In this document: positions 1 through 64,000 of the stretch, in pieces
Numbering within the stretch: the stretch's first letter is position 1
How the letters are laid out: each line of letters starts with the position of its first letter
From: Acidimicrobiales bacterium
Lineage (GTDB): Bacteria; Actinomycetota; Acidimicrobiia; Acidimicrobiales; Aldehydirespiratoraceae
DNA length: 64,000 nt
Direction: 5' to 3'
NCBI GenBank assembly: GCA_029263215.1
Contig: JAJCXY010000053.1
Span: 76,417-140,416 of the forward strand
The notes under the pieces: generated by a model
Databases searched by the model: none
What the model was told of the DNA's origin: nothing
Seen by the model: only the letters and a program-made list of their open reading frames with translations
Translations under genes and position numbers: made by a program

Positions 1-673
1 CCACCGCGAGGTCGTGGGCGATGAAGACCAGGGTGAGCCCGTACTCCTCCTTCAGATCCTCGAGCAGGTTGAGGATCTGGGCCTGCACCGACACATCGAG
101 GGCCGAGACGGGCTCGTCGCAGATGATCAACTCCGGCTCGAGCACGAGGGCTCGGGCGATCGAGATGCGTTGGCACTGGCCACCGGAGAACTCGTGGGGG
201 TACTTGTGGCGGGCGACGTCGGGGTCGATGCCCACCGCGTCGAGCATCCTGGCCACCAGCTTCCACTGCTGGTCCTTGTCCTTGGGGCCCCACACGTGGA
301 GCGGCTCGGCGACGACATCGCCGACGGATCGCCGGGGGTTGAGCGAGGAGATCGGATCCTGGAAGATCATCTGGATGTCGGTGCGGTGCGAACGCATCGA
401 TGCAGGGTCGAGGGCGGTGAGGTCCTCGCCGTTGAGCACAACGCTCCCGCTGGTGGGACTCGGCAGCTGGAGAATCGCTCGCCCGGTGGTGGATTTGCCG
501 CAACCCGACTCGCCCACGAGTCCGAGCGTCTCTCCCTTGGCGATGTCGAAGCTGATGCCGCTCACGGCATGGACGATCCGGTCGCCGCCCAGGGGGAACT
601 CGACGGTGAGATCGTCGACCTGCAGCAGGGTGTCGTTGACGCCCCTCATGTGGGCGTTTCCCGATCCGGCCAT
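1..673 (-). CDS. ABC transporter ATP-binding protein, oligopeptide/dipeptide type (OppF/DppF-like). The C-terminal part runs off the window.
   Basis: Manual minus-strand translation from the ATG at 671-673 gives MAGSGNAHMRGVNDTLLQVDDLTVEF. It contains GLVGESGCGKST (Walker A), FSGGQCQRISIARAL (ABC signature) and IICDEPVSALD (Walker B). It is absent from the ORF track because it is open at the window edge. The start overlaps the stop of the upstream gene by 1 nt. Confidence 0.9.
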   Translation of the reverse strand, partial: MAGSGNAHMRGVNDTLLQVDDLTVEFPLGGDRIVHAVSGISFDIAKGETLGLVGESGCGKSTTGRAILQLPSPTSGSVVLNGEDLTALDPASMRSHRTDIQMIFQDPISSLNPRRSVGDVVAEPLHVWGPKDKDQQWKLVARMLDAVGIDPDVARHKYPHEFSGGQCQRISIARALVLEPELIICDEPVSALDVSVQAQILNLLEDLKEEYGLTLVFIAHDLAV

Positions 674-1803
674 TACTGCCAGCTCTCGTCGGGTAGGTCT
701 TCGGTGGCGCCGATGCGTCCGGCTGCGGCCAGGGTCTGGGGGAGTCCTGCCTCGAGGTTGCGGTCGAAGGCCTCCTGGCTCGCCGGGCTTCCCACCGGGA
801 AGTGACAAGCGAAGGTGTGGTCGGGGCCGACTCCCTTGGCGAGGATGGGTTCCTCTTCGTGGCAGCGATTCTGGGCGTAGGGACAGCGAGGCGAAAACTT
901 GCATCCCGAGGGCGGGTTGATCAGATCGGGGGGTCGGCCGGAAATGGCGCTGAGGCGGGTGTGTTTGGGATTACTGGTCTTGGGGATCGACCACAACAGG
1001 GCCTGGGTGTAGGGATGGTGCATCTCCGCGAACAGGGTTTCGGTGGGCGCCTTCTCGACCACCTTGCCCGCATACATCACCGCGATCTCGTCGGCTCGAC
1101 CGGCGACCACTCCCAGGTCGTGGGTGACGAGGATCATCGTCATCCCCCGCTCCTGTTGTTGCTGGCCGAGAAGGTTGAGGATCTGGTGTTGGACGGTGAC
1201 GTCGAGTGCAGTGGTGGGCTCGTCGGCGAAGAGGAGCTTCGGGCTGCAGGCGAGGGCGATGGCGATGCTCACCCTCTGACGCATGCCTCCCGACAGCTGG
1301 TGCGGGTAGTTGCCGAAACGTTCGTCGGGTTCGGGGATGCGAACAGAACGTAGCAGCTCGACTGCGAGCTCTCTGGCCTCCGACTTGCTGATCTGGAGAT
1401 GGTGGCGCATGTGCTCGGTGAGCTGGCGCCCGACCTTCACCACCGGGTTGAGGGAGGTCATGGGATCCTGGAATACCATCGCCATCTCGACGCCCCAGAG
1501 GTCCTTCATCTGCTTGATGGGCCGGCCGATGAGCTCCTGTCCGTCGTAGAGCACCGAGCCCGTGCTGTGGGCGTTGGAGGCCACGTTGAGTCCCATGACC
1601 GACCGTGAAAGGACCGTCTTGCCCGAGCCCGACTCGCCGACCACGCCGAGGGTGCGCCCGCGGGCGAGCGAGAACGACACGCCATCGACCGCCTTCACCG
1701 AACCGGCCGGCACTTCGAAGTGGGTGCGGAGGTCGTCGACGACGAGGAGGGCCTCGTTGTCGTCATCGGTGCGCTGATCCAGCGCGTCGGACACAGTCGT
1801 CAT
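673..1803 (-). CDS. ABC transporter ATP-binding protein, oligopeptide/dipeptide type (OppD/DppD-like)
   Basis: ORF 673..1914. I place the start at the internal MTTVSDALD (ATG at 1803). Motifs: GESGSGKT Walker A, LSGGMRQRVSIA signature, LLFADEPTTALD Walker B, and the C-terminal oligopeptide-ABC extension with Cys residues. Confidence 0.9.
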   Translation of the reverse strand: MTTVSDALDQRTDDDNEALLVVDDLRTHFEVPAGSVKAVDGVSFSLARGRTLGVVGESGSGKTVLSRSVMGLNVASNAHSTGSVLYDGQELIGRPIKQMKDLWGVEMAMVFQDPMTSLNPVVKVGRQLTEHMRHHLQISKSEARELAVELLRSVRIPEPDERFGNYPHQLSGGMRQRVSIAIALACSPKLLFADEPTTALDVTVQHQILNLLGQQQQERGMTMILVTHDLGVVAGRADEIAVMYAGKVVEKAPTETLFAEMHHPYTQALLWSIPKTSNPKHTRLSAISGRPPDLINPPSGCKFSPRCPYAQNRCHEEEPILAKGVGPDHTFACHFPVGSPASQEAFDRNLEAGLPQTLAAAGRIGATEDLPDESWQ

Positions 1804-1914
1804 CGAGTTCTGTTCCCCCAGTTGGCCAGTTGGCTGCCCACAGTGTGACCGCTGGCACACGGCGCAGCAAATCACGGGCGACGATACTGCGATCGGCCCC
1901 GGAAGGGGCGGCAC

Positions 1915-2961
1915 CTAGTCTTGGCTTGCCTCGCCATTGACGTCGCGGACGATGTCGAGGAGGAGTCCGAGAGTGGCGAGTTGCTCGTCGAAGGTGTCGC
2001 CCACGGGATTGATGCGCAGGGTGTTCACACCGCAGTCGTGGTAGTTGCGGAGGCGGCGTCGGATCTCGTCGGGCGGTCCGATCAGGTTGGTGCCGAGGCC
2101 GATCTCGATCGGTACCCGCTCGCGTGCTTCGTCTCGCCGCCCTTCGCGCCACAGGCTCTGCACGTCGGCCACGTCGTCACCGAACCCCTGGCGTGTGAAT
2201 GCCTCGTTGTAGAAGTTGGTGGAACTCGACCCCATCGCACCGAACGTGAAGGCATATCCCGCGGCGTGGCGACGACCCGCCTCCTCGACATCGTCGGTGA
2301 ACTCGCAACTGGCCGACACGGTGAGGTCGATGTCGGTCAGGGACCGCCCCGCTGCTGTCGCCCCCGCGGCGATCGCGTCGAAGAACACCGGAGCCGTCTC
2401 GGGGAAGAACGAGTTGCCGATCCAGCCGTCGGCCAACTCGCCGGTGAGAGCGAGGTTGGCCGGCCCGAGCGAGGCGATGTAGATCGGGATTTCGGCGGGG
2501 GGTGCGGCCGCCCTCAGTGCCTTGCCCTCGCCTCCCGGGAGAGGGAGCCGATACGTGGAGCCATCGTGGATGAGGCGCTCGCCGGAGGCCACCTTGCGCA
2601 CGATCTCGATGGTTTCTCGGGTGCGTTGGATCGGGCGCCTGAACTCGACCCCGTGCCACCCCTCCATCACCTGGGGTCCGCTGGTGCCGATCCCGAGGTG
2701 GAAGCGGCCGCCGGAAAGGGCCTGTAGCGACAGGGCCGACATTGCCAGCATCGCCGGCGTGCGGGCGCCCAACTGGACGATCCCGGTGCCGAGCCTGATC
2801 CGGTCGGTGACCATCGCGAGCGCCCCGATCGGCGTCAGGGCGTCGTAGCCCCAGAATTCCGGCACCCACACGGAGTCGGCCCCCAAGCGTTCTGCCTCCC
2901 GCACGAAATCGATCGCCTCAGGGGTGCTCGGCACCGTCTGGATGCCGATGGCGAGGGCCAC
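1915..2961 (-). CDS. LLM-class (luciferase-like) F420-dependent oxidoreductase
   Basis: 348-aa ORF with the typical LLM N-terminus (GADSVWVPEFWGYDALT, RIRLGTGIVQLGARTP, GRFHLGIGTSGPQV). Confidence 0.85.
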   Translation of the reverse strand: MALAIGIQTVPSTPEAIDFVREAERLGADSVWVPEFWGYDALTPIGALAMVTDRIRLGTGIVQLGARTPAMLAMSALSLQALSGGRFHLGIGTSGPQVMEGWHGVEFRRPIQRTRETIEIVRKVASGERLIHDGSTYRLPLPGGEGKALRAAAPPAEIPIYIASLGPANLALTGELADGWIGNSFFPETAPVFFDAIAAGATAAGRSLTDIDLTVSASCEFTDDVEEAGRRHAAGYAFTFGAMGSSSTNFYNEAFTRQGFGDDVADVQSLWREGRRDEARERVPIEIGLGTNLIGPPDEIRRRLRNYHDCGVNTLRINPVGDTFDEQLATLGLLLDIVRDVNGEASQD

Positions 2962-3458
2962 TAGGAGGCGCTCTCCGCGAGGCCCTTGATTCCATCCACC
3001 GTGGCCTGCATGTTGGTCCGGTGCTCGGCCAGGCGCCGCTCGATGATCTCGTCTTCCCTGTCGGGCATGGCCTCGATGACGGTGCTGAGCCCGGACGGCC
3101 CTGGCCCGAGGCGGGCCGACTGGCGGAGGGTGACACCGTTACCGGAGGGTTGGGCGCGGAACTGCCAACTAGCGGCCGCGGCGGCTGGATCGCCGACCGC
3201 CCATCCGAAAGTGTGGGGGGCATCGTGGTGGGTGACCACGCAGCTGACCGACCACTCACCGGCCCGGTCGTGGCGGTTGTGGCCCGCGAATCGAGAACCC
3301 ACAGCTACAGCGGCGCCGGGGTCGTCCCATTCCACCTGCTGAACCTCGCCGGAGAACTGGACAGGGACTTCGATGTTGCTGATCAGCCGCCACACTGTCT
3401 CCAACGGAGCCTCGATGCGGGCCTCGACCTCGACTGTGGGTCCATCGGCGTACTTCAT
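2961..3458 (-). CDS. SRPBCC (START/Bet v1-like, polyketide-cyclase-like) family protein
   Basis: 165-aa ORF beginning VEARIEAPLETVWRLISNIEVPVQFS. It is paralogous to the C-terminal domain of the 7546..8697 gene, sharing the TNMQATV(D/E)GI tail. Confidence 0.75.
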   Translation of the reverse strand: MKYADGPTVEVEARIEAPLETVWRLISNIEVPVQFSGEVQQVEWDDPGAAVAVGSRFAGHNRHDRAGEWSVSCVVTHHDAPHTFGWAVGDPAAAAASWQFRAQPSGNGVTLRQSARLGPGPSGLSTVIEAMPDREDEIIERRLAEHRTNMQATVDGIKGLAESAS

Positions 3459-3522
3459 GGCGTGCCTCCCGGCGGTGTGTCCGGTCCGAACTTACCGTCA
3501 TCGGCCGTCTAGCCTGAATTGC

Positions 3523-4194
3523 ATGTCCGAACAGCCGGACCGATCGGTGCTGGACGCGCAGCGTTCCCACTGGGACTCCACCCTCGACGCCAACACCGAC
3601 ATGTTCGGACTTGAGCCGAGTGAGGCGGCACAGGCGGCCACTGCCCGATTTCGGGCAGAAGGTGTCGGCACCGTTCTCGAACTCGGCGCGGGCCAGGGCC
3701 GCGACACCTTCCCGCTCAGCGAGGCCGGCTTCGCCGTCACCGCCGTCGACTACAGCGAGATCGGCTTGGCGCGAATTCAGGGCCGAGCCCGCGAGCTCGA
3801 TGCTGCGGTGGCCACTTGCAGCTGCGACGTCCGTGAGGCTCTGCCGTTTCCCGACGCGTCATTCGATGCGTGCTACTCCCACATGTTGTTCTGCATGGCG
3901 CTCACCACCGCCGAACTCCACCACCTCGGGGCCGAGATCCGGCGGGTGCTGACGCCAGGCGGGCTTGTCTTCTACACCGCCCGCACCACCGATGATGCCC
4001 ATTCCGGCGCCGGGACCACGCGCGGCGACGACATGTTCGAACAGGGCGGATTCGTGGTGCACTTCTTCTCCCCGACCCTCGTGGAGGAGCTCGCCGAAGG
4101 GTTCGAGATCCTCGACCGGTTCGAGTTCGAGGAAGGGGGCCTTCCCCGGCGACTGGTGGCGGTGACTATGCGCCGGCGTCCCGACGACGATTGA
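3523..4194 (+). CDS. Class I SAM-dependent methyltransferase
   Basis: ORF 3373..4194. The start is placed at MSEQPDRSV (ATG 3523) to avoid overlap with the divergent gene. Motif I is VLELGAGQGRD. Confidence 0.8.
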   Translation: MSEQPDRSVLDAQRSHWDSTLDANTDMFGLEPSEAAQAATARFRAEGVGTVLELGAGQGRDTFPLSEAGFAVTAVDYSEIGLARIQGRARELDAAVATCSCDVREALPFPDASFDACYSHMLFCMALTTAELHHLGAEIRRVLTPGGLVFYTARTTDDAHSGAGTTRGDDMFEQGGFVVHFFSPTLVEELAEGFEILDRFEFEEGGLPRRLVAVTMRRRPDDD

Positions 4195-4618
4195 GGCCTC
4201 CGAACGTGCCGGTGAACTCGACCTCCACGATCGGAGCATCAGCCACCAGTTCGTCGAGTGTGTCGCCCTGCTCGCGATACCACCGGGTGGCAGGAGCGGT
4301 CATCAGAGTACGCCTGTCGTCCGGATCGGTGATCACGGTTGCACGAGCGGTGGTCTGGGTAGTGACCGACTCCTTGAAGCAGAAGAGAAATTCGGGATTG
4401 ACGAGGAGGTTGGCCAGCCAGTCGCGGGGCAGCAGGGGTCCGTTGCGACCGTTGCGGACGGTGCCGGTGATGATCACCCGCCCGTCGACGTTGGTGAACC
4501 AGATCTCGGTGGTGCGGGTGAGGCCGGTGCGAGCGCCGGTGGTGACGATGTCGATCGTCATGTCGGTCTGCAGGGCGCGCCGAGTGGCATCGAGGTCGAG
4601 GGAATCGCTGGTGGACAC
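4166..4618 (-). CDS. Deazaflavin (F420H2)-dependent nitroreductase/quinone reductase family protein (DDN-like, split beta-barrel)
   Basis: 150-aa ORF. TTGARTGLTRTTEIWF...DGRVIITG...RDWLANLLVNPE matches the DDN/FDOR-A signature region. Confidence 0.75.
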   Translation of the reverse strand: MSTSDSLDLDATRRALQTDMTIDIVTTGARTGLTRTTEIWFTNVDGRVIITGTVRNGRNGPLLPRDWLANLLVNPEFLFCFKESVTTQTTARATVITDPDDRRTLMTAPATRWYREQGDTLDELVADAPIVEVEFTGTFGGLNRRRDAGA

Positions 4619-4629
4619 CGTGGTGGATC

Positions 4630-6243
4630 TCAGACGTTCTCGACGGCGAGCTCGCCGTTGGAATAGAGCGCCCTCAGATCCTTCTTGGAGAACTTGCCCA
4701 CCGACGTCTTCGGGATCTCATCGACAAAGGCCCACCGCTCGGGCAACCACCACTTGGCGACCTTGCCCGTCAGGTACTCCGTGAGTTCGGCAGGGGTGGC
4801 CGTGGCATCCTCGCCGAGAACCACACAGGCCAACGGACGCTCGTCCCAGCGGTCGTCGGGAACACCCACCACCGCCGCTTCGCGCACCGCCGGATGCCCC
4901 ATGAGGGTATTTTCGAGGTCGACCGAACTGATCCATTCACCTCCGGACTTGATCACGTCCTTGGCCCGATCCGAGATCTGGATGTATCCCTTGGAGTTGA
5001 TCGAACCGACGTCGCCGGTGCGAAGCCAGCCGTCGTGGAACTTCTCTTCGGTGGGTTCGAGGTAGTAGGCGCCGGTGATCCAGGGCCCACGGATCTCGAT
5101 CTCTCCCTGGGCTTCGTCGTCCCATGGAAGTGGGGCTCCGTCGTCATCGCAGATCCGAACCTCCACACCGGGAAGGATCCGCCCGGTGCGGCTACGCCAA
5201 CTCATCGGATCATTGGACGAGTCCCTCTTCGGGACCCTCGCGATCGCACCCAGCGGACTGGTCTCGGTCATCCCCCACGCTTGGATCACCTCGACCCCGA
5301 ACGTCTCGTCGTAGGCCTCCATGAGGCTCCGTGGCACGGCTGAGCCTCCGCACACGATGTATTTGAGTGAGCTCAGATCGGCATCGGGTCGGTTGTGGAG
5401 GATATCGGACAAGACGGTGGGGACCGCACCGGAGATGGTGGGTCTGGTCGATTCGATCACGTCGGTGATCGGGCCGGCCTGGAGGTACTGCTGGGGCATC
5501 ACCAGGTCGGCGCCCACCCACCACCCCGCGTAGGCCATCCCCCAGGCGTTGGCGTGGAATTGGGGGACGATGATCAGCACGCGCTCACTCTCGCTGAGGG
5601 CGAGTGTCTGGGCCGAGGTGACGGCCAGGGAATGCAGATAGGTCGAGCGATGGGAGTAGGAGACGCCCTTCGGGTTGCCGGTGGTGCCGCTCGTGTAGCA
5701 CATCGCGGCGGCGGCCCGTTCGTCGAGGTCGGGGTAGTCGAAGCCGGGTGACTCGGCGGCGAGGAGCTCCTCGTAGTCGATGGTGTCGCCCAGGCCGGAT
5801 GTGTCGCCCTCACCACACGTGATGATGTGTTCGACCGTGGTGAGCTGGTCGCGCACACGGGCGAGCAGGGGAGCGATCGACGCGTCGACGATGATCACCC
5901 GGTCGGCCGCATGGTTCACCACGAAGGCGAGCTGGTCGGGAAACAGGCGGATGTTGAGGGTGTGGAGCACCGCTCCCATGCAGGGGATCGCGAGATAGGC
6001 CTCCATGTGACGCTGGTTGTTCCACATGAATGTGCCGACCCGATCGCCGGACTCGACCCCCAGAGCGGTGAGGGCCGACGCCAGGCAGTCGACCCGGTCG
6101 CCGATCTCGCCGAAGGTGGCGGTGTGGGCCGGCTCACCCGGACCCTGGTAGGTGATGATCTCGGACTCGGCGTGGATGGTGCGCCCGTGGCGAAAGAGCT
6201 GGGTGATGGTGAGCGGGGCGTCCTGCATCGTGCTGGTGATCAT
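4630..6243 (-). CDS. Long-chain fatty-acid--CoA ligase (AMP-dependent synthetase)
   Basis: 537-aa ORF with the AMP-binding motif YTSGTTGNPKGV, GWLRTGD, and the C-terminal PKTSVGKFSKK. Confidence 0.9.
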   Translation of the reverse strand: MITSTMQDAPLTITQLFRHGRTIHAESEIITYQGPGEPAHTATFGEIGDRVDCLASALTALGVESGDRVGTFMWNNQRHMEAYLAIPCMGAVLHTLNIRLFPDQLAFVVNHAADRVIIVDASIAPLLARVRDQLTTVEHIITCGEGDTSGLGDTIDYEELLAAESPGFDYPDLDERAAAAMCYTSGTTGNPKGVSYSHRSTYLHSLAVTSAQTLALSESERVLIIVPQFHANAWGMAYAGWWVGADLVMPQQYLQAGPITDVIESTRPTISGAVPTVLSDILHNRPDADLSSLKYIVCGGSAVPRSLMEAYDETFGVEVIQAWGMTETSPLGAIARVPKRDSSNDPMSWRSRTGRILPGVEVRICDDDGAPLPWDDEAQGEIEIRGPWITGAYYLEPTEEKFHDGWLRTGDVGSINSKGYIQISDRAKDVIKSGGEWISSVDLENTLMGHPAVREAAVVGVPDDRWDERPLACVVLGEDATATPAELTEYLTGKVAKWWLPERWAFVDEIPKTSVGKFSKKDLRALYSNGELAVENV

Positions 6244-6330
6244 GTGGTGATGCTGCCCTGATCTCGCCGATTGCTCAAGTGCTCGCGCCGGTGTGCAGTC
6301 AGTCGGCCGCGGTCGCTACCGTTCTCCCTC

Positions 6331-7545
6331 GTGCCCGACGCCACAACTAACGAGTTTGCCGGCGGACCCCTGGCAGGGGTGCGGGTGGCCGACCTCACCA
6401 CCGTGGTGATGGGGCCGCTGGCCACCCGGATGCTGGCCGACATGGGTGCCGATGTGATTCGGATCGAGGCACCCGAGGGCGATGTGATGCGCCACTACGA
6501 GCCGATGCGCAGCCCGGGGATGAGCGCGTTCGCGATGAATCTCAACCGCAACAAGCGCAGTGTGGTTCTCGATCTGAAGGCCGAAGAGGGCCGCCGTGCG
6601 ATGCACGACCTGATCGCCACCTGCGATGTGTTCGTCACCAACGTGCGTCGTGGCGCGCTGGCGCGGCTGCGGCTCGATGAGGCATCGGTGCGAGCCACCC
6701 GGCCCGACATCATCTACTGCGTCGCCAACGGGTTCGGGAGCGACGGACCCAAGGCTGACCAGGCGGCCTACGACGATGTCATGCAGGCCGCGTCGGGGCT
6801 TGCTTCGATGTTCAGCTGGCATGGCGATGAGCCCCGGCTGGTGCCGAGCATCCTCGCCGACAAGATCACCGGCATGCACATAGCGTTCGCGGTGGCCGCA
6901 GCCTTGCACGGCCGTGCCCTCACGGGGGTCGGCACCTCGATCGAGGTGCCGATGGCGGAAACCATGGCGGCGTTCAATTTGATCGAGCATCTCGGCGGGC
7001 AGACCTTCGAGCCACCGTTCGGCGGGTTCAGCTACGGCCGCGTGCGCACCCCTCACCGGCGACCGCGTCGAACCACCGATGGTTGGATTGTGATCCTGCC
7101 CTACAGCACCCAGAATTGGCATCGCTTCTGGGAGTTCGGTGGCCGCCCCGACCTCATCGACGAGACTCGTTTCGCGGCCCCGGCGGCGCGTATCGAGCAC
7201 GCCGACGAGCTCTACGCCTTGATGGACGACATCGTCAATCAGAAGTCCACCGAGGCGTGGCTCGACTACTGCGAGGCCCACTCGATCCCGGCTTCTGAAG
7301 TGGTGGAGCTCGAAGAACTGCGGCACGACCCTCATTTCGAAGCGGTCGGATTGCTGTGCGACGACCAACACCCCACCGAAGGCGCCTACCGCTACGTACG
7401 TGATCCGATCGTGTTCGATGGAGTGCCATCGCCGCTCTATCGCCACTCTCCCCGCCTCGGGGCCGACACCGCCGAGGTGCTGGTCGAGCTCGGCTGGTCG
7501 ACCGACCGGATCGAGGCCATTCTCGCCGAACCACCCGAGGCCTGA
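6331..7545 (+). CDS. Family III CoA-transferase (CaiB/BaiF family)
   Basis: ORF 6271..7545 with GPLAGVRVADLTTVVMGPLATRMLADMGADVIRIE. The start is uncertain: TTG at 6271 or GTG at 6331. GTG 6331 is chosen on typical N-terminal length. Confidence 0.85.
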   Translation: MPDATTNEFAGGPLAGVRVADLTTVVMGPLATRMLADMGADVIRIEAPEGDVMRHYEPMRSPGMSAFAMNLNRNKRSVVLDLKAEEGRRAMHDLIATCDVFVTNVRRGALARLRLDEASVRATRPDIIYCVANGFGSDGPKADQAAYDDVMQAASGLASMFSWHGDEPRLVPSILADKITGMHIAFAVAAALHGRALTGVGTSIEVPMAETMAAFNLIEHLGGQTFEPPFGGFSYGRVRTPHRRPRRTTDGWIVILPYSTQNWHRFWEFGGRPDLIDETRFAAPAARIEHADELYALMDDIVNQKSTEAWLDYCEAHSIPASEVVELEELRHDPHFEAVGLLCDDQHPTEGAYRYVRDPIVFDGVPSPLYRHSPRLGADTAEVLVELGWSTDRIEAILAEPPEA

Positions 7546-8697
7546 TCAGCCGGCGGCCTCGACAGCGGCCCTGATGCCCTCGACGGTCGCCTGCATGTTG
7601 GTCTTCAGCTGCTTGCGGCGTCCGTTGATGATCGCCGCCTCACGGGCCGGCTCATCGTTCACCATCGACACGGTGCGGTTGTTGCTGGTGCCGATCCGCA
7701 TCGAGAACCTGAGTCGGGTGTCGAGCCCCAGCTCAGAGGTCTCGAACCGCCACACCGCACCCGGGTCGGCAGGGTCGGTGGTCGACCACTCGAACACTCG
7801 ACCGTCCGCGAAGTCGGTGATGTGGCATTCAACATCCCACTCGAAGTCGCCGGCCTTGTTGTGTCCGGTAAAGGTGGCACCGAGCTCTCGGCCGGCGCCG
7901 CCCCATTCGGCGCCCTGAAACTCGCTCGAGAAGCGGGCCGCCATGTTGATGTCGCTGATGAGGGGCCAGACTTCGCGCGGCCGGGCGCCGATGTCGACTT
8001 CGACAACCACACCCTGGCCGTCGGCGATTCGCGCCGACCCCTGCTCTGAAGCCCGAGCGCGGGTGTAGCCCCACCGGTCGAAGTAGGTGATCTGCTCAGC
8101 CGGACGTCGCCCGACCGGTTTGAAGTCGGTGCCCACCGTGTAGGCGACCGGAAACGTCACGATTGTGGTGACTCCGGGCGGAATCGCGAGAACCTCGGCG
8201 AGTTGATCGACGTTGGCATTGAGCAGTGTCGTCCAGGTGGTGCCGAGGCCGCGGGCCCGCAGGGCGAGGTTGAAGCTCCAGGCCGATTGGATCACCGAGT
8301 CGAACAGGCCGGGACGGCCGGAATTGTCGTGGACTCCCCAGATCGCGACGATCACCAGGGCGGGCGCCTTGGCGAAGTTGTCGACGAGATAGGCGCTGGA
8401 GTCGTAGACCTTCTCCTTGGGATGGCCGCTTCCTTCCAGCCGGTTGGCGACGCGCTCCATGAACTGGCCGCTCTCGCGGTAGATCTCGCCGAGCCGTTCT
8501 TTGGTGGCGGTATCTCGCACGATCATCCAGCGACGGCTAGCGTCGTTGCCGCCGCTCGGGGCCTGCTCGGCCAGATCGATGCAGTCGAACAGCACCTGAT
8601 CGGTGACGTCACGTTCGAAGTCGAGACGCTTACGCACCGACCGGGTGGTGCTGAGGAGTCGGTCGGTTTCGGCGACGTCGAAGGGTCTGGGGCTCAT
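7546..8697 (-). CDS. Nitroreductase-family domain fused to a C-terminal SRPBCC domain
   Basis: ORF 7546..8745, with the start placed at MSPRPFDV (ATG 8697). The N-terminal ~230 aa are nitroreductase-like (TTRSVRKRL, QAPSGGNDASRRWMIV). The C-terminal ~150 aa are SRPBCC (VVEVDIGARPREVWPLISDINMAARFSSEF). Confidence 0.8.
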   Translation of the reverse strand: MSPRPFDVAETDRLLSTTRSVRKRLDFERDVTDQVLFDCIDLAEQAPSGGNDASRRWMIVRDTATKERLGEIYRESGQFMERVANRLEGSGHPKEKVYDSSAYLVDNFAKAPALVIVAIWGVHDNSGRPGLFDSVIQSAWSFNLALRARGLGTTWTTLLNANVDQLAEVLAIPPGVTTIVTFPVAYTVGTDFKPVGRRPAEQITYFDRWGYTRARASEQGSARIADGQGVVVEVDIGARPREVWPLISDINMAARFSSEFQGAEWGGAGRELGATFTGHNKAGDFEWDVECHITDFADGRVFEWSTTDPADPGAVWRFETSELGLDTRLRFSMRIGTSNNRTVSMVNDEPAREAAIINGRRKQLKTNMQATVEGIRAAVEAAG

Positions 8698-8701
8698 GGT
8701 G

Positions 8702-9448
8702 TCACTTCTCCGACGCGTGAACTCGGGCCGCCTTCGCCAGGACACGGAGTTCGGCTCGTTCGTCGTCGGTGAGCAGTTCGAGATCGGCGGCGTGAAGTTG
8801 GTCGGTGGCTGCCTCGACCGCCTCGCGCTGCTCGGCGAGGTGCGATACGTCCGGGAAGGGGCGGGGCCAGCCGAACAGTTCGGCGTTCCATTCGGCGGCG
8901 GGTCCGGTGAGCACCGATTCGAGGGGGGTCATGGTCGACGCCTGCACGGCGACGGTATGGCGGCCGAACCGGAGCTCGCGCATCACCTGGGCCAACTGAA
9001 ACGTGCGGCCCGGGCCGGCCTCCGCCGGTAGGGGCATGTCGCGCCAGCCGGCGAACACAGCGGCGCCATCGGGGCTGGCGTTGGTGACGACGACCTCGAG
9101 CAGTTCGCCCAGCCGCTCGACACCGGTCATGCCGGTCAGACGGTCGACCCCCCACTCCCGGCAGATGCCTGCATAGATCGTGGCCCCCTCGGCCGGTGTC
9201 ATGATCGCCCGACCGGCAGTGACCACGCGGCTCATCGTGTCGGGTTCCCAGAAGTAGGCGGCGGCTACGACATCGTCCACCGGGCAGTCGCCGAGCACCC
9301 CGAGTCGACCCAGGGCATAGGCCTCCAGGCCCTCACCCGCGAGACCTCGAGCGGCTGCCTTCTCGGTGGTGGAGTCGGTGATCAGCCACTCCATCGCCAG
9401 CATGCCGATCGAGCCCCTCATGCTTCGGGCCGCTGTGACACTGTCCAT
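8702..9448 (-). CDS. Conserved actinobacterial protein of unknown function. From memory it resembles the SCO6745-like family; this is not verified.
   Basis: 248-aa ORF with good coding-type composition, tightly packed (4-nt gap) with the downstream gene. The segment YALGRLGVLGD...AAAYFWEP recalls that family. Confidence 0.55.
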   Translation of the reverse strand: MDSVTAARSMRGSIGMLAMEWLITDSTTEKAAARGLAGEGLEAYALGRLGVLGDCPVDDVVAAAYFWEPDTMSRVVTAGRAIMTPAEGATIYAGICREWGVDRLTGMTGVERLGELLEVVVTNASPDGAAVFAGWRDMPLPAEAGPGRTFQLAQVMRELRFGRHTVAVQASTMTPLESVLTGPAAEWNAELFGWPRPFPDVSHLAEQREAVEAATDQLHAADLELLTDDERAELRVLAKAARVHASEK

Positions 9449-9495
9449 ATTCGCCTCCTCGGCGCGTAAGTCGATGGGTCCATAAGATCACCCTC

Positions 9496-10434
9496 GTGAT
9501 CTTCGAACCACTTCGTACCACTCGGCTCTTACTCCGGCCCGTGCGTCTCGATGATGCTGCGCCCTCGGTTGAGAGGCGAAACGACCCCGCAGACCCATGG
9601 TTGATGCTCACCATCGCCGACCTCGACGACACGCTCGTCCTCGGAGATCTCGCCCTTCGTCTCAGCTGTGAGGGACGCTCCGCTGAGATCGGCTACAGCT
9701 TGGCCACCGAGCACTGGAACCACGGCTACGCCACCGAGGCGGTCGAGGGGCTAGCGGCGTGGCTCCTCGAGGTGCAGGGCGTTTCGCGAGTGCAGGCCAC
9801 GGTCGATCCCGACAATCTGGCCTCGGCGCTGGTGCTCGAACGGGCGGGATTCATCTTCGAGAGCACGAGTCGACTCGCCTCGTGGGTCGGCGACACGAAC
9901 TCCGACGACCAGGTGTACGCGCTGGTGCGAACCGACTGGGAGGCTTGGCGTTCGCGACCGAGTTCCCCTCCGGAGACGGTCACGCTCGTCGAACTCACCG
10001 AGGCCAACTTCACCAAGTCTCGTCATCTGGCAACCCACAAGAGCCAGGAGCGCTTCGTCTCTCCTATGTACGGGTCGTTCGCCAACGCCCTGTTCCCGGA
10101 GGTGATCGACGGCGCGCCGGTGGTCCCGTGGCTGCGAGGAGTCGTTGCCGACGATGAGTGGGTGGGCTTCGTGATGCTCGCGCTCGTCACCGACAGCCAT
10201 CCAGAGCCCTACCTATGGCGCCTGCTCGTCGACCGACTGCATCAACGGCGGGGGATCGGAAGACGGATCCTCGACCTCGTCGTGGAGGAGGTTCGATCAT
10301 CGGGTGCCGACACCCTGCTCACGTCGTGGACCGAGGGTCGCGGCTCCCCCCGTCCCTTTTACGAACGCTACGGGTTCGTACCGACCGGGCAGATCATCGA
10401 CGATGAAACCGAAGCCCGGTTCCCGCTTGGCTGA
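9496..10434 (+). CDS. Tandem GNAT-family N-acetyltransferase
   Basis: 312-aa ORF with a GTG start. It has two acetyltransferase-like halves: RimJ/L-like TTRLLLRPV...WNHGYATEA, and a second half with QRRGIGRRILD, the acetyl-CoA-binding Q/RxxGxG/A motif. Confidence 0.8.
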   Translation: MIFEPLRTTRLLLRPVRLDDAAPSVERRNDPADPWLMLTIADLDDTLVLGDLALRLSCEGRSAEIGYSLATEHWNHGYATEAVEGLAAWLLEVQGVSRVQATVDPDNLASALVLERAGFIFESTSRLASWVGDTNSDDQVYALVRTDWEAWRSRPSSPPETVTLVELTEANFTKSRHLATHKSQERFVSPMYGSFANALFPEVIDGAPVVPWLRGVVADDEWVGFVMLALVTDSHPEPYLWRLLVDRLHQRRGIGRRILDLVVEEVRSSGADTLLTSWTEGRGSPRPFYERYGFVPTGQIIDDETEARFPLG

Positions 10435-10446
10435 GGAGGCGCTGGC

Positions 10447-11250
10447 TCAGAAGTCGCTCGGTCGGGCCACGATCACGGGGCGCGGGCACGCCTGTACCGC
10501 AGCCATGCAGATGGTCCCGAATCGGGGTCGGACCAGTGCGAACATGTCGGGTGAGGAGATGGCTAGGAAGGCGGCGTCGTGGCGGTCGACGTATGCGGCC
10601 AGGGTCGAGGCGGCATCATCTGTGTAGACGACGTGCCAGCTGACGTCGCGGAGGTCGATCGGCTGGGTGAGATCGAGAGCGTAGGCGGAGTCGGGAGTCC
10701 ACTTCCGCCGCGCGCCGAGTCGTCGGGTGCCGGCCAGCGAGCCCGAACCGACCACCCGTATCAGCCGAAGATGAGATCCGAGTGCGGCGGCGAGTAGGGC
10801 CCCAGTCTGTGTCTCGCGGGCCGCGCTGCCCGAACCATCAGTGGCGGCAACGACGTCGCCCTCGAGGGATGCGTCGAGTCTCGCGTTCGGGCCGACCATC
10901 ACGATGGGGCCGTCCCACTCGTGCGTCATGGCCTGGGCGAACGACATCGTGGGCTGATCGGCCACCGGTTGGTCGGTGCCCATCACCACCAGATCCCCGG
11001 GCCGAAGCTGAGCCGCGAACTCGGCCACCGAGTCTGGCTGATTGCCGGTCAGATCGATGGCGTCGGGGTCGAGTCGGGTGAGCGGTGCGAAATGAATTGG
11101 CAGATCCCACCGCTCGGCCAACCGGGTGGCGATCGCCGCCCCTCGGTCGTCGCTACGGTCGAGAACGAGCGGAACGACGAGTCGGCTCAAAGGCGCGCCA
11201 CCGCCGAGATCCACCTGCCTAGGGGACTCTGTGGGTTTCATCGGAGCCAT
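10447..11250 (-). CDS. Divergent tandem universal stress protein (UspA)-like protein
   Basis: 267-aa ORF with two alpha/beta Usp-like halves (VVPLVLDRS, VVAATDGSGSAARE). The ATP-binding motif is weak or degenerate. Confidence 0.5.
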   Translation of the reverse strand: MAPMKPTESPRQVDLGGGAPLSRLVVPLVLDRSDDRGAAIATRLAERWDLPIHFAPLTRLDPDAIDLTGNQPDSVAEFAAQLRPGDLVVMGTDQPVADQPTMSFAQAMTHEWDGPIVMVGPNARLDASLEGDVVAATDGSGSAARETQTGALLAAALGSHLRLIRVVGSGSLAGTRRLGARRKWTPDSAYALDLTQPIDLRDVSWHVVYTDDAASTLAAYVDRHDAAFLAISSPDMFALVRPRFGTICMAAVQACPRPVIVARPSDF

Positions 11251-11315
11251 ACCGGCACCCTTGCCAAGTACACCACCTTTTCGGTGGCAAAGAAAGGGCG
11301 CCCCCGACCTCTGTT

Positions 11316-12599
11316 CTAGAGGGAGTCGGCGGTGATGTGCTCGATCACGATTGGCAGGCTCGGCAGGGGTTCGTCGCCGATCTGAACCGCACCGTCGAGG
11401 GTCGGGATGACCTGCTCGAGCAGGGCGGGAGTGTCGGCGTGCAGTTCGAGTACGGGTTGGCCGGATTCGACTTCATCTCCCGGCGCCACCAGACAGATCA
11501 CACCCGCGGTGGCGCTCACGGGGTCTTCCTTGCGAGCGCGACCTGCACCGAGGCGCCACGCGGCATTGCCGATCGGCCGGGACCGAACTGCGGAAACGAG
11601 CCCGCTCGATGTGGCCTTGATCTGGGTCGTGTGTTCGGCAACCGGGAGTCCCGCGCCCAGGTCGCCACCCTGGGCTTCGACCATTTCCTCGAAGATGGTC
11701 AGAGCCGCTCCGGACGCGAGGAGAGAGGCGGGGTCGGCGTCGAGGCCGGCAAGACGCACCATGTCCTCGGCGAGAGCGACGGTGAGCTCGATCACGTCGG
11801 CCGGACCCCGCCCGGCGAGTACCTCGAGAGACTCGGTCACCTCGACGGCGTTGCCCACCGCCCTTCCGAGCACGTCGTCCATGCGAGTGACCAGAGCCGA
11901 TGTGGCCACGCCGTGATCGGTGCCGAGCCGCACCATCGTGCGGGCCAGCGTGGTGGCCGACTCGACGTCGGACATGAAGGCACCGGCGCCGGCTTTGACG
12001 TCGAGGGTGAGGGCATCGGTTCCCTCGGCGATCTTCTTCGACATTATGGAGCTGGCGATCAGGGGGATCGATTCGACCGTGCCGGTCACGTCGCGGAGGG
12101 CATAGAGCTTGCGATCGGCGGGGGCCAGGTCGCCGGTGGCCCCGGCGATGACGCCGCCGATCGTGGCGAGTTGGTTGCGGAGCTCGGTGAGGGTGAGGTC
12201 GGCGCGCCAGCCGGATATGGATTCCATCTTGTCGAGGGTGCCTCCGGTGTGGCCGAGTCCTCGGCCCGAAAGCTGGGGCACCGCCGCGCCACACGCCGCC
12301 AGCAGGGGTACGAGTATGAGCGAGATCTTGTCGCCGACTCCGCCGGTGGAGTGCTTGTCGACAGTGGGGCGCCCCACGTCGGACAGGTCGAGCGTGGCCC
12401 CCGAATCGATCATGGCCTGGGTCCACCGCGACAGCTCTTGGGGCACCATCCCGTGGAGGAATATTGCCATGGCGAGAGACGCGGCTTGCTCATCGGCGAT
12501 CTCCTCCCCGGCGGCATAGGTGGAGATGAACCAGTCGATCTGTTGGGGCGTGAGTTCTCCGCCGTCCCGTTTGGCCATGATTACATCGAGGACGTTCAT
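11316..12599 (-). CDS. deoA: Thymidine (pyrimidine-nucleoside) phosphorylase
   Basis: ORF 11316..12638, with the start placed at MNVLDVIMAKRDGGELT (ATG 12599). Contains the HSTGGVGDK and SGRGLGHTGGTLDK motifs. Confidence 0.92.
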   Translation of the reverse strand: MNVLDVIMAKRDGGELTPQQIDWFISTYAAGEEIADEQAASLAMAIFLHGMVPQELSRWTQAMIDSGATLDLSDVGRPTVDKHSTGGVGDKISLILVPLLAACGAAVPQLSGRGLGHTGGTLDKMESISGWRADLTLTELRNQLATIGGVIAGATGDLAPADRKLYALRDVTGTVESIPLIASSIMSKKIAEGTDALTLDVKAGAGAFMSDVESATTLARTMVRLGTDHGVATSALVTRMDDVLGRAVGNAVEVTESLEVLAGRGPADVIELTVALAEDMVRLAGLDADPASLLASGAALTIFEEMVEAQGGDLGAGLPVAEHTTQIKATSSGLVSAVRSRPIGNAAWRLGAGRARKEDPVSATAGVICLVAPGDEVESGQPVLELHADTPALLEQVIPTLDGAVQIGDEPLPSLPIVIEHITADSL

Positions 12600-12691
12600 T
12601 TCGGATGGGCCTCCTGCCGCGGCGATCAGTAGCCACAATCATGCACGATCAGGGTGCTGGAACCAGCGTGGGCCGCCGGTTTGCCGTCGCG

Positions 12692-13645
12692 TTATCCCGC
12701 GAGCGACTCGGCCCCCGCTTCGGCTGCCTTGATGCCGAGCATGCGGCACACTGCCACCGAGAGCTCGGGCTGGTTCATGGTGTAGAAGTGGAAGTGACGC
12801 ACGCCGTGCTCCACCAACAGGCGACATTGCTCGGCCGCAACGGTGGCGGCAACCATGCGGCGGATTTCGGGCGAGTCGTCGAGGCCGCCGAAGAGGTCGT
12901 ACATCCACGATGGAATGTCGGTGCCGCAGCGTTCGGCGAAGCCGACGAGCTTCGTGAAGTTGGTGACCGGCATGATACCGGCCACGATCGGGGCGCTGAT
13001 CCCGGCCATTCTCACCGTCTCGAACCAGCGCACGAATACATCGGTATCGAAGAAGAACTGGGTGATCGCCCGATCGGCGCCCGCCTCGAACTTTCGTTCG
13101 AGATTCTCGAGATCAGCCGTGGCGCTCGCGGCCTTGGGGTGGATCTCGGGGTAGGCCGCGACCGAGATGTCGAACTGATCACCGTCGGGTCGTCGCCGCA
13201 GACCGGTGACGAGGTCGGCTGCGGTGTGGTAGCCGCCATCGACCGTGCCGTCGCCCTCTCCGGGAGGCGCGTCGCCTCGCAGGGCGACGATTCGGCGCAC
13301 CCCGGCGGCGACATAGGAATCGACAACGGTGTCGACTTCCTCGGCGGTGCTTCCGACGCAGGTGAGGTGGCCCGCAACTTCGAGGTCGGTGCTGGCGGCC
13401 AGCGACTCGATGGTGGTGACCGTGCGCTCCTGGGTGGTGCCGCCGGCTCCGTAGGTGACCGAAACGAAACTTGGCTCGAGAGGCGCGAGTTCGGCGATGC
13501 ATGAATCGAGTTGGTTGTTGGCGGCACTCGACCCGGGAGGGAAGAACTCAAAGGAAACTTCGAGCTCGGGCCGTATCGGAGTGGTGAGCCAGGGGCGGCG
13601 TGCGAGTCGGGCCGCTGTCTCCCGATCGGAGGTCTGGATGGTCAT
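12692..13645 (-). CDS. metF: 5,10-methylenetetrahydrofolate reductase
   Basis: ORF 12692..13789, with the start placed at MTIQTSD (ATG 13645), an ATGA overlap with the upstream gene. Contains EVSFEFFPP, SVTYGAGG, and HFHFYTMNQ near the C-terminus. Confidence 0.92.
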   Translation of the reverse strand: MTIQTSDRETAARLARRPWLTTPIRPELEVSFEFFPPGSSAANNQLDSCIAELAPLEPSFVSVTYGAGGTTQERTVTTIESLAASTDLEVAGHLTCVGSTAEEVDTVVDSYVAAGVRRIVALRGDAPPGEGDGTVDGGYHTAADLVTGLRRRPDGDQFDISVAAYPEIHPKAASATADLENLERKFEAGADRAITQFFFDTDVFVRWFETVRMAGISAPIVAGIMPVTNFTKLVGFAERCGTDIPSWMYDLFGGLDDSPEIRRMVAATVAAEQCRLLVEHGVRHFHFYTMNQPELSVAVCRMLGIKAAEAGAESLAG

Positions 13646-14622
13646 GATGCGGCCTCGAGGGGATAGACGGCGGGTGCGTCGGGTCGTTGGCTGGCGACCC
13701 AGATCGACACGGTGAGCGGGTCGCCATGGGTTTCGATCGGTTTCATGTGGCGAACGTTGAGATCGGTGAGTCCGGCCCCTTCGCACCACGCGGTGATCTC
13801 TTCAGTGGTGAAACCGAGGCGGCGGTGGGAGAACTCGGTGCGGAGTGACTCGAGCTGATGAGGTCCGAAGTCGACGATGACCAGACGACCGAAGGGGCGA
13901 AGCGTGCGCCCCGCCTGGGCGATTGCCTCGGCGGGATCGTCGAGGAAGTGCAGGACGTGGTGCAGCACGGCTGTGTCGACCGATCCCGGCCGGCGTTCGA
14001 TGTCGTAGGCGCTTCCGTGTTGCACCGAACAGTGACGGAGCTGGGCCTGGTCGAGTCGACTACGAGCGATGTTGAGCATCTTGGAGCTGAGATCGAGGCC
14101 GACCCCGCGGCGAATCGAAGGGGCGAAGATCTCCAGGACGCGGCCGGTGCCGGTGCCGATGTCGAGGAGTTCGTCGATGTCGAGGTCGGCGACGGCTTCG
14201 AGCATCGCGGCTTCGACGGCGTCGTCGGCGACATGGAGTTGGCGCATGTCGTCCCAGCTGGTGGCGATCGATTCGAAGTAGCGCTCCGCGGCTTCGGCCC
14301 GTTCGGTGCGCACCACGGCGAGCCGATGAGCATCGCGTTCGAAGATCGGGTCGGTCTGGTCGACGAGGGCAAGTACCGCGGTGGTCAGCTCGTGGCCCGT
14401 GCCGGTGACCGCTGGGCGGTAGAAGGCGCTGGTGCCTTCCGCGTGGCGGACCAGAAGCTCGGCATCGCACAGGAGCTTGAGGTGGCGACTGACGCGGGGT
14501 TGGGACTGGTCGAGCACCCGACACAGTTCGCCGACGGTGAGTTCGGTGCGATCGAGGGCGGCCAGGATGCGTAGTCGGGTGGATTCGGCGGTGGCCCTGA
14601 GTGCCTCGAGTAGTTCCTGCAT
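13642..14622 (-). CDS. ArsR-type HTH fused to a SAM-methyltransferase-like domain (SahR-like regulator of methionine/C1 metabolism)
   Basis: 326-aa ORF. The N-terminus has ESTRLRILAAL...VGELCRVLDQSQPRVSRHLKLL (ArsR wHTH). The C-terminus has methyltransferase motif I, LLDIGTGTGR. It is translationally coupled to metF. Confidence 0.85.
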   Translation of the reverse strand: MQELLEALRATAESTRLRILAALDRTELTVGELCRVLDQSQPRVSRHLKLLCDAELLVRHAEGTSAFYRPAVTGTGHELTTAVLALVDQTDPIFERDAHRLAVVRTERAEAAERYFESIATSWDDMRQLHVADDAVEAAMLEAVADLDIDELLDIGTGTGRVLEIFAPSIRRGVGLDLSSKMLNIARSRLDQAQLRHCSVQHGSAYDIERRPGSVDTAVLHHVLHFLDDPAEAIAQAGRTLRPFGRLVIVDFGPHQLESLRTEFSHRRLGFTTEEITAWCEGAGLTDLNVRHMKPIETHGDPLTVSIWVASQRPDAPAVYPLEAAS

Positions 14623-14650
14623 GTTCCAGAAGGGTACTCGGTTTCGAGAT

Positions 14651-14674
14651 ATTCATCAAGATATCTTTATGAAT
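14651..14674. promoter_or_regulatory. Imperfect palindrome ATTCATCAAGATATCTTTATGAAT, a candidate operator of the ArsR/SahR-like regulator
   Basis: 22 of 24 positions are self-complementary, centred on GATATC. It lies 29 nt upstream of the regulator start in one of the few AT-rich islands of the window. The flanks extend the symmetry to 26 of 32 positions over 14647..14678. Confidence 0.6.
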
Positions 14675-14741
14675 CTATACTGAGAGCTCAGATGGTGGGG
14701 CTGGTCTGGAAGTAGACCGTGTTTCAGGGGGTTTCGAAGGG

Positions 14742-15392
14742 GTGCCGTCGACACCTCTAGTGGGCGCGTCCCCGAGCCTCACCCTGGAGCCCCTGCTTCA
14801 TCGCCTCTTCACCGCCCATGTGGACTCAGTGTTCAACGTCGCCTATCGAGTCACCTGGAATCGCGCCGATGCCGAGGATGTGGTGCAGTCGAGCTTCTTG
14901 AAGGTCATCGTCAACCACGGCCAACTCGATGATCCGTCTCGCGAGCGGGCCTGGGTGCTTCAGGTTGCCTACCGCGAGGCAATCGCCGTGTTGCGCAGGC
15001 GACGCGAGCAACCGATCGATCCCTCCGTGCTTCCCGACTCGCCCTCCGCTGATCCATCGCCCGACGAGGCCGTCGTGCTCTCCGACCTGGCCCGGATGAT
15101 CAGCGGAGCATTCGAGCGCATGACTGCTCCCGAACGTATGGCCGTGGTCTTGCGCGACGTCGAGGGGCTGGCCATGAAGGAGGTCGCGTCGGTGATGGGC
15201 CTCGGGCTGTCGGCGGCCAAGATGAGGGTGCATCGGGGCCGCCAAACTCTCCGCATCCTGCTCGAATCGGAAGGACTGCGAGGAACGCACTCGCCTCTAC
15301 GCGGCGATGGTGGCGGATCTCACCGGGCCGCGCTGACCGCGTCGATGAGTTTATCGACGCTCGGCCGGTCGTCGGGGCCTTCGCCCCAGTAA
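14742..15392 (+). CDS. ECF-type sigma-70 family RNA polymerase sigma factor
   Basis: 216-aa ORF with a GTG start. Region 2 is VFNVAYRVTWNRADAEDVVQSSFLKV. Region 4 is ERMAVVLRDVEGLAMKEVASVMGLGLSAAKMRVHRGRQTL. A ~40-aa low-complexity tail overlaps the convergent gene. Confidence 0.85.
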   Translation: MPSTPLVGASPSLTLEPLLHRLFTAHVDSVFNVAYRVTWNRADAEDVVQSSFLKVIVNHGQLDDPSRERAWVLQVAYREAIAVLRRRREQPIDPSVLPDSPSADPSPDEAVVLSDLARMISGAFERMTAPERMAVVLRDVEGLAMKEVASVMGLGLSAAKMRVHRGRQTLRILLESEGLRGTHSPLRGDGGGSHRAALTASMSLSTLGRSSGPSPQ

Positions 15393-15877
15393 CCCCACAC
15401 CAGTGTGCCATCAGGGCCGATCACGAAATCACCTCCGAGTTGGAGGGTGTCCTCGGTGGGTCGACCAAGGCCCCTGAGCCCGTTCTTGCGGAAGAGCTCG
15501 ACGTAGCGGCGAAGTGAACGCAGCCCCCACACCCGACGAACCGAGCCCCTTCCCAGGCCGAACGCCCGATAGGCGCGGCGGTCGTCGTCTATGAGGATCG
15601 TGTAAGGGAGTTCGTTCACGGTGAGGTAGTCGACCAGGTGGGCGCGCTGGGTGAACGTGATCAGGACCACATCGGTGGCCTCACCCAGCTCGTCGAGGCG
15701 ATCGCGCACGGCGATCGCATGTGCGACACACGGGAGTCAATGGATATGACGGTGAAAGATGAGCACCACCGTTTGGCCCAGATGGCCGTCCAGGCGCCAG
15801 TCGTTACCGGCCTCGTCGCGGAGGTGCACCTCGGGCGCGGTGGCACCTATTGGCGGCCTGGTCGGTGATGTTGGCAT
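15320..15877 (-). CDS. Peroxiredoxin-like thioredoxin-fold protein (AhpC/TSA-type) with one in-frame TGA at codon 47. It is a candidate selenoprotein (U-L-P-C); the alternative is a pseudogene.
   Basis: The frame of the track ORF 15320..15709 continues upstream without any other stop to the ATG at 15877, which is preceded by AGGAGA. The translation reads ...VVLIFHRHIH-TGA-LPCVAHAIAVRDRLDEL.... The TGA (15737..15739) sits where homologues carry the first Cys of the CxxC motif. Confidence 0.6.
15698..15718 (-). promoter_or_regulatory. Candidate SECIS-like hairpin GCGAUCGC-CGUGC-GCGAUCGC, starting 18 nt 3' of the in-frame UGA
   Basis: A perfect 8-bp stem and a 5-nt loop containing GU, read directly from the minus-strand mRNA sequence. 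Confidence 0.4.
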
Positions 15878-15909
15878 GGCTGTCTCCTGACTCTGCGGTG
15901 CATGTCGCG

Positions 15910-16767
15910 CTAGGGCGCGAACACGCGAACCTCGACCGCCCCGACATTGCCGCCGGTGGAGGTCTCTACATCGAATCGGATCTCCTGGCCGGTGAATACC
16001 GCATCAGCGAAACCCGGATTGGCCGGATTGCCGGCCGGGAACGGACCGAACGTCTCGGCGCCGTCGACGGTGATGGTGAACTGCTCGGTGATGGCCGATC
16101 CGTTGAGCATCGAACGGGTGACGAACTCGACGCCCACGACATCTCGGACCGAACCGAGATCGATCACAATGAAACCGCCGTCGCCATCGCCGGCGGTGGC
16201 CCATTCGGTGGTGAGGTCGTCGTCGAGTGCGTTCTCGGCCTCCCAGCCCGCACTGAAGATGGAACTCGCCTCCACCAGAGTGGCACCGAGGGCGAGATTG
16301 TCGCCGTGCACGACCATCTCCGTCATCGAGTCGCCGCTGGCGGCCGCATCTTCGATCTCCGAGATCACGAACGTGCCGGTTTCGGATCGGTACTGCTTGC
16401 CGTCGGCGGTGGAGCCCTGAACCCTGAAGAAGTAGGTCTTGCCCGCCTCAGCTCCGGGGAGGACGACGTCGTGGTCGATGATTCCAGTGCCGGTCATCGC
16501 CAGGCTGTTGTTGAAGTGGCCGAACTCCTCGGTCTCGCCCCAGACGATCGTGCAGATCATGGCCTCGGTGGTGCGAACGCGAAAGATCCCCCGATCGGGG
16601 TTGGTGGGGTCGCCCTCGAACGCAAATTCGTTCTCCTGCACCAGAGAGAAGTCGAGAAGTTCTCCGGCGGTGGCGGTGTCACTGGAATCGTCACCTCCAC
16701 AAGACGAGGCGATGATTGCGACCGCCAGCAGGGCGGCGCTGAAGCGTTGGAAGCGGCGACGAGACAT
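15910..16767 (-). CDS. Secreted lipoprotein with a C-terminal discoidin (F5/8 type C)-like domain
   Basis: 285-aa ORF. The signal peptide with lipobox is LAVAIIASSC. The C-terminal half (ENALDDDLTTEWATAGDGDGGFIVIDLG) is typical of discoidin/galactose-binding-like domains. Confidence 0.7.
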   Translation of the reverse strand: MSRRRFQRFSAALLAVAIIASSCGGDDSSDTATAGELLDFSLVQENEFAFEGDPTNPDRGIFRVRTTEAMICTIVWGETEEFGHFNNSLAMTGTGIIDHDVVLPGAEAGKTYFFRVQGSTADGKQYRSETGTFVISEIEDAAASGDSMTEMVVHGDNLALGATLVEASSIFSAGWEAENALDDDLTTEWATAGDGDGGFIVIDLGSVRDVVGVEFVTRSMLNGSAITEQFTITVDGAETFGPFPAGNPANPGFADAVFTGQEIRFDVETSTGGNVGAVEVRVFAP

Positions 16768-16887
16768 TGGGGCTCCGGGTGATAGGGGGCGTCAGCGGTA
16801 TGACGCGTCGACCATCGGATCGGTCACAACTTCATTTTCCGTGGCGCGTGACTCCTGCTGCTCGCGGTGCGGGGGAGGCTCCCGATT

Positions 16888-17940
16888 TCAGCTGGTGGTG
16901 GGAAGACCAGCACTGATCCAGGCATCGATTCCGCCGTCGATCTCGGTGACGTCGGTGAACCCGAGGCTGCGCATCAGAGCGAGGGTCTGGCCGCTGCGGT
17001 TTCCCGACCGGCAGTAGAGGAGGTAGGGCTCGTCGGGGTCGAGTTCGGCCAACCGATCGGCGAAGTCGTCGCGGTAGAAGTCGAGCATGGTTGCGTCTTC
17101 GAGATGGCCTGCGTCGAACTCCTCCTGGGTGCGCACGTCGAGCACGACCAGGTTGTCGGGGGGGTTGGAGTGGAGTTCGGCGGCGACGCTGGCCGACACC
17201 GTCTCGAGGCTCTGGGTGTCGGCGGGGGCTGCGTCTTCTGAGGGGGAGTCGCCGACGGTTGCTGCGGCTGCATCGACGAAGGCGCCGAACTGATCGATGG
17301 AGATCTCACCGGCCCAGCGCGTGAGGACCGACCCGTCGGCGCCTACCGCCACCCCGAACGGGAAGCTACCCAGTCCGTAACCCTGGGCGAGTGCGCCGTC
17401 GTCGCTGTCGACGATGATGGTGCCGGTGAAGCCCTCTTCTTCAAACCACGCAGACGGGGGGTAGTTGGTGGCCGTCGTCTCGACGCTGGTGCTCACCGCC
17501 AAGATCTCGACCCCATTGGGGACGTCGTTGGCCGCCATCCAGTCGACGACCTTAGGGAGCTCGACCTGGCAATGGGGACACCAGTGGGCGAGGAACAGGA
17601 TCACCCGCGCCACCCCGTCGTCGGGACGGATCTGCACCCGGTCGCCGTCGAGGGTCTGGGCGATGAGCTGAGGGGCCGCCAGTCCGGCGGCGTCGTTGGG
17701 ACTCGCGAACCGGGGAAGCGGGTCGCCGATCGTCTCCGCGAAAGCGGTCTCCTCCACGTTGGAGGCAGGAGCGCTGTCGCCTCCCGATGACAGGGCGATG
17801 GCCACGATAGCTGCCAGCAGGATTATGGCTCCGACCCACAACACCGGCGATTGCAGGATGGTGCGGTTGGGGGAGTCCTCCGCGGCGGCGACCCGTGGTG
17901 GGATGCGGCCGTGTTTTGAGGTGTTGGGACGATTGCTCAC
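16888..17940 (-). CDS. Membrane-anchored TlpA/ResA-like thioredoxin fused to a C-terminal rhodanese domain
   Basis: ORF 16888..18063, with the start placed at GTG 17940 (a GTGA overlap with the dsbB-like stop). It has one N-terminal TM helix (VLWVGAIILLAAIVAIAL), the thioredoxin motif HWCPHC, and a rhodanese active-site loop YCRSGNRSG. Confidence 0.8.
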   Translation of the reverse strand: MSNRPNTSKHGRIPPRVAAAEDSPNRTILQSPVLWVGAIILLAAIVAIALSSGGDSAPASNVEETAFAETIGDPLPRFASPNDAAGLAAPQLIAQTLDGDRVQIRPDDGVARVILFLAHWCPHCQVELPKVVDWMAANDVPNGVEILAVSTSVETTATNYPPSAWFEEEGFTGTIIVDSDDGALAQGYGLGSFPFGVAVGADGSVLTRWAGEISIDQFGAFVDAAAATVGDSPSEDAAPADTQSLETVSASVAAELHSNPPDNLVVLDVRTQEEFDAGHLEDATMLDFYRDDFADRLAELDPDEPYLLYCRSGNRSGQTLALMRSLGFTDVTEIDGGIDAWISAGLPTTS

Positions 17941-18449
17941 GTTTGCTCCTGGGGGGAAGAACGGATGGAGAGGCTGGTGAGGGCGATGATCAGCCCGAAG
18001 GAGATGGCGGCCATTTGGGGAATGGTCATCCAGCCGAATGCCTCGACCCAACGACCCGTGCAAGGGTTGGTTATGTCACATGCTGAGCTCTGCTCGGGGA
18101 ACCACTGGAGTTGGACGTGGTAGAGCGAGATCACCAGTCCGATCGAGGCGATGATCCGCACATAGGGCATGGGGCTGAGATCGCGGCGCAGGGCCGCTAT
18201 CGGCAGGATCACAGCCAGTGGGTACATGGCGATGCGCTGGTACCAGCAGAACTCACAAGGCAGGAAGTCGGCGAACTCCGAGAAGTAGAGACTTCCGAGG
18301 GTGGCGCCGACAGCCACCAGGGCCGCGATCTCGTGGGCGGACGGGGAGACCCGGGCCCGGAGGTCTGGAACCGAGAGCGCTGCGATCGTGCCGGCCGCGC
18401 CTCCCAGCAGGAGTAGCCCGAAGAATGTCGCCATCGTCGCGGAGGACAT
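17937..18449 (-). CDS. Disulfide bond formation protein B family (BdbC/DsbB-like)
   Basis: 170-aa ORF with four predicted TM segments. It carries the signature LPCEFCWYQRIAMYP and a second Cys pair in the later loop (SSACDITNPC). Confidence 0.8.
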   Translation of the reverse strand: MSSATMATFFGLLLLGGAAGTIAALSVPDLRARVSPSAHEIAALVAVGATLGSLYFSEFADFLPCEFCWYQRIAMYPLAVILPIAALRRDLSPMPYVRIIASIGLVISLYHVQLQWFPEQSSACDITNPCTGRWVEAFGWMTIPQMAAISFGLIIALTSLSIRSSPQEQT

Positions 18450-18456
18450 TCCGCTA

Positions 18457-18468
18457 TTGTACGTACAA
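18457..18468. promoter_or_regulatory. Perfect 12-bp palindrome TTGTACGTACAA, a candidate GntR/HutC-type operator
   Basis: Lies in the 69-bp divergent intergenic region between the dsbB-like gene and the GntR gene. It fits the GT-N-AC core typical of GntR-family sites. Confidence 0.55.
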
Positions 18469-18518
18469 ACGGAGATAAAACAGGTAGCGGCGCAACAAGA
18501 GGGTCAGAGGAGGAATCG

Positions 18519-19277
18519 ATGTCACTCACGCCCTTGGATCGTGGTAGCCCGATGCCCTTGTGGGCCCAGCTCGAAGTCGAGCTCCGCAAGCGTCTCGAGG
18601 CCGGAGAGTTCGACCTGGGCTTTCCCACCGACCTCCAGCTCACGACCAGCTACGAGGTGAGTCGCCACACCGCTCGCGAAGCGGTCCGCCAGTTGAGCGC
18701 CAGCGGCCTACTCACGCGTGAGCGGGGGCGGGGCACGGTGGTGAACCGCTCAGAATTCGAGCAGTCCCTGGGCGCTCTCTACAGCCTGTTCGAGTCGGTC
18801 GAGGCGGCGGGTGTCGAACAGGCCAGCGAGGTACTCAGGCTCGAAGTCGTCACCGACCCGGCGGCGGCCGCGAACCTCGGCGTGTCGGTGTCAGCCAAGC
18901 TGGTACTCCTCGAGCGACTTCGGCTCGCGGGAGGGGCGCCGCTGGCGGTCGACAGGGCCTGGCTGCCCCAGAAACTCGCCAAACCGCTGCTGAAGGTCGA
19001 TTGGAGCCGTACCGCTCTCTACGCGGAGCTCGCCGACATGGGTGCACCGGTGCCCAACCAGGGCTGGGAGCGGCTGACTCCGGTCATGCCGGGGGCGGTG
19101 GATCGAGAGCTGCTCGAACTCGACGAGAACGAAGCGGCATTCTTCCTCGAACGGCAAGGCAATCGCGACGGTACTCCGGTCGAGTGGCGCACCACGGTGA
19201 TCAGGGGTGATCGGTACCGCTTCGTCACCGATTGGACCACGGGAGAGCAAAGCCAGCTGAGGCCCACGGCTGTTTGA
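18519..19277 (+). CDS. GntR-family transcriptional regulator (HutC/UTRA subfamily)
   Basis: 252-aa ORF. The N-terminal wHTH is PLWAQLEVELRKRLEAGEF...LPTDLQLTTSYEVSRHTAREAVRQL. The C-terminal domain is UTRA-like. Confidence 0.85.
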   Translation: MSLTPLDRGSPMPLWAQLEVELRKRLEAGEFDLGFPTDLQLTTSYEVSRHTAREAVRQLSASGLLTRERGRGTVVNRSEFEQSLGALYSLFESVEAAGVEQASEVLRLEVVTDPAAAANLGVSVSAKLVLLERLRLAGGAPLAVDRAWLPQKLAKPLLKVDWSRTALYAELADMGAPVPNQGWERLTPVMPGAVDRELLELDENEAAFFLERQGNRDGTPVEWRTTVIRGDRYRFVTDWTTGEQSQLRPTAV

Positions 19278-19298
19278 TCAGCCGAGCCGGTGGGTGGT

Positions 19299-19544
19299 TC
19301 AACTCAACTTCAAGAAGAGTTTCTCGAGTTCGGCGGGGTCGGACTCGGAGTCGCGGTCGGCGAGGGCCGCGGCCATGAGTCGGAAGCCCACTCGATCGAG
19401 GGCCCCCTTGGCCGCAGCCAGTTGGGTGACGATGTCGCGACATTCTTCACCTTCGGCCACGAGCCGTTGGATGCCTCGGATCTGACCTTCGAGTCGACGG
19501 AGGCGCTTGATCACGTCGGCGTTGGTTTCCTCGGGGAACTGCAT
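19299..19544 (-). CDS. CsoR/RcnR/CstR-family (DUF156) metal- or persulfide-sensing type repressor with an atypical x-C-x-x sensor fingerprint
   Basis: ORF 19299..19658, with the start placed at MQFPEETNADVIKRLRRLEGQIRGIQRLV (ATG 19544). The family core is RLRRxEGQxRG. It has a single Cys (C35) and no His anywhere in the 81 aa. Confidence 0.8.
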   Translation of the reverse strand: MQFPEETNADVIKRLRRLEGQIRGIQRLVAEGEECRDIVTQLAAAKGALDRVGFRLMAAALADRDSESDPAELEKLFLKLS

Positions 19545-19553
19545 GGCGAGAGC

Positions 19554-19592
19554 ATACCTCCGGGGGTATTCGGAGCATACCTCGGGGGGTAT
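19554..19592. promoter_or_regulatory. Two tandem CsoR-type operators: ATACCTCCGGGGGTAT (19554..19569) and ATACCTCGGGGGGTAT (19577..19592)
   Basis: Both fit the ATACC-N6-GGTAT GC-cored inverted repeat. They sit in the divergent csoR-like/sulP intergenic region, inside a direct repeat GAGCATACCTC(C/G)GGGGGTAT. Confidence 0.7.
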
Positions 19593-19593
19593 G

Positions 19594-19622
19594 TTGACTA
19601 ATCCTCTTAATGTCCGTATATT
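19594..19622 (+). promoter_or_regulatory. Sigma-70-type promoter TTGACT-17 nt-TATATT driving a leaderless SulP mRNA
   Basis: The -35 box is at 19594..19599 and the -10 box at 19617..19622. The ATG of sulP is at 19630, 7 nt after the -10 box, with no room for an SD sequence. Confidence 0.6.
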
Positions 19623-19629
19623 CGTACAT

Positions 19630-21387
19630 ATGTCCTTCGCCTCCCGGTACCTCCCCATCCTGTCCTGGGCACCGGGATACCAGCGCTCCGATCTACGCAG
19701 CGATCTCGGCGCCGGGCTAACCGTCGGCGCGATGCTGGTCCCCCAGGCGATGGCCTACGCACTGCTCGCCGGACTTCCCCCCGAAGTAGGCCTTTACGCC
19801 GCAACCGTCCCGGTGATCATCTACGCCTTCTTCGGAACCTCCCGCCAACTCGCGGTCGGGCCGGTGGCGATCGTCTCCCTTCTCACCGCATCGGCCCTTG
19901 CCCCCCTGGTGGAGGAAGGCACCGCGGGCTACATCGGGGCCGCGGCCCTGCTCGCCCTGATGGTTGGCATCATCCACATCGTGCTCGGTGTGGGCCGCCT
20001 CGGATTCCTCGTCAACTTCCTGTCGCATTCAGTGCTGGTGGGGTTCACCGCCGCCGCGGCGCTGATAATCGGCTTCTCCCAGGTGAAGCACCTCCTGGGG
20101 ATCTCACTCGAACGAAAGGATCACTTCTACGAGACCGTGATCGCGGTGGGAGAGAATCTCGCCGATGCCCACGCAGTCACCGTGATCATCGGGTTGGGCT
20201 CGCTGGCCGTCCTGTTCACCCTGAAGCGACTGGTGCCTCAAATACCTGCCGCTCTGGTGGTGGTGGTGGGGTCGATCCTGGCCGTCGAACTCCTCCGTCT
20301 CGAACGTGAAGGGGTGTCGGTGGTTGGCGACATCCCCGACTCCTTGCCGGCCTTCGGCCTCCCCGACTTCGATGGCTCGATGATCAGCAACCTCGCCACC
20401 ACCGCCCTGGTGATCACCCTGGTGGGGTTCATGGAGTCCATCGCGGTGGCCAAGGTGTATGCCCGCCGTCATCGCTACGACATCGATGCCAACCGTGAAC
20501 TCATCGGGTTGGGAGCAGCCAACGTGGCCGCCGGCCTGTTCGGCGGCTACCCGGTGACCGGTGGGTTCTCTCGCACCGCGGTGAACGACACCGCCGGCGC
20601 TCGAACCCCAATGGCGTCACTCATCACCGCCGCCATCGTCTTGATGACGATCGCCTTCTTCACCCCGCTTCTCAGTTCCCTTCCCAACGCCGCACTCGGC
20701 GCGATCATCATCATGGCGGTGATCGGACTCATCGACGTGAAGGAGATGCGCCACATCATCGCGGTGAAGAAGTCGGACCTGATCGGTCTGGGAGTGGCCT
20801 TCGGAGCCACCCTCGTGCTCGGCATCGAGTTGGGTATAGGGGTGGCGGTGGTGGCATCGATGCTCGTCGTGTTCGCCCGCATGTCGAGCCCCCATGTGGC
20901 CACACTCGGCCACGTCAAGGGCACGACGAGCTACCGAAACGTCGAACGCTTCCCGGAAGTACAGATGGTCGAGGGAATGACCATCGTCCGAATCGACGCG
21001 GCCCTGTCATTCGCCAATGCCGCTTCGACAAAGCGCATCCTCCTCGCCTACGCCGACGCGATCGAATCGACCCCGCGAACCCTGCTGCTCGACGCGTCGG
21101 GTATCAACGATCTCGATGCCACCGGCGCCGAGATGCTGAGTGAGGTGATGCCCGACCTGGAAGACCGCGGTGTTGCCCTGCACCTGACCGACATAAAGGG
21201 TCCGGTGCGTGATGTCCTCCACCGGGCAGGGATCTGGGAGCAACTCGAAGGCCGTATTCATGCATCCACCCACGACGCCGTAAAAGCGATCATCGAGTTG
21301 AGATCCGCCCCCGGTGATCAGCGCCGATCGGGCATCGACGAAGGCCTCGGCGAGGCCTGGGCCGAGAACGGTCTGCTCGATGCCTGA
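19630..21387 (+). CDS. SulP-family anion transporter with a C-terminal STAS domain
   Basis: ORF 19507..21387, with the start placed at MSFASRYLPILSWAPGYQRSDLRSDLGAGLTVGAMLVPQAMAYA (ATG 19630). This is the canonical SulP N-terminus. A STAS domain is present at the C-terminus. Confidence 0.9.
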   Translation: MSFASRYLPILSWAPGYQRSDLRSDLGAGLTVGAMLVPQAMAYALLAGLPPEVGLYAATVPVIIYAFFGTSRQLAVGPVAIVSLLTASALAPLVEEGTAGYIGAAALLALMVGIIHIVLGVGRLGFLVNFLSHSVLVGFTAAAALIIGFSQVKHLLGISLERKDHFYETVIAVGENLADAHAVTVIIGLGSLAVLFTLKRLVPQIPAALVVVVGSILAVELLRLEREGVSVVGDIPDSLPAFGLPDFDGSMISNLATTALVITLVGFMESIAVAKVYARRHRYDIDANRELIGLGAANVAAGLFGGYPVTGGFSRTAVNDTAGARTPMASLITAAIVLMTIAFFTPLLSSLPNAALGAIIIMAVIGLIDVKEMRHIIAVKKSDLIGLGVAFGATLVLGIELGIGVAVVASMLVVFARMSSPHVATLGHVKGTTSYRNVERFPEVQMVEGMTIVRIDAALSFANAASTKRILLAYADAIESTPRTLLLDASGINDLDATGAEMLSEVMPDLEDRGVALHLTDIKGPVRDVLHRAGIWEQLEGRIHASTHDAVKAIIELRSAPGDQRRSGIDEGLGEAWAENGLLDA

Positions 21388-21952
21388 GTCGACGTGGCAG
21401 TCCCTGCTCGCAGCCCACGAGACGGCCCGCCGGCCAAACGTCGGCGAGGTTCCCGACCACCGGCCCGGCGCCGCGGTCCTTTGTTGTTCCGATGCACGAG
21501 TGCCGCCCTCAGCGGTGTTCGGCCAGTCCCACGGTGATCTTTTTGTGGTCCGCAACGCCGGCAACCTCGCCACTCCGGTTGCTGTAGCGAGTCTGGATTA
21601 CGCGGTGTCGGACCTCGGCGTCGATCTGGCCATCGTGATGGGACACACCCAATGTGGAGCAGTCAACGCGGCTCTGAACGACACCTCTGAACCTCACCTC
21701 GAGCCCGTTGTCGGACCCATCCTGGAATTGCTGGCCGACGAACCCGATCTCGACGCGGGTCAGTTGATCGAGAAGAACATCCTCAGCGCGCTCGACACGC
21801 TGGCCGCTTCCGGCGGACCCGTCGGCGAGGGCATTCGGGTAGGCGACGTACAGATCGTCGGCGCCCTCTACGACCTTGCGACCGATTCGGTCGTTGAAAT
21901 CTCGGCCCCCACCGACACCCGAGAACCCAGACACCTTTCGGAGGCACAATGA
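21380..21952 (+). CDS. Beta-class carbonic anhydrase
   Basis: ORF 21314..21952, with the start placed at MPESTWQSLL (ATG 21380), an 8-nt overlap with sulP. Zinc ligand motifs are CSDARV and HTQCGAV. Confidence 0.85.
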   Translation: MPESTWQSLLAAHETARRPNVGEVPDHRPGAAVLCCSDARVPPSAVFGQSHGDLFVVRNAGNLATPVAVASLDYAVSDLGVDLAIVMGHTQCGAVNAALNDTSEPHLEPVVGPILELLADEPDLDAGQLIEKNILSALDTLAASGGPVGEGIRVGDVQIVGALYDLATDSVVEISAPTDTREPRHLSEAQ

Positions 21953-22542
21953 CCACAACCTCATTTCCCGCGGCCGACACGATCGGAGCAGCAGAACTCG
22001 CACAGCTCATCGCCGCCCACCCTGAGCTCCGGGTACTCGATGTGCGCACCGGCGCAGAGTTCGAGGCCGTGCACATCCCCGGTTCCTACAATGTGCCGCT
22101 CGACACCCTCGGTGAGCACCTGAACGACCTGGCCGACGTGGATCATCCGGTCGTGTTGGTGTGCCAGTCTGGCGGTCGAGCCACCAATGCTCACAAGAGC
22201 CTGCTCGGAGCCGGCAAGGAGACTCTGCACATCCTCGATGGCGGGATGGGGGCATGGCAGACGATGGGCGGCGACGTGGTACGGACGTCGAGCGAGCGGT
22301 GGGCGCTCGACCGGCAGGTCCGATTGTTGGCCGGTGGTCTGATTGCTCTAGCGGTGGCCGCGAGCGTGCTGGCAACGTGGACGAGGTGGGTCGCGCTCTT
22401 CGTGGGCGGAGGCCTGTTTGTCTCCGCGGTGACCAATAGTTGCGCGATGGCTGCCGTTCTCGGCAAGCTCCCCTACAACCGGGGGAAGGGCTGCAACATC
22501 GCTGAAGTACTCGAAGGGCTGAACGGGGGAGTGGCGTCATGA
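21949..22542 (+). CDS. Rhodanese domain fused to a DUF2892-type membrane domain (YgaP-like sulfurtransferase)
   Basis: 197-aa ORF with the active-site loop CQSGGRA. The C-terminal hydrophobic domain (RLLAGGLIALAVAASVL...FVGGGLFVSAVTNSCAM) is typical of DUF2892. It overlaps the upstream stop (ATGA). Confidence 0.8.
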   Translation: MTTTSFPAADTIGAAELAQLIAAHPELRVLDVRTGAEFEAVHIPGSYNVPLDTLGEHLNDLADVDHPVVLVCQSGGRATNAHKSLLGAGKETLHILDGGMGAWQTMGGDVVRTSSERWALDRQVRLLAGGLIALAVAASVLATWTRWVALFVGGGLFVSAVTNSCAMAAVLGKLPYNRGKGCNIAEVLEGLNGGVAS

Positions 22543-22838
22543 ATCAGCATCAGGATCATCCCGTCACCAACTACGCCGACCTGATGGTGGGCGACGCCCA
22601 GCTGGTCGACGTTCGCGAGCCTCATGAGGTGGCCCAGGGCACCCTCCCCGATGCGGTCAACATTCCTCTCGGCGACCTCGCCAATCGCGTGGGGGAGCTC
22701 GATACCGATCGCCGGGTTGTGTTGCTCTGTCGCAGTGGTGGTCGCAGCGCCAACGCGGCCCAGTTCCTCACCAGGTCGGGGTTCGGTGATGTTTTCAACC
22801 TTGCTGGCGGAATGTTGGTGTTCGCCGCCCAGGGTTGA
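22539..22838 (+). CDS. Single-domain rhodanese sulfurtransferase
   Basis: 99-aa ORF with the active-site loop CRSGGRS. It overlaps the upstream stop (ATGA). Confidence 0.85.
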   Translation: MNQHQDHPVTNYADLMVGDAQLVDVREPHEVAQGTLPDAVNIPLGDLANRVGELDTDRRVVLLCRSGGRSANAAQFLTRSGFGDVFNLAGGMLVFAAQG

Positions 22839-22861
22839 CGCAATACCCCTAGGGGTATAAT
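22835..22861 (+). promoter_or_regulatory. Promoter TTGACG-15 nt-TATAAT with an embedded perfect CsoR-type palindrome ATACCCCTAGGGGTAT (22843..22858)
   Basis: A 16-bp perfect palindrome overlaps the -10 hexamer (22856..22861), 36 nt upstream of the ATG at 22897. The downstream AATGTCCGTA and GTACATAT strings are shared with the sulP promoter. Confidence 0.7.
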
Positions 22862-22896
22862 GTCCGTACATATAGTTTCGAAAGGGAATCTCGACG

Positions 22897-24273
22897 ATGA
22901 AGTTCACCCAGTACTACCTCGACTGCCTCTCGCAGGCGTCCTACCTGATCGGCGATGAGACCACCGGTCGCGCGGTGGTGGTCGATCCACGCCGCGATAT
23001 CGACGAATACGTCCGTGATGCCGCGGCCGAGGGACTCCAGATCGAGCTGATCCTCGAGACCCACTTCCACGCCGACTTCCTGTCCGGACATCTCGAGCTC
23101 GCGGCCGCAACCGGAGCGGCGATCGGCGTTTCGTCCATCGCCGAAGCCGAGTTCGAAGTGCGCGGTTTCGCCGATGGCGAGCGTTACTCCCTCGGTGAGG
23201 TCGAACTGGAGATACTCCACACCCCCGGCCATACCCCCGAGTCGATCAGCATCGTGGTGCGCGAGAACGCAGCCGACGAGACCCCGTGGGGTGTACTCAC
23301 CGGCGACACCCTCTTCATCGGCGATGTCGGCCGGCCCGACCTGTTGGCGTCGATCGGATTCACCCGCGACGAACTCGCCGACAAGCTGTACGACAGTCTC
23401 CACAACAAGCTCATGCCACTGCCCGACGACACCAGGGTGTTTCCCGCTCACGGCGCCGGATCAGCCTGCGGGAAAAACCTCTCCACCGAGACCTCCTCCA
23501 CCATGGGCGAACAGCGCGAAACCAACTACGCCCTGCTCGCTCCAGACAAGCAGTCGTTCATCGACTTGGTCACCGAGGGCCAGCCTCCCGCACCGGGGTA
23601 CTTCGTCTACGACGCCATCCTCAATCGCAAGGATCGGCCCCTGCTCGATGAGAAGACGCCGCCGGCGGCCCTCGACCTCGAAACCGTCGAGCGGATGATC
23701 GCCGATGGCGCAATGCTGATCGACGGGCGAGATCCCGAACACTTCGCCCCCGGTCATCTGGTGGGCGCCGTCAACGTCGGCCTCGAAGGCCGCTACGCCG
23801 AATTCGCCGGATCGGTGGTTCCGAGCGACGTCGACATTGTTCTCATGGTCGACCCCGGACGCGAAACCGAGGCCCGCAATCGGCTCGCTCGCATCGGCTT
23901 CGACCGGGTACTCGGGTTCCTGGAGGACCCCCTGCAGGTAATGGTCGACCATCCCGACAAGGTCGCTCACGGCTCGCGCCTCACGGTGCCCGAACTCGTC
24001 GAGCGGATCTCGTCGGTCGAGGGACTCCAACTGGTCGATATTCGAAACCCCGGCGAAGTTGCGTTGGGAATACTCGATGGAGCGCTCACCGTGCCGGTTG
24101 GTCAACTCCCGGCTCGTATCGACGAACTCGATCCTAAGGCCCCCACGGTTGTCTACTGCGCGGGGGGTTACCGCTCATCGGTGGCGGCCAGCTACATGCG
24201 AAGGGCCGGATTCTCCGATGTGTCTGACCTCGTGGGCGGCTATGGCGCCTGGCTCGAGATGGTCCCGGTCTGA
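22897..24273 (+). CDS. MBL-fold persulfide dioxygenase fused to two rhodanese-like domains (CstB-like)
   Basis: 458-aa ORF. The metallo-beta-lactamase motif is ETHFHADF...HTPGHTPES. There are two C-terminal rhodanese-like domains, the last with the active loop YCAGGYRSS. Confidence 0.88.
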   Translation: MKFTQYYLDCLSQASYLIGDETTGRAVVVDPRRDIDEYVRDAAAEGLQIELILETHFHADFLSGHLELAAATGAAIGVSSIAEAEFEVRGFADGERYSLGEVELEILHTPGHTPESISIVVRENAADETPWGVLTGDTLFIGDVGRPDLLASIGFTRDELADKLYDSLHNKLMPLPDDTRVFPAHGAGSACGKNLSTETSSTMGEQRETNYALLAPDKQSFIDLVTEGQPPAPGYFVYDAILNRKDRPLLDEKTPPAALDLETVERMIADGAMLIDGRDPEHFAPGHLVGAVNVGLEGRYAEFAGSVVPSDVDIVLMVDPGRETEARNRLARIGFDRVLGFLEDPLQVMVDHPDKVAHGSRLTVPELVERISSVEGLQLVDIRNPGEVALGILDGALTVPVGQLPARIDELDPKAPTVVYCAGGYRSSVAASYMRRAGFSDVSDLVGGYGAWLEMVPV

Positions 24274-24373
24274 ACAGTTGCGGTCTCGCTAATACCGGCG
24301 CAGCGTCGGCCGATCTAGCTTGGGTACGCTTGTTCGGCTCGGAATCCTTGAATCCCCAACCAGGAGCACCCCC

Positions 24374-25222
24374 ATGTTCCCCAAGAAGATCTCACTGTCC
24401 TCCCTCGTTCTCGCTGTCGCTCTTGTCGCAGCCGCTTGCGGCAGCGACGATCCGGTCGCCACCGACGACTCAGGCACCGACATGGAGTTGGTCGACGATG
24501 CCTCGATGGACGGCGACGAGATGGACGACCATGACGCGGACGCCATGGACGACCACGACATGGACGACCAGGACATGGAGGAGGGTGACAGTCACGAGCA
24601 CGATCACGAGGACGGCGTCACATCGGAGTGGCCCAGCGAGTTCGATGTCCCCACGGTCAACGTCGATGCGGTCGCCGAAGAGGGCGGCGTGGTGGAGCTA
24701 TCGATCGGGATCACAGGCTTCAGCATCGTGAGTGGTGACACCAGCGACGCTGGGGCCACCGAAGGCCATGTCCATGTGTATGTCGACGGCGTCGACTTGG
24801 GGATGTTCTTCGAAAGCGACGTTCGCCTCACCGGCGTTTCGCCCGGGCCCCATCAGCTGATGGTTGAGCTCGCAGCGGTCGACCATTCGGTGCTCGCAGT
24901 CGACGGCTCCCCCTTGCGGTACATGTCCGAGATCGTTGTGCCCGGAGAGGTCGTTGAGGCCGACGTGGTGATCGATGTGGTGATCGATGAATCCGGCGCT
25001 GTCGATGAGTTGATCGAAGCTGAAGCCTCAATCGGTGATCTGGTGGAGATCCGGGTCGAATCCGCAGTGTCGGAGGAACTCCACGTGCACGCCTACGACC
25101 ACGTCCTTGATGTGGGGGGCGACGGCGTGGCCGTCTTGAGGTTCGAGGCGGAGATTCCCGGCGTGTTCGAGGTGGAACTCGAGGGTTCAGGTCGTCAGGT
25201 GATCCAGCTCACCGTCTCGTAG
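24374..25222 (+). CDS. Lipoprotein with an Asp/His/Met-rich N-terminal region, a DUF4399-like HVHVYVDG segment and a cupredoxin-like C-terminal domain. It is a putative metal-binding protein.
   Basis: ORF 24320..25222, with the start placed at MFPKKISLSSLVLAVALVAAAC (lipobox) and AGGAG upstream. Contains MDGDEMDDHDADAMDDHDMDDQDMEEGDSHEHDHEDG. Confidence 0.65.
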   Translation: MFPKKISLSSLVLAVALVAAACGSDDPVATDDSGTDMELVDDASMDGDEMDDHDADAMDDHDMDDQDMEEGDSHEHDHEDGVTSEWPSEFDVPTVNVDAVAEEGGVVELSIGITGFSIVSGDTSDAGATEGHVHVYVDGVDLGMFFESDVRLTGVSPGPHQLMVELAAVDHSVLAVDGSPLRYMSEIVVPGEVVEADVVIDVVIDESGAVDELIEAEASIGDLVEIRVESAVSEELHVHAYDHVLDVGGDGVAVLRFEAEIPGVFEVELEGSGRQVIQLTVS

Positions 25223-25244
25223 CCGCTCTGCATACAGTGATGGG

Positions 25245-26774
25245 GTGCCCCGGCCGTCGATGCGTTTCGCCCCACCCAGCACCGGCGACCTGATCGCCGG
25301 CGTCTCGGTGGCCCTCGTGGCCATTCCCCAGTCCCTGGCCTACGCGGAACTTGCCGGGCTCCCTGCCCAGTACGGCCTGTTCGCCTCCGCCCTGCCTTCG
25401 CTCATTGCCGCCGCGTTCGTGTCGTCCAGGTATCTGCAGACCGGCCCGGTGGCGCTCACCGCGCTGCTCACCTTCGGCGCGCTTGAGAGCCTCGCTGAGC
25501 CCGCGTCCACCAGCTACATCGAACTGGCCGCGCTCCTAGCCCTGATGGTTGGGCTCATGCGGGTCGGCCTCGGTCTGCTGCGCCTCGGCAGGGTGGCCTA
25601 CCTGCTGTCTGAGCCGGTCCTGCTCGGCTTCACCAGCGGCGCGGCGGTGTTGATCCTTTCGTCTCAGCTCCCCAAGGTCTTCGACGTGGCGCCCGCCGGC
25701 GACGGTGTGTTGCAGGACGCGTTTCAGGCGCTCGTCCACCCCGGCGATTGGCACTGGGAGGCACTCGCGTTCTCCGCCCTCACCCTGATAGCGGTGTTCG
25801 GCGGCCGTCGCGTCCACCGACTGTTCCCCGGGGTCCTGCTGGCAGTCGTTGCCGGCGTGCTCATCAGTGGTGGCACCGGCTACGACGGTTCAACCGTGGG
25901 CGAACTCGATGGGGGATTCGTTTCCCTCGGGTTTGATTTCCCGTGGGATTCAGCGGGCGACCTCGCTATCCCTGCACTCGCCATCGCGCTTGTCGGGTTT
26001 GCCGAGCCGTCGTCGATTGCCCGCACCTTTGCGGCCGAGGATCGTCTTCCCTGGAACGCCAACCGAGAGATGTTCAGCCAGGGTGTGGCCAACCTCGCCG
26101 CCGGGATCTCAGGTGCGTTCCCCGTAGGAGGCTCGTTCTCGAGGAGCTCCCTCAACCGCCTGGCCGGCGCCACCAGCCCCTGGGCCGGCGCGATCACGGG
26201 GGGATTCGTGCTTCTCGCTCTCCCGCTGACGCCGATCTTGGAGGATCTGCCTCGGGCGATCCTCGGTGCCATCGTGGTCGGCGCCGTTCTCAAGCTCATC
26301 AAGCTTCGTGAGCTCTACGACCTGATCGCCCAATCGGGCCTCCAGGCAGTCGTCGGTATCGGCACGTTCGTCGCGACGCTGGCCTCAGCCCCCCGAGTGG
26401 AGCGCGGTGTGCTCATAGGCATCGGTCTGGCGCTGGCCGCTCATCTCTACCGCGAGATGTCGGTGTCCACCGAAAGCAAGAGGAGTGGCGACACGCTCAC
26501 CGTGTCACCCCAGGGTGTGCTCTGGTTCGCGGCCGTGCCCCAGATCGAACGGCTCATTCGCAACGAACTCGCCAATGCGCCCGACCTCGACCGGGTCGTG
26601 ATCGACCTCGGTGCGGTCGGGCGACTCGACTACTCGGGGGCCGCAGCGCTCGGCCGGATCATCGAGGAACTGCGCCAGGCGGGTGTGGAGGTGAATGTCA
26701 CAAACGTCAAGCCGGGATCAGAGCGCAGCGTGCGCGCGCACCTCGACGGTAACCCAGACCCGCCACCCGACTGA
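25245..26774 (+). CDS. SulP-family anion transporter with a STAS domain (second copy)
   Basis: 509-aa ORF with a GTG start. Contains DLIAGVSVALVAIPQSLAYAELAGLP, and a C-terminal STAS domain (VVIDLGAVGRLDYSGAAAL). Confidence 0.88.
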   Translation: MPRPSMRFAPPSTGDLIAGVSVALVAIPQSLAYAELAGLPAQYGLFASALPSLIAAAFVSSRYLQTGPVALTALLTFGALESLAEPASTSYIELAALLALMVGLMRVGLGLLRLGRVAYLLSEPVLLGFTSGAAVLILSSQLPKVFDVAPAGDGVLQDAFQALVHPGDWHWEALAFSALTLIAVFGGRRVHRLFPGVLLAVVAGVLISGGTGYDGSTVGELDGGFVSLGFDFPWDSAGDLAIPALAIALVGFAEPSSIARTFAAEDRLPWNANREMFSQGVANLAAGISGAFPVGGSFSRSSLNRLAGATSPWAGAITGGFVLLALPLTPILEDLPRAILGAIVVGAVLKLIKLRELYDLIAQSGLQAVVGIGTFVATLASAPRVERGVLIGIGLALAAHLYREMSVSTESKRSGDTLTVSPQGVLWFAAVPQIERLIRNELANAPDLDRVVIDLGAVGRLDYSGAAALGRIIEELRQAGVEVNVTNVKPGSERSVRAHLDGNPDPPPD

Positions 26775-26817
26775 TCCCGTCGGGAAGTAGCAGCGGAGCC
26801 AGTGGGTTTCTGCCCAC

Positions 26818-27525
26818 ATGGCGACCAGCATCACTCGATTGGGGACCCAACTCTCTCGCTACGGCACTTGGCTCGCCTGTTGCTTGAGCCGTGGCCCCAA
26901 GGCCCCGCTCACCAAGGGCGATGTGGAAGACCTGGCGGCGGAGATGGGTGAGGACTGCTACGCGGGTGGAACCCTCGTCTTCCAGAGGGGCGACCCCGCC
27001 GCGCGCGTGCACGTGGTGCGTTCCGGCACGATCGAACTGTCGCGCACCATGAATGGTCGTCGGGTGATGCTCCAGCTGCTGCACCCCGGCGATGTTTTCG
27101 GCGATGTGCCCGCCCTGCTCGGCGACGTCGAACCCTTCGATGCCCGCGCGGTCAACGACGCTACGGTTCTGTCGATCGAGTCCGGCGCCCTCATGGATCT
27201 ACTCCAGACGAGACCCCACGTGGCCCATCGCTGGTTCGTGTCGCTTGCAGAGCGTATGGCGGGGCTCCAGTCCCGTCTGGTCGACCTCCTGGCGGGCGGA
27301 CTCGAGTCGCAGGTCGCTTCGATCCTGTTGCGTGAAGCCGGTGATGGGGTGGAGGTTCGGCTCACCCACGGCCAACTCGGCGAGATGCTCGGTACACCGA
27401 GGGCCAGCGTTCAGCGGGTGCTCAAGTCGCTCGAGGCGGCCGGCCTGATCGCATTGCACTATCGCCGAATCGAACTCACCGACCCGACGGGCCTTCTCTC
27501 ACTGGTGGTCGAGGAAGAAGTGTGA
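26818..27525 (+). CDS. Crp/Fnr-family transcriptional regulator
   Basis: 235-aa ORF. The cNMP-binding-like beta-roll is GTLVFQRGDPAARVHVVRSGTIEL...GDVFGDVPAL. The C-terminal HTH is THGQLGEMLGTPRASVQRVLKSLEAAGLI. Confidence 0.85.
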   Translation: MATSITRLGTQLSRYGTWLACCLSRGPKAPLTKGDVEDLAAEMGEDCYAGGTLVFQRGDPAARVHVVRSGTIELSRTMNGRRVMLQLLHPGDVFGDVPALLGDVEPFDARAVNDATVLSIESGALMDLLQTRPHVAHRWFVSLAERMAGLQSRLVDLLAGGLESQVASILLREAGDGVEVRLTHGQLGEMLGTPRASVQRVLKSLEAAGLIALHYRRIELTDPTGLLSLVVEEEV

Positions 27526-27559
27526 CCGTCGCCCATGCGCATGTGCATCACGGGAATTG

Positions 27560-27579
27560 ATTGCCACATATGTCGCAAT
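27560..27579. promoter_or_regulatory. Near-perfect 20-bp palindrome ATTGCCACATATGTCGCAAT in the AT-rich region upstream of the membrane-protein pair
   Basis: 18 of 20 positions are self-complementary. It lies 85 nt upstream of the ATG at 27664 and 35 nt downstream of the Crp/Fnr stop. Confidence 0.5.
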
Positions 27580-27663
27580 AGAGGCAATTGGGAGACCGAA
27601 GTGCTGTTTTCTAACTCGTAGGTCCTCGTTGGGGGACATCGACATGAGAACAAGGAGAAAGTT

Positions 27664-28617
27664 ATGACAGCAGCGCTGCGACTTGCCTCCCGGCCCGGAC
27701 CGGCCGTGGACGGCTCGCAACCATCGAAATACCGAACCGTCGGTATCGCTCTGGCCTTTGTAGGGCTAATGGGTGCCACGGCATCGGTGATCGGCAACTT
27801 CGTCGCCGCCGGCGGGATCGACGCCGAGAACTCTTACGCCGAGACACTGGCGTGGACGTTCGGACTCTCGATCTTCTCGTTTGGCGTCATCAAGATCGCG
27901 ATTGCGATCATCTTGATGGGGATCATCGTGCGCCTCTGGCACAGGGTGGATGCCATCAAGGAGTCGATGGCTCTTCTGCACGGCCACAGCGAAGAGGCCC
28001 CCCGGGTCGTTTCCGGCGATGTCGATACCGACTGGGGGGCGGCGACGGTGAGCGAGAAGTCACCGGAGCTCCTTCCCATCCACAAGATGGCCCGCCTCAT
28101 GTGGAGGCCGATGCTCGCCATGGGTGCCATGGCCCTCACCGCCGGGCTCATCAGCTCGTTCGTGTGGGCCGGCGAAACGCCCGGTAGCGAATCGGCTCGT
28201 GAGGCGCTGGCATTCACCCAGGGCATCGAATTCCTCGGAGAGGCTCTGCTCCTGTCGGGGATCGCCTTCCTCCTCGGAACGATCATGGCCGGACTCCGCG
28301 AGGGCGGCGGTGAGGTTCAGTCGAGCCTCGGTATCCCCGTCACCACCCTCAAGATGCCGGCAACCGCAAAGGCATTCGTTGCCCTCATGATGATGGGCCT
28401 GATGGTGGGCATCGCCCAGTTCATCGGCTATCTGATCATGATCGGCAAGTCCGACGATCCCGCCAGCTTCCAGGCCTGGGGCAACTTCATGGGTCCGTTC
28501 CGTGAGCTCGCCCTCGGGCTGATCCTCGCCGGGATCGTCCTCGCCCTCGTCACCATCGGCAATGTGCTGGCTTTCCAGTTCAGCCGCATCAAGTCCATCG
28601 TTCGCACCGGCTACTGA
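27664..28617 (+). CDS. Integral membrane protein of unknown family (about 6 TM, built from three 2-TM modules)
   Basis: 317-aa ORF with a strong RBS (AAGGAGAA) 7 nt upstream. It has hydrophobic helices and a Met-rich TM segment, ALMMMGLMVG. It is paralogous to the next gene. Confidence 0.75.
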   Translation: MTAALRLASRPGPAVDGSQPSKYRTVGIALAFVGLMGATASVIGNFVAAGGIDAENSYAETLAWTFGLSIFSFGVIKIAIAIILMGIIVRLWHRVDAIKESMALLHGHSEEAPRVVSGDVDTDWGAATVSEKSPELLPIHKMARLMWRPMLAMGAMALTAGLISSFVWAGETPGSESAREALAFTQGIEFLGEALLLSGIAFLLGTIMAGLREGGGEVQSSLGIPVTTLKMPATAKAFVALMMMGLMVGIAQFIGYLIMIGKSDDPASFQAWGNFMGPFRELALGLILAGIVLALVTIGNVLAFQFSRIKSIVRTGY

Positions 28618-28643
28618 GCCGGGCCCAGATCAGGAGAATCATC

Positions 28644-29318
28644 ATGGCAACTCAAACCACAACCGCCAAGAGGCCCGCAGCTCCCAAGACCGAGCGGCCC
28701 GACGGCTTCCAGATTGCAACCACCGAAGAATCCCCCGGCTACAACGCCCCCCAGCGAATGGGCCGCAAGCTGTGGCTCCCCATGTTTGCCATGGCGCTGA
28801 TGGGCTGGACCGTCGGGATCATCCTGGCTGCCGTCGAGGCGGGCACCGATCGCAGCGACGTCAACGCCCTCCAGGACCTCGGCCATCTCGTGCCGGCGTT
28901 CATGTTCATCGGGTTCCTAAGCGTGTTCGCGTCGATCAGTTTCGCTGTGGCCCGCATCCTCGGCGCCTTCCGTAAGGGCGGCGGCGAGGTCCAGAACACC
29001 GCCGGGTCGCCCGTTCAGACCCTCACGATGCCCCCCACCGCCAAGGCGATGCTGGGCTTCATGATGATGGGGATGATGGTGATGGCCGCAGGCATCGTGG
29101 TGAACTTCATCGGAGCCGGCTCCTACGACGGCAGCACTGCGGCCGACATCATCGACTCGGCGTCGCTCGGAGCGCTGGGCGGTGGCCTGCGTCGGATGGG
29201 CGTAGCCCTCTACCTCACCGGCATCGCCTTGGGTCTCGGCACCATCATCGAGGTGTTGCGGTTCCAGTCGATCCGGATCCGTGAGGTGGCCACCCACTAC
29301 GGACACCAGCACAACTGA
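28644..29318 (+). CDS. Integral membrane protein, a 4-TM paralogue of the preceding gene
   Basis: 224-aa ORF with RBS AGGAGA. Shared blocks: RKGGGEVQNTAGSPVQTLTMPPTAKAMLGFMMMGMMV versus REGGGEVQSSLGIPVTTLKMPATAKAFVALMMMGLMV, and VLRFQSIRIREV versus LAFQFSRIKSIV. Confidence 0.75.
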   Translation: MATQTTTAKRPAAPKTERPDGFQIATTEESPGYNAPQRMGRKLWLPMFAMALMGWTVGIILAAVEAGTDRSDVNALQDLGHLVPAFMFIGFLSVFASISFAVARILGAFRKGGGEVQNTAGSPVQTLTMPPTAKAMLGFMMMGMMVMAAGIVVNFIGAGSYDGSTAADIIDSASLGALGGGLRRMGVALYLTGIALGLGTIIEVLRFQSIRIREVATHYGHQHN

Positions 29319-29331
29319 GTGCTGCTCCTAA

Positions 29332-29389
29332 CCTGATCATTGATCAGGAGCTCGACGCGGAGGCCCGACTGCAATAGCGGTTGGGCCTC
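29332..29389. terminator. Two inverted repeats between convergent genes, forming a possible bidirectional terminator region
   Basis: CCTGATCA-T-TGATCAGG (29332..29348), and GAGGCCC-16 nt-GGGCCTC (29360..29389). There is no clear U-tract. Confidence 0.35.
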
Positions 29390-29404
29390 TCGGCGCGTCT
29401 CGGC

Positions 29405-30625
29405 TCAGGTGCTCTCCACCACGAAGCACGCGGTGGTGGCGGTGCTCCCTCCGATATTGAGGGTGGCGCCACGGCGGGCACCATCGACCTGATAGTCGCC
29501 GGCGGTGGCCGAGACCTGCTTCGCCGCATCCACCAGCATCCGGGCGCCGGTGGCCCCGACCGGGTGACCTCCACCGATCAGGCCGCCGCTCGGGTTTACG
29601 GGAATGCTCCCGTCGCGTTCGAGCGAACCGTCCTCGACCGCCTTCCAACTCTCACCCGGCGCGGTGATCCCGAAATGGTCGATCGCCATGTACTCCGACG
29701 GCGTCATGCAATCGTGGGTCTCGATTAGGTCGAGTTCTGCGGCCCCTTCGATACCGGCCCTCGCGAACGCGTCGGTGATGGCCCGGCGCACATGGGGCAT
29801 CACGTATGCGTTGCCGGCGGAGCGTTCGAGCTTCTGGTCGATCGGTAGGCCAACGGTGCTGTGGCCCCAGCCCGTGATCCGGGCCTGCCCCGTACTGCCG
29901 CGGTTGGCATCGAGCCAGCTGTCAGAGACCAGGACCAAGCCGGCGGCACCGTCGGTGATCTGGGTGACGTCGTTGCGGCGGAGTCGGCCGTGAACAACTG
30001 GGTTGACGTGATCGTCGGTACCGAAGGAGTCGGATGTGAAGTGCCAGTCGCGGGTCTGGGCGTTGGGGTTGTCCTTGGCATTTCGAAGGTTGAGTTCGCC
30101 GATCGCTCGGAGGTGTGCATCATCGATACCGAAACGCGCGTCGTACTCCTCGGCCACCCGGTCGAATGCGTAGGGCCAGAAGAAGTCGATGCCTTCGGTT
30201 TCGCGACCCACCCATGCGGCCGCGGTCTGAACGCTGGCGGCCTGCGCCCCGGGCATGTTCTTCTCCTGCTCCACGCCGAGTACGAGGACGCAGTCGTAGC
30301 GGCCTGCTTCGATCTCGGCCATGGCCGACAGCACCGCCATCGAAGACGATGCGCAGGCTGCTTCGTGGCGCATGCTCGGTACGCCCCACAGCTCGGGGAC
30401 GACGGTGGCCGGCATTGCGCCGAGGTGGCCCTGGCCGTTGTAGAGCTGTCCGAAGGCGTTGCCCACGTGGATGCTCTCGAGCTGTTGGGGTTCGATACCC
30501 GACGCGGCGAGGGTGGCGGTGACCGCCTCGCGGACGAGGTCGGCCACGTCGGAGTGGTTCTTGGCTATGTTCACGGCGAAGTCGGTCTGATGCCCGCCCA
30601 GGATCGTGATGCTCGTCTTCGTCAC
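29405..30625 (-). CDS. Thiolase-family protein (acetyl-CoA acetyltransferase / SCP-x-type thiolase)
   Basis: 406-aa ORF. The active-site Cys context is HEAACASSSMAV. The C-terminus has NPSGGLIGGGHPVGATG and the GGSTAT region. Confidence 0.85.
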   Translation of the reverse strand: MTKTSITILGGHQTDFAVNIAKNHSDVADLVREAVTATLAASGIEPQQLESIHVGNAFGQLYNGQGHLGAMPATVVPELWGVPSMRHEAACASSSMAVLSAMAEIEAGRYDCVLVLGVEQEKNMPGAQAASVQTAAAWVGRETEGIDFFWPYAFDRVAEEYDARFGIDDAHLRAIGELNLRNAKDNPNAQTRDWHFTSDSFGTDDHVNPVVHGRLRRNDVTQITDGAAGLVLVSDSWLDANRGSTGQARITGWGHSTVGLPIDQKLERSAGNAYVMPHVRRAITDAFARAGIEGAAELDLIETHDCMTPSEYMAIDHFGITAPGESWKAVEDGSLERDGSIPVNPSGGLIGGGHPVGATGARMLVDAAKQVSATAGDYQVDGARRGATLNIGGSTATTACFVVEST

Positions 30626-30696
30626 GGCTTGGCCCCCGATCGGGTGTGAGCATGCCAGAGTAGTGCCGCTGAGACACTGAGCTGAGGGAGATTCAC

Positions 30697-32163
30697 ATGA
30701 AAGTGGATGTTCGCGAAACCTTCGAGTCGGGCCTACCGCCCGACGACGGTCACCCCTACCGCACCGGCGTCTGGCGGCCCCAACACACCGAGTACGACGC
30801 CTGGGACCTCGACGTCGAGGGCACGATCCCCGACGACCTCAACGGCGTCTACATTCGAAACACCGAGAATCCGGTATTCGAGCCGATCCACCGCTACCAC
30901 CCCTTCGATGGCGATGGCATGTTGCACTCGATCTCCTTCGACAACGGCGAGGCCCGCTACTCCAACCGTTTCGTACGCACCGAGGCCTTTCTCGCCGAGC
31001 AGGAGGCGAAGCGGAGCCTTTGGGCCGGAATCACCGAACGCCCTTCCGACGCCATCGCCGAGCACGGGTGGGGTGCCCGCACGATGATGAAGGACAACGC
31101 CAGCACCGACGTGATCGTGCACCGGGGTGAGGCCCTCGCCAGCTTCTACCAGTGCGGTGAGCTCTACCGCCTCGACCCCATCACTCTCGAAACGCTCGGC
31201 ACCAGTGAGTGGGGAGGCCGCTTCCCGGCCGAAGGGGTGTCGGCGCATCCCCGCGTTGACGAGCACACCGGCGAGCTGCTGTTCTTCAACTATCACGCCC
31301 ATGCCCCCTACATGCACTACGGGGTTCTGAGCGCGGAGGGTGACCTCGTCACCTATGTCGACATCCCGCTGCCCGGGCCTCGGCTACCCCACGACATGAT
31401 GTTCACCGAGAACTGGACGATCCTCAACGACCTGCCCCTCTTCTGGGACCCCGATGCTCTCGCCGACGGGCACTACTCCAACACCTTCCGAAGGGACCTG
31501 CCGAGTCGTTTCGCGGTGATTCCCCGCCACGGCACCACCGACGACATCAGGTGGTTCGAAGCCGACCCCACCTTCGTCCTGCACTGGACCAATGCCTATG
31601 AGGACGGCGACGAGATAGTGCTCGACGGCTTCTTCCAACACAACCCCACTGCGAGGGGGGTTGATCGGCGCAAGTTCGAGCACAAGGGGTTCGAAACGCT
31701 CGACATGAATGTGCTCGATGCCCGCGCCCATCGCTGGCGCTTCAATCTCGTCACCGGGGTCACCCGCGAGCAGACAATGAGCGACCGGTGTTGTGAATTC
31801 CCGATGGTGAACGGGCGTCACTACGGCCGACGCCACCGCTACTCCTACAACGCTCGTTGTGCCCAGGGCCTGTTCGCTTTCGATGGACTGATCAAGCACG
31901 ATCTGGATACCGGTGTGGAGGAACTCTGGGAGGCACCGGACGGGGTGTTCGTGAGCGAGACGCCGATGGCGCCGCGCGACAACTCCACCGGAGAAGACGA
32001 CGGCTATCTCGTGACCTTCGCGTGCGATGTCGTCAACGACCGATCAGACGCCCTCGTGTTCGATGCCGCCAGCGTCGGCGACGGCCCGATCGCGAAGATC
32101 CGGCTCCCCGAACGCATCAGCAGCGGAACCCACTCCACCTGGGTACCCCGAGGCGACCTCTGA
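30697..32163 (+). CDS. Carotenoid/stilbene cleavage oxygenase (RPE65 family)
   Basis: 488-aa ORF. Contains HPFDGDGMLH, conserved His-bearing blades (SAHPRVD, LHWTNAY, EFPMVN) and a C-terminal RISSGTHSTW. Confidence 0.88.
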   Translation: MKVDVRETFESGLPPDDGHPYRTGVWRPQHTEYDAWDLDVEGTIPDDLNGVYIRNTENPVFEPIHRYHPFDGDGMLHSISFDNGEARYSNRFVRTEAFLAEQEAKRSLWAGITERPSDAIAEHGWGARTMMKDNASTDVIVHRGEALASFYQCGELYRLDPITLETLGTSEWGGRFPAEGVSAHPRVDEHTGELLFFNYHAHAPYMHYGVLSAEGDLVTYVDIPLPGPRLPHDMMFTENWTILNDLPLFWDPDALADGHYSNTFRRDLPSRFAVIPRHGTTDDIRWFEADPTFVLHWTNAYEDGDEIVLDGFFQHNPTARGVDRRKFEHKGFETLDMNVLDARAHRWRFNLVTGVTREQTMSDRCCEFPMVNGRHYGRRHRYSYNARCAQGLFAFDGLIKHDLDTGVEELWEAPDGVFVSETPMAPRDNSTGEDDGYLVTFACDVVNDRSDALVFDAASVGDGPIAKIRLPERISSGTHSTWVPRGDL

Positions 32164-32172
32164 GGATCCGGG

Positions 32173-33138
32173 CTACATCAGACAGGTGTCGTAGTACTGC
32201 ACCTCGGGGCTGAGGCCGCGAGGGTCGGCGCCGATCTCGGCCGACATGTGTATGTGGTAGCGGTCGGCGAGAAGGGTGGTGCCGGCGCCATCCACGATGT
32301 CGTGGACATGGCCGCTCTGGATATCCAGATCGTCGGCGACGCCTGAACCGTCGAGCTCCACCAGGCCCATCAGGACGGTGCCGTCACACATCACGCCGTA
32401 GAGCTCGATCTCGGCTTCACCGGGCACGTCGGTGGTGACCATCTCGAGTTCCATCAGGATCCGTAGCGGACCCGGTGATGCTGCGTGGTAGTGGTACGCC
32501 CCCTGCTGTTGGGGGTGGCCGTCGATCGAGTCGAAGGTGTATTTCTCGTCTTCGATGTCGTCGCCGGGCGCGGCCAGAGGGTTGAAGTAGGCGGCTCCGT
32601 CGAGGGCGACGCCTGCGGGCCCCATCGGGTAATCGGTGCTGTCGCCGGGCACGAGATTCACGGTGCGGCCGTCGATGATCGTGCCTGTGACCGTCGGGTC
32701 GAGGGGGATGCGGATCGTGAAGGTCTCGCCGGCGATCTCGTTGGGGTTGGGGCGGTATTCGTCGCCGCGGGAGTAGTCGAATTCCTCGTACTGCTCGTGG
32801 TCTTCCCCGTAGTAGTAGGACAGATGCGGTGGGAGATTCTCACCGGTTATCACCACCATGTCGCCGTCGAGACTGATGTCTGAGCATCGGAAGTAGGTGG
32901 CGTAGAACGCCGGTATGTCATCGTCTATCGAGGTCTCGCAGTTGATCAGCAACTCGGGGGCGGCTGTGATCGGCTCTGTTGTGTCGTCGGCCGGTTCGGG
33001 CTCGGCGACAGCGGCCGGTTCGGGCTCGGAGACCTGGTCTCCGTCATCGCCGCAGGCCGAGGCCAGCAGGGCGATGCCGAGGAGGGCGATCAGGGTGCTC
33101 TGAAGCTTGGGGATCAACATGATGGGCACGGTAGGCAC
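32173..33138 (-). CDS. YHYH-domain lipoprotein
   Basis: 321-aa ORF with lipobox LLASAC. Contains the GAYHYHAASPG motif and a second His-rich DRYHIHMSAE. Confidence 0.7.
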   Translation of the reverse strand: MPTVPIMLIPKLQSTLIALLGIALLASACGDDGDQVSEPEPAAVAEPEPADDTTEPITAAPELLINCETSIDDDIPAFYATYFRCSDISLDGDMVVITGENLPPHLSYYYGEDHEQYEEFDYSRGDEYRPNPNEIAGETFTIRIPLDPTVTGTIIDGRTVNLVPGDSTDYPMGPAGVALDGAAYFNPLAAPGDDIEDEKYTFDSIDGHPQQQGAYHYHAASPGPLRILMELEMVTTDVPGEAEIELYGVMCDGTVLMGLVELDGSGVADDLDIQSGHVHDIVDGAGTTLLADRYHIHMSAEIGADPRGLSPEVQYYDTCLM

Positions 33139-33179
33139 CGATGTTGAGGATCAAGCAAGAGTCGGGCGACCTTCCCGGA

Positions 33180-34517
33180 TCATGATGCGATGGCGGGCCC
33201 CCGACCGCGGGAAGCGTCGGCGATGGTGCTCACCACCCGCTCGAGGTCGCCGTCGAGCGATCCGATGCTGACCCGGATGTGCTGCTCGGTGGTGGGGTCG
33301 ACGCGAAACGGGGCTCCGGGAGCGACGCCGATGCCGTGGGCCGCGAGCGCGACGACAGCGCGGAGTTCGTCGTCGACTGGAATCCACATATTGAGGCCCA
33401 CGCCGACCACGACAGGCACCCCACGCTGGGCCAGGAGTCGGCCGAGATCGACTCGACGCTGCCGGTAGGTGTCGGCGGCGACCGCCACCAGTTGCTCGGT
33501 GGCGGGATCGGTGAGCATCCCGAGCAGGATCTCCTGGATCAAACGACTGGTCCAGGACGGCCCGAGTTGGCGACGGCGAACGATGTTGCCGATCACTCTG
33601 GCGGGTCCGCCGAGAGCGGCAACGCGAAGGTCGGGGCCGTGCGATTTCGAGAAGCTGTGAATGTGGACGGTGTTGTCGGGGACGTGTTCACCCACGCTGT
33701 GGATCGGCACGCCGGTGGCGCCCGCTGAGTGGTCGTCTTCCACCACAACGGTGCGCGTCCCCGAAACGAGTTCGGCGATGGCCTTCGCCCGATCGGCGGA
33801 AGTGTGCACCCCCGTGGGGTTGTTGGCGCGCGGTTGGGTGAGGATGGCCACAGGGTCGGAGGTCATCGTGGCGCGGATCGACTCGAGATCGGGGCCTTCG
33901 CCATCGAGGGGAACACCCACGATTCGCGCCCCTGCGAGCTCCAACATGTCGAGCATCGGCGGGAAGGTGGGGTCCTCGACGATCACCGTGTCTCCGAGAC
34001 TGACCAGTTCTTTGATGACACGATCGAGCGCGTCCTGAGCGCCATCGACAACGGTGATGGCGCCCTGGTCGAAAGGCCACCGACGACGAAGCTCGTCCTC
34101 GAGAGCCACGAGCACCGGCGGGTCGACGTAGGAGGTGACGGCCACATCGGCGTGGAGGCGTTGGAGGACCGGCCCAATAGGCGGCAGGAGGCTCCGGTCG
34201 GGGGTGCCCGTGCTGAGATCGAGTTCGATGGTGCCGGGCTCGACCGGAACCTGCCAATAGCGACCCCCGAGCCCGACGCGGGTGGCTCGCACCGTCGTTC
34301 CTCGGCGGCGATCGGTGGTGATTGTTCCGTGAGCCTGGAGGATTCGCCAGGCGTCGGACACCGTGTTGGCGCTCACGCCCAGGTGAACGGCGAGGTTCCT
34401 GACCGTGGGGAGCTTGTCCCCCGAGCTCAGCCGGCCATCGGTGATCAGGGAGCCGATCGCCAACGCGATGCCCTGAGCCGACCGTTCCTCAAGCCTCGCC
34501 GCGATCAGAACTTCCAT
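33180..34517 (-). CDS. MocR/GabR-type regulator (GntR HTH fused to an aminotransferase-like PLP domain)
   Basis: ORF 33180..34559, with the start placed at MEVLIAARLEE (ATG 34517). The N-terminal HTH is LPTVRNLAVHLGVSANTVSDAWRIL. The C-terminal fold-type I domain includes SFSKSHGPDLR, which carries the PLP Lys. Confidence 0.85.
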   Translation of the reverse strand: MEVLIAARLEERSAQGIALAIGSLITDGRLSSGDKLPTVRNLAVHLGVSANTVSDAWRILQAHGTITTDRRRGTTVRATRVGLGGRYWQVPVEPGTIELDLSTGTPDRSLLPPIGPVLQRLHADVAVTSYVDPPVLVALEDELRRRWPFDQGAITVVDGAQDALDRVIKELVSLGDTVIVEDPTFPPMLDMLELAGARIVGVPLDGEGPDLESIRATMTSDPVAILTQPRANNPTGVHTSADRAKAIAELVSGTRTVVVEDDHSAGATGVPIHSVGEHVPDNTVHIHSFSKSHGPDLRVAALGGPARVIGNIVRRRQLGPSWTSRLIQEILLGMLTDPATEQLVAVAADTYRQRRVDLGRLLAQRGVPVVVGVGLNMWIPVDDELRAVVALAAHGIGVAPGAPFRVDPTTEQHIRVSIGSLDGDLERVVSTIADASRGRGPAIAS

Positions 34518-34523
34518 GAGAAA

Positions 34524-34540
34524 CTTTGTATAGAACAAAG
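34524..34540. promoter_or_regulatory. Inverted repeat CTTTGT-ATAGA-ACAAAG plus a nearby CCTTGTAAAGG, a candidate MocR binding region
   Basis: Lies in the AT-rich divergent intergenic region (34518..34634) between the MocR gene and the beta-ureidopropionase operon. Confidence 0.45.
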
Positions 34541-34634
34541 AGAACCTTGTAAAGGGCACCGGAGTTCAAATAACGTCGCAAGCGCAGGGGGCGTCCCCGG
34601 CTGCACCCACAGATCCCGAGCCCCGGAGGCAACC

Positions 34635-35477
34635 ATGTCCGATGTCGTGAAGGCTGCGATTCTGCAGACAGCGTGGACCGGCGATATGGAGTCGATGATC
34701 GAGTTGCACGAGAAGTATATGGCTGAGGCTGCCGCAGCTGGCACCCAGGTCATGTGCTTCCAGGAACTCTTCTACGGCCCCTATTTCTGCCAGGTCCAAG
34801 ACGCCGAGTTCTACAGCTACGCCGAAGCCATCCCCGATGGTCCCACCACCAAACGCTTCCAGGAAATCGCCGAGAAGTACGGCATGGTGCTGGTGCTGCC
34901 CATGTACGAAGAAGAGCAGCCCGGCGTTCTCTACAACACCGCCGCGGTCATCGACGCCGACGGCAGCTATCTCGGCAAGTACCGCAAGGTCCACATCCCC
35001 CAGGTCAAAGGCTTCTGGGAGAAGTTCTACTTCCGTCCCGGCAACCTCGGCTATCCCGTGTTCGAAACCGCCGTTGGCCGAGTAGCGGTAAACATCTGTT
35101 ACGACCGCCACTTCCCGGAAGGCTGGCGTGCCTTCGGGCTCAACGGTGCCCAGATCGTGTTCAACCCGTCGGCCACCAGCCGCGGCCTGTCTGCCTATCT
35201 GTGGCAACTCGAACAGACCGCGTCGGCCGCCGCCAACATGTACTTCGTCGGTGCGATCAACCGGGTCGGCATCGAGGATCTCGGCGACAACGACTTCTAC
35301 GGCACGTCCTACTTCGCCAACCCACGGGGCCAGTTCGTCGAAGGCACCGCGTCCGACACCGAAGAGGAACTGGTCATCCGCGACCTCGACCTCTCAATGG
35401 TCGACGAGGTTCGTAGCCAGTGGGCCTTCTATCGCGATCGTCGGCCCGACATGTACGGCGTCATCACCGAGGCCTGA
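34635..35477 (+). CDS. Beta-ureidopropionase (N-carbamoyl-beta-amino acid amidohydrolase), nitrilase superfamily
   Basis: This is the C-terminal 280 aa of track ORF 33729..35477, starting at MSDVVKAAILQTAW (ATG 34635). Contains FQELF (Glu), YRKVHIP (Lys) and VNICYDRHFPE (Cys), the nitrilase catalytic triad context. Confidence 0.88.
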   Translation: MSDVVKAAILQTAWTGDMESMIELHEKYMAEAAAAGTQVMCFQELFYGPYFCQVQDAEFYSYAEAIPDGPTTKRFQEIAEKYGMVLVLPMYEEEQPGVLYNTAAVIDADGSYLGKYRKVHIPQVKGFWEKFYFRPGNLGYPVFETAVGRVAVNICYDRHFPEGWRAFGLNGAQIVFNPSATSRGLSAYLWQLEQTASAAANMYFVGAINRVGIEDLGDNDFYGTSYFANPRGQFVEGTASDTEEELVIRDLDLSMVDEVRSQWAFYRDRRPDMYGVITEA

Positions 35478-36766
35478 TGACCATCAACGCAGAACTCCTC
35501 GAGCGTTACAAGGCCGTTCTCCCGTCGTATGTGAAGCCGCTTTACGCGGATCCCATCTCCATCGATCGCGGCGAAGGCGGATACATCTGGGACCTCGAGG
35601 GCGATCGCTACCTCGACTTCTTCGGTGGGGTGCTCACCACCATGATCGGCCACAGCAACCCCGAGGTGGTGGCTGCGGTGCAGACCCAGGCGGCCAAGGT
35701 GATGCACACGTCCACCCTCTATCTCTCGGAGCCGATGATCGAACTGGCCGAGGAGATCGCCGCCGCTTCGGGCATTCCCGACGCCCGGGTGTTCTTCACC
35801 ACCTCGGGCAGTGAAGCCAACGACACCGCCATCCTGCTGGCCACCAGCTACCGCAAATCAAACCAGGTGTTGGCCATGCGCAACAGCTACCACGGGCGCT
35901 CCTTCACCGCTCAGGCCATCACGTCTCATTCGTCGTGGTCGTCCACCAGCCTGTCCGGCCTCTCGGTGAACTTTGTGCAGGGTGCGTACCGGCTGCGGAG
36001 CCCCTTCCGCAACATGGACGACGCCGAGTTCACCGAAGCCTGCGTCGACGATCTCCAACAGGTGATCGACATGATGACTGCGGGCGACGTCGCCTGCCTG
36101 ATTGCCGAACCGATCCAGGGCGTCGGTGGGTTCGCCACCCCGCCCGACGGTTTCTTCGGCAGCCTCCAGAAGGTGCTGTCCAACCACGGCATCTTGTTCG
36201 TGAGCGACGAGGTGCAAACCGGCTGGGGCCGCACCGGCGAACATTTCTGGGGTTATCAGGCTCACGACATCGTGCCCGACATGCTCACCTTCGCCAAGGG
36301 AGTCGGCAACGGGATCACCCTCGCCGGCATCGTGGCGCGGGCCGAGATCACCGACACGATCACAGCCCACTCGTTCAGCACGTTCGGCGGCAACCCCCTG
36401 TCGGCCTCCGCAGGCTTGGCCACCCTGCGCTATGTGAAGAACAACGACCTCCAGGGTAACGCGCTCGCGATGGGTGCCCGGCTCGCCGGGGGCCTTCGGC
36501 CCGCCGTCGATCGCACCGACTGGATAGCCGAACTCCGCGGCAAGGGCCTGATGCAGGCCATCGAGATGGTGCAACCCGGCACCACCGAACCCGACCCCGA
36601 CAGGGCCAACGCGATCCTCGAAGGATGCAAGGATCGGGGCCTGCTCGTGGGCAAGGGCGGGCTCTATGGCAATGTCATACGCATCACACCGATGCTCGAT
36701 GTGAGCGCCGATGAGATCGACGAAGGCATCGCCGCCCTTGTCGAGACGATCGACTCGATCCAATAG
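35477..36766 (+). CDS. Class III (omega) aminotransferase, a probable beta-alanine/beta-aminoisobutyrate aminotransferase
   Basis: ORF 35420..36766, with the start placed at MTINAELLERY (ATG 35477), which overlaps the upstream TGA by 1 nt (TGATG). Contains SGSEANDTA, DEVQTGWGRTG and TFAKGVGNG. Confidence 0.88.
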   Translation: MTINAELLERYKAVLPSYVKPLYADPISIDRGEGGYIWDLEGDRYLDFFGGVLTTMIGHSNPEVVAAVQTQAAKVMHTSTLYLSEPMIELAEEIAAASGIPDARVFFTTSGSEANDTAILLATSYRKSNQVLAMRNSYHGRSFTAQAITSHSSWSSTSLSGLSVNFVQGAYRLRSPFRNMDDAEFTEACVDDLQQVIDMMTAGDVACLIAEPIQGVGGFATPPDGFFGSLQKVLSNHGILFVSDEVQTGWGRTGEHFWGYQAHDIVPDMLTFAKGVGNGITLAGIVARAEITDTITAHSFSTFGGNPLSASAGLATLRYVKNNDLQGNALAMGARLAGGLRPAVDRTDWIAELRGKGLMQAIEMVQPGTTEPDPDRANAILEGCKDRGLLVGKGGLYGNVIRITPMLDVSADEIDEGIAALVETIDSIQ

Positions 36767-36775
36767 GAGGTCATC

Positions 36776-38188
36776 ATGACAACACTCATCAAGAACGGAA
36801 CGGTCATCACCTCGACCGGTGCCGATCCGGCCGACGTTCTCATCGATGGTGAGCAGATCGCCGCGGTCCTGCAGCCCGGCTCCGAGGTTGCGGCCGCGGC
36901 CGAGCGTGGCGCGGAGAAGGTCATCGATGCCAAAGGTCTCTATGTGATCCCCGGCGGGGTCGATGGCCACACCCACATGGAGCTTCCGTTCGGCGGCACC
37001 TATGCATCCGACGATTTCGAAAACGGCACCCGCGCCGCGGCGTGGGGTGGCACCACCACCATCGTCGATTTTGCGGTGCAGACCGAAGGCGCCAGCGTGC
37101 GCGCCTGTCTCGATGAATGGTTTGCCAAGGCCGAGGGCAACTGTGCCATCGACTACGGCTTCCACCAGATCATCGGTGGAGTCGACGACCAGTCCCTGAA
37201 GGACATGGATGCCCTCGTGCAGGAAGGCATCACCAGCTTCAAGCTCTTCATGGCCTACCCCGGAGTGTTCTATTCCGACGACGGCAAGATCCTGCGGGCC
37301 ATGCAACAAGCTGCCGGCAACGGCTCCTTGATAATGATGCACGCCGAAAACGGTATCGCCATCGATCTGCTGGCCGAGCAGGCCGTGGAGCGGGGCGAGA
37401 CCGCCCCCATCAACCACGGCCTCGTGCGGCGGGCCGAGCTCGAAGGCGAAGCCACCCACCGCGCCATCCAGCTGGCCAAGGTCGGGGCCTGCCCGCTCTA
37501 CATCGTGCACCTTTCGGCTTCGGAGGCCCTCGAGCAGGTGATGATGGCGCGCGACAAGGGCGCCAACGTATTCGCCGAGACCTGCCCCCAGTACCTCTAC
37601 CTCAACGTCGAGGATCATCTGGGTAAGCCCGGCTTCGACGGGGCCGGCTACGTCTGCTCCACCCCCCTGCGCACCAAGCATGCCCACCATCACGAGGATC
37701 TCTGGAAGGGTCTTCGCACCAACGATCTCAGCGTGGTCGCCACCGACCACTGCCCCTTCTGCATGAAGGACCAAAAGGAGCTCGGGGTCGACGATTTCCG
37801 GGCCATTCCCAACGGCATCGGCGGGGTCGAGCATCGTATGGACCTGCTCTACCAGGGTGTGGTCAACGGCGAGATCTCCCTGCCCCGCTGGGTCGAACTG
37901 TGTGCCACCACCCCGGCCCGCATGTTCGGTCTCTACCCCCGCAAGGGCACCATCCAGCCCGGCGCCGATGCCGACATCGTGCTCTACGACCCCAACCACA
38001 CCTGGAGCATCAGCGTCGACAACCACCACATGAACATGGACTACTCGGCCTATGAAGGCATCGAGATCAACGGCCATGTCCACACCGTGATGTCGCGGGG
38101 CCGCACCATCATCGAAAACGACACCTACACCGGCTCGACCGGCCACGGCCAATACCTGCGCCGCGGCTTGTCGCAGTACCTCATCTGA
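36776..38188 (+). CDS. hydA: Dihydropyrimidinase (D-hydantoinase)
   Basis: 470-aa ORF. Contains GGVDGHTHMELPF, the FKLFMAY carboxylated-Lys context, MMHAENG and VATDHCPF. Confidence 0.92.
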   Translation: MTTLIKNGTVITSTGADPADVLIDGEQIAAVLQPGSEVAAAAERGAEKVIDAKGLYVIPGGVDGHTHMELPFGGTYASDDFENGTRAAAWGGTTTIVDFAVQTEGASVRACLDEWFAKAEGNCAIDYGFHQIIGGVDDQSLKDMDALVQEGITSFKLFMAYPGVFYSDDGKILRAMQQAAGNGSLIMMHAENGIAIDLLAEQAVERGETAPINHGLVRRAELEGEATHRAIQLAKVGACPLYIVHLSASEALEQVMMARDKGANVFAETCPQYLYLNVEDHLGKPGFDGAGYVCSTPLRTKHAHHHEDLWKGLRTNDLSVVATDHCPFCMKDQKELGVDDFRAIPNGIGGVEHRMDLLYQGVVNGEISLPRWVELCATTPARMFGLYPRKGTIQPGADADIVLYDPNHTWSISVDNHHMNMDYSAYEGIEINGHVHTVMSRGRTIIENDTYTGSTGHGQYLRRGLSQYLI

Positions 38189-38241
38189 TCCGGCGATCGC
38201 CGGGCCTCAGCACCACCCTCGCAGGAACCACAGGAGTCCTT

Positions 38242-39729
38242 GTGCACACAATCGGTCATCTAATCGACGGTAAGAGGCTCGACGGCACGTCGGGCCGCAC
38301 CTCTCCGGTCTTCAATCCGGCTACCGGCGAACAGACCGCCGAACTCGCGCTCGCCAGCATCGACGAGGTCGATGCCGCGGTGGCGTCGGCCCAGGCCGCC
38401 TTCGAGGGTTGGGGCCAGGTGAGTGTCGCCCGACGGATCAAGCTGATGCACACGTTTCGCAACCTGGTGGTCGACAACGCAGAGGAAGTCGGCCGCCTCC
38501 TCACCGCCGAGCACGGCAAGGTACTCAGCGACTCCGCGGGCGAAGTGGCCCGCTGTATCGAAAACATCGAGTTCGCCTGCGGGCTGGCCGACCATCTCAA
38601 GGGCAGCCTCAACGAGTCTGCCTCCACCGGAGTCGATGTCTACACGGTGCGTCGGCCCTTGGGTGTGGTGGCCGGCATCACCCCGTTCAACTTCCCGGTG
38701 ATGGTGCCCCTGTGGATGGCCCCCAACGCCATCGCCTGCGGCAACACCTTCGTTTTGAAGCCGTCGGAGCGCGATCCTTCGGCGCCGATGTTCTTGGCCG
38801 AACTCTTCCAGGAGGCGGGCTTCCCGCCCGGAGTTTTCAATGTCGTCAACGGCGACAAGGTTGCGGTCGACCGACTGCTCGAGCATCCCGATGTGAAGGC
38901 TGCGAGTTTCGTGGGCTCCACCCCGATCGCCAGATACGTATACACCACCGGTACGGCTCACGGTAAGCGGATCCAGGCCCTCGGTGGCGCCAAGAACCAC
39001 ATGGTGGTGCTCCCCGACGCCGACATCGACCTTGCCGCCGACTCGGCGGTGTCCGCGGCCTACGGCTCCGCCGGTGAGCGCTGCATGGCCATTTCGGTGG
39101 TCGCCGCGGTTGGCGACGTGGCGGATCCTCTCGTCGACGCCATCAGGGTGCGCATGGAGAAGCTCGTGATCGGCGATGGCACCGATCCCGCCTCGGAGAT
39201 GGGTCCCCTGATCACCCGCGAAGCGCGCGACCGGGTGGCCGGCTACGTCGGCGGGGCCGCCGATGCCGGGGCCGCTGTGGTGGTCGATGGACGCGAAGCG
39301 AGATTCGACAACGAAGGCCATTTCATCGGTGTGAGCCTCCTCGATCACGTCACCACCCAGATGGAGGCCTACAAGGACGAGATCTTCGGTCCTGTCCTCT
39401 GTGTGGTTCGCTGCGACACCTACGCCGAGGCGGTGCAGCTCATCGCCGACAACCCGTGGGGCAACGGGGCCGCCATCTTCACCCGCGACGGTGGAGCGGC
39501 CCGACAGTTCCAACAAGACGCCGATGCCGGCATGTTGGGAATCAACGTGCCGATCCCGGTGCCCGTCGGCTACCACTCCTTCGGGGGTTGGAAAGATTCC
39601 TTGTTCGGCGACATCACGATGTATGGCCCCGAGGGCATCAACTTCTACACCCGGCCCAAGGTGATCACATCGCGGTGGCCGGATCCAGCAGGAAGCTCGG
39701 TTGATCTCGGCTTCCCAACCAACCAATAG
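38242..39729 (+). CDS. mmsA: CoA-acylating (methyl)malonate-semialdehyde dehydrogenase
   Basis: 495-aa ORF with a GTG start. Contains FVLKPSERDP, GGAKNH and GERCMA (catalytic Cys), with an MmsA-type C-terminus. Confidence 0.9.
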   Translation: MHTIGHLIDGKRLDGTSGRTSPVFNPATGEQTAELALASIDEVDAAVASAQAAFEGWGQVSVARRIKLMHTFRNLVVDNAEEVGRLLTAEHGKVLSDSAGEVARCIENIEFACGLADHLKGSLNESASTGVDVYTVRRPLGVVAGITPFNFPVMVPLWMAPNAIACGNTFVLKPSERDPSAPMFLAELFQEAGFPPGVFNVVNGDKVAVDRLLEHPDVKAASFVGSTPIARYVYTTGTAHGKRIQALGGAKNHMVVLPDADIDLAADSAVSAAYGSAGERCMAISVVAAVGDVADPLVDAIRVRMEKLVIGDGTDPASEMGPLITREARDRVAGYVGGAADAGAAVVVDGREARFDNEGHFIGVSLLDHVTTQMEAYKDEIFGPVLCVVRCDTYAEAVQLIADNPWGNGAAIFTRDGGAARQFQQDADAGMLGINVPIPVPVGYHSFGGWKDSLFGDITMYGPEGINFYTRPKVITSRWPDPAGSSVDLGFPTNQ

Positions 39730-39734
39730 GAGAC

Positions 39735-40748
39735 ATGGGGGACATGGGGATGGACTACGGAGTTGTACTTCAGAACGATCCGCCGGCCTGGCGGGTCGTC
39801 GACCTGGCCAAGAAGGCCGAGACGCTGGGCTTCAGTTATGGCTGGACCTTCGACAGCCATGTGTTGTGGCAGGAGCCCTACGTCGTCTACAGCCAGATCC
39901 TGTCGGCCACCAACCGGATGATCGTCGGCCCGATGGTCACCAACCCAGGCACCCGCAACCCCACCGTCACCGCCAGCACTTTCGCCACCCTCAACGACAT
40001 GTTCGGCGACCGCACCGTCTGTGGAATCGGGCGAGGCGATTCCGCCATGCGGGTACTTGGTCACAAGCCCAAGAACCTGGCCACTCTGAGCGATTCCATG
40101 CGGGTCATCAAGGACCTCGCCGAGGGCCGCGAGACCACCTACAACGGCACGACCCAACAATTCCCATGGGCCAAGGACTCTTCGCTCAAGGTGCTCATGG
40201 CCGCTTATGGGCCCCGGGCGCTCAAGATGTGCGGAAGCGAGACCGACGGCTTCATCCTCCAGCTGGCCGATCCCACCATCGCCGAATGGATGATCGCTGC
40301 GGTACGCCAGGCTGCCGAAGAGGCCGGGCGCAACCCCGACGACCTCTACATCTGCGTGGCAGCCCCCGCCTATGTCGGCTCCGACATCGAGCACCAGCGC
40401 GACCAGTGCCGCTGGTTCGGAGGCATGGTGGGCAACCATGTGGCCGACCTGGTGGAGCGTTACGGCGGTGGGGGTGGCATCCCCCAGGCGCTCACCGACT
40501 ACATCAAGGGCCGTGAGGGCTACGACTACAGCGGGCACGGCAAAGCCGGCCACGACCACACCGACTTCGTCCCCGACGAGATCATCGATCGTTTCTGCCT
40601 CCTCGGCGACGAAGATGCGCACATTGCGAAGCTGAAGCAACTCGAAGCGCTCGGAGTCGACCAGTTCGCCATCTACTTGATGCACGACCAGAAGGACGAA
40701 ACCCTCAACGCCTACGGCCAACGCATCATCCCCGCCATGGCCGGCTAG
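39735..40748 (+). CDS. LLM-class oxidoreductase. From memory it resembles the F420-dependent TIGR03842-type family. The cofactor cannot be proven from the sequence.
   Basis: 337-aa ORF starting 5 nt after the mmsA stop. The luciferase-like TIM-barrel N-terminus is FSYGWTFDSHVLWQEP...GPMVTNPGTRNP...GIGRGDSA. Confidence 0.8.
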   Translation: MGDMGMDYGVVLQNDPPAWRVVDLAKKAETLGFSYGWTFDSHVLWQEPYVVYSQILSATNRMIVGPMVTNPGTRNPTVTASTFATLNDMFGDRTVCGIGRGDSAMRVLGHKPKNLATLSDSMRVIKDLAEGRETTYNGTTQQFPWAKDSSLKVLMAAYGPRALKMCGSETDGFILQLADPTIAEWMIAAVRQAAEEAGRNPDDLYICVAAPAYVGSDIEHQRDQCRWFGGMVGNHVADLVERYGGGGGIPQALTDYIKGREGYDYSGHGKAGHDHTDFVPDEIIDRFCLLGDEDAHIAKLKQLEALGVDQFAIYLMHDQKDETLNAYGQRIIPAMAG

Positions 40749-40850
40749 CGGCGGGTCTGGATCATCGATTCTTCCCCCGATCCGATCGACGATCCGCTCG
40801 TCAAGGAACAACTGATCAGCCAGCGCGCCGCGAGCGAAGACCGCCTCGAC

Positions 40851-41735
40851 ATGCTGCAGCGCGTCACCCGTCAGGTGGTGGTGTTCGCGGTCTTCGTGGT
40901 GCTGATGGGCTTCGCGTACTCCGGCTACAAGGCATTCGGCCAGTCGATCGACGACAAGCAGCACGACTGGTGGGCGGTCGGGTCGGTGCTGCCCCGCACC
41001 GACGATCTCAACATGCCGCCCATCCTCGACATCCTGGCGGAGTTCAATGTGATTCAGGGCGGCACCGACAAGGTGCTCGGTCGTCTCCTGTTCGAGGAGT
41101 CACTCTTCACCCTTCGCGAAGCCGCCCTCGGGTTCGCGGTCGGAACCGTCGTAGGAATGGGCATCGCCATGGCGTTGGCCCGCTCGAAGCCCCTCGAACG
41201 GGGACTGTTGCCCTATGTGGTGGCCAGCCAGACGATCCCCCTGATCGCCATCGCCCCCATCGTCGTCATATGGGGCCGCAAGAATGTCGACTTCATGCCT
41301 TGGGAGTGGCAGGACTGGATGTCGGTGTCGATCATCGCCACCTTCCTCACCTTTTTCCCGGTCGCGGTCAACGGGCTCAGGGGACTCCAGTCGCCCCGGC
41401 CCGAGAATTTGGAGCTGATGGAGTCGTACGCCGCGAGCTGGAACCAGACCCTGTGGCGACTACGTCTTCCCGCATCGGTGCCCTACCTGTTCGCGGCCCT
41501 GAAGATAGCGGCTACCGCGAGCATCGTGGGTGCCATCGTCGGTGAGATCTCCGCCGGGGTCGGCGGGGGGCTCGGCCGCCGGATATTCCTCGAGGCCCAG
41601 CGCTACACCACCGGTCCCGAACGTCTCTACGCGTCGGTGATCGGTTCGGCGATCCTCGGCATTTTCGTATTTCTTGTGATTACCGGCGTCGAGCGACTCG
41701 TGCTCGGCCATCAAGGCCGGGAGGCTGTTACATGA
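40851..41735 (+). CDS. ABC transporter permease (NitT/TauT family)
   Basis: 294-aa ORF with multiple TM helices and the EAA-like loop ESYAASWNQTLWRLRLPASVPYLFAALK. Confidence 0.85.
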   Translation: MLQRVTRQVVVFAVFVVLMGFAYSGYKAFGQSIDDKQHDWWAVGSVLPRTDDLNMPPILDILAEFNVIQGGTDKVLGRLLFEESLFTLREAALGFAVGTVVGMGIAMALARSKPLERGLLPYVVASQTIPLIAIAPIVVIWGRKNVDFMPWEWQDWMSVSIIATFLTFFPVAVNGLRGLQSPRPENLELMESYAASWNQTLWRLRLPASVPYLFAALKIAATASIVGAIVGEISAGVGGGLGRRIFLEAQRYTTGPERLYASVIGSAILGIFVFLVITGVERLVLGHQGREAVT

Positions 41736-42508
41736 GTGCCCACGCAGTAGCGGTGAAGGCTGCATCGAAGGTCTTCAATCAGGGGAAGAGCAACGAGGTC
41801 CACGCCCTCGACGAAATCGATCTCACCGTGGAGGACGGCGAATTCATCACCCTCATCGGTCCTTCCGGGTGTGGCAAGAGCACCTTGCTGAGGCTCATAG
41901 CCGCCCTCACCGAGCCCACGGGCGGAGAGGTCGAGGTGAAGGGGAAGTCGGCCGAGCAGGCCCGCCTCGATCAGGACTACGGGATGGCATTTCAGCGGGC
42001 CGGACTCTTCGACTGGCGCACCGTTTCCAAAAACATCGAACTCCCGTTGGAGTTGATGGGGTGGAGTCGCGGCGACCGGGTTCGTCGAGCAGGAGAGATG
42101 CTCGAGTTGGTGAAGCTCCCGGAGTTCGGTGGCCATCACCCTTCTGAGCTCTCAGGCGGCATGCAGCAGCGCGTGGCCATCGCCAGGTCCTTGGCCTTCA
42201 GCCCATCGCTGCTGCTCATGGACGAGCCGTTCGGTGCTCTCGACGAGATGACCCGCGAGCACATGCAGGACGAACTCCTTCGCATCTGGTCCGAGACCCA
42301 CACCACGGTGGTGTTCGTCACCCACTCGATCCCTGAGGCTGCATATCTGTCGTCGAGGGTGGTGGTGATGTCGCCGCGGCCGGGGCGAATCGCCACGATC
42401 GTCGACGTCGATCTCGGCGACCGCAGCGACGACACCAGGGAGGATCCCGCCTTCTTCGAGAAGGTCACCGAGGTCCGTGAGGCGCTGAGGGCGGTGGAAT
42501 CGGCGTGA
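41732..42508 (+). CDS. ABC transporter ATP-binding protein (NitT/TauT family)
   Basis: 258-aa ORF. Contains GPSGCGKST, LSGGMQQRVAIARSL and LLMDEPFGALD. It overlaps the upstream stop (ATGA). Confidence 0.9.
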   Translation: MSAHAVAVKAASKVFNQGKSNEVHALDEIDLTVEDGEFITLIGPSGCGKSTLLRLIAALTEPTGGEVEVKGKSAEQARLDQDYGMAFQRAGLFDWRTVSKNIELPLELMGWSRGDRVRRAGEMLELVKLPEFGGHHPSELSGGMQQRVAIARSLAFSPSLLLMDEPFGALDEMTREHMQDELLRIWSETHTTVVFVTHSIPEAAYLSSRVVVMSPRPGRIATIVDVDLGDRSDDTREDPAFFEKVTEVREALRAVESA

Positions 42509-43296
42509 CCCAGATTCTCGGACGGCTCAGACGATCGACGGCACCGGTCATAGCCGGAGTTGTCATCGTGGTCGGCTGGGAGTTGGCCCTGCTCATCCTC
42601 AACCCGGGTGGCTTCGTTCTCCCACCACCGAGTGACATCATCGGAGCGGTGTTCGAAAATTGGAGCGAGGTCTTCGATGCGGCACGAAACACCGGCTTCA
42701 TCATCGTCACCGGGCTCGTGGTGGGCGTTCTCGTCGGCGTCGCGGCGGCCCTTCTCGTCACCCGGTTCCGGCTGGCCAACGAGGTCATCACCCCGCTCGC
42801 GGTCTCGCTGAACGCGGTGCCGATCATCGCTCTGGCCCCGATTTTCAATGCCTGGTTCGGGCTGCTGAGTCCACGGTCGAATCAGGCGATCGTGGTGGTG
42901 CTGGTGTTCTTTCCCATCTTCATCAACACGGCCAAGGGACTGACCCAGGTCGAGCCGAGTCAGATAGAGCTGATGGAGTCGTATGCCGCCGGCAAGTGGA
43001 CGATCACTCGTGAGGTCCGTATCCCCAACGCCATGCCGTTCTTCTTCACCGCTCTGAAGCTCTCGACTTCGCTGGCGGTGATCGCGGCCATCGTGGCGGA
43101 GTACTTCGGCGGCCGACAAGACGCTCTCGGTCCGCTCATCACCCAGTCGGCGGGGCTCACGCGATACGCGGATGCTTGGGCCGCGGTGTTGGCCGGCACC
43201 GTCATCGGCGGCATGCTCTACGTCTTGACGGGCGCCCTCGAAAGGGTGGCCATGCCGTGGCACACTTCGATGCGTGCCGATCAACAATCGAACTAG
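42505..43296 (+). CDS. ABC transporter permease (NitT/TauT family), second subunit
   Basis: 263-aa ORF with a GTG start overlapping the upstream stop. The EAA-like loop is ESYAAGKWTITREVRIPNAMPFFFTALK. Confidence 0.85.
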   Translation: MTQILGRLRRSTAPVIAGVVIVVGWELALLILNPGGFVLPPPSDIIGAVFENWSEVFDAARNTGFIIVTGLVVGVLVGVAAALLVTRFRLANEVITPLAVSLNAVPIIALAPIFNAWFGLLSPRSNQAIVVVLVFFPIFINTAKGLTQVEPSQIELMESYAAGKWTITREVRIPNAMPFFFTALKLSTSLAVIAAIVAEYFGGRQDALGPLITQSAGLTRYADAWAAVLAGTVIGGMLYVLTGALERVAMPWHTSMRADQQSN

Positions 43297-43323
43297 GAAA
43301 AGGTCCCAATAGGAGGGGTAGTT

Positions 43324-44484
43324 ATGAAGAAGAGTCTGTTATGGCGACTACTGGCAGTACTGCTGGTGTTCGGCCTGTTCGCGGCTGCTTGCGGCGACGA
43401 TGACGACGACGGAGCGGCGGCTGGCGATGATGCCGCCGACGACACCGGCGACGATGAGCCCGCGGAGCTCACCGAAGTCGCTCTGCAGCTTCAGTGGGTG
43501 CCCCAGTCCCAGTTCGCCGGCTACTTTGCCGCCGTCGAGCTCGGCTTCTATGAAGATGTCGGCCTCGATGTCACCGTCATCGAGGGTGGTGTCGACATCG
43601 TTCCGGCCACCGTGCTCGATTCGGGCGGCGCCGACTTCGCGATCTCGTGGGTTCCACGCGGCCTCGTGCCTCGTGAAGAGGGCCTCAACATCACCAACAT
43701 CGCCCAGGTGTTCCAGCGCAGCGGCACCCTCCAGGTGTCGTTCGCCGATTCGGGGATCAACTCCGTTGATGATCTCGAAGGCAAGAACGTCGGCAACTGG
43801 GGCTTCGGTAACGAGTTCGAGCTGTTCGCGGGACTGGTGAGTGCGGGTCTCGATCCCACTGGCGACGTCACCCTGGTTCAACAGGACTTCAACATGACCG
43901 CCCTCATCAACGGCGACATCGATGCTGCTCAGGCGATGATCTACAACGAGTACGCACAGCTACTCGAGACGATAAATCCCGACACTGGTGAACTGTTCCA
44001 GCCCGAGGATCTCACCATCATCGACTGGAACGATGTGGGCACCGCCATGCTCAATGATGCGATCTGGGCTGATGCCGATCGCCTCGAGGATGATGCCGAC
44101 TACCGGGCCACCGCAGTGGCCTTCGTCGAGGCTTCGCTAAAGGGTTGGGCCCATTGCCGCGACAACCCCCAGGAGTGCACCGACATTGTGGTCGGGGTTG
44201 GCACCCCGTTCGGCGGCCCTGCCCATCAGGCCTGGATGATGAACGAGGTCAATGCTCTGATCTGGCCGTCACCGGGTGGTGTGGGCGTCATGGACGATGC
44301 CCTCTACGCCCAGACGGTCGACATCGCCACCAGTCAAGGGATCCTGGCCTCGGCTCCCGACGACGGAGCCTTCCGCACCGACATCGCCGAGGAGGCGGTG
44401 GCCAACCTCGAAGCCCAGGGCATCGACGTGACCGGTACAGGATTCACCAAGGGAGTGGTCGAGATCGCGGAGGGCGGCGAGTAG
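43324..44484 (+). CDS. ABC transporter substrate-binding lipoprotein (NMT1/THI5-like)
   Basis: 386-aa ORF with lipobox LFAAAC followed by an acidic linker. Contains LQLQWVPQSQFAGYFAA, typical of NMT1/SsuA-like binding proteins. Confidence 0.85.
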   Translation: MKKSLLWRLLAVLLVFGLFAAACGDDDDDGAAAGDDAADDTGDDEPAELTEVALQLQWVPQSQFAGYFAAVELGFYEDVGLDVTVIEGGVDIVPATVLDSGGADFAISWVPRGLVPREEGLNITNIAQVFQRSGTLQVSFADSGINSVDDLEGKNVGNWGFGNEFELFAGLVSAGLDPTGDVTLVQQDFNMTALINGDIDAAQAMIYNEYAQLLETINPDTGELFQPEDLTIIDWNDVGTAMLNDAIWADADRLEDDADYRATAVAFVEASLKGWAHCRDNPQECTDIVVGVGTPFGGPAHQAWMMNEVNALIWPSPGGVGVMDDALYAQTVDIATSQGILASAPDDGAFRTDIAEEAVANLEAQGIDVTGTGFTKGVVEIAEGGE

Positions 44485-44498
44485 CCCAAGACCTGAAG

Positions 44499-44529
44499 AG
44501 ATGCGGCGGGGTATTCCCCCGCCGCATCT
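44499..44529. terminator. Strong hairpin AGATGCGGCGGGG-TATTC-CCCCGCCGCATCT between convergent genes, a probable bidirectional intrinsic terminator
   Basis: A perfect 13-bp GC-rich stem, 15 nt after the SBP stop and 3 nt before the dehalogenase stop. It is followed by TT on the plus strand. Confidence 0.7.
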
Positions 44530-44531
44530 TT

Positions 44532-45410
44532 CTAGGGAAGCCAGGCGGCTAGAGCTTCACCGATCTCGTTCGGGCTGTCTTCCTGGATGAAGTGATTGCC
44601 GGCCACCGTTACCTCGGTCTGGTTGGGCCAGGTGCGGCAATAGTCGCGTTGGGGACCGGTGAGGATCGCTCCCGGCTCGGCGTTGATGAAGAGCTTCGGC
44701 ATTTCCGACGACGACAGCCATTCGCCATAGGCGGCAACGATCTCGACGACGTCGGCCGGTTCGCCCTCGATCGGAATCTCCCGCGGCCAGGTGAGGGTGG
44801 GGCGGCGGTGTTTCGGCTCGACGAAGGGCCGGCGGTACTCGTCGTGTTCCTCGGGCGCCAGGTCACGCAGGATCGACCCCGGCAGCACGGCCTCTACGAA
44901 GAGGTTCTTGTCGATCACCATGTCCTCACCGGCCTCTGAGCGGAAGGCCTCGAAGATCGGGCGGGCAGCCTCGGGCCAGGTGTCCCAGGTGACCGGGCAC
45001 ACGATGGACTCCATGTAGCAGATGCCGGCCACCCGGTCGCGGTAGCGGTTGGCCCAGTCGAAGCCGAGTGCAGACCCCCAGTCGTGGATCACGAAGGTGA
45101 CACCGTCGCCGAGGTCGAGTTGATCGAGGAGACCGTCGAGGTACTCGCGGTGTTCGACGAAGCGGTAGGAGCCGGGACCGGTGTCGTCGAGCTTGTCGGA
45201 GTCGCCCTGGCCGATCAGGTCGGGCACGATGCAGCGAGCCCGGTCGGCGACGTGGGGCACGATGTTGCGCCACAGGTACGACGAGGTCGGGTTGCCGTGC
45301 AAGAAGACGACGGCATTGCCTTCACCCCGTTCGTGATAGGCCATCTGCTTGCCGTTGACGGTCTTGTAGGACTTGCTGAGCGGGGTGGTGCCGAACGGTG
45401 ATGTGGACAT
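44532..45410 (-). CDS. dhaA: Haloalkane dehalogenase (HLD-II, DhaA-like alpha/beta hydrolase)
   Basis: 292-aa ORF. FLHGNPTSSYLWRNIVPH and VIHDWGSALGF are near-identical, from memory, to the DhaA halide-binding Asn/Trp and nucleophile Asp regions. Confidence 0.8.
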   Translation of the reverse strand: MSTSPFGTTPLSKSYKTVNGKQMAYHERGEGNAVVFLHGNPTSSYLWRNIVPHVADRARCIVPDLIGQGDSDKLDDTGPGSYRFVEHREYLDGLLDQLDLGDGVTFVIHDWGSALGFDWANRYRDRVAGICYMESIVCPVTWDTWPEAARPIFEAFRSEAGEDMVIDKNLFVEAVLPGSILRDLAPEEHDEYRRPFVEPKHRRPTLTWPREIPIEGEPADVVEIVAAYGEWLSSSEMPKLFINAEPGAILTGPQRDYCRTWPNQTEVTVAGNHFIQEDSPNEIGEALAAWLP

Positions 45411-45463
45411 GACGAGGTCCTCTCGATCTGGTCTTCGGAGTCAGAGCCTTGCACACTGGGATC

Positions 45464-46330
45464 ATGTTCGACCTCGACTCGACCCTGGCCGTACTCCTCG
45501 ATGTAGAGGTGCTGGATTCGAGTCTCTTGAGCGGAGGCGATGTGGCCGACTCGTTCAGGGTCGTTCTCGGCGATGGGCGGGTGGTGTTCGCCAAGACGAA
45601 GCGAGACGCTCCCACCGACTTCTTCAGCACCGAAGCCGCCGGTCTGCATTGGTTGCAAGATGCCGACGCCGTACCGGTGCCGACGGTTGTGCTGGTGAGC
45701 GATGATCCACCCCTTCTTGTCCTCGAATGGATCGATGAGGGGTCACCCGGGTCGAACACCGAGGCCGAGTTCGGGAGGGCCTTGGCCGAACTGCACAGGG
45801 CCGGGGCCCACACCTTCGGTCGTGAAGATCGACGCAGTACGGGGAGTCGTGGTCTGCCCAACGAGCCCTGCGACACGTGGGTCGAGTTCTATGCCACCCA
45901 ACGCCTCCTACCCTTGGCCCGTCTCGCTGTCGACGGTGCCTCCCTGCCTGTCACTGTGATCGCAGATATCAAGCATGTGGCCGACCGGCTCGAGGAGTTC
46001 GGTGGCCCGCCGGAGGCCCCGGCTCGACTTCATGGCGACCTCTGGGCCGGCAACCGTCTGGTCGACACGGTCGGCGACAGCTGGTTGATCGACCCCGCGA
46101 CCCACGGCGGTCATCGAGAGTTCGATCTCGCGATGATGCGGTTGTTCGGTGGGTTCGGGGCAGCCTGTTTCACCGCCTACGACGAGGTGGAGCCTCTGGC
46201 CGATGGGTGGGAGGACCGCGTTGCGCTGCATCAGCTCGCTCCCCTGATCGTGCACGCCGTCAAGTTCGGTGGAGGCTATGTGCCCGCCACCGAGCGGGCC
46301 CTGCGGGCCGTGCTAGACCGAACTTCATGA
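45464..46330 (+). CDS. Fructosamine/ketosamine-3-kinase family protein
   Basis: ORF 45449..46330, with either a TTG start at 45449 or an ATG at 45464. Contains LHGDLWAGNRL and the catalytic-loop region IDPATHGGHREFDLAM. Confidence 0.8.
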   Translation: MFDLDSTLAVLLDVEVLDSSLLSGGDVADSFRVVLGDGRVVFAKTKRDAPTDFFSTEAAGLHWLQDADAVPVPTVVLVSDDPPLLVLEWIDEGSPGSNTEAEFGRALAELHRAGAHTFGREDRRSTGSRGLPNEPCDTWVEFYATQRLLPLARLAVDGASLPVTVIADIKHVADRLEEFGGPPEAPARLHGDLWAGNRLVDTVGDSWLIDPATHGGHREFDLAMMRLFGGFGAACFTAYDEVEPLADGWEDRVALHQLAPLIVHAVKFGGGYVPATERALRAVLDRTS

Positions 46331-47109
46331 GAACTCTCAGACAGCAATGGCGTGATGGCGATTCCACCCTCGGCGGGTGGATCTCGGTCGCCAATCCGGT
46401 GGTGGCAGAGGCGATGGCACGGTCGGGCTTCGACTATGTGTGTATCGACACCCAGCACGGAGCGATCGACTACCCGGCAGCGGTCGACATGATTCGGTGG
46501 TGTGTCGCCGCCGACACCAGCACCATCGTGAGGGTGCCATGGAACGAGCCGGGGATAATCGGCAAAATGCTCGATGCCGGAGCCCATGGAGTGATCATTC
46601 CCATGGTGAACAGCCCCGAAGAGGCGGAGGCCGCGGTGCATGCGTGTCGCTACGCGCCTCGCGGCTCGCGGAGCTTCGGGCCGACGGTGGCGAAGCAGAG
46701 GATCGCCGACTACCCCGCTTGGGCCGGCGAGAACGTGGCCGTGATCCCCATGATCGAAACCCGCCAGGCGGTCGAGCAGCTCGACGACATCCTCGCCGTC
46801 GAGGGAATCGACGCGGTCTATGTGGGCCCGGCCGATCTCTCGCTGACCCTCGGGCTGCCCCCCGGCAACAACGACGGCGAGCCTGCGTTCGACGACGCCT
46901 ACGCCACAATTCTCGACGCGTGCGTCCGCACCGGTGTAGTGGCCGGCTGTCATGGCACCGGGAGCCTCACTCCAGCTCGGCTCGCCGCGGGATTCAGGAT
47001 GGTCACCGTCACCGCCGACCTGCTCGCCATGGGTTTTGGCATCGCGGCCGAACTCGACCGGGCCCGTGGGTTAGTCGGGGCCGGCGATGGCGACGGGGAT
47101 CTCTACTGA
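46327..47109 (+). CDS. HpcH/HpaI-family aldolase (2-keto-3-deoxy-acid aldolase)
   Basis: This is the C-terminal 260 aa of track ORF 45877..47109, starting at MRTLRQQWRDGDSTLGGW (ATG 46327, an ATGA overlap). Contains DYVCIDTQHG, VRVPWNEP, and YAPRGSRSFGP with IPMIE. Confidence 0.85.
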   Translation: MRTLRQQWRDGDSTLGGWISVANPVVAEAMARSGFDYVCIDTQHGAIDYPAAVDMIRWCVAADTSTIVRVPWNEPGIIGKMLDAGAHGVIIPMVNSPEEAEAAVHACRYAPRGSRSFGPTVAKQRIADYPAWAGENVAVIPMIETRQAVEQLDDILAVEGIDAVYVGPADLSLTLGLPPGNNDGEPAFDDAYATILDACVRTGVVAGCHGTGSLTPARLAAGFRMVTVTADLLAMGFGIAAELDRARGLVGAGDGDGDLY

Positions 47110-47114
47110 TCTTG

Positions 47115-48752
47115 GTGGGGGAGATCACCGTCTTCACCGCCCGGCGGGTGATCACCATGGATCCTTCGCGCCCCGATGGCACGGCGGTGGCGGTGAGCGA
47201 GGGCAGGATCGTTGAGGTGGGCGATCTCGGGTCGCTCCAACCCTGGCTGAGCCGTCACCCCCACACCATCGACGACCGCTTCGCCGATGCCGTCCTCATG
47301 CCGGGGCTCATCGATCCTCATCTTCACCCCGCTCTCGCCGCCCTCCTGCTCGCCTGCCACTGGATACCTCCCGAGCCGTGGGATCTGCCCCACGGTCGGG
47401 TCGAGGCCGCGGAAGGCAAGGATGGATTTCTCGCCCGGGTTCGCGAACTCCACGACTCGATCGACGACCCGAACGAACCACTTGTCAGCTTCGGTTACCA
47501 CGCTCAATACCACGGTGAGGTGCTGCGACCCGACCTCGATGCGATCTCCACCACCCGCCCGATCGTGTGCTGGCAAAGATCGTTCCACGAGATCCGCTGC
47601 AACCAGGCCGCGCTCGAGTGGGTCAACGCCGAGGAGGGCGCGGCATGGGATCCCTACATCGAGCTCGACTCCGGCCGCCTGTTCGAGACGGGGATGGTGT
47701 GGTCCTTGCAGGTCCTCGCATCAAACCTGATGGGCGACGGCCAGTTCGACGAGGGTCTGAGAGGGGTGAGGGAGCTGGTCCACCGGGGTGGGGTCACCAC
47801 CATCTGCGACGCCGGCTTCGGTCTGTTCGACATGGATGTCGAGTGGGAGTCGTTGGTGGCCGTCATGGGCGACGCATCCACGCCGTACCGCACCTACCTC
47901 ATGCCCCAGGTTCCGTCGGCCCGGTCGAAGTGGAAGGACAACACGCTTCAGTACCTGGAGCAGTTCACCGAGCGGTCCACCGATCGCATCTCATTTGTGA
48001 AGGCGGCCAAGGTGCTGGCCGACGGCGCTTTCATCGCCCAGCTGATGATGCTCGGCCCTCCTGGCTATATCGATGGTCATTCCGGTGCCTGGCTGGCCGA
48101 GCCCGACCGGCTCTTGGCGATGATGCGGCCTTTTTGGGAAGCCGACTACGACCTTCACATTCATTGCAACGGTGATGTGGGGGCCGCGGCCGCGATCGAC
48201 GCGATCCAAGTCTTGTTGCACGAGCATCCGCGCTTCGATCACCGCAGCACCCTTCATCACTTCGGGGTGTCCACCCAGGCTCAGATCCGTCGGATGGCCG
48301 GTCTCGGTGTCGAGGTGCAGGCCAACGGCTACTACCTGTACCAGTTCGGCGAGCGCTTCCGAGAGGCCTGGTTGGGCGACGAAAGGGCGTCGTTGATGAC
48401 CCGGCTCGGGTCGGCTCGCCGCCATGGTGTGAGCGTGGCGGTGCATTCGGATCTGCCGATGGCGCCGGTGCGGCCCCTGCTCGCGGCCCAGGCCATCGCC
48501 ACCCGTCGCACTCGAGAGGGCACTGTGATGGGACTCGAGGAGGCGGTCTCACTCGACGACGCTCTGGCTTCAATCACCATCGAGGCCGCCTACCAGATGC
48601 GTATGGACTACGAGATAGGAAGTCTGGCTTCGGGCAAGCTGGCCGACATGGTTGCCCTCGATGCCGATCCGTACGAGGTCGGTGCGGAAGGGCTCGGCTC
48701 GATCGGGATCCTCGCCACCGTGGTGGGTGGTGAGGTCTTCGACCTCCCGTGA
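47115..48752 (+). CDS. Metal-dependent amidohydrolase (YtcJ-like, amidohydrolase_3)
   Basis: This is the 3' part of track ORF 46377..48752, with the start at TTG 47112 or GTG 47115. Contains PGLIDPHLHP, IHCNGD, VHSD, and a C-terminal LADMVALDADP. Confidence 0.8.
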   Translation: MGEITVFTARRVITMDPSRPDGTAVAVSEGRIVEVGDLGSLQPWLSRHPHTIDDRFADAVLMPGLIDPHLHPALAALLLACHWIPPEPWDLPHGRVEAAEGKDGFLARVRELHDSIDDPNEPLVSFGYHAQYHGEVLRPDLDAISTTRPIVCWQRSFHEIRCNQAALEWVNAEEGAAWDPYIELDSGRLFETGMVWSLQVLASNLMGDGQFDEGLRGVRELVHRGGVTTICDAGFGLFDMDVEWESLVAVMGDASTPYRTYLMPQVPSARSKWKDNTLQYLEQFTERSTDRISFVKAAKVLADGAFIAQLMMLGPPGYIDGHSGAWLAEPDRLLAMMRPFWEADYDLHIHCNGDVGAAAAIDAIQVLLHEHPRFDHRSTLHHFGVSTQAQIRRMAGLGVEVQANGYYLYQFGERFREAWLGDERASLMTRLGSARRHGVSVAVHSDLPMAPVRPLLAAQAIATRRTREGTVMGLEEAVSLDDALASITIEAAYQMRMDYEIGSLASGKLADMVALDADPYEVGAEGLGSIGILATVVGGEVFDLP

Positions 48753-48762
48753 GGCGGTCGGC

Positions 48763-49686
48763 ATGAGCACTGTGCCCTACCCGGACTTGATCCCCATGAC
48801 GGTGATCGGGGGTTGGCTCGGCTCGGGCAAGACCACCCTTCTCAATCGCCTGCTGACCGAAGCCGACGAACGCATCGCGGTGGTGGTCAACGATGTGGGC
48901 GACATCAATATCGATGCCGGCCTCATCGACAGTCACCACGACACGATCATCGAACTGACCAACGGCTGCATCTGCTGCTCGATCGGGGGAAGTTTGGCGA
49001 TCACTTTGCGCGACCTCACGGTCCGGGATCCGCCTCCCGAGCGCATCGTGGTGGAGGCGAGCGGGGTGGCCCGGCCCGGGCAGGTGGCCCGCTACGGCGA
49101 TCGCATGGTGGTGCCGATCGACTCGATCGTGGTGGTGGCCGACGCTGTCGACATCAGGCGTCGTGTCGGCGACCACACCTACGGAGGCCTGGCCCGTGAC
49201 CAGCTCGCCGACGCCGACCTGATAGTGATCTCGAAGACTGATTTGCTGGAACCGACGGCCGCGGCCGATGTGGCGGACTGGATTCGCTCGGAGTGGCCCG
49301 AGGTGCCGACGGTGCGTGTTGATGCCGACTCGGGTTGGGCGGTGGCGGTGCTCGCTGGAGGCATCCAGCATCGCGATGGAGGGTCGGTGGCGACATCCAC
49401 GCCCGCTATTCACACGGCCACCGTCGGCCTGGCGGCCGGTCTCGATCCGAGGGTGCTCCGAACTGTGCTCGAGGAGGCGCCACCCGAGATCCTGAGAGTG
49501 AAGGGCTTCGTCGCCGACCCCGGATCAGCGGGAGGAATGATCGCCGTCCATCTCGCTGGGCGTCGGGTGAGCTTCGATCCGATCGAGCCGAGCGGAGCGG
49601 TCGAGCTGGGTCGATTGGTGATGATCGCCAGCGATTTGCGGGCTATCGATGAGTTGGCTGCCCGGCTCCGCACTTCAGGGCTCTGA
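48763..49686 (+). CDS. CobW/COG0523-family GTPase (putative metallochaperone)
   Basis: ORF 48652..49686, with the start placed at MSTVPYPDLIPMTVIGGWLGSGKTTLL (ATG 48763). It has a P-loop and the GCICCS metal-binding CxCC motif. Confidence 0.85.
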   Translation: MSTVPYPDLIPMTVIGGWLGSGKTTLLNRLLTEADERIAVVVNDVGDINIDAGLIDSHHDTIIELTNGCICCSIGGSLAITLRDLTVRDPPPERIVVEASGVARPGQVARYGDRMVVPIDSIVVVADAVDIRRRVGDHTYGGLARDQLADADLIVISKTDLLEPTAAADVADWIRSEWPEVPTVRVDADSGWAVAVLAGGIQHRDGGSVATSTPAIHTATVGLAAGLDPRVLRTVLEEAPPEILRVKGFVADPGSAGGMIAVHLAGRRVSFDPIEPSGAVELGRLVMIASDLRAIDELAARLRTSGL

Positions 49687-49704
49687 GCGGCCTTTGGTAG
49701 CGTC

Positions 49705-50490
49705 GTGGCCATGGCTGAATACGAACGGATCAGGGTCGAGCGAGACGGGTCGGTCATCACCCTCACGTTGGCCAATCCCCAACGGCGCAACACGCTGGCT
49801 CATCCCGCCCTCCTCGAGATCACCGCCGCGCTCGAAGAGGCCGCCACCAGCGACGCTCTGGCGGTGGTGATCGCGGCCGAGGGGCCCGTCTTCTCATCGG
49901 GTCACGACTTCGTCGACCTGCTCGGGGCCGACGAGGAGACCGCGCGTGAGATCTTCGACGACTGCAGCCACATGATGAACCTCGTCCAGCAGATCCCCCA
50001 GGTGGTTGTGGCGAAGGTCCACGCCCTGGCCACGGCGGCGGGTTGCCAGCTGGTAGCGACCTGTGATCTGGCCGTGGCGGCGGAGTCCGCTTCGTTCCAG
50101 GCTCCCGGTGGAAAGGGTGGACTGTTCTGCCATACCCCGATGGTCGCCATCGCCCGTGCGGTTGGCACGAAGAAGGGGTTGGAGATGGCTCTCACCGGCG
50201 ACCCGATCTCGGCTCAGACGGCTTGCGACTGGGGTCTCGTCAATCGGGTGGTCGCCGACGACGACCTGGATGCCGCTACTGCCGATCTCGTGGCCCGGGC
50301 CACCCGGGGTAGCGCAGGTTCCAAGGCGATCGGGAAGAGCGCCTACTACGCCCAGGTCGACATGAACCAGCCTGATGCCTACGACTATGCGACCGACGTG
50401 ATGGCCCGAGGGGTGGTAGCACCCGACGGTCAGGAGGGCATCGCCAGCTTCGTCGAGAAACGTCGTCCTGTTTGGCCCTCCGGGGCGTGA
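49705..50490 (+). CDS. Enoyl-CoA hydratase/isomerase (crotonase) family protein
   Basis: 261-aa ORF, with the start at GTG 49705 or ATG 49711. Contains VFSSGHDF and the oxyanion-hole regions ALATAAGCQLV, plus EGIASFVEKR. Confidence 0.85.
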   Translation: MAMAEYERIRVERDGSVITLTLANPQRRNTLAHPALLEITAALEEAATSDALAVVIAAEGPVFSSGHDFVDLLGADEETAREIFDDCSHMMNLVQQIPQVVVAKVHALATAAGCQLVATCDLAVAAESASFQAPGGKGGLFCHTPMVAIARAVGTKKGLEMALTGDPISAQTACDWGLVNRVVADDDLDAATADLVARATRGSAGSKAIGKSAYYAQVDMNQPDAYDYATDVMARGVVAPDGQEGIASFVEKRRPVWPSGA

Positions 50491-51422
50491 GCGAAGCGCC
50501 ATTGAGGGTCGGGGTGAGCACCTCGCTCGCCCTCTGGACCAAGCCCCTCGAGGATCGCCGTGCGGTTCTCTCGATGGTGGCCGACGCCGGTCTCGACCAC
50601 ATCTTCGTCGCCGACCATGTGAGTTTTCGCGATGGCAGCGGCAAGGACGGACTGATCCAGGCCACGGGGCTGGCCAACCTACATCCCACCCTCGGGATCT
50701 ATGCCGGGGTCTACCTGCTCGCCCTGCGCCATCCGATGCTGGTGGCCCGCCAACTCAGCGACCTCGCGCTCATGGCACCGGGTCGGGTGTCGTTCGGTGT
50801 CGGAGTTGGGGGCGACGACCGCCATGAGATCGAGCTGTGCGGGGTTGATCCGACATCGAGAGGTCGCCGTACCGATGAGGCGTTGGAGGTACTTTCGCGC
50901 CTGCTGGCCGGGGAGACGGTCGAGCACCACGGAGAATTTTTCGACCTGAGTGACGCACGGATCGTGCCTACCCCGAGCGAACCCATACCGATCTATGTCG
51001 GTGGCCGAGCTGATGCCGCCATCGAGCGGGCGGCGCGCCGGGGAGATGGTTGGCTGGCTGCGTGGACCTCGCCTCACCGCTATGGCGAAGCGGTCGCCCA
51101 GTTCGCCGATCTAGCCGGATCGTTTGGGCGTCCGGACGCACGGGATCATGGTCTTCAGTGCTGGCTCGGCATCGGAGCCGACCGGGCCGAGGCCCGTGCC
51201 CTGGTGGCCAATGCAATGTTCGATTTCTACCGGGTGCCCTTCGAGGCCTTCGAGCGCTATACGCCTCACGGCTCGATCGACGGCATCGTCGAGCAGCTCG
51301 CGGCCTATCTCGGGGCAGGTTGTCGCCACTTCAACCTCACGCCGTGCGCGGCGACCGAGGCCGATGGCATCGAGGCGGTAGCGGAGATCAAACGCCGACT
51401 TGTAGCAATCGACACGTCTTGA
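50487..51422 (+). CDS. LLM-class F420-dependent oxidoreductase
   Basis: ORF 50472..51422. The start is uncertain: TTG at 50472, or GTG at 50487 with a GTGA overlap. Contains DHIFVADHVSF and GRVSFGVGVGGD. Confidence 0.75.
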   Translation: MSEAPLRVGVSTSLALWTKPLEDRRAVLSMVADAGLDHIFVADHVSFRDGSGKDGLIQATGLANLHPTLGIYAGVYLLALRHPMLVARQLSDLALMAPGRVSFGVGVGGDDRHEIELCGVDPTSRGRRTDEALEVLSRLLAGETVEHHGEFFDLSDARIVPTPSEPIPIYVGGRADAAIERAARRGDGWLAAWTSPHRYGEAVAQFADLAGSFGRPDARDHGLQCWLGIGADRAEARALVANAMFDFYRVPFEAFERYTPHGSIDGIVEQLAAYLGAGCRHFNLTPCAATEADGIEAVAEIKRRLVAIDTS

Positions 51423-51709
51423 TGGGCGACTCGATCCGGTTGTGGGTGCGGGTGAAGCCAGGATCCTCGCGCTCCGGTGTCGGCGGTGAGTGGGGCGACG
51501 ATCCACCCCGGCTGGTTGTGGCGGTGCAGGCCAGGGCGGTTGACGGCGAAGCCAACAAGGCCGTTGTCGAGGCGGTGGCCAAGGCACTCGGGGTTTCGCG
51601 TCGTAGTGTGCGGATCGTTACCGGCTCCAAGAGTCGGTCGAAGGTGTTGGAGATAGACGCGGTGACCGCCGAAACTGTCGCCCTGATAGGGGAGCTTCAG
51701 AAATCATGA
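51422..51709 (+). CDS. DUF167 (YggU-like) family protein
   Basis: This is the last 95 aa of track ORF 51050..51709, starting at MGDSIRLWVRVKPGSSRS. Contains AVDGEANKAVVEAVAKALGVSRRSVRIVTGSKSRSK, which is diagnostic of DUF167. Confidence 0.8.
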   Translation: MGDSIRLWVRVKPGSSRSGVGGEWGDDPPRLVVAVQARAVDGEANKAVVEAVAKALGVSRRSVRIVTGSKSRSKVLEIDAVTAETVALIGELQKS

Positions 51710-52167
51710 CCGGATGGCACCTCGCCCAGCTCAACCTTGCCCGGATGCGTCACGATCTCGACGACCCGCGTATGGCCGGATTCGTCGACAACCTCGAGCG
51801 GATAAATCAGCTCGGCGATGAATCGCCGGGTTTCGTCTGGAGATATCAGGATGAGAGTGGCGCGGCCACCGACACACGCGCCTTCGACGACGATGATGTA
51901 CTGCTCAACCTCACTGTGTGGGAGTCGGTGGAGGATTTGCGGGCCTATGTGGTGGATAGCGAGCACGTCAACTTCATCCGTCGTCGACTCGAGTGGTTCG
52001 ACCGGGTCGGCACCCTTCCGGGACTCACCATGTGGTGGATCCCGGCCGACACCCTGCCGTCGATCGCCGATGCGGTCGAACGGTGCCAGCATCTGCATGA
52101 TCACGGCCCCAGCGAGCACGCGTTCACGTTCAGGGATTCGTTCGACGCTCCGGAGTCGGTGACCTGA
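51706..52167 (+). CDS. DUF3291 domain protein
   Basis: 153-aa ORF with an ATGA overlap. LAQLNLARMRHDLDDPRMAGFVDNLERIN and NLTVWESVEDLRAYV match my memory of DUF3291. Confidence 0.7.
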   Translation: MTGWHLAQLNLARMRHDLDDPRMAGFVDNLERINQLGDESPGFVWRYQDESGAATDTRAFDDDDVLLNLTVWESVEDLRAYVVDSEHVNFIRRRLEWFDRVGTLPGLTMWWIPADTLPSIADAVERCQHLHDHGPSEHAFTFRDSFDAPESVT

Positions 52168-52226
52168 CCGCTTCCGCGATGTGGAAGTCATTGTCAACGG
52201 CTTCCACATCGTGACACAATCGACGC

Positions 52227-53573
52227 ATGGATCTGGCGCCGGAAGTGAACGAGTTCATCCACGAGCTGCGCATCGGCGATCTACCCGACTCCGTGGCGGC
52301 CATGGGGCGGCGCTGCCTGCTCGACCTCCTGGGGGTAGGGGCCGCGGGCACCCGTACCCCGCTGGGGGTGATGATCTCCGACCATGCCGCGGGCCATTTC
52401 GGGGCCGGGTCGCACTCTGCGCCGATCTTGTTCGACGGTCGGATGGTGAGCCCTGCCGGCGCCGCGCTCGCGGGCGGAATGACCATCGACTCCATCGATG
52501 CCCACGACGGCCACCGACTCACGAAAGGCCACGCGGGGTGTGGCGTGCTGCCGGCCCTTCTCGCGTTCACCAGCGCCGAAGGCATCACTGACGGCGACGA
52601 CTTTCTCGCCGGCCTCGTGGTCGGCTATGAGATCGCCATTCGGGCCGGGATAGCCCTGCACCGCACCGCCTGCGACTACCACACGTCCGGAGCATGGGTT
52701 GCGGTGGGTGCGGCCGCTCTCGGCAGCCGAATCCTCGGACTCGACCCCGGGCAAACCGCGGAGGCCATCGGTATCGCCGAATACCACGGCCCTCGCAGCC
52801 AGATGATGCGCTGCATCGATCACCCCACCATGCTGAAGGACGGTTCGGGTTGGGGGGCGATGGCGGGCGTCTCGGCCGCCTACCTGGCCGCCGACGGCTT
52901 CACGGGGGCACCGGCGATCACCGTCACCGCCCCCGAGGTGGCCGACCTGTGGGCCGACCTCGGCTCGGAGTGGCTGATCACCGACCAGTACTTCAAGCCC
53001 CACCCCGTGTGTCGTTGGGCTCAGCCGGCCGTCGAGGCCACGCTGGAGCTGTGCCGCGCTCACGACCTCGGCGAGTCCGATGTCGCCCGGATCGAGGTGG
53101 CCACCTTCCATGAAGCGGCCCGGCTGGCGATGCGTCACCCCGCCAACACCGAGCAAGCCCAATACAGCCTGCCTTTCCCGGTTGCGGCAGCTCTGGCGAG
53201 GGGCCGCCTCGGTGCCGAGGAGATCGCGGCCGATGCGCTCCACGACCCGATCATCGCCCGTATCGCCGACTCGGTGGTGATCACCGAGGACCAGGCCCAC
53301 AACGACGCCTTCCCGGCCGAACGGTTCGCACGGGTGGCACTGGTGCTCAGCGACGGCTCTCGTGTCGAGTCGCTCGACACCGAAGCACGCGGTGATCATC
53401 ACATCCCGTTGTCCGATGCCGAGATCCACCGCAAGTTCCACGAACTCACCACTCCGGTCTTGGGGGAGGAGCGGGCGGCGGCGATCGATGCCCTGGTCGA
53501 GGGGATCGGCGCGGGTGGCAGGCTGACCGACCTGCTCGACCTGATTCTCACTCCGGTCGAAGGCGGGGTCTGA
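52227..53573 (+). CDS. MmgE/PrpD-family protein (2-methylcitrate dehydratase-like)
   Basis: 448-aa ORF. The N-terminal LPDSVAAMGRRCLLDLLGVGAAG is typical of PrpD-family proteins. A C-terminal domain is present. Confidence 0.8.
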   Translation: MDLAPEVNEFIHELRIGDLPDSVAAMGRRCLLDLLGVGAAGTRTPLGVMISDHAAGHFGAGSHSAPILFDGRMVSPAGAALAGGMTIDSIDAHDGHRLTKGHAGCGVLPALLAFTSAEGITDGDDFLAGLVVGYEIAIRAGIALHRTACDYHTSGAWVAVGAAALGSRILGLDPGQTAEAIGIAEYHGPRSQMMRCIDHPTMLKDGSGWGAMAGVSAAYLAADGFTGAPAITVTAPEVADLWADLGSEWLITDQYFKPHPVCRWAQPAVEATLELCRAHDLGESDVARIEVATFHEAARLAMRHPANTEQAQYSLPFPVAAALARGRLGAEEIAADALHDPIIARIADSVVITEDQAHNDAFPAERFARVALVLSDGSRVESLDTEARGDHHIPLSDAEIHRKFHELTTPVLGEERAAAIDALVEGIGAGGRLTDLLDLILTPVEGGV

Positions 53574-53575
53574 CC

Positions 53576-54298
53576 ATGGTTCAGAGTGTCGAGCGGGCCC
53601 TGACCCTGCTGAGCGAGGCGTCGCGAAACCCTGGCGGACTGGCTGATCTGGCCGAGAGGTCGGGCCTGGCCATGTCTACTGCATCGCGCCTGCTCTCCAC
53701 GTTGGAGGCAGGTGGAGCGGTGAGCCGCGATGAGCGAGGCATCTATGGCGTCGGCCCCGCGATAGAGGCGATGAATCCTTCCCTTGCCGGTGCCAGCCTG
53801 CAGGCCCTTGCCCACCCCCATCTCGGGGCCCTGGCCACCGCGCTCGACGAAGCGGTGTGCCTTTCGGTGCCCCTCAACCACGAGACCCTCACGCTCGTTC
53901 AGGTGGATGTGCCTCGCCCGGTTCAAGCCGAGGACTGGACCGGCAACCGCTGGCCCCTCACCGCGGGAGGGAGCGGGCTGGTGATGATGGCCACCTGGTC
54001 TGATGAGCGTGTCGCCGCTGCCCTTGATGGGGCTCAGCGGCCCACCGATCTCCGTGGAGTTCGTGAAGCCGGCGTTGCCTGGACGAGCGGAGGCTATGTG
54101 GAAGGACTCACGAGTGTCGCGGCTGCGGTGGTGAGCCCCGACGATGTGGGCCGGGCGGCCGTGGTCGCCTACGGGCCGTCGTATCGGTTCCCCGCCAAAG
54201 GTGCCCGAGCCGAGATCGAGGAGCAGGTGCGGGCATGCGCCGATGTGATCTCCGCTGAGCTGGCCGAGAGTTGGGCCACCCGAGGAGCACGATCATGA
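53576..54298 (+). CDS. IclR-family transcriptional regulator
   Basis: 240-aa ORF. The N-terminus is VQSVERALTLLSEASRNPGGLADLAERSGLAMSTASRLLSTLE. It has an IclR-type effector domain. Confidence 0.85.
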   Translation: MVQSVERALTLLSEASRNPGGLADLAERSGLAMSTASRLLSTLEAGGAVSRDERGIYGVGPAIEAMNPSLAGASLQALAHPHLGALATALDEAVCLSVPLNHETLTLVQVDVPRPVQAEDWTGNRWPLTAGGSGLVMMATWSDERVAAALDGAQRPTDLRGVREAGVAWTSGGYVEGLTSVAAAVVSPDDVGRAAVVAYGPSYRFPAKGARAEIEEQVRACADVISAELAESWATRGARS

Positions 54299-55818
54299 CC
54301 AGGCGAGGCCGTCGCCCCCGCGCCACTTTGCCGACGGGTGTACCCCAGCTGCCATGGCGCCAGGTCACCAACTCCCACGGCACCCTCGACGTGTTGCGCC
54401 CCGAACAGGTCGACCAGATCCACGAAGGGTCGCTGCGAGTGCTCGAGGAGTACGGCATCCGGCTCCTGTCGGCTCCGGCTCGCAAACTCTTCGAGCAGGC
54501 GGGGGCGATCGTCGATCACGACACAGGCCTGGTGCGGGTGGGTCGCGACGTGATCGAAGCCACCCTCGCCACCACCATTCCCGAGTTCACCCTCACCCCC
54601 CGCAACCCCGAGCGGGCCATCAGGTTCGGCGGCAACAATCTCATCTTCGGACTGGTATCGGGCCCACCCGCCGTGCACGACCGGATCAACGGCCGTCGCC
54701 CGAGCAATCTCGCCGACTACAAGAACTTCGTGCGACTGGCCCACTACTTCAACGCCATTCACGTGCTGGGCAACCAGGTGTCGGCTCCGATCGAACTGGC
54801 CGCCAACAATCGCCACCTCGACTGCTACCTGGCCAACATCACCCACTGCGACCTCAGCTACAACTGCACGGCCATCGGTCGGGGCCGCGCCCTCGACGGC
54901 ATCGAGATGATGGCCATCTCACGTGGTGTCTCCCTCGACGAGATGGTCGAGAGTCCCGGTGTTCTCACCGTGATCAATGTCAACAGCCCCCGGCTCGTCG
55001 ACGATGCCATGGCCGAAGGACTCATGACCATGGCCGAGTTCGGTCAACCGGTGGCAGTCACTCCCTTCACCCTGATGGGGGCGATGACACCAACGACACT
55101 CGCGGCGGCGCTGGTGCAGCAGAACGCCGAGGCCCTCTTCGGAATCGCGCTCGTCCAGCTCACCCGACCGGGCGCACCGGTGCTGTACGGATCATTCACC
55201 TCCAACGTCGATATGCGGTCGGGGTCGCCCGCGTTCGGCACGCCGGAGAACGCCAAAGCCAACGTGGCTGCCGGCCAGCTCGCCCGCCGCTACCGCCTGC
55301 CGTATCGGAGCAGCAACGCCAACGCCTCCAATGCCGTGGATGCCCAGGCCACCTACGAGACCCAGATGGCTTTGTGGGGCGCGGTACTCGGTGGGGCCAA
55401 CCTCATACATCACGCCGCGGGGTGGATGGAAGGTGGACTCCAGGCTTCCTACGAGAAGCTGGTGCTCGATGTCGAGATGCTCCAGCACATGATGGAGTTC
55501 CTCGCTCCGATCGACACGAGCGATGATCAACTGGGTATCGACGCGATCGGCCGGGTGCCCGCGGGCGGTCACTTCTTCGGCGACGAGCACACCATGGCCC
55601 GTTACGACTCGGCCTTCTACGCGCCCTTCCTGTCCGACTGGCGCAACTGGGAGCAGTGGAACGAAGACGGCGCCCGCACCGCCACGGAGAGAGCCACCGA
55701 TGTGTGGCAGAAGGCGCTCGCCGACTACGAAGAGCCCCCGCTTTGTGTAGGCGTAGCCGAGGAACTCGAGGCCTACGTCGCCCGCCGGAAGGCGGAGATC
55801 GGTGACGACGAACCCTGA
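54295..55818 (+). CDS. MttB-family (trimethylamine methyltransferase superfamily) protein, a non-pyrrolysine member
   Basis: ORF 54271..55818, with the start placed at MTRRGRRPR (ATG 54295, an ATGA overlap). Contains LRPEQVDQIHEGSLRVLEEYGIRL and a C-terminal GHFFGDEHTM. There is no in-frame TAG. Confidence 0.85.
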   Translation: MTRRGRRPRATLPTGVPQLPWRQVTNSHGTLDVLRPEQVDQIHEGSLRVLEEYGIRLLSAPARKLFEQAGAIVDHDTGLVRVGRDVIEATLATTIPEFTLTPRNPERAIRFGGNNLIFGLVSGPPAVHDRINGRRPSNLADYKNFVRLAHYFNAIHVLGNQVSAPIELAANNRHLDCYLANITHCDLSYNCTAIGRGRALDGIEMMAISRGVSLDEMVESPGVLTVINVNSPRLVDDAMAEGLMTMAEFGQPVAVTPFTLMGAMTPTTLAAALVQQNAEALFGIALVQLTRPGAPVLYGSFTSNVDMRSGSPAFGTPENAKANVAAGQLARRYRLPYRSSNANASNAVDAQATYETQMALWGAVLGGANLIHHAAGWMEGGLQASYEKLVLDVEMLQHMMEFLAPIDTSDDQLGIDAIGRVPAGGHFFGDEHTMARYDSAFYAPFLSDWRNWEQWNEDGARTATERATDVWQKALADYEEPPLCVGVAEELEAYVARRKAEIGDDEP

Positions 55819-55824
55819 GTTGAT

Positions 55825-56973
55825 CTAGAGGTAGCTGCGCTTGGCGACTTCCTCGAGCATGACCTCGGTGGCGCCACCGCCGATGGGCAGGATTCGGGCG
55901 TCGCGCGACATTCGTTCGATGGCCGACTCGCGCATGTAGCCCATTCCTCCGTGGAACTGCACACAGTCGTACATCACCTGGTTGACGACCTCGGCGCCCC
56001 ACGCCTTCACACCCGACATCTCCTTCACGTTGTCGGCCCCACTGTCGTGGATCCAGGCCGCGTGATACATCGATGCCCTGACGGCATCGATCTTGGCCTG
56101 GTTCATCGCCATCCGCTGGCGGATGGCGCCGAGATCGTAGAGGTGGCCTCCGAAGGCAGGGCGTTCCTGGCAGTAGCGGTTGGTGAGATCGATCGCAGCC
56201 TGGGCCGCCCCAACTCCCATCCCCACGAGCACCATGCGCTCGTTCTGGAAGTTCTTCATCGTCTCGTAGAAACCTCGATGGGTGGTGCCGAGGAGTTGCT
56301 CATCAGCCACCCACACGTCGTCGAGCACGAGTTCGGCGGTATCGGAGGAGCGCCATCCGTGCTTGTCGAGCTTGGTGGCCACCTCGAACCCCTTGGTGCC
56401 GGCAGGAACCAGGAACATCGAGATCCCGTACTTGTTGCCCGGGTCGGTGCGGGCGGCCACGATGGTCATGTCGCCGTAGACGGCGTTGGTGATGAACATC
56501 TTGGTGCCGTTGATCCGCCAGCCGTCGCCGTCCTTCACCGCGGTGGAGCGGATGCCGGCCACATCGGAACCGGCGTCGGGTTCGGTGACACCGATCGACA
56601 GGATCGCCTCGCCCGACATGGCCTTCGGTAGCCACTCGGCGAGCTGTTCGGGAGAGCCGGAGTTGACCAGGTGGGGTCCGGCCATGTCGGTGTGCACGAG
56701 CACGGTGACGTCGAACCCGGCAAAGGTCGAGGAGCCCAACGCTTCGGAGAAGGTGGCGGAGGCGAGCATTCCCATACCCAGGCCTCCGTGCTCCTCGGGT
56801 ATGCGCAGGCTGAACATCCCGAGTTGGCCCATCTGACGCAGGACGTCGCGGGGTACCTTGCCCGCTTCCTCCCATTCATCACCATGGGGCAACACCTCAT
56901 TGGCGACGAACTCGACGGTCTGGTCGTAGATCGCCTGGAGCTCGTCGGTCATGTAGATATTTCGATTGGTCAT
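55825..56973 (-). CDS. Acyl-CoA dehydrogenase. Its position suggests an isovaleryl-CoA dehydrogenase role.
   Basis: 382-aa ORF. Contains GVTEPDAGSD, and a C-terminal QFHGGMGYMRE with IGGGATEV. Confidence 0.85.
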   Translation of the reverse strand: MTNRNIYMTDELQAIYDQTVEFVANEVLPHGDEWEEAGKVPRDVLRQMGQLGMFSLRIPEEHGGLGMGMLASATFSEALGSSTFAGFDVTVLVHTDMAGPHLVNSGSPEQLAEWLPKAMSGEAILSIGVTEPDAGSDVAGIRSTAVKDGDGWRINGTKMFITNAVYGDMTIVAARTDPGNKYGISMFLVPAGTKGFEVATKLDKHGWRSSDTAELVLDDVWVADEQLLGTTHRGFYETMKNFQNERMVLVGMGVGAAQAAIDLTNRYCQERPAFGGHLYDLGAIRQRMAMNQAKIDAVRASMYHAAWIHDSGADNVKEMSGVKAWGAEVVNQVMYDCVQFHGGMGYMRESAIERMSRDARILPIGGGATEVMLEEVAKRSYL

Positions 56974-58868
56974 TGGGATGCCTCGTCGGAAGGATGGGTG
57001 GGTTCGAATGTGATGAGAATCTGGTTGGTCTCGACCTGATCGCCGCTTGTCACTCTCACTTCTTCGACGACGCCGGGGCCACCGGCGGAGAGGGTGTGAA
57101 GCATCTTCATTGCTTCGATGACAACGAGCGCCTGGCCACCAACGACGGCATCGCCGGGGGCTACGTGCACCTCGGTGACGAGAGCAGGGAAAGGAGCGGT
57201 GATTGCGCCGGCGTGGCCATGGCCGGTGTCGGCCGATGGAGCCCAGTGTTCGCTGCGGCTGACCACCCTGAAGGTGTGGGACTGGCCGGCAACGTTGACC
57301 ACCACCGTCCGTCGCTCGAGATCAACGCCGGCCACGCCGACGTTCGAGACCTTGGTGGGCACCGGCACCTCGTGGACCTCCCCGTCGACATCCTCCAGCG
57401 CGATGATGCGCTGGGGCCGATGGGTGGTGACCCGAGCATCGCCGAGAGCCGACCACGGGCCCGCCGCCGCGATGGCCCGGCGCGAGCGAGTCCAGGCCGC
57501 GGCCGCTTCGATGGCGGCGACGCCGAGGTCGTATTCACCCGGCAGTTGGGTCTCATCCAGGTAACGGGTGGTTATCCGGCCCACCACGAGGGGTTCCTGC
57601 TCGATGAGCCAGCGATGGAACCCGGAGTTGGTGACGAGCCCGCCGATGAGAAGCTGGTCGAGGGCCGCGCCCAGACGGCGGCGGGCAGTGTCGCGGTCGG
57701 GCCCGTCGACGATCAGCTTGGCAATCATCGGGTCGTAGTGGGGAGTGATGGTGGACCCGGCCTCGATCGCGGAATCCCAGCGCACCCCTGCTGGTGTGGC
57801 GAGGTGGCTGATCGTGCCTATCTGGGGTGCGAAGTCGTTGGCGGCGTCCTCGGCGTTGATCCGAGCTTCGAAGGCATGGCCGGTGAAAGTGACCTCGTCT
57901 TGAGAGAGGGGGAGGGCAGCGCCTGCGGCAGAGCCGATCTGGAGCTCCACGAGATCGAGCCCGGTGATGAACTCGGTGACCGGATGCTCCACCTGGAGCC
58001 GGGTGTTCATCTCGAGGAAGTAATAGTCGCCGCTCTCGTCGTCGACCACGAACTCGACGGTGCCGGTGGAGTCGTAGCCCATGGCTCGCGCCAGGTCGGT
58101 TGCAGCGGTGCGGAGGCCTGCTGTGGTGGCCTCGGGCAGGTTCGGCGCCGGAGCCTCCTCCAGCAACTTCTGGTAGCGGCGCTGCACGGAGCACTCGCGG
58201 GTGCCGAGGTCGATCACGTTGCCGTGATGGTCGCCCACCACCTGCACCTCGACGTGACGTGGTCGGGTGATGAAGCGTTCGACGATTACCCGGCCATCGC
58301 CGAAGGAGCGCTCGGCCTCGGCCACGGCCTCGTCGAGAGCGCGGTCGAAGTCGGCTGGGGCATTGGCTATGCGGATGCCCTTTCCTCCGCCACCGGCCGC
58401 CGCTTTCACCAGGATCGGGTAGCCGATCCGGTCGGCCGCGGCGGTGAGCTCGGCGTGGTCCTGGCTGTGATCGAAGCCCGGGATGATCTGCACGCCGGCC
58501 GCGGCTGCGATTCTCCGTGCCTCGATCTTCGAACCCATCGAGTCTATGACGTCGGGGTTGGGGCCGATCCAGACGAGGCCGGCCGCGATCACGGCGCGGG
58601 CGAAGTCGGCGTTTTCGGAGAGGAAGCCATAGCCGGGATGGATTGCGTCGGCTCCGGCCTCGGCTGCGGCGGCGAGGATGCGATCGACCGACAGGTAGGA
58701 ATCGGCGAGGGTCGCGGGGCCGATGGCCATCGCTTCGTCGGCATCGGCGACGAAGGGCGAGGCCGCATCGGGTTCGGCGAAGACCGCGACGGTGCGGTGA
58801 CCGAGGCGGCGTGCAGTGCGGATGACTCGGCGGGCGATCTCGCCCCGGTTGGCGATGAGGATCTTCAT
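56970..58868 (-). CDS. Biotin carboxylase plus BCCP subunit of an acyl-CoA carboxylase (methylcrotonyl-CoA carboxylase alpha-like)
   Basis: ORF 56970..58940, with the start placed at MKILIANRGEIARRV (ATG 58868, RBS GAGGAG). It has an ATP-grasp domain and the C-terminal biotinylation motif EAMKM. Confidence 0.9.
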   Translation of the reverse strand: MKILIANRGEIARRVIRTARRLGHRTVAVFAEPDAASPFVADADEAMAIGPATLADSYLSVDRILAAAAEAGADAIHPGYGFLSENADFARAVIAAGLVWIGPNPDVIDSMGSKIEARRIAAAAGVQIIPGFDHSQDHAELTAAADRIGYPILVKAAAGGGGKGIRIANAPADFDRALDEAVAEAERSFGDGRVIVERFITRPRHVEVQVVGDHHGNVIDLGTRECSVQRRYQKLLEEAPAPNLPEATTAGLRTAATDLARAMGYDSTGTVEFVVDDESGDYYFLEMNTRLQVEHPVTEFITGLDLVELQIGSAAGAALPLSQDEVTFTGHAFEARINAEDAANDFAPQIGTISHLATPAGVRWDSAIEAGSTITPHYDPMIAKLIVDGPDRDTARRRLGAALDQLLIGGLVTNSGFHRWLIEQEPLVVGRITTRYLDETQLPGEYDLGVAAIEAAAAWTRSRRAIAAAGPWSALGDARVTTHRPQRIIALEDVDGEVHEVPVPTKVSNVGVAGVDLERRTVVVNVAGQSHTFRVVSRSEHWAPSADTGHGHAGAITAPFPALVTEVHVAPGDAVVGGQALVVIEAMKMLHTLSAGGPGVVEEVRVTSGDQVETNQILITFEPTHPSDEASQ

Positions 58869-58878
58869 CGGTGTCTCC

Positions 58879-60501
58879 TCACATCCTGTAGACGAGTCCG
58901 GGCCCGGGGGCCGGTTCGTCTTGTCGGGCCGCGAGGGCAAGGCAGAGCCCGAGGGCGTCGCGGGTGTGGACGGGATCGATCAGGCCGTCGTCCCAGAGCC
59001 TCGAGGTGGCGTAGTAGGGGTCGGACTGGGTTTCGTATTGGTCGCGTACTTCGGCCCGCATGGCCGCGATCTCCTCGTCGGTGGTTTCGGCGCCTTTCAG
59101 GCCTCCGAGGCGGATGTCGACGAGAACGGTTTCCGCGGTATCGGCGGCCATCGTGGCGATCCGGCTGTTGGGCCACGCGAACAGGAACCGGGGATTGAAC
59201 CCCCGACCGCACATGCCGTAGTTGCCGGCTCCGTACGACCCGCCGATGAGCACGGTGTATCTGGGCACGGTGGCGTTGGCTACAGCAGCGACCATCTTGG
59301 CGCCGTTCTTGGCAATTCCTCCCGCCTCGGAATCGCGCCCCACCATGTAGCCCGAAGTGTTCTGGAGGAACAGCAGGGGGATGCGCCTCTGCTCGCACAG
59401 CTCGATGAAATGGGTGGCCTTGAGAGCCGACTCGCTGAAGATGATGCCGTTGTTGGCCACGATGCCGACGAGGTGACCCCAGACGCGGGCGAAGCCACAG
59501 ACGATCGACTCGCCCCATTCGGGTTTGAACGGTGCAAACTTCGACCCGTCGACCATGCGGGCGATGATCTCGGTTGCATCGAAGGGGATGCGGTGGTCGG
59601 CGCTGACGATCCCGTAGAGCTCCGATGGGTCGTGGGCGGGGGACTCGGGTTCGACCCAGTCGGCCCACGGCTGGTGCTCGTCGACCGATCGCTGGTTGGT
59701 GGTGAGGCAGATCTCCCGCAGGCGGCCGTAGGCCTCACGTTCGGTGTCGGCCATGTAGTCGCTCACGCCCGAGACGCGGGTGTGGAGTTCGGCTCCACCG
59801 AGGTCGTCAGGGTCGATGATCTCGCCGAGTGCGGCCTTCACGATCGGCGGCCCTCCCAAGAAGATCCGGCCGATGCCCTCGACCATGATCGCCTCGTCGC
59901 TGAGGGCCGGCACGTAGGCGCCTCCGGCGGTGCAGCCACCGAGCACCACAGACAGTTGGGGGAGGCCCTGCGCCGAGAGGCGGGCCTGGCGATAGAAGGA
60001 GCCGCCGAAGTGGTCCTTGTCGGGGAAGATCTCGTCTTGCAGGGGCAGGAATGCTCCGCCGGAATCGACCAGATAGATCACTCCGAGGCCGTTCTCCTCG
60101 GCGATCTGTTGGGCCCTGACGTGTTTCTTGATCGCTATCGGCACGAGCGAGCCACCCTTGACAGTGGCATCGTTGGCGACGAACACGTAGGGCACTCCGT
60201 GCACGATCCCGATGCCGGTGACGATGCCCCCGCCGGGGACCTCATCGTCGTATTGGCCGTAGCCCGAGAGGGTGGAGAGTTCGAGGAACGCGGTGTCGAT
60301 GTCGGTGATGAGGTCGATCCGGTCGCGGGCCATCTCCTTGCCGCGGGCGAGGTGTCGCTCGATCGAGCGCTGCCGGTGGGGTCCTCCGTCGATCGCCCAT
60401 TGCTGGCGCTCGCCGAGGGTGGTGATCGTCTCTTCGTAGGCGGCCCGGTTGGTTTTGAACTGGGCACTGCCGGTGTCGATCTTGGAATTGATCGGCCTCA
60501 C
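58879..60501 (-). CDS. Carboxyltransferase subunit (methylcrotonyl-CoA carboxylase beta-like)
   Basis: ORF 58879..60705, with the start placed at GTG 60501 (a GTGA overlap with the TetR stop). Begins VRPINSKIDTGSAQFKTNRAAY and contains ANDATVKGGS. Confidence 0.88.
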   Translation of the reverse strand: MRPINSKIDTGSAQFKTNRAAYEETITTLGERQQWAIDGGPHRQRSIERHLARGKEMARDRIDLITDIDTAFLELSTLSGYGQYDDEVPGGGIVTGIGIVHGVPYVFVANDATVKGGSLVPIAIKKHVRAQQIAEENGLGVIYLVDSGGAFLPLQDEIFPDKDHFGGSFYRQARLSAQGLPQLSVVLGGCTAGGAYVPALSDEAIMVEGIGRIFLGGPPIVKAALGEIIDPDDLGGAELHTRVSGVSDYMADTEREAYGRLREICLTTNQRSVDEHQPWADWVEPESPAHDPSELYGIVSADHRIPFDATEIIARMVDGSKFAPFKPEWGESIVCGFARVWGHLVGIVANNGIIFSESALKATHFIELCEQRRIPLLFLQNTSGYMVGRDSEAGGIAKNGAKMVAAVANATVPRYTVLIGGSYGAGNYGMCGRGFNPRFLFAWPNSRIATMAADTAETVLVDIRLGGLKGAETTDEEIAAMRAEVRDQYETQSDPYYATSRLWDDGLIDPVHTRDALGLCLALAARQDEPAPGPGLVYRM

Positions 60502-61118
60502 GCCGCCTCCTGAGGGTTGAGGGCCAGGCCCGACCAGAACTGTTGGGTGATGGCTCGAGCGAGGGCATCGAGGGTGCCCCGCTCCAAATCGAACCATTCC
60601 ACCGACGTGTTCATCGCTCCGAAGAGCAGGAGTCGGTGGACTCCGTCGGTGGCTTCGGCATCGAGAGCATCGGCGGCCACCAGCTCGGCTATCAGCGTTG
60701 TCCACATCGCCTCGTAGCGGTCGCGCGACGGAACCACGGCTTCACGAACGGCGGGTGGGGCGGTACGAAACGCGGTGACGTGAGCTGCTGTGTAAGGGCC
60801 GTTTTCGTAGAGAGCTCCGAGGTGGGCGCGCACATGAGCCGCGAGGCGTTGGTGAGCGGAGAGTTCGGCGCCGGTGGCGGTGGCCTCATCGAAGGCGTCG
60901 ACCATCACCGCTATTCCTCGTTCGAAGATGGCCACGAGCAGATCGTTCTTCGATGCGAAGTGGTAGTAGATCGAGCCTGCCTTCATACCTGCGAGTTCGG
61001 CGATCTGGCGCAGTGAGCCACCGTCGACTCCACGCTCGAGGAAGAGTTCGGCAGCCACATCCATGATGCGACGTCGGCTGTCGGCTTCCTGATGATCGGG
61101 CACGATCGAAGTGATCAT
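60498..61118 (-). CDS. TetR/AcrR-family transcriptional regulator
   Basis: 206-aa ORF. The N-terminal HTH is RRIMDVAAELFLERGVDGGSLRQIAELAGMKAGSIYYHFASK. Confidence 0.88.
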   Translation of the reverse strand: MITSIVPDHQEADSRRRIMDVAAELFLERGVDGGSLRQIAELAGMKAGSIYYHFASKNDLLVAIFERGIAVMVDAFDEATATGAELSAHQRLAAHVRAHLGALYENGPYTAAHVTAFRTAPPAVREAVVPSRDRYEAMWTTLIAELVAADALDAEATDGVHRLLLFGAMNTSVEWFDLERGTLDALARAITQQFWSGLALNPQEAA

Positions 61119-61130
61119 CGGAATAACCTA

Positions 61131-61146
61131 CCTAACGACCGTTAGG
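61131..61146. promoter_or_regulatory. Palindrome CCTAACGACCGTTAGG, a candidate TetR operator
   Basis: 14 of 16 positions are self-complementary. It lies 13 nt upstream of the TetR start codon. Confidence 0.5.
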
Positions 61147-61238
61147 CATGCAAGTAGGGAGCGATGGAGCGAGTAGGCCCTTCGCCCCTACTCGCTTCGG
61201 GGCGTTTGTCCGTACTGTTCAATCAGGAGGTGGACGTC

Positions 61239-62069
61239 ATGTATCAACGGATAATCGTCCCGGTAGATGGGTCGGCGCGGTCGTGGAACGTAGCGGACGC
61301 CGCCGCTGAACTCGCGGTGCGGTGGGACTGCCCCGTGGAGGTCGTCTCGGTCGTGAGATTCGAATCGGCGCGAGAGGAGACCGAAGCCGAGATCCACGGC
61401 CGGATCTCCGGATCGTCGTGGGCCGATCGGGCCCTTCCCCTGGTGTTGGCCGGCATCGACGAGAGTGTGGGCGAATACATCGCCGACATCGCCAATGAGC
61501 AGCCGGGCAGCCTCGTTGTCATGAGCACCACAGGGCACGGACGCAGCGCCGCGATTCTCGGCAGCACGGCCGAAGAGATCCTGCGTCACACCACCACCCC
61601 GATCCTGCTCTACGGGCCCGTCGCTGAGGCCGCGGCCCCATCGGGCACTTCCCTCGTGGTGGCCGTCGACGGGTCGGAGCTCTCCGAGCAGGCTCTGGGA
61701 CTGGCAGGCGCGTGGGTTGTCGGTCTTGACCTCGTCCCCTGGGTGGTCACGGTTGGAGCGGTCGGCGTCAAGCTCCCCGCCGATGCCGCCGAATCGGCCG
61801 GCCCCCACTCCGTGGCCGGCGAACTCCACGATCTCATCGGGCGAACCGTCCAGTTCGAGACCCTTCACGGGAATCGGCCGGCGACCTCGCTCACCGAGTT
61901 CGCGGAGAGCATGGACGCGGCGCTGTTGGTCGAAACAACTCACGCTCGACGCGGCTTCGATCGCCTCGTTTCGGGAAGCGTGACCATGTCGACGGTTCGC
62001 CACTCCCACATCCCCGTACTCGTGGTGCGAGGCGTCGAGTCGAGCGAGGAAGCCCACTCCGACCACTGA
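61239..62069 (+). CDS. Tandem universal stress protein (UspA family)
   Basis: ORF 61164..62069, with the start placed at MYQRIIVPVDGSARS (ATG 61239, RBS AGGAGG). It has two Usp domains. The second starts at LVVAVDGSELSEQAL. The C-terminal G-x2-G-x9-G-S-like motif is GFDRLVSGSVTMS. Confidence 0.85.
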   Translation: MYQRIIVPVDGSARSWNVADAAAELAVRWDCPVEVVSVVRFESAREETEAEIHGRISGSSWADRALPLVLAGIDESVGEYIADIANEQPGSLVVMSTTGHGRSAAILGSTAEEILRHTTTPILLYGPVAEAAAPSGTSLVVAVDGSELSEQALGLAGAWVVGLDLVPWVVTVGAVGVKLPADAAESAGPHSVAGELHDLIGRTVQFETLHGNRPATSLTEFAESMDAALLVETTHARRGFDRLVSGSVTMSTVRHSHIPVLVVRGVESSEEAHSDH

Positions 62070-62112
62070 TCCGATCTGTTGATCAGAGTCCGGCTCGTCT
62101 ACAGTTCCGCGC

Positions 62113-63723
62113 GTGTCGTTGAAGAGTGCGATCACGTGCGGGGAGGCCACGATGCGGCTTCTCGCCCGCTACGGAGTCGACACCGTCTTCGGTATCCCTG
62201 GCGTGCACACCCTCGACTTCTGCCGTGGTCTGCTCGACGGTCCGATCCACCATGTGCAGGCCCGCAACGAGCAGGGTGCAGGCTTCATGGCCGACGGCTA
62301 CGCCCGAGTCAGCGGCCGGCCGGGCGTCGCTCTGGTGATCTCAGGACCGGGCGTCACCAATGCGCTCACTGCGGTCGGTCAGGCCTGGGCCGATTCGGTG
62401 CCGATGCTCATGTTGTCGTCGGAGACCGACAGCGCCACCCACGGCAAAGGTTGGGGGTGCCTCCACGAGATCCCCGACCAGAGGGCCGTCACCGAACCCC
62501 TCACCGCTCTCTCCGCTCGCGCCTCGTGTCCCGACGATGTGCCCGAGCTGGTGGCCCAGGCGTTCGCCATCTTCGCTGGGCAGCGCCCGCGCCCGGTCCA
62601 CCTCTCGATCCCGATCGATGTTCTCGCGATGCCGGTCGACGAGGAGTGGGAACCGCTGGTGATGCCGGCCCGAGCTCACCCCGACGCCGATCAGATCGAG
62701 GCCGCGGCCGCACTACTGCGAAGTGCGGCCCGCCCCGTGCTGATGGTCGGAGGTGGCGCGGTGGATGCGTTCACCGAGATCCGCACCCTGGTGGAGCAGC
62801 TCGGATGCCCGGTGCTCGCGAGCGCGGCCGGCAAGGGAATCGTGGCCGACGACCACCCCTTGAGTCTCAGCGCCCGCGGTTCTCGTCCCGAAGCGCAGGA
62901 GTGGTTGGGTGAGGCCGACGTGGTGCTGGCGGTGGGCACCGAGTTGGCCGAAACCGACAGCTTCATCGACCAGCTCCCCCTCAACGGCAAACTCATCCGG
63001 ATCGATCTCGACCCTCGCAAGATCAACGACCAGTATGCGGCCACGATCGGCATCGTCGCCGACGCAGCTGCGAGCATCGCGGCCCTGCTCGCAACGGGAC
63101 CGTTCACTGCCGCCCGCGACCGGGCCGAGATCGAAGCCGAACTGGCAGCAGTGCGCCAAAGCGTCGACGACAACCTGGGTGTGAGCGAGCGCCGTCACCA
63201 GCGTCTTCTCGAGATCCTCAATGCGGGCCTCCCCGCCGACACCATCCTCATGGGCGACATCTGCCAACTCGTTTATACGGGGGCATTCGCCTCGGTGTCG
63301 CGAACCCCTCGCAGCTGGCACTATCCGGCTGGCTACTGCACCCTCGGATGCGCGCTACCCAACGCGATAGGGGCCAAGTTCGCCCTGCCCGATCGTCCCG
63401 TGGTGTGTCTGGTCGGTGACGGGGGGCTGATGTTCACCGTGCAGGAGCTGATCGTCGCCGTCGATGAGGGGCTCGGAATTCCCGTGATCATCTGGGACAA
63501 CGAGGGGCTCAAGCAGATCCAGAAGGGCATGTTGGAGCAATCGATCCCGTTCGTTGGCGTCACCGGATCGAATCCCGATTTCATCGCTCTCGGCAAGGCC
63601 CTGCACTGCAACGCGGTGATGGCCGAGAGCCTCGATCATGTGGTCGAGGCCGCGGAGGAATGCTTGGCGGGGGATCGCCCGACCGTCATCGTCGTGCGCG
63701 AAGACGCCCCCTGGCTGAACTGA
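62113..63723 (+). CDS. Thiamine-diphosphate-dependent enzyme (acetolactate-synthase-like / 2-oxoacid decarboxylase-like)
   Basis: 536-aa ORF with a GTG start. The N-terminus is TCGEATMRLLARYGVDTVFGIPGVHTLDF. The ThDP-binding motif is GDGGLMFTVQEL...IIWDNEG. Confidence 0.85.
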   Translation: MSLKSAITCGEATMRLLARYGVDTVFGIPGVHTLDFCRGLLDGPIHHVQARNEQGAGFMADGYARVSGRPGVALVISGPGVTNALTAVGQAWADSVPMLMLSSETDSATHGKGWGCLHEIPDQRAVTEPLTALSARASCPDDVPELVAQAFAIFAGQRPRPVHLSIPIDVLAMPVDEEWEPLVMPARAHPDADQIEAAAALLRSAARPVLMVGGGAVDAFTEIRTLVEQLGCPVLASAAGKGIVADDHPLSLSARGSRPEAQEWLGEADVVLAVGTELAETDSFIDQLPLNGKLIRIDLDPRKINDQYAATIGIVADAAASIAALLATGPFTAARDRAEIEAELAAVRQSVDDNLGVSERRHQRLLEILNAGLPADTILMGDICQLVYTGAFASVSRTPRSWHYPAGYCTLGCALPNAIGAKFALPDRPVVCLVGDGGLMFTVQELIVAVDEGLGIPVIIWDNEGLKQIQKGMLEQSIPFVGVTGSNPDFIALGKALHCNAVMAESLDHVVEAAEECLAGDRPTVIVVREDAPWLN

Positions 63724-63724
63724 T

Positions 63725-64000
63725 CTACCAGTACTCCTCGTAGTGGATGTTGCCGGGGTGCCTGCGACGATCGAGGGTGAATCCCCGCTCGGCGAGGAGC
63801 TGCACCACGCCGACAGTTTCGGGAAACTCGAGCTTGCCGTCGAACTCTTCGGGTAGCCCGATCATCGCGGGATTGCCGCATAGGTACACGTGGGTCGACG
63901 TGGGGTCGAGATCGATGCCGAGCGCCTCGAAGTCTCCGTCTCTGATCAGGTCCTGGATGTATCGTTTGGGCACGTCGGGCTCGCGCGTGGGCAGGGCGAG
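63725..64000 (-). CDS. Ferredoxin--NADP(+) reductase-like flavoenzyme. Only the C-terminal part is in the window; the N-terminus runs off it.
   Basis: The track ORF 63725..63973 is open toward the window edge. It has the NAD(P)-binding motif VYLCGNPAMI and a C-terminal aromatic HYEEYW. Confidence 0.65.
   Translation of the reverse strand, partial: LALPTREPDVPKRYIQDLIRDGDFEALGIDLDPTSTHVYLCGNPAMIGLPEEFDGKLEFPETVGVVQLLAERGFTLDRRRHPGNIHYEEYW

What the first reader, a model, noticed from the sequence alone, without database searches (positions are those of the whole stretch)
33180..44484. Reductive pyrimidine catabolism cluster without a dihydropyrimidine dehydrogenase but with an embedded LLM (putatively F420-dependent) oxidoreductase and a dedicated ABC importer
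The cluster:
- A co-directional, tightly packed array follows a divergent MocR-type regulator.
- In order it encodes beta-ureidopropionase (34635), a class III aminotransferase (35477, start overlapping the upstream TGA by 1 nt), dihydropyrimidinase (36776), and CoA-acylating (methyl)malonate-semialdehyde dehydrogenase (38242).
- Next come an LLM-class oxidoreductase (39735, only 5 nt after mmsA) and a four-gene NitT/TauT-type ABC importer (40851..44484).
- The array ends at a strong terminator.

What is missing:
- This covers every step from dihydrouracil or dihydrothymine to acetyl- or propionyl-CoA.
- The first enzyme of the reductive pathway, dihydropyrimidine dehydrogenase (PydA/PreTA), is absent from the cluster and from the whole window.
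- The LLM gene is the only oxidoreductase of unassigned function in the operon.

Hypothesis (inference):
- It may supply the missing uracil/thymine reduction using F420H2. The window carries several other F420-type enzymes, so the cofactor is probably available.
- I am not aware of a described F420-linked entry into pyrimidine degradation.
- An alternative is a RutA-like flavin monooxygenase function. RutA also belongs to the luciferase-like family and attacks the uracil ring.
- Another alternative is that the ABC system imports dihydropyrimidines or hydantoins directly.
Basis: inference. Interest (0 to 1): 0.65.

Follow-up and report, generated by a model that had tools for sequence, protein, structure and literature searches.

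The report
F420-linked missing step of pyrimidine breakdown
This operon breaks down uracil and thymine but lacks the usual first enzyme, and comparison of about 160 related loci in two bacterial phyla indicates that an uncharacterised coenzyme-F420 enzyme encoded in the operon takes its place, which would also explain why some marine bacteria make F420 at all.

Summary
Window 33180-44484 holds a divergent MocR regulator. It is followed by a tight co-directional array: beta-ureidopropionase-type CN-hydrolase, class-III aminotransferase, dihydropyrimidinase, CoA-acylating (methyl)malonate-semialdehyde dehydrogenase, an LLM oxidoreductase, a four-gene ABC importer and a strong terminator hairpin. 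No PydA/PreTA is present anywhere in the 64 kb.

The LLM belongs to NCBIfam TIGR03842, an F420-class family with no assigned function. Its closest solved relatives are the F420-dependent Mer enzymes, not RutA.

- Actinomycetota: in 80 species-level genome loci the LLM lies just downstream of dihydropyrimidinase in 71. Six of the nine exceptions are truncated contigs.
- Marine Alphaproteobacteria: the sister clade (41% identity) is the last gene of a cofG-cofH-cofD-cofC-cofE-npdG operon. That operon encodes F420 synthesis plus an NADPH:F420 reductase. It sits next to pyrimidine-catabolic genes and a RutR-like, uracil-sensing-type repressor.
- None of about 160 loci (2.4 Mb) carries a PreA-like gene.
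- A canonical PreTA cluster carries orthologues of the same accessory genes.

Best reading (about 0.75): an F420H2-dependent uracil/thymine reductase that replaces dihydropyrimidine dehydrogenase without being related to it. I found no description of this in the searchable literature. It remains biochemically untested.

The parts
33180..34559 (-). Divergent MocR-type (GntR HTH plus PLP aminotransferase-fold) transcription factor. It is the likely regulator of the operon.
   Evidence: Pfam GntR plus Aminotran_1_2. Best NCBIfam matches are MocR-like PtsJ, EhuR and PdxR, all below their cut-offs. A MocR homologue sits in the same divergent position in 10 of the 80 related loci.
34560..34634 (.). 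75-nt divergent intergenic (promoter/operator) region. It holds a 15-nt direct repeat, CCCCGG-N9, at 34595 and 34621.
   Evidence: Sequence read; repeat found (two copies, 80% identity, so it may be chance). No Rfam family matched.
34635..35477 (+). CN-hydrolase of the beta-ureidopropionase / N-carbamoylputrescine amidase clade (PydC role): N-carbamoyl-beta-alanine to beta-alanine + CO2 + NH3.
   Evidence: PF00795, 226 bits. Best solved relatives are the Drosophila and human beta-ureidopropionases 2vhh, 6ftq and 8pt4, E about 1e-58. It is 59% identical to the CN-hydrolase of a canonical PreTA cluster. Present in 64 of 80 loci.
35477..36766 (+). Class-III (GabT-like) aminotransferase (PydD role): beta-alanine or beta-aminoisobutyrate to (methyl)malonate semialdehyde.
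   Evidence: PF00202, 320 bits. Best solved relatives include the 4-aminobutyrate transaminases. The start codon overlaps the upstream TGA.
36776..38188 (+). Dihydropyrimidinase / D-hydantoinase (PydB).
   Evidence: TIGR02033 equivalog, 540 bits against a cut-off of 393. Found upstream of the LLM in 71 of 80 loci.
38242..39729 (+). CoA-acylating (methyl)malonate-semialdehyde dehydrogenase.
   Evidence: TIGR01722, 699 bits against a cut-off of 448. It is 55% identical to the MMSDH of the canonical PreTA cluster.
39735..40748 (+). TIGR03842-family LLM, predicted to be an F420H2-dependent uracil/thymine reductase (functional analogue of PydA). The probable true start is ATG 39750.
   Evidence: TIGR03842, 576 bits against a cut-off of 295. 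Mer is the nearest solved relative by sequence (E = 6e-31) and by fold (E = 1e-19, TM 0.76). The sister clade sits in cof-npdG operons.
40851..41735 (+). ABC importer permease 1.
   Evidence: PF00528. Co-occurs with the LLM in 39 of 80 loci.
41732..42508 (+). ABC importer ATPase (NitT/TauT type).
   Evidence: PF00005; best NCBIfam matches are SaoA, TauB and NtrCD types. It is 54% identical to the ATPase in the canonical PreTA cluster.
42505..43296 (+). ABC importer permease 2.
   Evidence: PF00528.
43324..44484 (+). NMT1/THI5-type lipoprotein solute-binding protein, the probable pyrimidine-base receptor.
   Evidence: PF09084, 120 bits. Solved relatives are 4nmy, the formylaminopyrimidine-binding ThiY 3ix1, and THI5. 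The N-terminus has a signal peptide plus a Cys lipobox-like motif.
44492..44536 (.). G+C-rich hairpin between convergent genes, acting as a bidirectional terminator of the operon.
   Evidence: dG -35.8 kcal/mol, z = -7.0, with 0 of 200 shuffles folding as well. Sequence read.

Best explanation
The cluster is a complete reductive pyrimidine-degradation (Pyd) operon. Its first step is carried out not by the iron-sulfur flavoenzyme dihydropyrimidine dehydrogenase (PydA/PreTA) but by the TIGR03842-family luciferase-like enzyme at 39735-40748.

Proposed path. Only the gene content is shown; each chemical step below is inferred.
- Uracil or thymine is imported by the NMT1-type ABC system.
- The LLM transfers a hydride from F420H2 to C6 of the base, and an active-site acid protonates C5. 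This gives 5,6-dihydrouracil or 5,6-dihydrothymine.
- Dihydropyrimidinase opens the ring.
- The CN-hydrolase releases beta-alanine or beta-aminoisobutyrate plus NH3 and CO2.
- The class-III aminotransferase removes the second nitrogen.
- MMSDH converts the semialdehyde to acetyl-CoA or propionyl-CoA.

Supply of F420H2.
- In the sister clade the cofactor supply chain is encoded in the same operon as the enzyme: cofGHDCE for synthesis and npdG for NADPH-dependent reduction.
- In Actinomycetota, F420H2 would come from the cell's general pool. This is an inference.
- The window's organism appears to belong to the Acidimicrobiales, on the identity of its closest LLM relatives.
For: 1. Family and cofactor.
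- TIGR03842 scores 576 bits against a cut-off of 295. Eighteen of the other 19 NCBIfam matches, and all the strong ones, are F420-class LLMs.
- The nearest solved structures are Mer with F420, then FGD, Adf and FGD2. FMN luciferases are far weaker.
- The F420-backstop loop GPxVTNP, Asp102 (Mer Asp96) and Gln176 (Mer position C) are invariant in the family.
- The Mer residue roles are taken from PMC11094777.

2. Actinomycetota synteny.
- Of 80 species-level loci at 64-85% identity, 71 have dihydropyrimidinase upstream on the same strand.
- In 39 of these it is directly adjacent. In 31 of the other 32 the gap is about 1.5 kb, the length of mmsA (present in 30 of them).
- Six of the nine loci without it are truncated contigs.
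- 22 loci keep dihydropyrimidinase (19 also the CN-hydrolase) and the LLM but have no aminotransferase or MMSDH within 10 kb. The LLM therefore travels with the ring-processing core.

3. The link survives replacement of its partners.
- Rubrobacteraceae locus L029 has a divergent dihydropyrimidinase, an M20-type hydrolase, an NCS1 permease, and still the LLM.
- Many Actinomycetes use NCS1 permeases (17 loci) and some a PucR regulator (7 loci) instead of the ABC importer and MocR.

4. The sister clade (41% identity).
- In the Leisingera and Paracoccus plasmids the LLM is the last gene of cofG-cofH-cofD-cofC-cofE-npdG-LLM.
- In Leisingera this operon is divergent from pntAB-aminotransferase-Zn hydrolase-hydA-NCS1.
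- In 80 metagenomic loci npdG lies directly upstream of the LLM in 54 of the 70 loci with enough upstream sequence.
- 20 of 24 well-flanked loci carry Pyd genes.
- Rhodococcus locus L047 shows the same supercluster: cofD, a Zn hydrolase, dihydropyrimidinase, the LLM, npdG, fbiC and pntB.

5. Regulator.
- The TetR gene next to the Leisingera LLM is 40% identical to E. coli RutR (E = 1e-52).
- It keeps three of the four uracil-contact residues (L74, W77, W167). These residues are named in the abstract of PMC4325133 as listed.
- RutR-like genes occur in 36 of the 80 loci.

6. Displacement pattern.
- No PreA-like gene is detected in 2.4 Mb of LLM loci. The probe works across five phyla.
- The canonical Thalassospira cluster has preT-preA together with orthologues of the same Zn hydrolase, aminotransferase, MMSDH, CN-hydrolase and ABC ATPase.

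7. Precedents.
- A PF00296 enzyme, putatively F420-dependent, has been predicted bioinformatically to replace a PydA-like reductase in the reductive uric-acid pathway of Chloroflexota (PMC12507026).
- A putative F420/FMN-dependent enzyme reduces the uracil C5=C6 bond in mureidomycins, shown genetically (PMC10714638).
Against: - There are no biochemical data for any family member. NCBIfam release 20 (June 2026) still lists the family as a hypothetical equivalog with no function.
- Only 64 kb of this genome is visible, so a pydA/preTA elsewhere cannot be excluded. No tool here could scan whole genomes.
- No F420 biosynthesis gene lies in the window. Availability of the cofactor rests on two other F420-type enzymes in the window and on what is known of the phylum.
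- Two full-length loci (L037, L070) have the LLM with no dihydropyrimidinase or CN-hydrolase nearby. L073 has bup and the LLM but no dihydropyrimidinase.
- No proton donor could be assigned. His42, the counterpart of the catalytic His of FGD and Adf, is present in only 59 of 81 sequences. Cys207 is not shared by the two clades.
- The AlphaFold model is only moderately confident (pLDDT 80). It is poor in the loops at 101-112 and 261-274, which probably form the active-site lid. No coordinates were available for docking.
- Synteny supports a role in the pathway. It does not identify the substrate.
Confidence: 0.75

Rival explanations
1. The LLM serves the pathway at another redox step. The obvious candidate is an F420H2-dependent malonate- or methylmalonate-semialdehyde reductase, an analogue of PydE or RutE that detoxifies the aldehyde to 3-hydroxypropionate. 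Ring reduction would then be done by an enzyme encoded elsewhere.
For: - F420-dependent LLMs such as Adf, FGD and the hydroxymycolate dehydrogenase carry out alcohol/carbonyl chemistry, and they appear among the structural relatives.
- In the window the LLM follows mmsA by 5 nt.
- PydE-type reductases are known components of extended Pyd clusters (PMC7332683).
Against: - 22 Actinomycetota loci have dihydropyrimidinase plus the LLM (19 also the CN-hydrolase), with no aminotransferase or MMSDH within 10 kb. No semialdehyde would be produced locally there.
- Where MMSDH is present, as in the window, a second enzyme to dispose of the semialdehyde is redundant.
- The nearest relative is Mer, not the alcohol-dehydrogenase clade, and the catalytic His of FGD and Adf is not conserved.
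- No PreA-like gene is seen in about 160 loci, although canonical clusters keep preTA next to the same accessory genes.
Confidence: 0.07
2. The operon handles pre-reduced or non-pyrimidine rings that are imported directly, such as dihydropyrimidines, 5-substituted hydantoins or related cyclic ureides. The LLM would act on a different, unidentified heterocycle: a modified uracil, orotate or an unsaturated hydantoin. On this reading no uracil reductase is missing.
For: - Dihydropyrimidinase is also a D-hydantoinase, and CN-hydrolases include the D-carbamoylases.
- NCS1 permeases include hydantoin and allantoin transporters.
- The substrates of the ABC binding protein and of the LLM are not known.
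- Loci L037 and L070 show the LLM outside any Pyd context.
Against: - A beta-alanine-type aminotransferase (32 loci) and/or MMSDH (32 loci) lies near the LLM in 50 of 80 loci. This points to beta-alanine or beta-aminoisobutyrate, and so to uracil or thymine, as the carbon skeleton.
- RutR-like regulators are 36-46% identical to the E. coli uracil-binding repressor, and the Leisingera copy keeps its contact residues. They flank the sister-clade operons.
- A homologous ABC ATPase sits in a PreTA cluster whose substrate is uracil or thymine.
- A dedicated NADPH to F420H2 supply implies that a reduction is needed. Dihydropyrimidines need none.
Confidence: 0.12
3. The LLM is a RutA-like FMN-dependent monooxygenase that attacks the uracil ring oxidatively.
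For: RutA is also a member of PF00296 and acts on uracil.
Against: - BLASTP against E. coli RutA gives no significant alignment (best E = 0.12).
- No RutA model appears among the 20 NCBIfam matches, which are dominated by F420-class models.
- RutA does not appear among the listed top 50 Foldseek matches.
- No flavin reductase or RutB-F genes lie nearby. Instead, an F420 synthesis and reduction operon is attached to the sister clade.
- The products of the Rut pathway do not need dihydropyrimidinase.
Confidence: 0.01

Closest known systems
Reductive pyrimidine degradation (Pyd) gene clusters with PydA/PreTA, for example E. coli preTA, Brevibacillus and Bacillus pydABC(DE), and the Thalassospira marina plasmid cluster examined here
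   Same: - The downstream enzymes and accessory genes are the same: dihydropyrimidinase, a CN-hydrolase and/or M20 beta-ureidopropionase, a beta-alanine aminotransferase, MMSDH, an ABC or NCS1 importer and a RutR-type regulator.
- The window's CN-hydrolase, MMSDH and ABC ATPase are 59%, 55% and 54% identical to those of the Thalassospira preTA cluster.
   Different: - No PydA/PreTA is present: no DHO_dh, Fe-S or FAD subunits.
- Its place is taken by a metal-free TIM-barrel LLM that is predicted to use F420H2.
- In Proteobacteria, the genes to make and reduce F420 come with it.
F420-dependent methylene-tetrahydromethanopterin reductase (Mer)
   Same: - Mer is the nearest solved relative: 26-27% identity, phmmer E = 6e-31, Foldseek E = 1e-19, TM 0.76.
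- The two share the GPxVTNP loop that backs the deazaflavin.
- They share Asp (Mer 96, here 102), which contacts the pyrimidine ring of the pterin in Mer.
- They share the carboxamide at the end of beta-6 (PMC11094777).
   Different: - The score on the Mer model is 126 bits against a cut-off of 349.
- The catalytic Glu6 of Mer is Val here, in 78 of 81 sequences.
- The hydrophobic pocket for the H4MPT tail (Val8, Phe233) is replaced by polar invariant residues: Gln/Lys13, Asn234 and His235.
- The family has its own invariant 12-residue insertion (R260, Y263-D264-Y265, H268).
- These organisms are not known to use H4MPT-linked methanogenic C1 metabolism. This last point is background knowledge, not tested here.
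Putative F420-dependent 'luciferase-family' reductase predicted in the reductive uric-acid cluster of Chloroflexota (PMC12507026)
   Same: - The logic is the same: a PF00296 enzyme, presumed to be F420-dependent, stands where a PydA-like reductase (UacX/YgfK) stands in other lineages.
- It would reductively dearomatise a uracil-type ring ahead of an amidohydrolase.
   Different: - The pathway and substrate differ: a xanthine/urate derivative there, uracil or thymine here.
- That case too is only a bioinformatic prediction.
- No sequences were available, so homology to TIGR03842 was not tested.
NpsU / SSGG-03002, the uracil C5=C6 reductase of napsamycin and mureidomycin biosynthesis (PMC10714638)
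   Same: It is genetic evidence that an enzyme of a putatively F420/FMN-dependent class reduces the 5,6 double bond of a uracil ring in Streptomyces.
   Different: - Its only annotated relatives, found at weak BLASTP E-values, are PPOX-class (split beta-barrel) F420 enzymes, not LLMs.
- It acts on a uridyl-peptide antibiotic, not on the free base.
- In vitro activity was not obtained.
RutA pyrimidine monooxygenase
   Same: It belongs to the same Pfam superfamily (PF00296) and acts on uracil.
   Different: - There is no detectable pairwise similarity.
- RutA depends on FMN and O2 and opens the ring oxidatively.
- It works in the RutB-G context, which is absent here.

Membership tests
NCBIfam TIGR03842 (F420_CPS_4043; LLM class F420-dependent oxidoreductase, hypothetical equivalog) | Full-length HMM score above the curated cut-off of 295.45 bits. 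| tested here: met
   575.8 bits, E = 2.4e-173, covering model positions 1-329 of 329. PGAP gives the same name to the 41%-identical Leisingera and Paracoccus proteins.
F420-dependent subgroup of the luciferase-like (PF00296) superfamily | Closer to F420 enzymes than to FMN enzymes by sequence and by fold. | tested here: met
   PF00296 scores 193.5 bits. The strong NCBIfam matches are F420-class. By PDB phmmer, Mer scores 6e-31, fHMAD, FGD and Adf score 1e-10 to 1e-11, and luciferase scores 1e-7. The Foldseek order is the same.
F420-dependent subgroup of the luciferase-like (PF00296) superfamily | The beta-3 loop that carries the non-prolyl cis-peptide 'backstop' under the deazaflavin (Mer G59-P60-G61-V62-T63-N64-P65). 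| tested here: inconclusive
   The sequence motif G65-P66-M67-V68-T69-N70-P71 is conserved in 77-81 of 81 sequences. P66, V68, T69, N70 and P71 are invariant in both clades. The cis geometry itself cannot be checked without coordinates.
F420-dependent subgroup of the luciferase-like (PF00296) superfamily | Genomic coupling to F420 biosynthesis or reduction. | tested here: met
   cofGHDCE-npdG-LLM operons occur on the Leisingera and Paracoccus plasmids. npdG lies directly upstream of the LLM in 54 of 70 metagenomic loci. Rhodococcus L047 carries cofD, npdG and fbiC around the LLM. This is shown for homologues, not in the window itself.
F420-dependent subgroup of the luciferase-like (PF00296) superfamily | Measured binding or turnover of F420. 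| not testable with these tools
   This needs purified protein.
Mer (5,10-methylene-H4MPT reductase, TIGR03555) | HMM score above the cut-off (348.7 bits) and the catalytic Glu at the end of beta-1 (jMer Glu6). | tested here: not met
   126.1 bits. Glu6 aligns with Val11, which is Val in 78 of 81 sequences and Thr in 3.
RutA (FMN-dependent pyrimidine monooxygenase) | Sequence similarity to RutA and a Rut operon context (RutB-F, flavin reductase). | tested here: not met
   BLASTP best E = 0.12. No RutA model appears. No rut genes lie in the window.
Dihydropyrimidine dehydrogenase PydA/PreA (DHO_dh fold plus 4Fe-4S) | A DHO_dh (PF01180) FMN domain with ferredoxin domains. | tested here: not met
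   The LLM has only PF00296. It would be a functional analogue, not a family member. No PreA-like ORF was found in the window or in 160 loci.
Reductive pyrimidine degradation (Pyd) operon | PydB, dihydropyrimidinase. | tested here: met
   TIGR02033, 540 bits against a cut-off of 393.
Reductive pyrimidine degradation (Pyd) operon | PydC, beta-ureidopropionase. | tested here: inconclusive
   No NCBIfam equivalog is reached; AguB scores 253 bits against a cut-off of 410. The best solved relatives are the eukaryotic beta-ureidopropionases, tied with N-carbamoylputrescine amidase. It is 59% identical to the CN-hydrolase of a preTA cluster.
Reductive pyrimidine degradation (Pyd) operon | The downstream branch: a beta-alanine aminotransferase plus MMSDH. 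| tested here: met
   PF00202 GabT-like aminotransferase. TIGR01722, 699 bits against a cut-off of 448. Substrate specificity of the aminotransferase was not tested.
Reductive pyrimidine degradation (Pyd) operon | PydA, the first (reductive) enzyme. | tested here: not met
   It is absent from the 64-kb window.

The most novel reading that the evidence does not exclude
TIGR03842 enzymes are a previously unrecognised class of dihydropyrimidine dehydrogenase: metal-free and F420H2-dependent.
- This class would be the standard entry into pyrimidine catabolism in much of the Actinomycetota.
- In marine Alphaproteobacteria it would be the reason F420 is made at all. There, a RutR-controlled, often plasmid-borne module couples F420 biosynthesis, NADPH:F420 reductase and the reductase to the Pyd genes.
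- Selection may favour it because it spares the four [4Fe-4S] clusters of PydA in iron-poor seawater.
Probability: 0.35. Interest if true: 0.85.

Novelty: new variant of a known kind. Interest (0 to 1): 0.75.

Why it matters
**A missing enzyme assigned**
- The reductive pyrimidine pathway is the most widespread route for recycling uracil and thymine nitrogen.
- If the reading is right, the first and committing enzyme has a non-homologous, metal-free counterpart that uses a different hydride carrier.
- The gene has been annotated only as a 'TIGR03842 family oxidoreductase' in many genomes. At least 597 species-level genome stretches matched, and more than 8000 database proteins.
- Metabolic reconstructions of Actinomycetota currently show these genomes as unable to start pyrimidine degradation. 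These include Streptomyces, Rhodococcus and the abundant marine and sponge-associated Acidimicrobiia. The new assignment would correct that.

**A physiological role for F420**
- It would give a concrete role for F420 in aerobic Proteobacteria. The 2021 F420 review lists this as an open question (PMC8498797).
- It would also explain why F420 was detected only in trace amounts in Paracoccus and Oligotropha (PMC8498797). On this reading the cofactor would be induced by pyrimidines.

**Testable and practical**
- The prediction can be tested directly with one enzyme assay and one knockout.
- The enzyme would be an oxygen-tolerant, iron-free biocatalyst for reducing uracil-type rings.

Tried and rejected
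- **RutA-like monooxygenase.** Rejected by pairwise BLASTP and by the family and fold rankings.
- **A true Mer.** Rejected: the score is below the cut-off and the catalytic Glu is lost.
- **Homology to the mureidomycin uracil reductase NpsU/SSGG-03002.** Rejected: its only annotated relatives are PPOX-class F420 enzymes, not LLMs. It is kept only as a chemical precedent.
- **Malonate-semialdehyde reductase role.** Disfavoured by the 22 loci that lack both the aminotransferase and MMSDH.
- **A riboswitch or other known RNA element in the operon.** None was found in Rfam.
- **The consensus promoter and terminator scan.** It gave only background-level hits and missed the real hairpin.
- **Cys207 and His42 as universal proton donors.** Considered by analogy with the catalytic Cys of DPD and the catalytic His of FGD and Adf. 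Dropped because neither is conserved across the family.
- **Literature.** Ten full-text searches were run.
  - The terms combined F420 or deazaflavin with dihydropyrimidinase, dihydrouracil, dihydropyrimidine, uracil/thymine reductase, PydA, TIGR03842, CPS_4043 and roseobacter names.
  - None found a description of an F420-linked entry into pyrimidine catabolism.
  - Papers in subscription journals are not covered.
- **Structure prediction.** It confirmed the fold but returned no coordinates, so no pocket or docking analysis was possible.
- **A discrepancy in the Mer reference.** The Mer paper names position C 'Gln178', while the PDB sequence aligned has Asn at residue 178. I therefore describe it only as a carboxamide position.

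Full report
**What is in the window**

The ORF list, NCBIfam and Pfam confirm the gene array exactly as described.
- A MocR-type regulator (33180-34559, minus strand) is divergent from nine co-directional genes.
- The nine genes are, in order:
  - a CN-hydrolase (34635-35477);
  - a class-III aminotransferase (35477-36766);
  - dihydropyrimidinase (36776-38188; TIGR02033, 540 bits against a cut-off of 393);
  - CoA-acylating (methyl)malonate-semialdehyde dehydrogenase (38242-39729; TIGR01722, 699 bits against 448);
  - a luciferase-like (LLM) protein (39735-40748);
  - a permease, an ATPase, a second permease and an NMT1-type binding protein (40851-44484).
- Spacings between the genes are -1, 9, 53, 5, 102, -4, -4 and 27 nt.
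- The array ends in a 15-bp G+C-rich hairpin between convergent genes, with dG -35.8 kcal/mol and z = -7.0.
- The LLM has three in-frame ATGs. Its homologues are 332-333 aa and begin at the third, so 39750 is the likely start.
- G+C content is 62-68% along the window, and the closest relatives of the LLM are Acidimicrobiales MAGs.

**Is the first Pyd enzyme really missing?**

- I took E. coli PreT and PreA from the annotated K-12 record and ran tblastn against the window. There was no hit.
- Pfam scans of 52 of the 58 predicted ORFs (all of 280 aa or more) show no DHO_dh domain (gene calls); tblastn covers the rest.
- The probe is sensitive. It recovers PreA at 39-62% identity in Proteobacteria, Bacillota, Bacteroidota and Deinococcota.
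- The window does hold a thymidine/pyrimidine-nucleoside phosphorylase (11316-12638, 563 bits), which is a source of free bases.
- It also holds two further F420-type enzymes. One is an LLM at 1915-2961. The other is a marginal F420H2_quin_red protein at 4166-4618.

**What the LLM is**

- It is a full-length member of NCBIfam TIGR03842 (576 bits against a cut-off of 295). This is a 'hypothetical equivalog' with no function assigned as of release 20.
- Its nearest solved relatives are the Mer enzymes: phmmer E = 6e-31 and Foldseek E = 1e-19 with TM 0.76 on an AlphaFold model of pLDDT 80. Other F420 enzymes follow.
- FMN luciferases are much weaker matches, and E. coli RutA shows no significant pairwise similarity (E = 0.12).
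- I mapped the protein onto Mer from M. jannaschii. The residue roles come from PMC11094777.
  - Conserved with Mer: the loop backing the deazaflavin (GPxVTNP), Asp102 (Mer Asp96, which contacts the pyrimidine ring of the pterin) and Gln176 (Mer position C).
  - Lost: the catalytic Glu6 of Mer is Val in 78 of 81 family members.
- It is therefore an F420-type hydride-transfer enzyme with a different substrate.
- Some residues are invariant in both deep clades of the family and absent from Mer:
  - scattered positions S41, W45, E47, R100, S103 and Y158;
  - a cluster W227-F228, N234-H235 and D238;
  - a family-specific insertion, R260/Y263-D264-Y265/H268.
- Several of these replace the hydrophobic tail pocket of Mer with polar groups. 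This would suit a small polar ring, but that is an inference only.

**Test of the association in Actinomycetota**

- A genome-collection scan found at least 597 stretches that encode relatives. The best 80 were kept, one per species, at 64-85% identity.
- They span Acidimicrobiia, Streptomyces, Rhodococcus, Kutzneria, Actinoplanes, Lentzea and Rubrobacteraceae.
- tblastn with the window's proteins shows dihydropyrimidinase upstream on the same strand in 71 of the 80 loci.
  - In 39 loci it is directly adjacent.
  - In 31 of the other 32 the gap is about 1.5 kb, the length of mmsA (mmsA itself is present in 30 of them).
  - The CN-hydrolase is present in 64 loci.
- Six of the nine loci without dihydropyrimidinase are contigs with less than 1.6 kb of upstream sequence.
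- The full-length exceptions are L037, L070 and L073. L073 has the CN-hydrolase and the LLM but no dihydropyrimidinase.
- Twenty-two loci keep dihydropyrimidinase (19 also the CN-hydrolase) and the LLM with no aminotransferase or MMSDH within 10 kb. The LLM therefore travels with the ring-processing core, not with the beta-alanine branch.
- The link survives replacement of its partners.
  - Rubrobacteraceae locus L029 has a 43%-identical dihydropyrimidinase, an M20-type hydrolase, an NCS1 permease and LysE, and still the LLM.
  - Many Actinomycetes use NCS1 permeases (17 loci) and some a PucR regulator (7 loci) instead of the ABC importer and MocR.

**The sister clade gives the strongest evidence**

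- A protein search of plasmids found 41%-identical proteins in Leisingera and Paracoccus that PGAP names as TIGR03842 family members.
- In both genera the gene is the last of an operon cofG-cofH-cofD-cofC-cofE-npdG-LLM. That operon encodes complete F420 biosynthesis, then the NADPH-dependent F420 reductase, then the LLM.
- In Leisingera this operon is divergent from pntA-pntB-aminotransferase-Zn-dependent hydrolase-hydA (dihydropyrimidinase)-NCS1 nucleobase symporter. No preTA lies within about 45 kb.
- A metagenome scan with the Leisingera protein gave 80 loci at 71-100% identity.
  - npdG lies directly upstream of the LLM in 54 of the 70 loci with enough upstream sequence.
  - The cof genes are found in 41-55 loci.
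  - Of 24 loci with at least 4 kb beyond the block on both sides, 13 carry a Pyd hydrolase. Seven more carry the aminotransferase and MMSDH at the edge of the fetched flank.
- Rhodococcus locus L047 has the same supercluster: cofD, a Zn hydrolase, dihydropyrimidinase, the LLM, npdG, fbiC and pntB.
- The presence of a dedicated NADPH:F420 reductase fixes the direction of the reaction. The client enzyme consumes F420H2.

**Regulator and displacement pattern**

- The TetR gene next to the Leisingera LLM is 40% identical to E. coli RutR (E = 1e-52).
  - It keeps L74, W77 and W167.
  - L78 is replaced by Met.
  - These four residues are named as uracil-binding in the abstract of PMC4325133 as listed.
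- RutR-like genes occur in 36 of the 80 loci. By my count they occur in 18 of the 24 well-flanked ones.
- No PreT- or PreA-like sequence is detected in the 0.92 Mb of these loci. Only one weak PreT-like hit appears in the 1.48 Mb of actinobacterial loci.
- For comparison, the canonical cluster on a Thalassospira marina plasmid reads preT-preA-Zn hydrolase ... TetR (35% identical to RutR) ... aminotransferase-MMSDH-CN-hydrolase-ABC.
  - Its Zn hydrolase is 54% and its aminotransferase 70% identical to the Leisingera proteins.
  - Its CN-hydrolase is 59%, its MMSDH 55% and its ABC ATPase 54% identical to the window's proteins.
- The accessory genes are thus the same. PreTA in one case corresponds to the LLM in the other, with cof and npdG added in Proteobacteria. 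This is the signature of non-orthologous displacement.

**Mechanism proposed**

Shown:
- gene content and order;
- family membership;
- conserved linkage to Pyd genes in two phyla;
- co-operonic F420 synthesis and reduction in homologues;
- absence of PreA from all loci examined.

Inferred:
- the enzyme binds F420H2 as Mer does;
- it transfers a hydride to C6 of uracil or thymine, and an unidentified acid protonates C5;
- the product enters the dihydropyrimidinase and beta-ureidopropionase steps.

The F420/F420H2 couple has a potential close to that of NAD(P)H. This is established knowledge that I did not check here. On that basis the chemistry would be thermodynamically equivalent to the NADPH-dependent PydA reaction. 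I put this reading at about 0.75.

**Rivals**

- A malonate-semialdehyde reductase role (0.07) conflicts with the 22 loci that lack the aminotransferase and with the co-occurrence of MMSDH.
- A role on some other heterocycle, with dihydropyrimidines or hydantoins imported directly (0.12), is not excluded. It does not explain the aminotransferase and MMSDH linkage, the RutR-type regulators or the need for a reductant supply.
- A RutA-like monooxygenase (0.01) is rejected.

**What is known**

- Ten full-text searches found no description of an F420-linked entry into pyrimidine catabolism.
- The 2021 F420 review mentions pyrimidines only in connection with photolyase and FO synthesis.
- That review states that no F420-dependent enzyme has been studied in non-actinobacterial bacteria. 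It also lists why Proteobacteria make F420 as an open question.
- The nearest precedents are two.
  - One is a bioinformatic note that a PF00296 enzyme replaces a PydA-like reductase in the reductive uric-acid cluster of Chloroflexota (PMC12507026).
  - The other is the genetically defined uracil-ring reductase of mureidomycin biosynthesis. Its only annotated relatives are PPOX-class F420 enzymes, so it is not homologous to the LLM.
- I class the finding as a new variant of a known kind: a known pathway with a non-homologous first enzyme and a different cofactor.

**Limits**

- There is no biochemistry for any member of the family.
- Only 64 kb of this genome is visible.
- F420 biosynthesis genes are not in the window.
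- The structural model gave no coordinates, and it is weak in the probable lid loops (101-112 and 261-274).
- Subscription-only literature was not searched.

Noticed in passing
window 11316-12638 (-), with 12692-13789 (-): A thymidine/pyrimidine-nucleoside phosphorylase (NF004490, 563 bits) lies about 22 kb upstream of the Pyd operon, next to an MTHFR-family gene. It could feed free thymine or uracil into the pathway. It is not clustered with the operon.
   Followed up: partly
window 1915-2961 (-), 2961-3458 (-), 4166-4618 (-), 7546-8745 (-): This stretch holds a second F420-type LLM (best match TIGR03559, 314 bits, just under its 335-bit cut-off) abutting an SRPBCC/polyketide-cyclase-like protein. 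It also holds a marginal F420H2_quin_red (FDOR-A) protein (24.6 bits) and a nitroreductase-SRPBCC fusion. Together they suggest that the organism uses F420. Their substrates are unknown.
   Followed up: partly
L083 / L085 (Leisingera caerulea plasmid NZ_CP081074.1), L084 (Paracoccus alcaliphilus plasmid NZ_CP067126.1): In these Alphaproteobacteria the whole F420 biosynthesis set plus the NADPH:F420 reductase is plasmid-borne and forms one operon with a single client enzyme. In Leisingera a proton-translocating transhydrogenase (pntAB) heads the divergent Pyd operon, which implies a dedicated NADPH supply. DUF1330 genes recur at the edges of both loci.
   Followed up: partly
L047 (Rhodococcus sp. 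NPDC057529), about 575-14500: An actinobacterial version of the supercluster: cofD, an M20 Zn hydrolase, dihydropyrimidinase, the LLM, npdG, fbiC and pntB. This is unusual, because F420 genes are normally scattered in Actinomycetota.
   Followed up: partly
L037 (Streptomyces boninensis) and L070 (Candidatus Binatia MAG): TIGR03842 members at 66-68% identity with no dihydropyrimidinase or CN-hydrolase nearby. In L037 an ornithine cyclodeaminase/mu-crystallin gene lies directly upstream. In L070 the neighbours are a redoxin and a DNA methylase. These may be a second function, or simply unlinked copies.
   Followed up: partly
window 34595-34609 and 34621-34635: A 15-nt direct repeat (CCCCGGCTGCACCCA and CCCCGGAGGCAACCA, 26 nt apart) lies in the MocR/operon intergenic region. 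MocR/GabR-type regulators bind direct repeats, but a two-copy match of this length can arise by chance.
   Followed up: no
window 54271-55818 (+), with 53576-54298 (+) and 52227-53573 (+): An MttB-family (trimethylamine methyltransferase-like) protein (634 bits) lies downstream of an IclR regulator and a PrpD/MmgE-family protein. In non-methanogens such MttB homologues usually act on quaternary amines.
   Followed up: no
window 19507-21387, 21949-22542, 22897-24273, 25245-26774, 16888-18063: Several sulfur-related genes sit together here. They are two SulP/STAS permeases, three rhodanese-domain proteins (one fused to a metallo-beta-lactamase, one to an AhpC-like domain) and a Crp-type regulator. 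No role is assigned.
   Followed up: no
window 46377-48752 (+) and 48652-49686 (+): A 791-aa Amidohydro_3 protein is followed by a CobW/metal-chaperone GTPase just downstream of the operon. A fructosamine-kinase-like gene lies at 45449-46330. These may be unrelated, but another amidohydrolase next to a ureide-catabolic operon is worth a look.
   Followed up: no
window 30697-32163 (+): An RPE65/carotenoid-cleavage-oxygenase family protein (426 bits) lies immediately upstream of the regulator region.
   Followed up: no
PDB 8qpl / 8qq8 versus PMC11094777: The Mer paper names the position-C residue 'Gln178'. The PDB sequence as aligned here has Asn at residue 178 (VLINASN), while Glu6, Gly61-Val62, Asp96 and Phe233 all match the paper's numbering.
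   Followed up: partly
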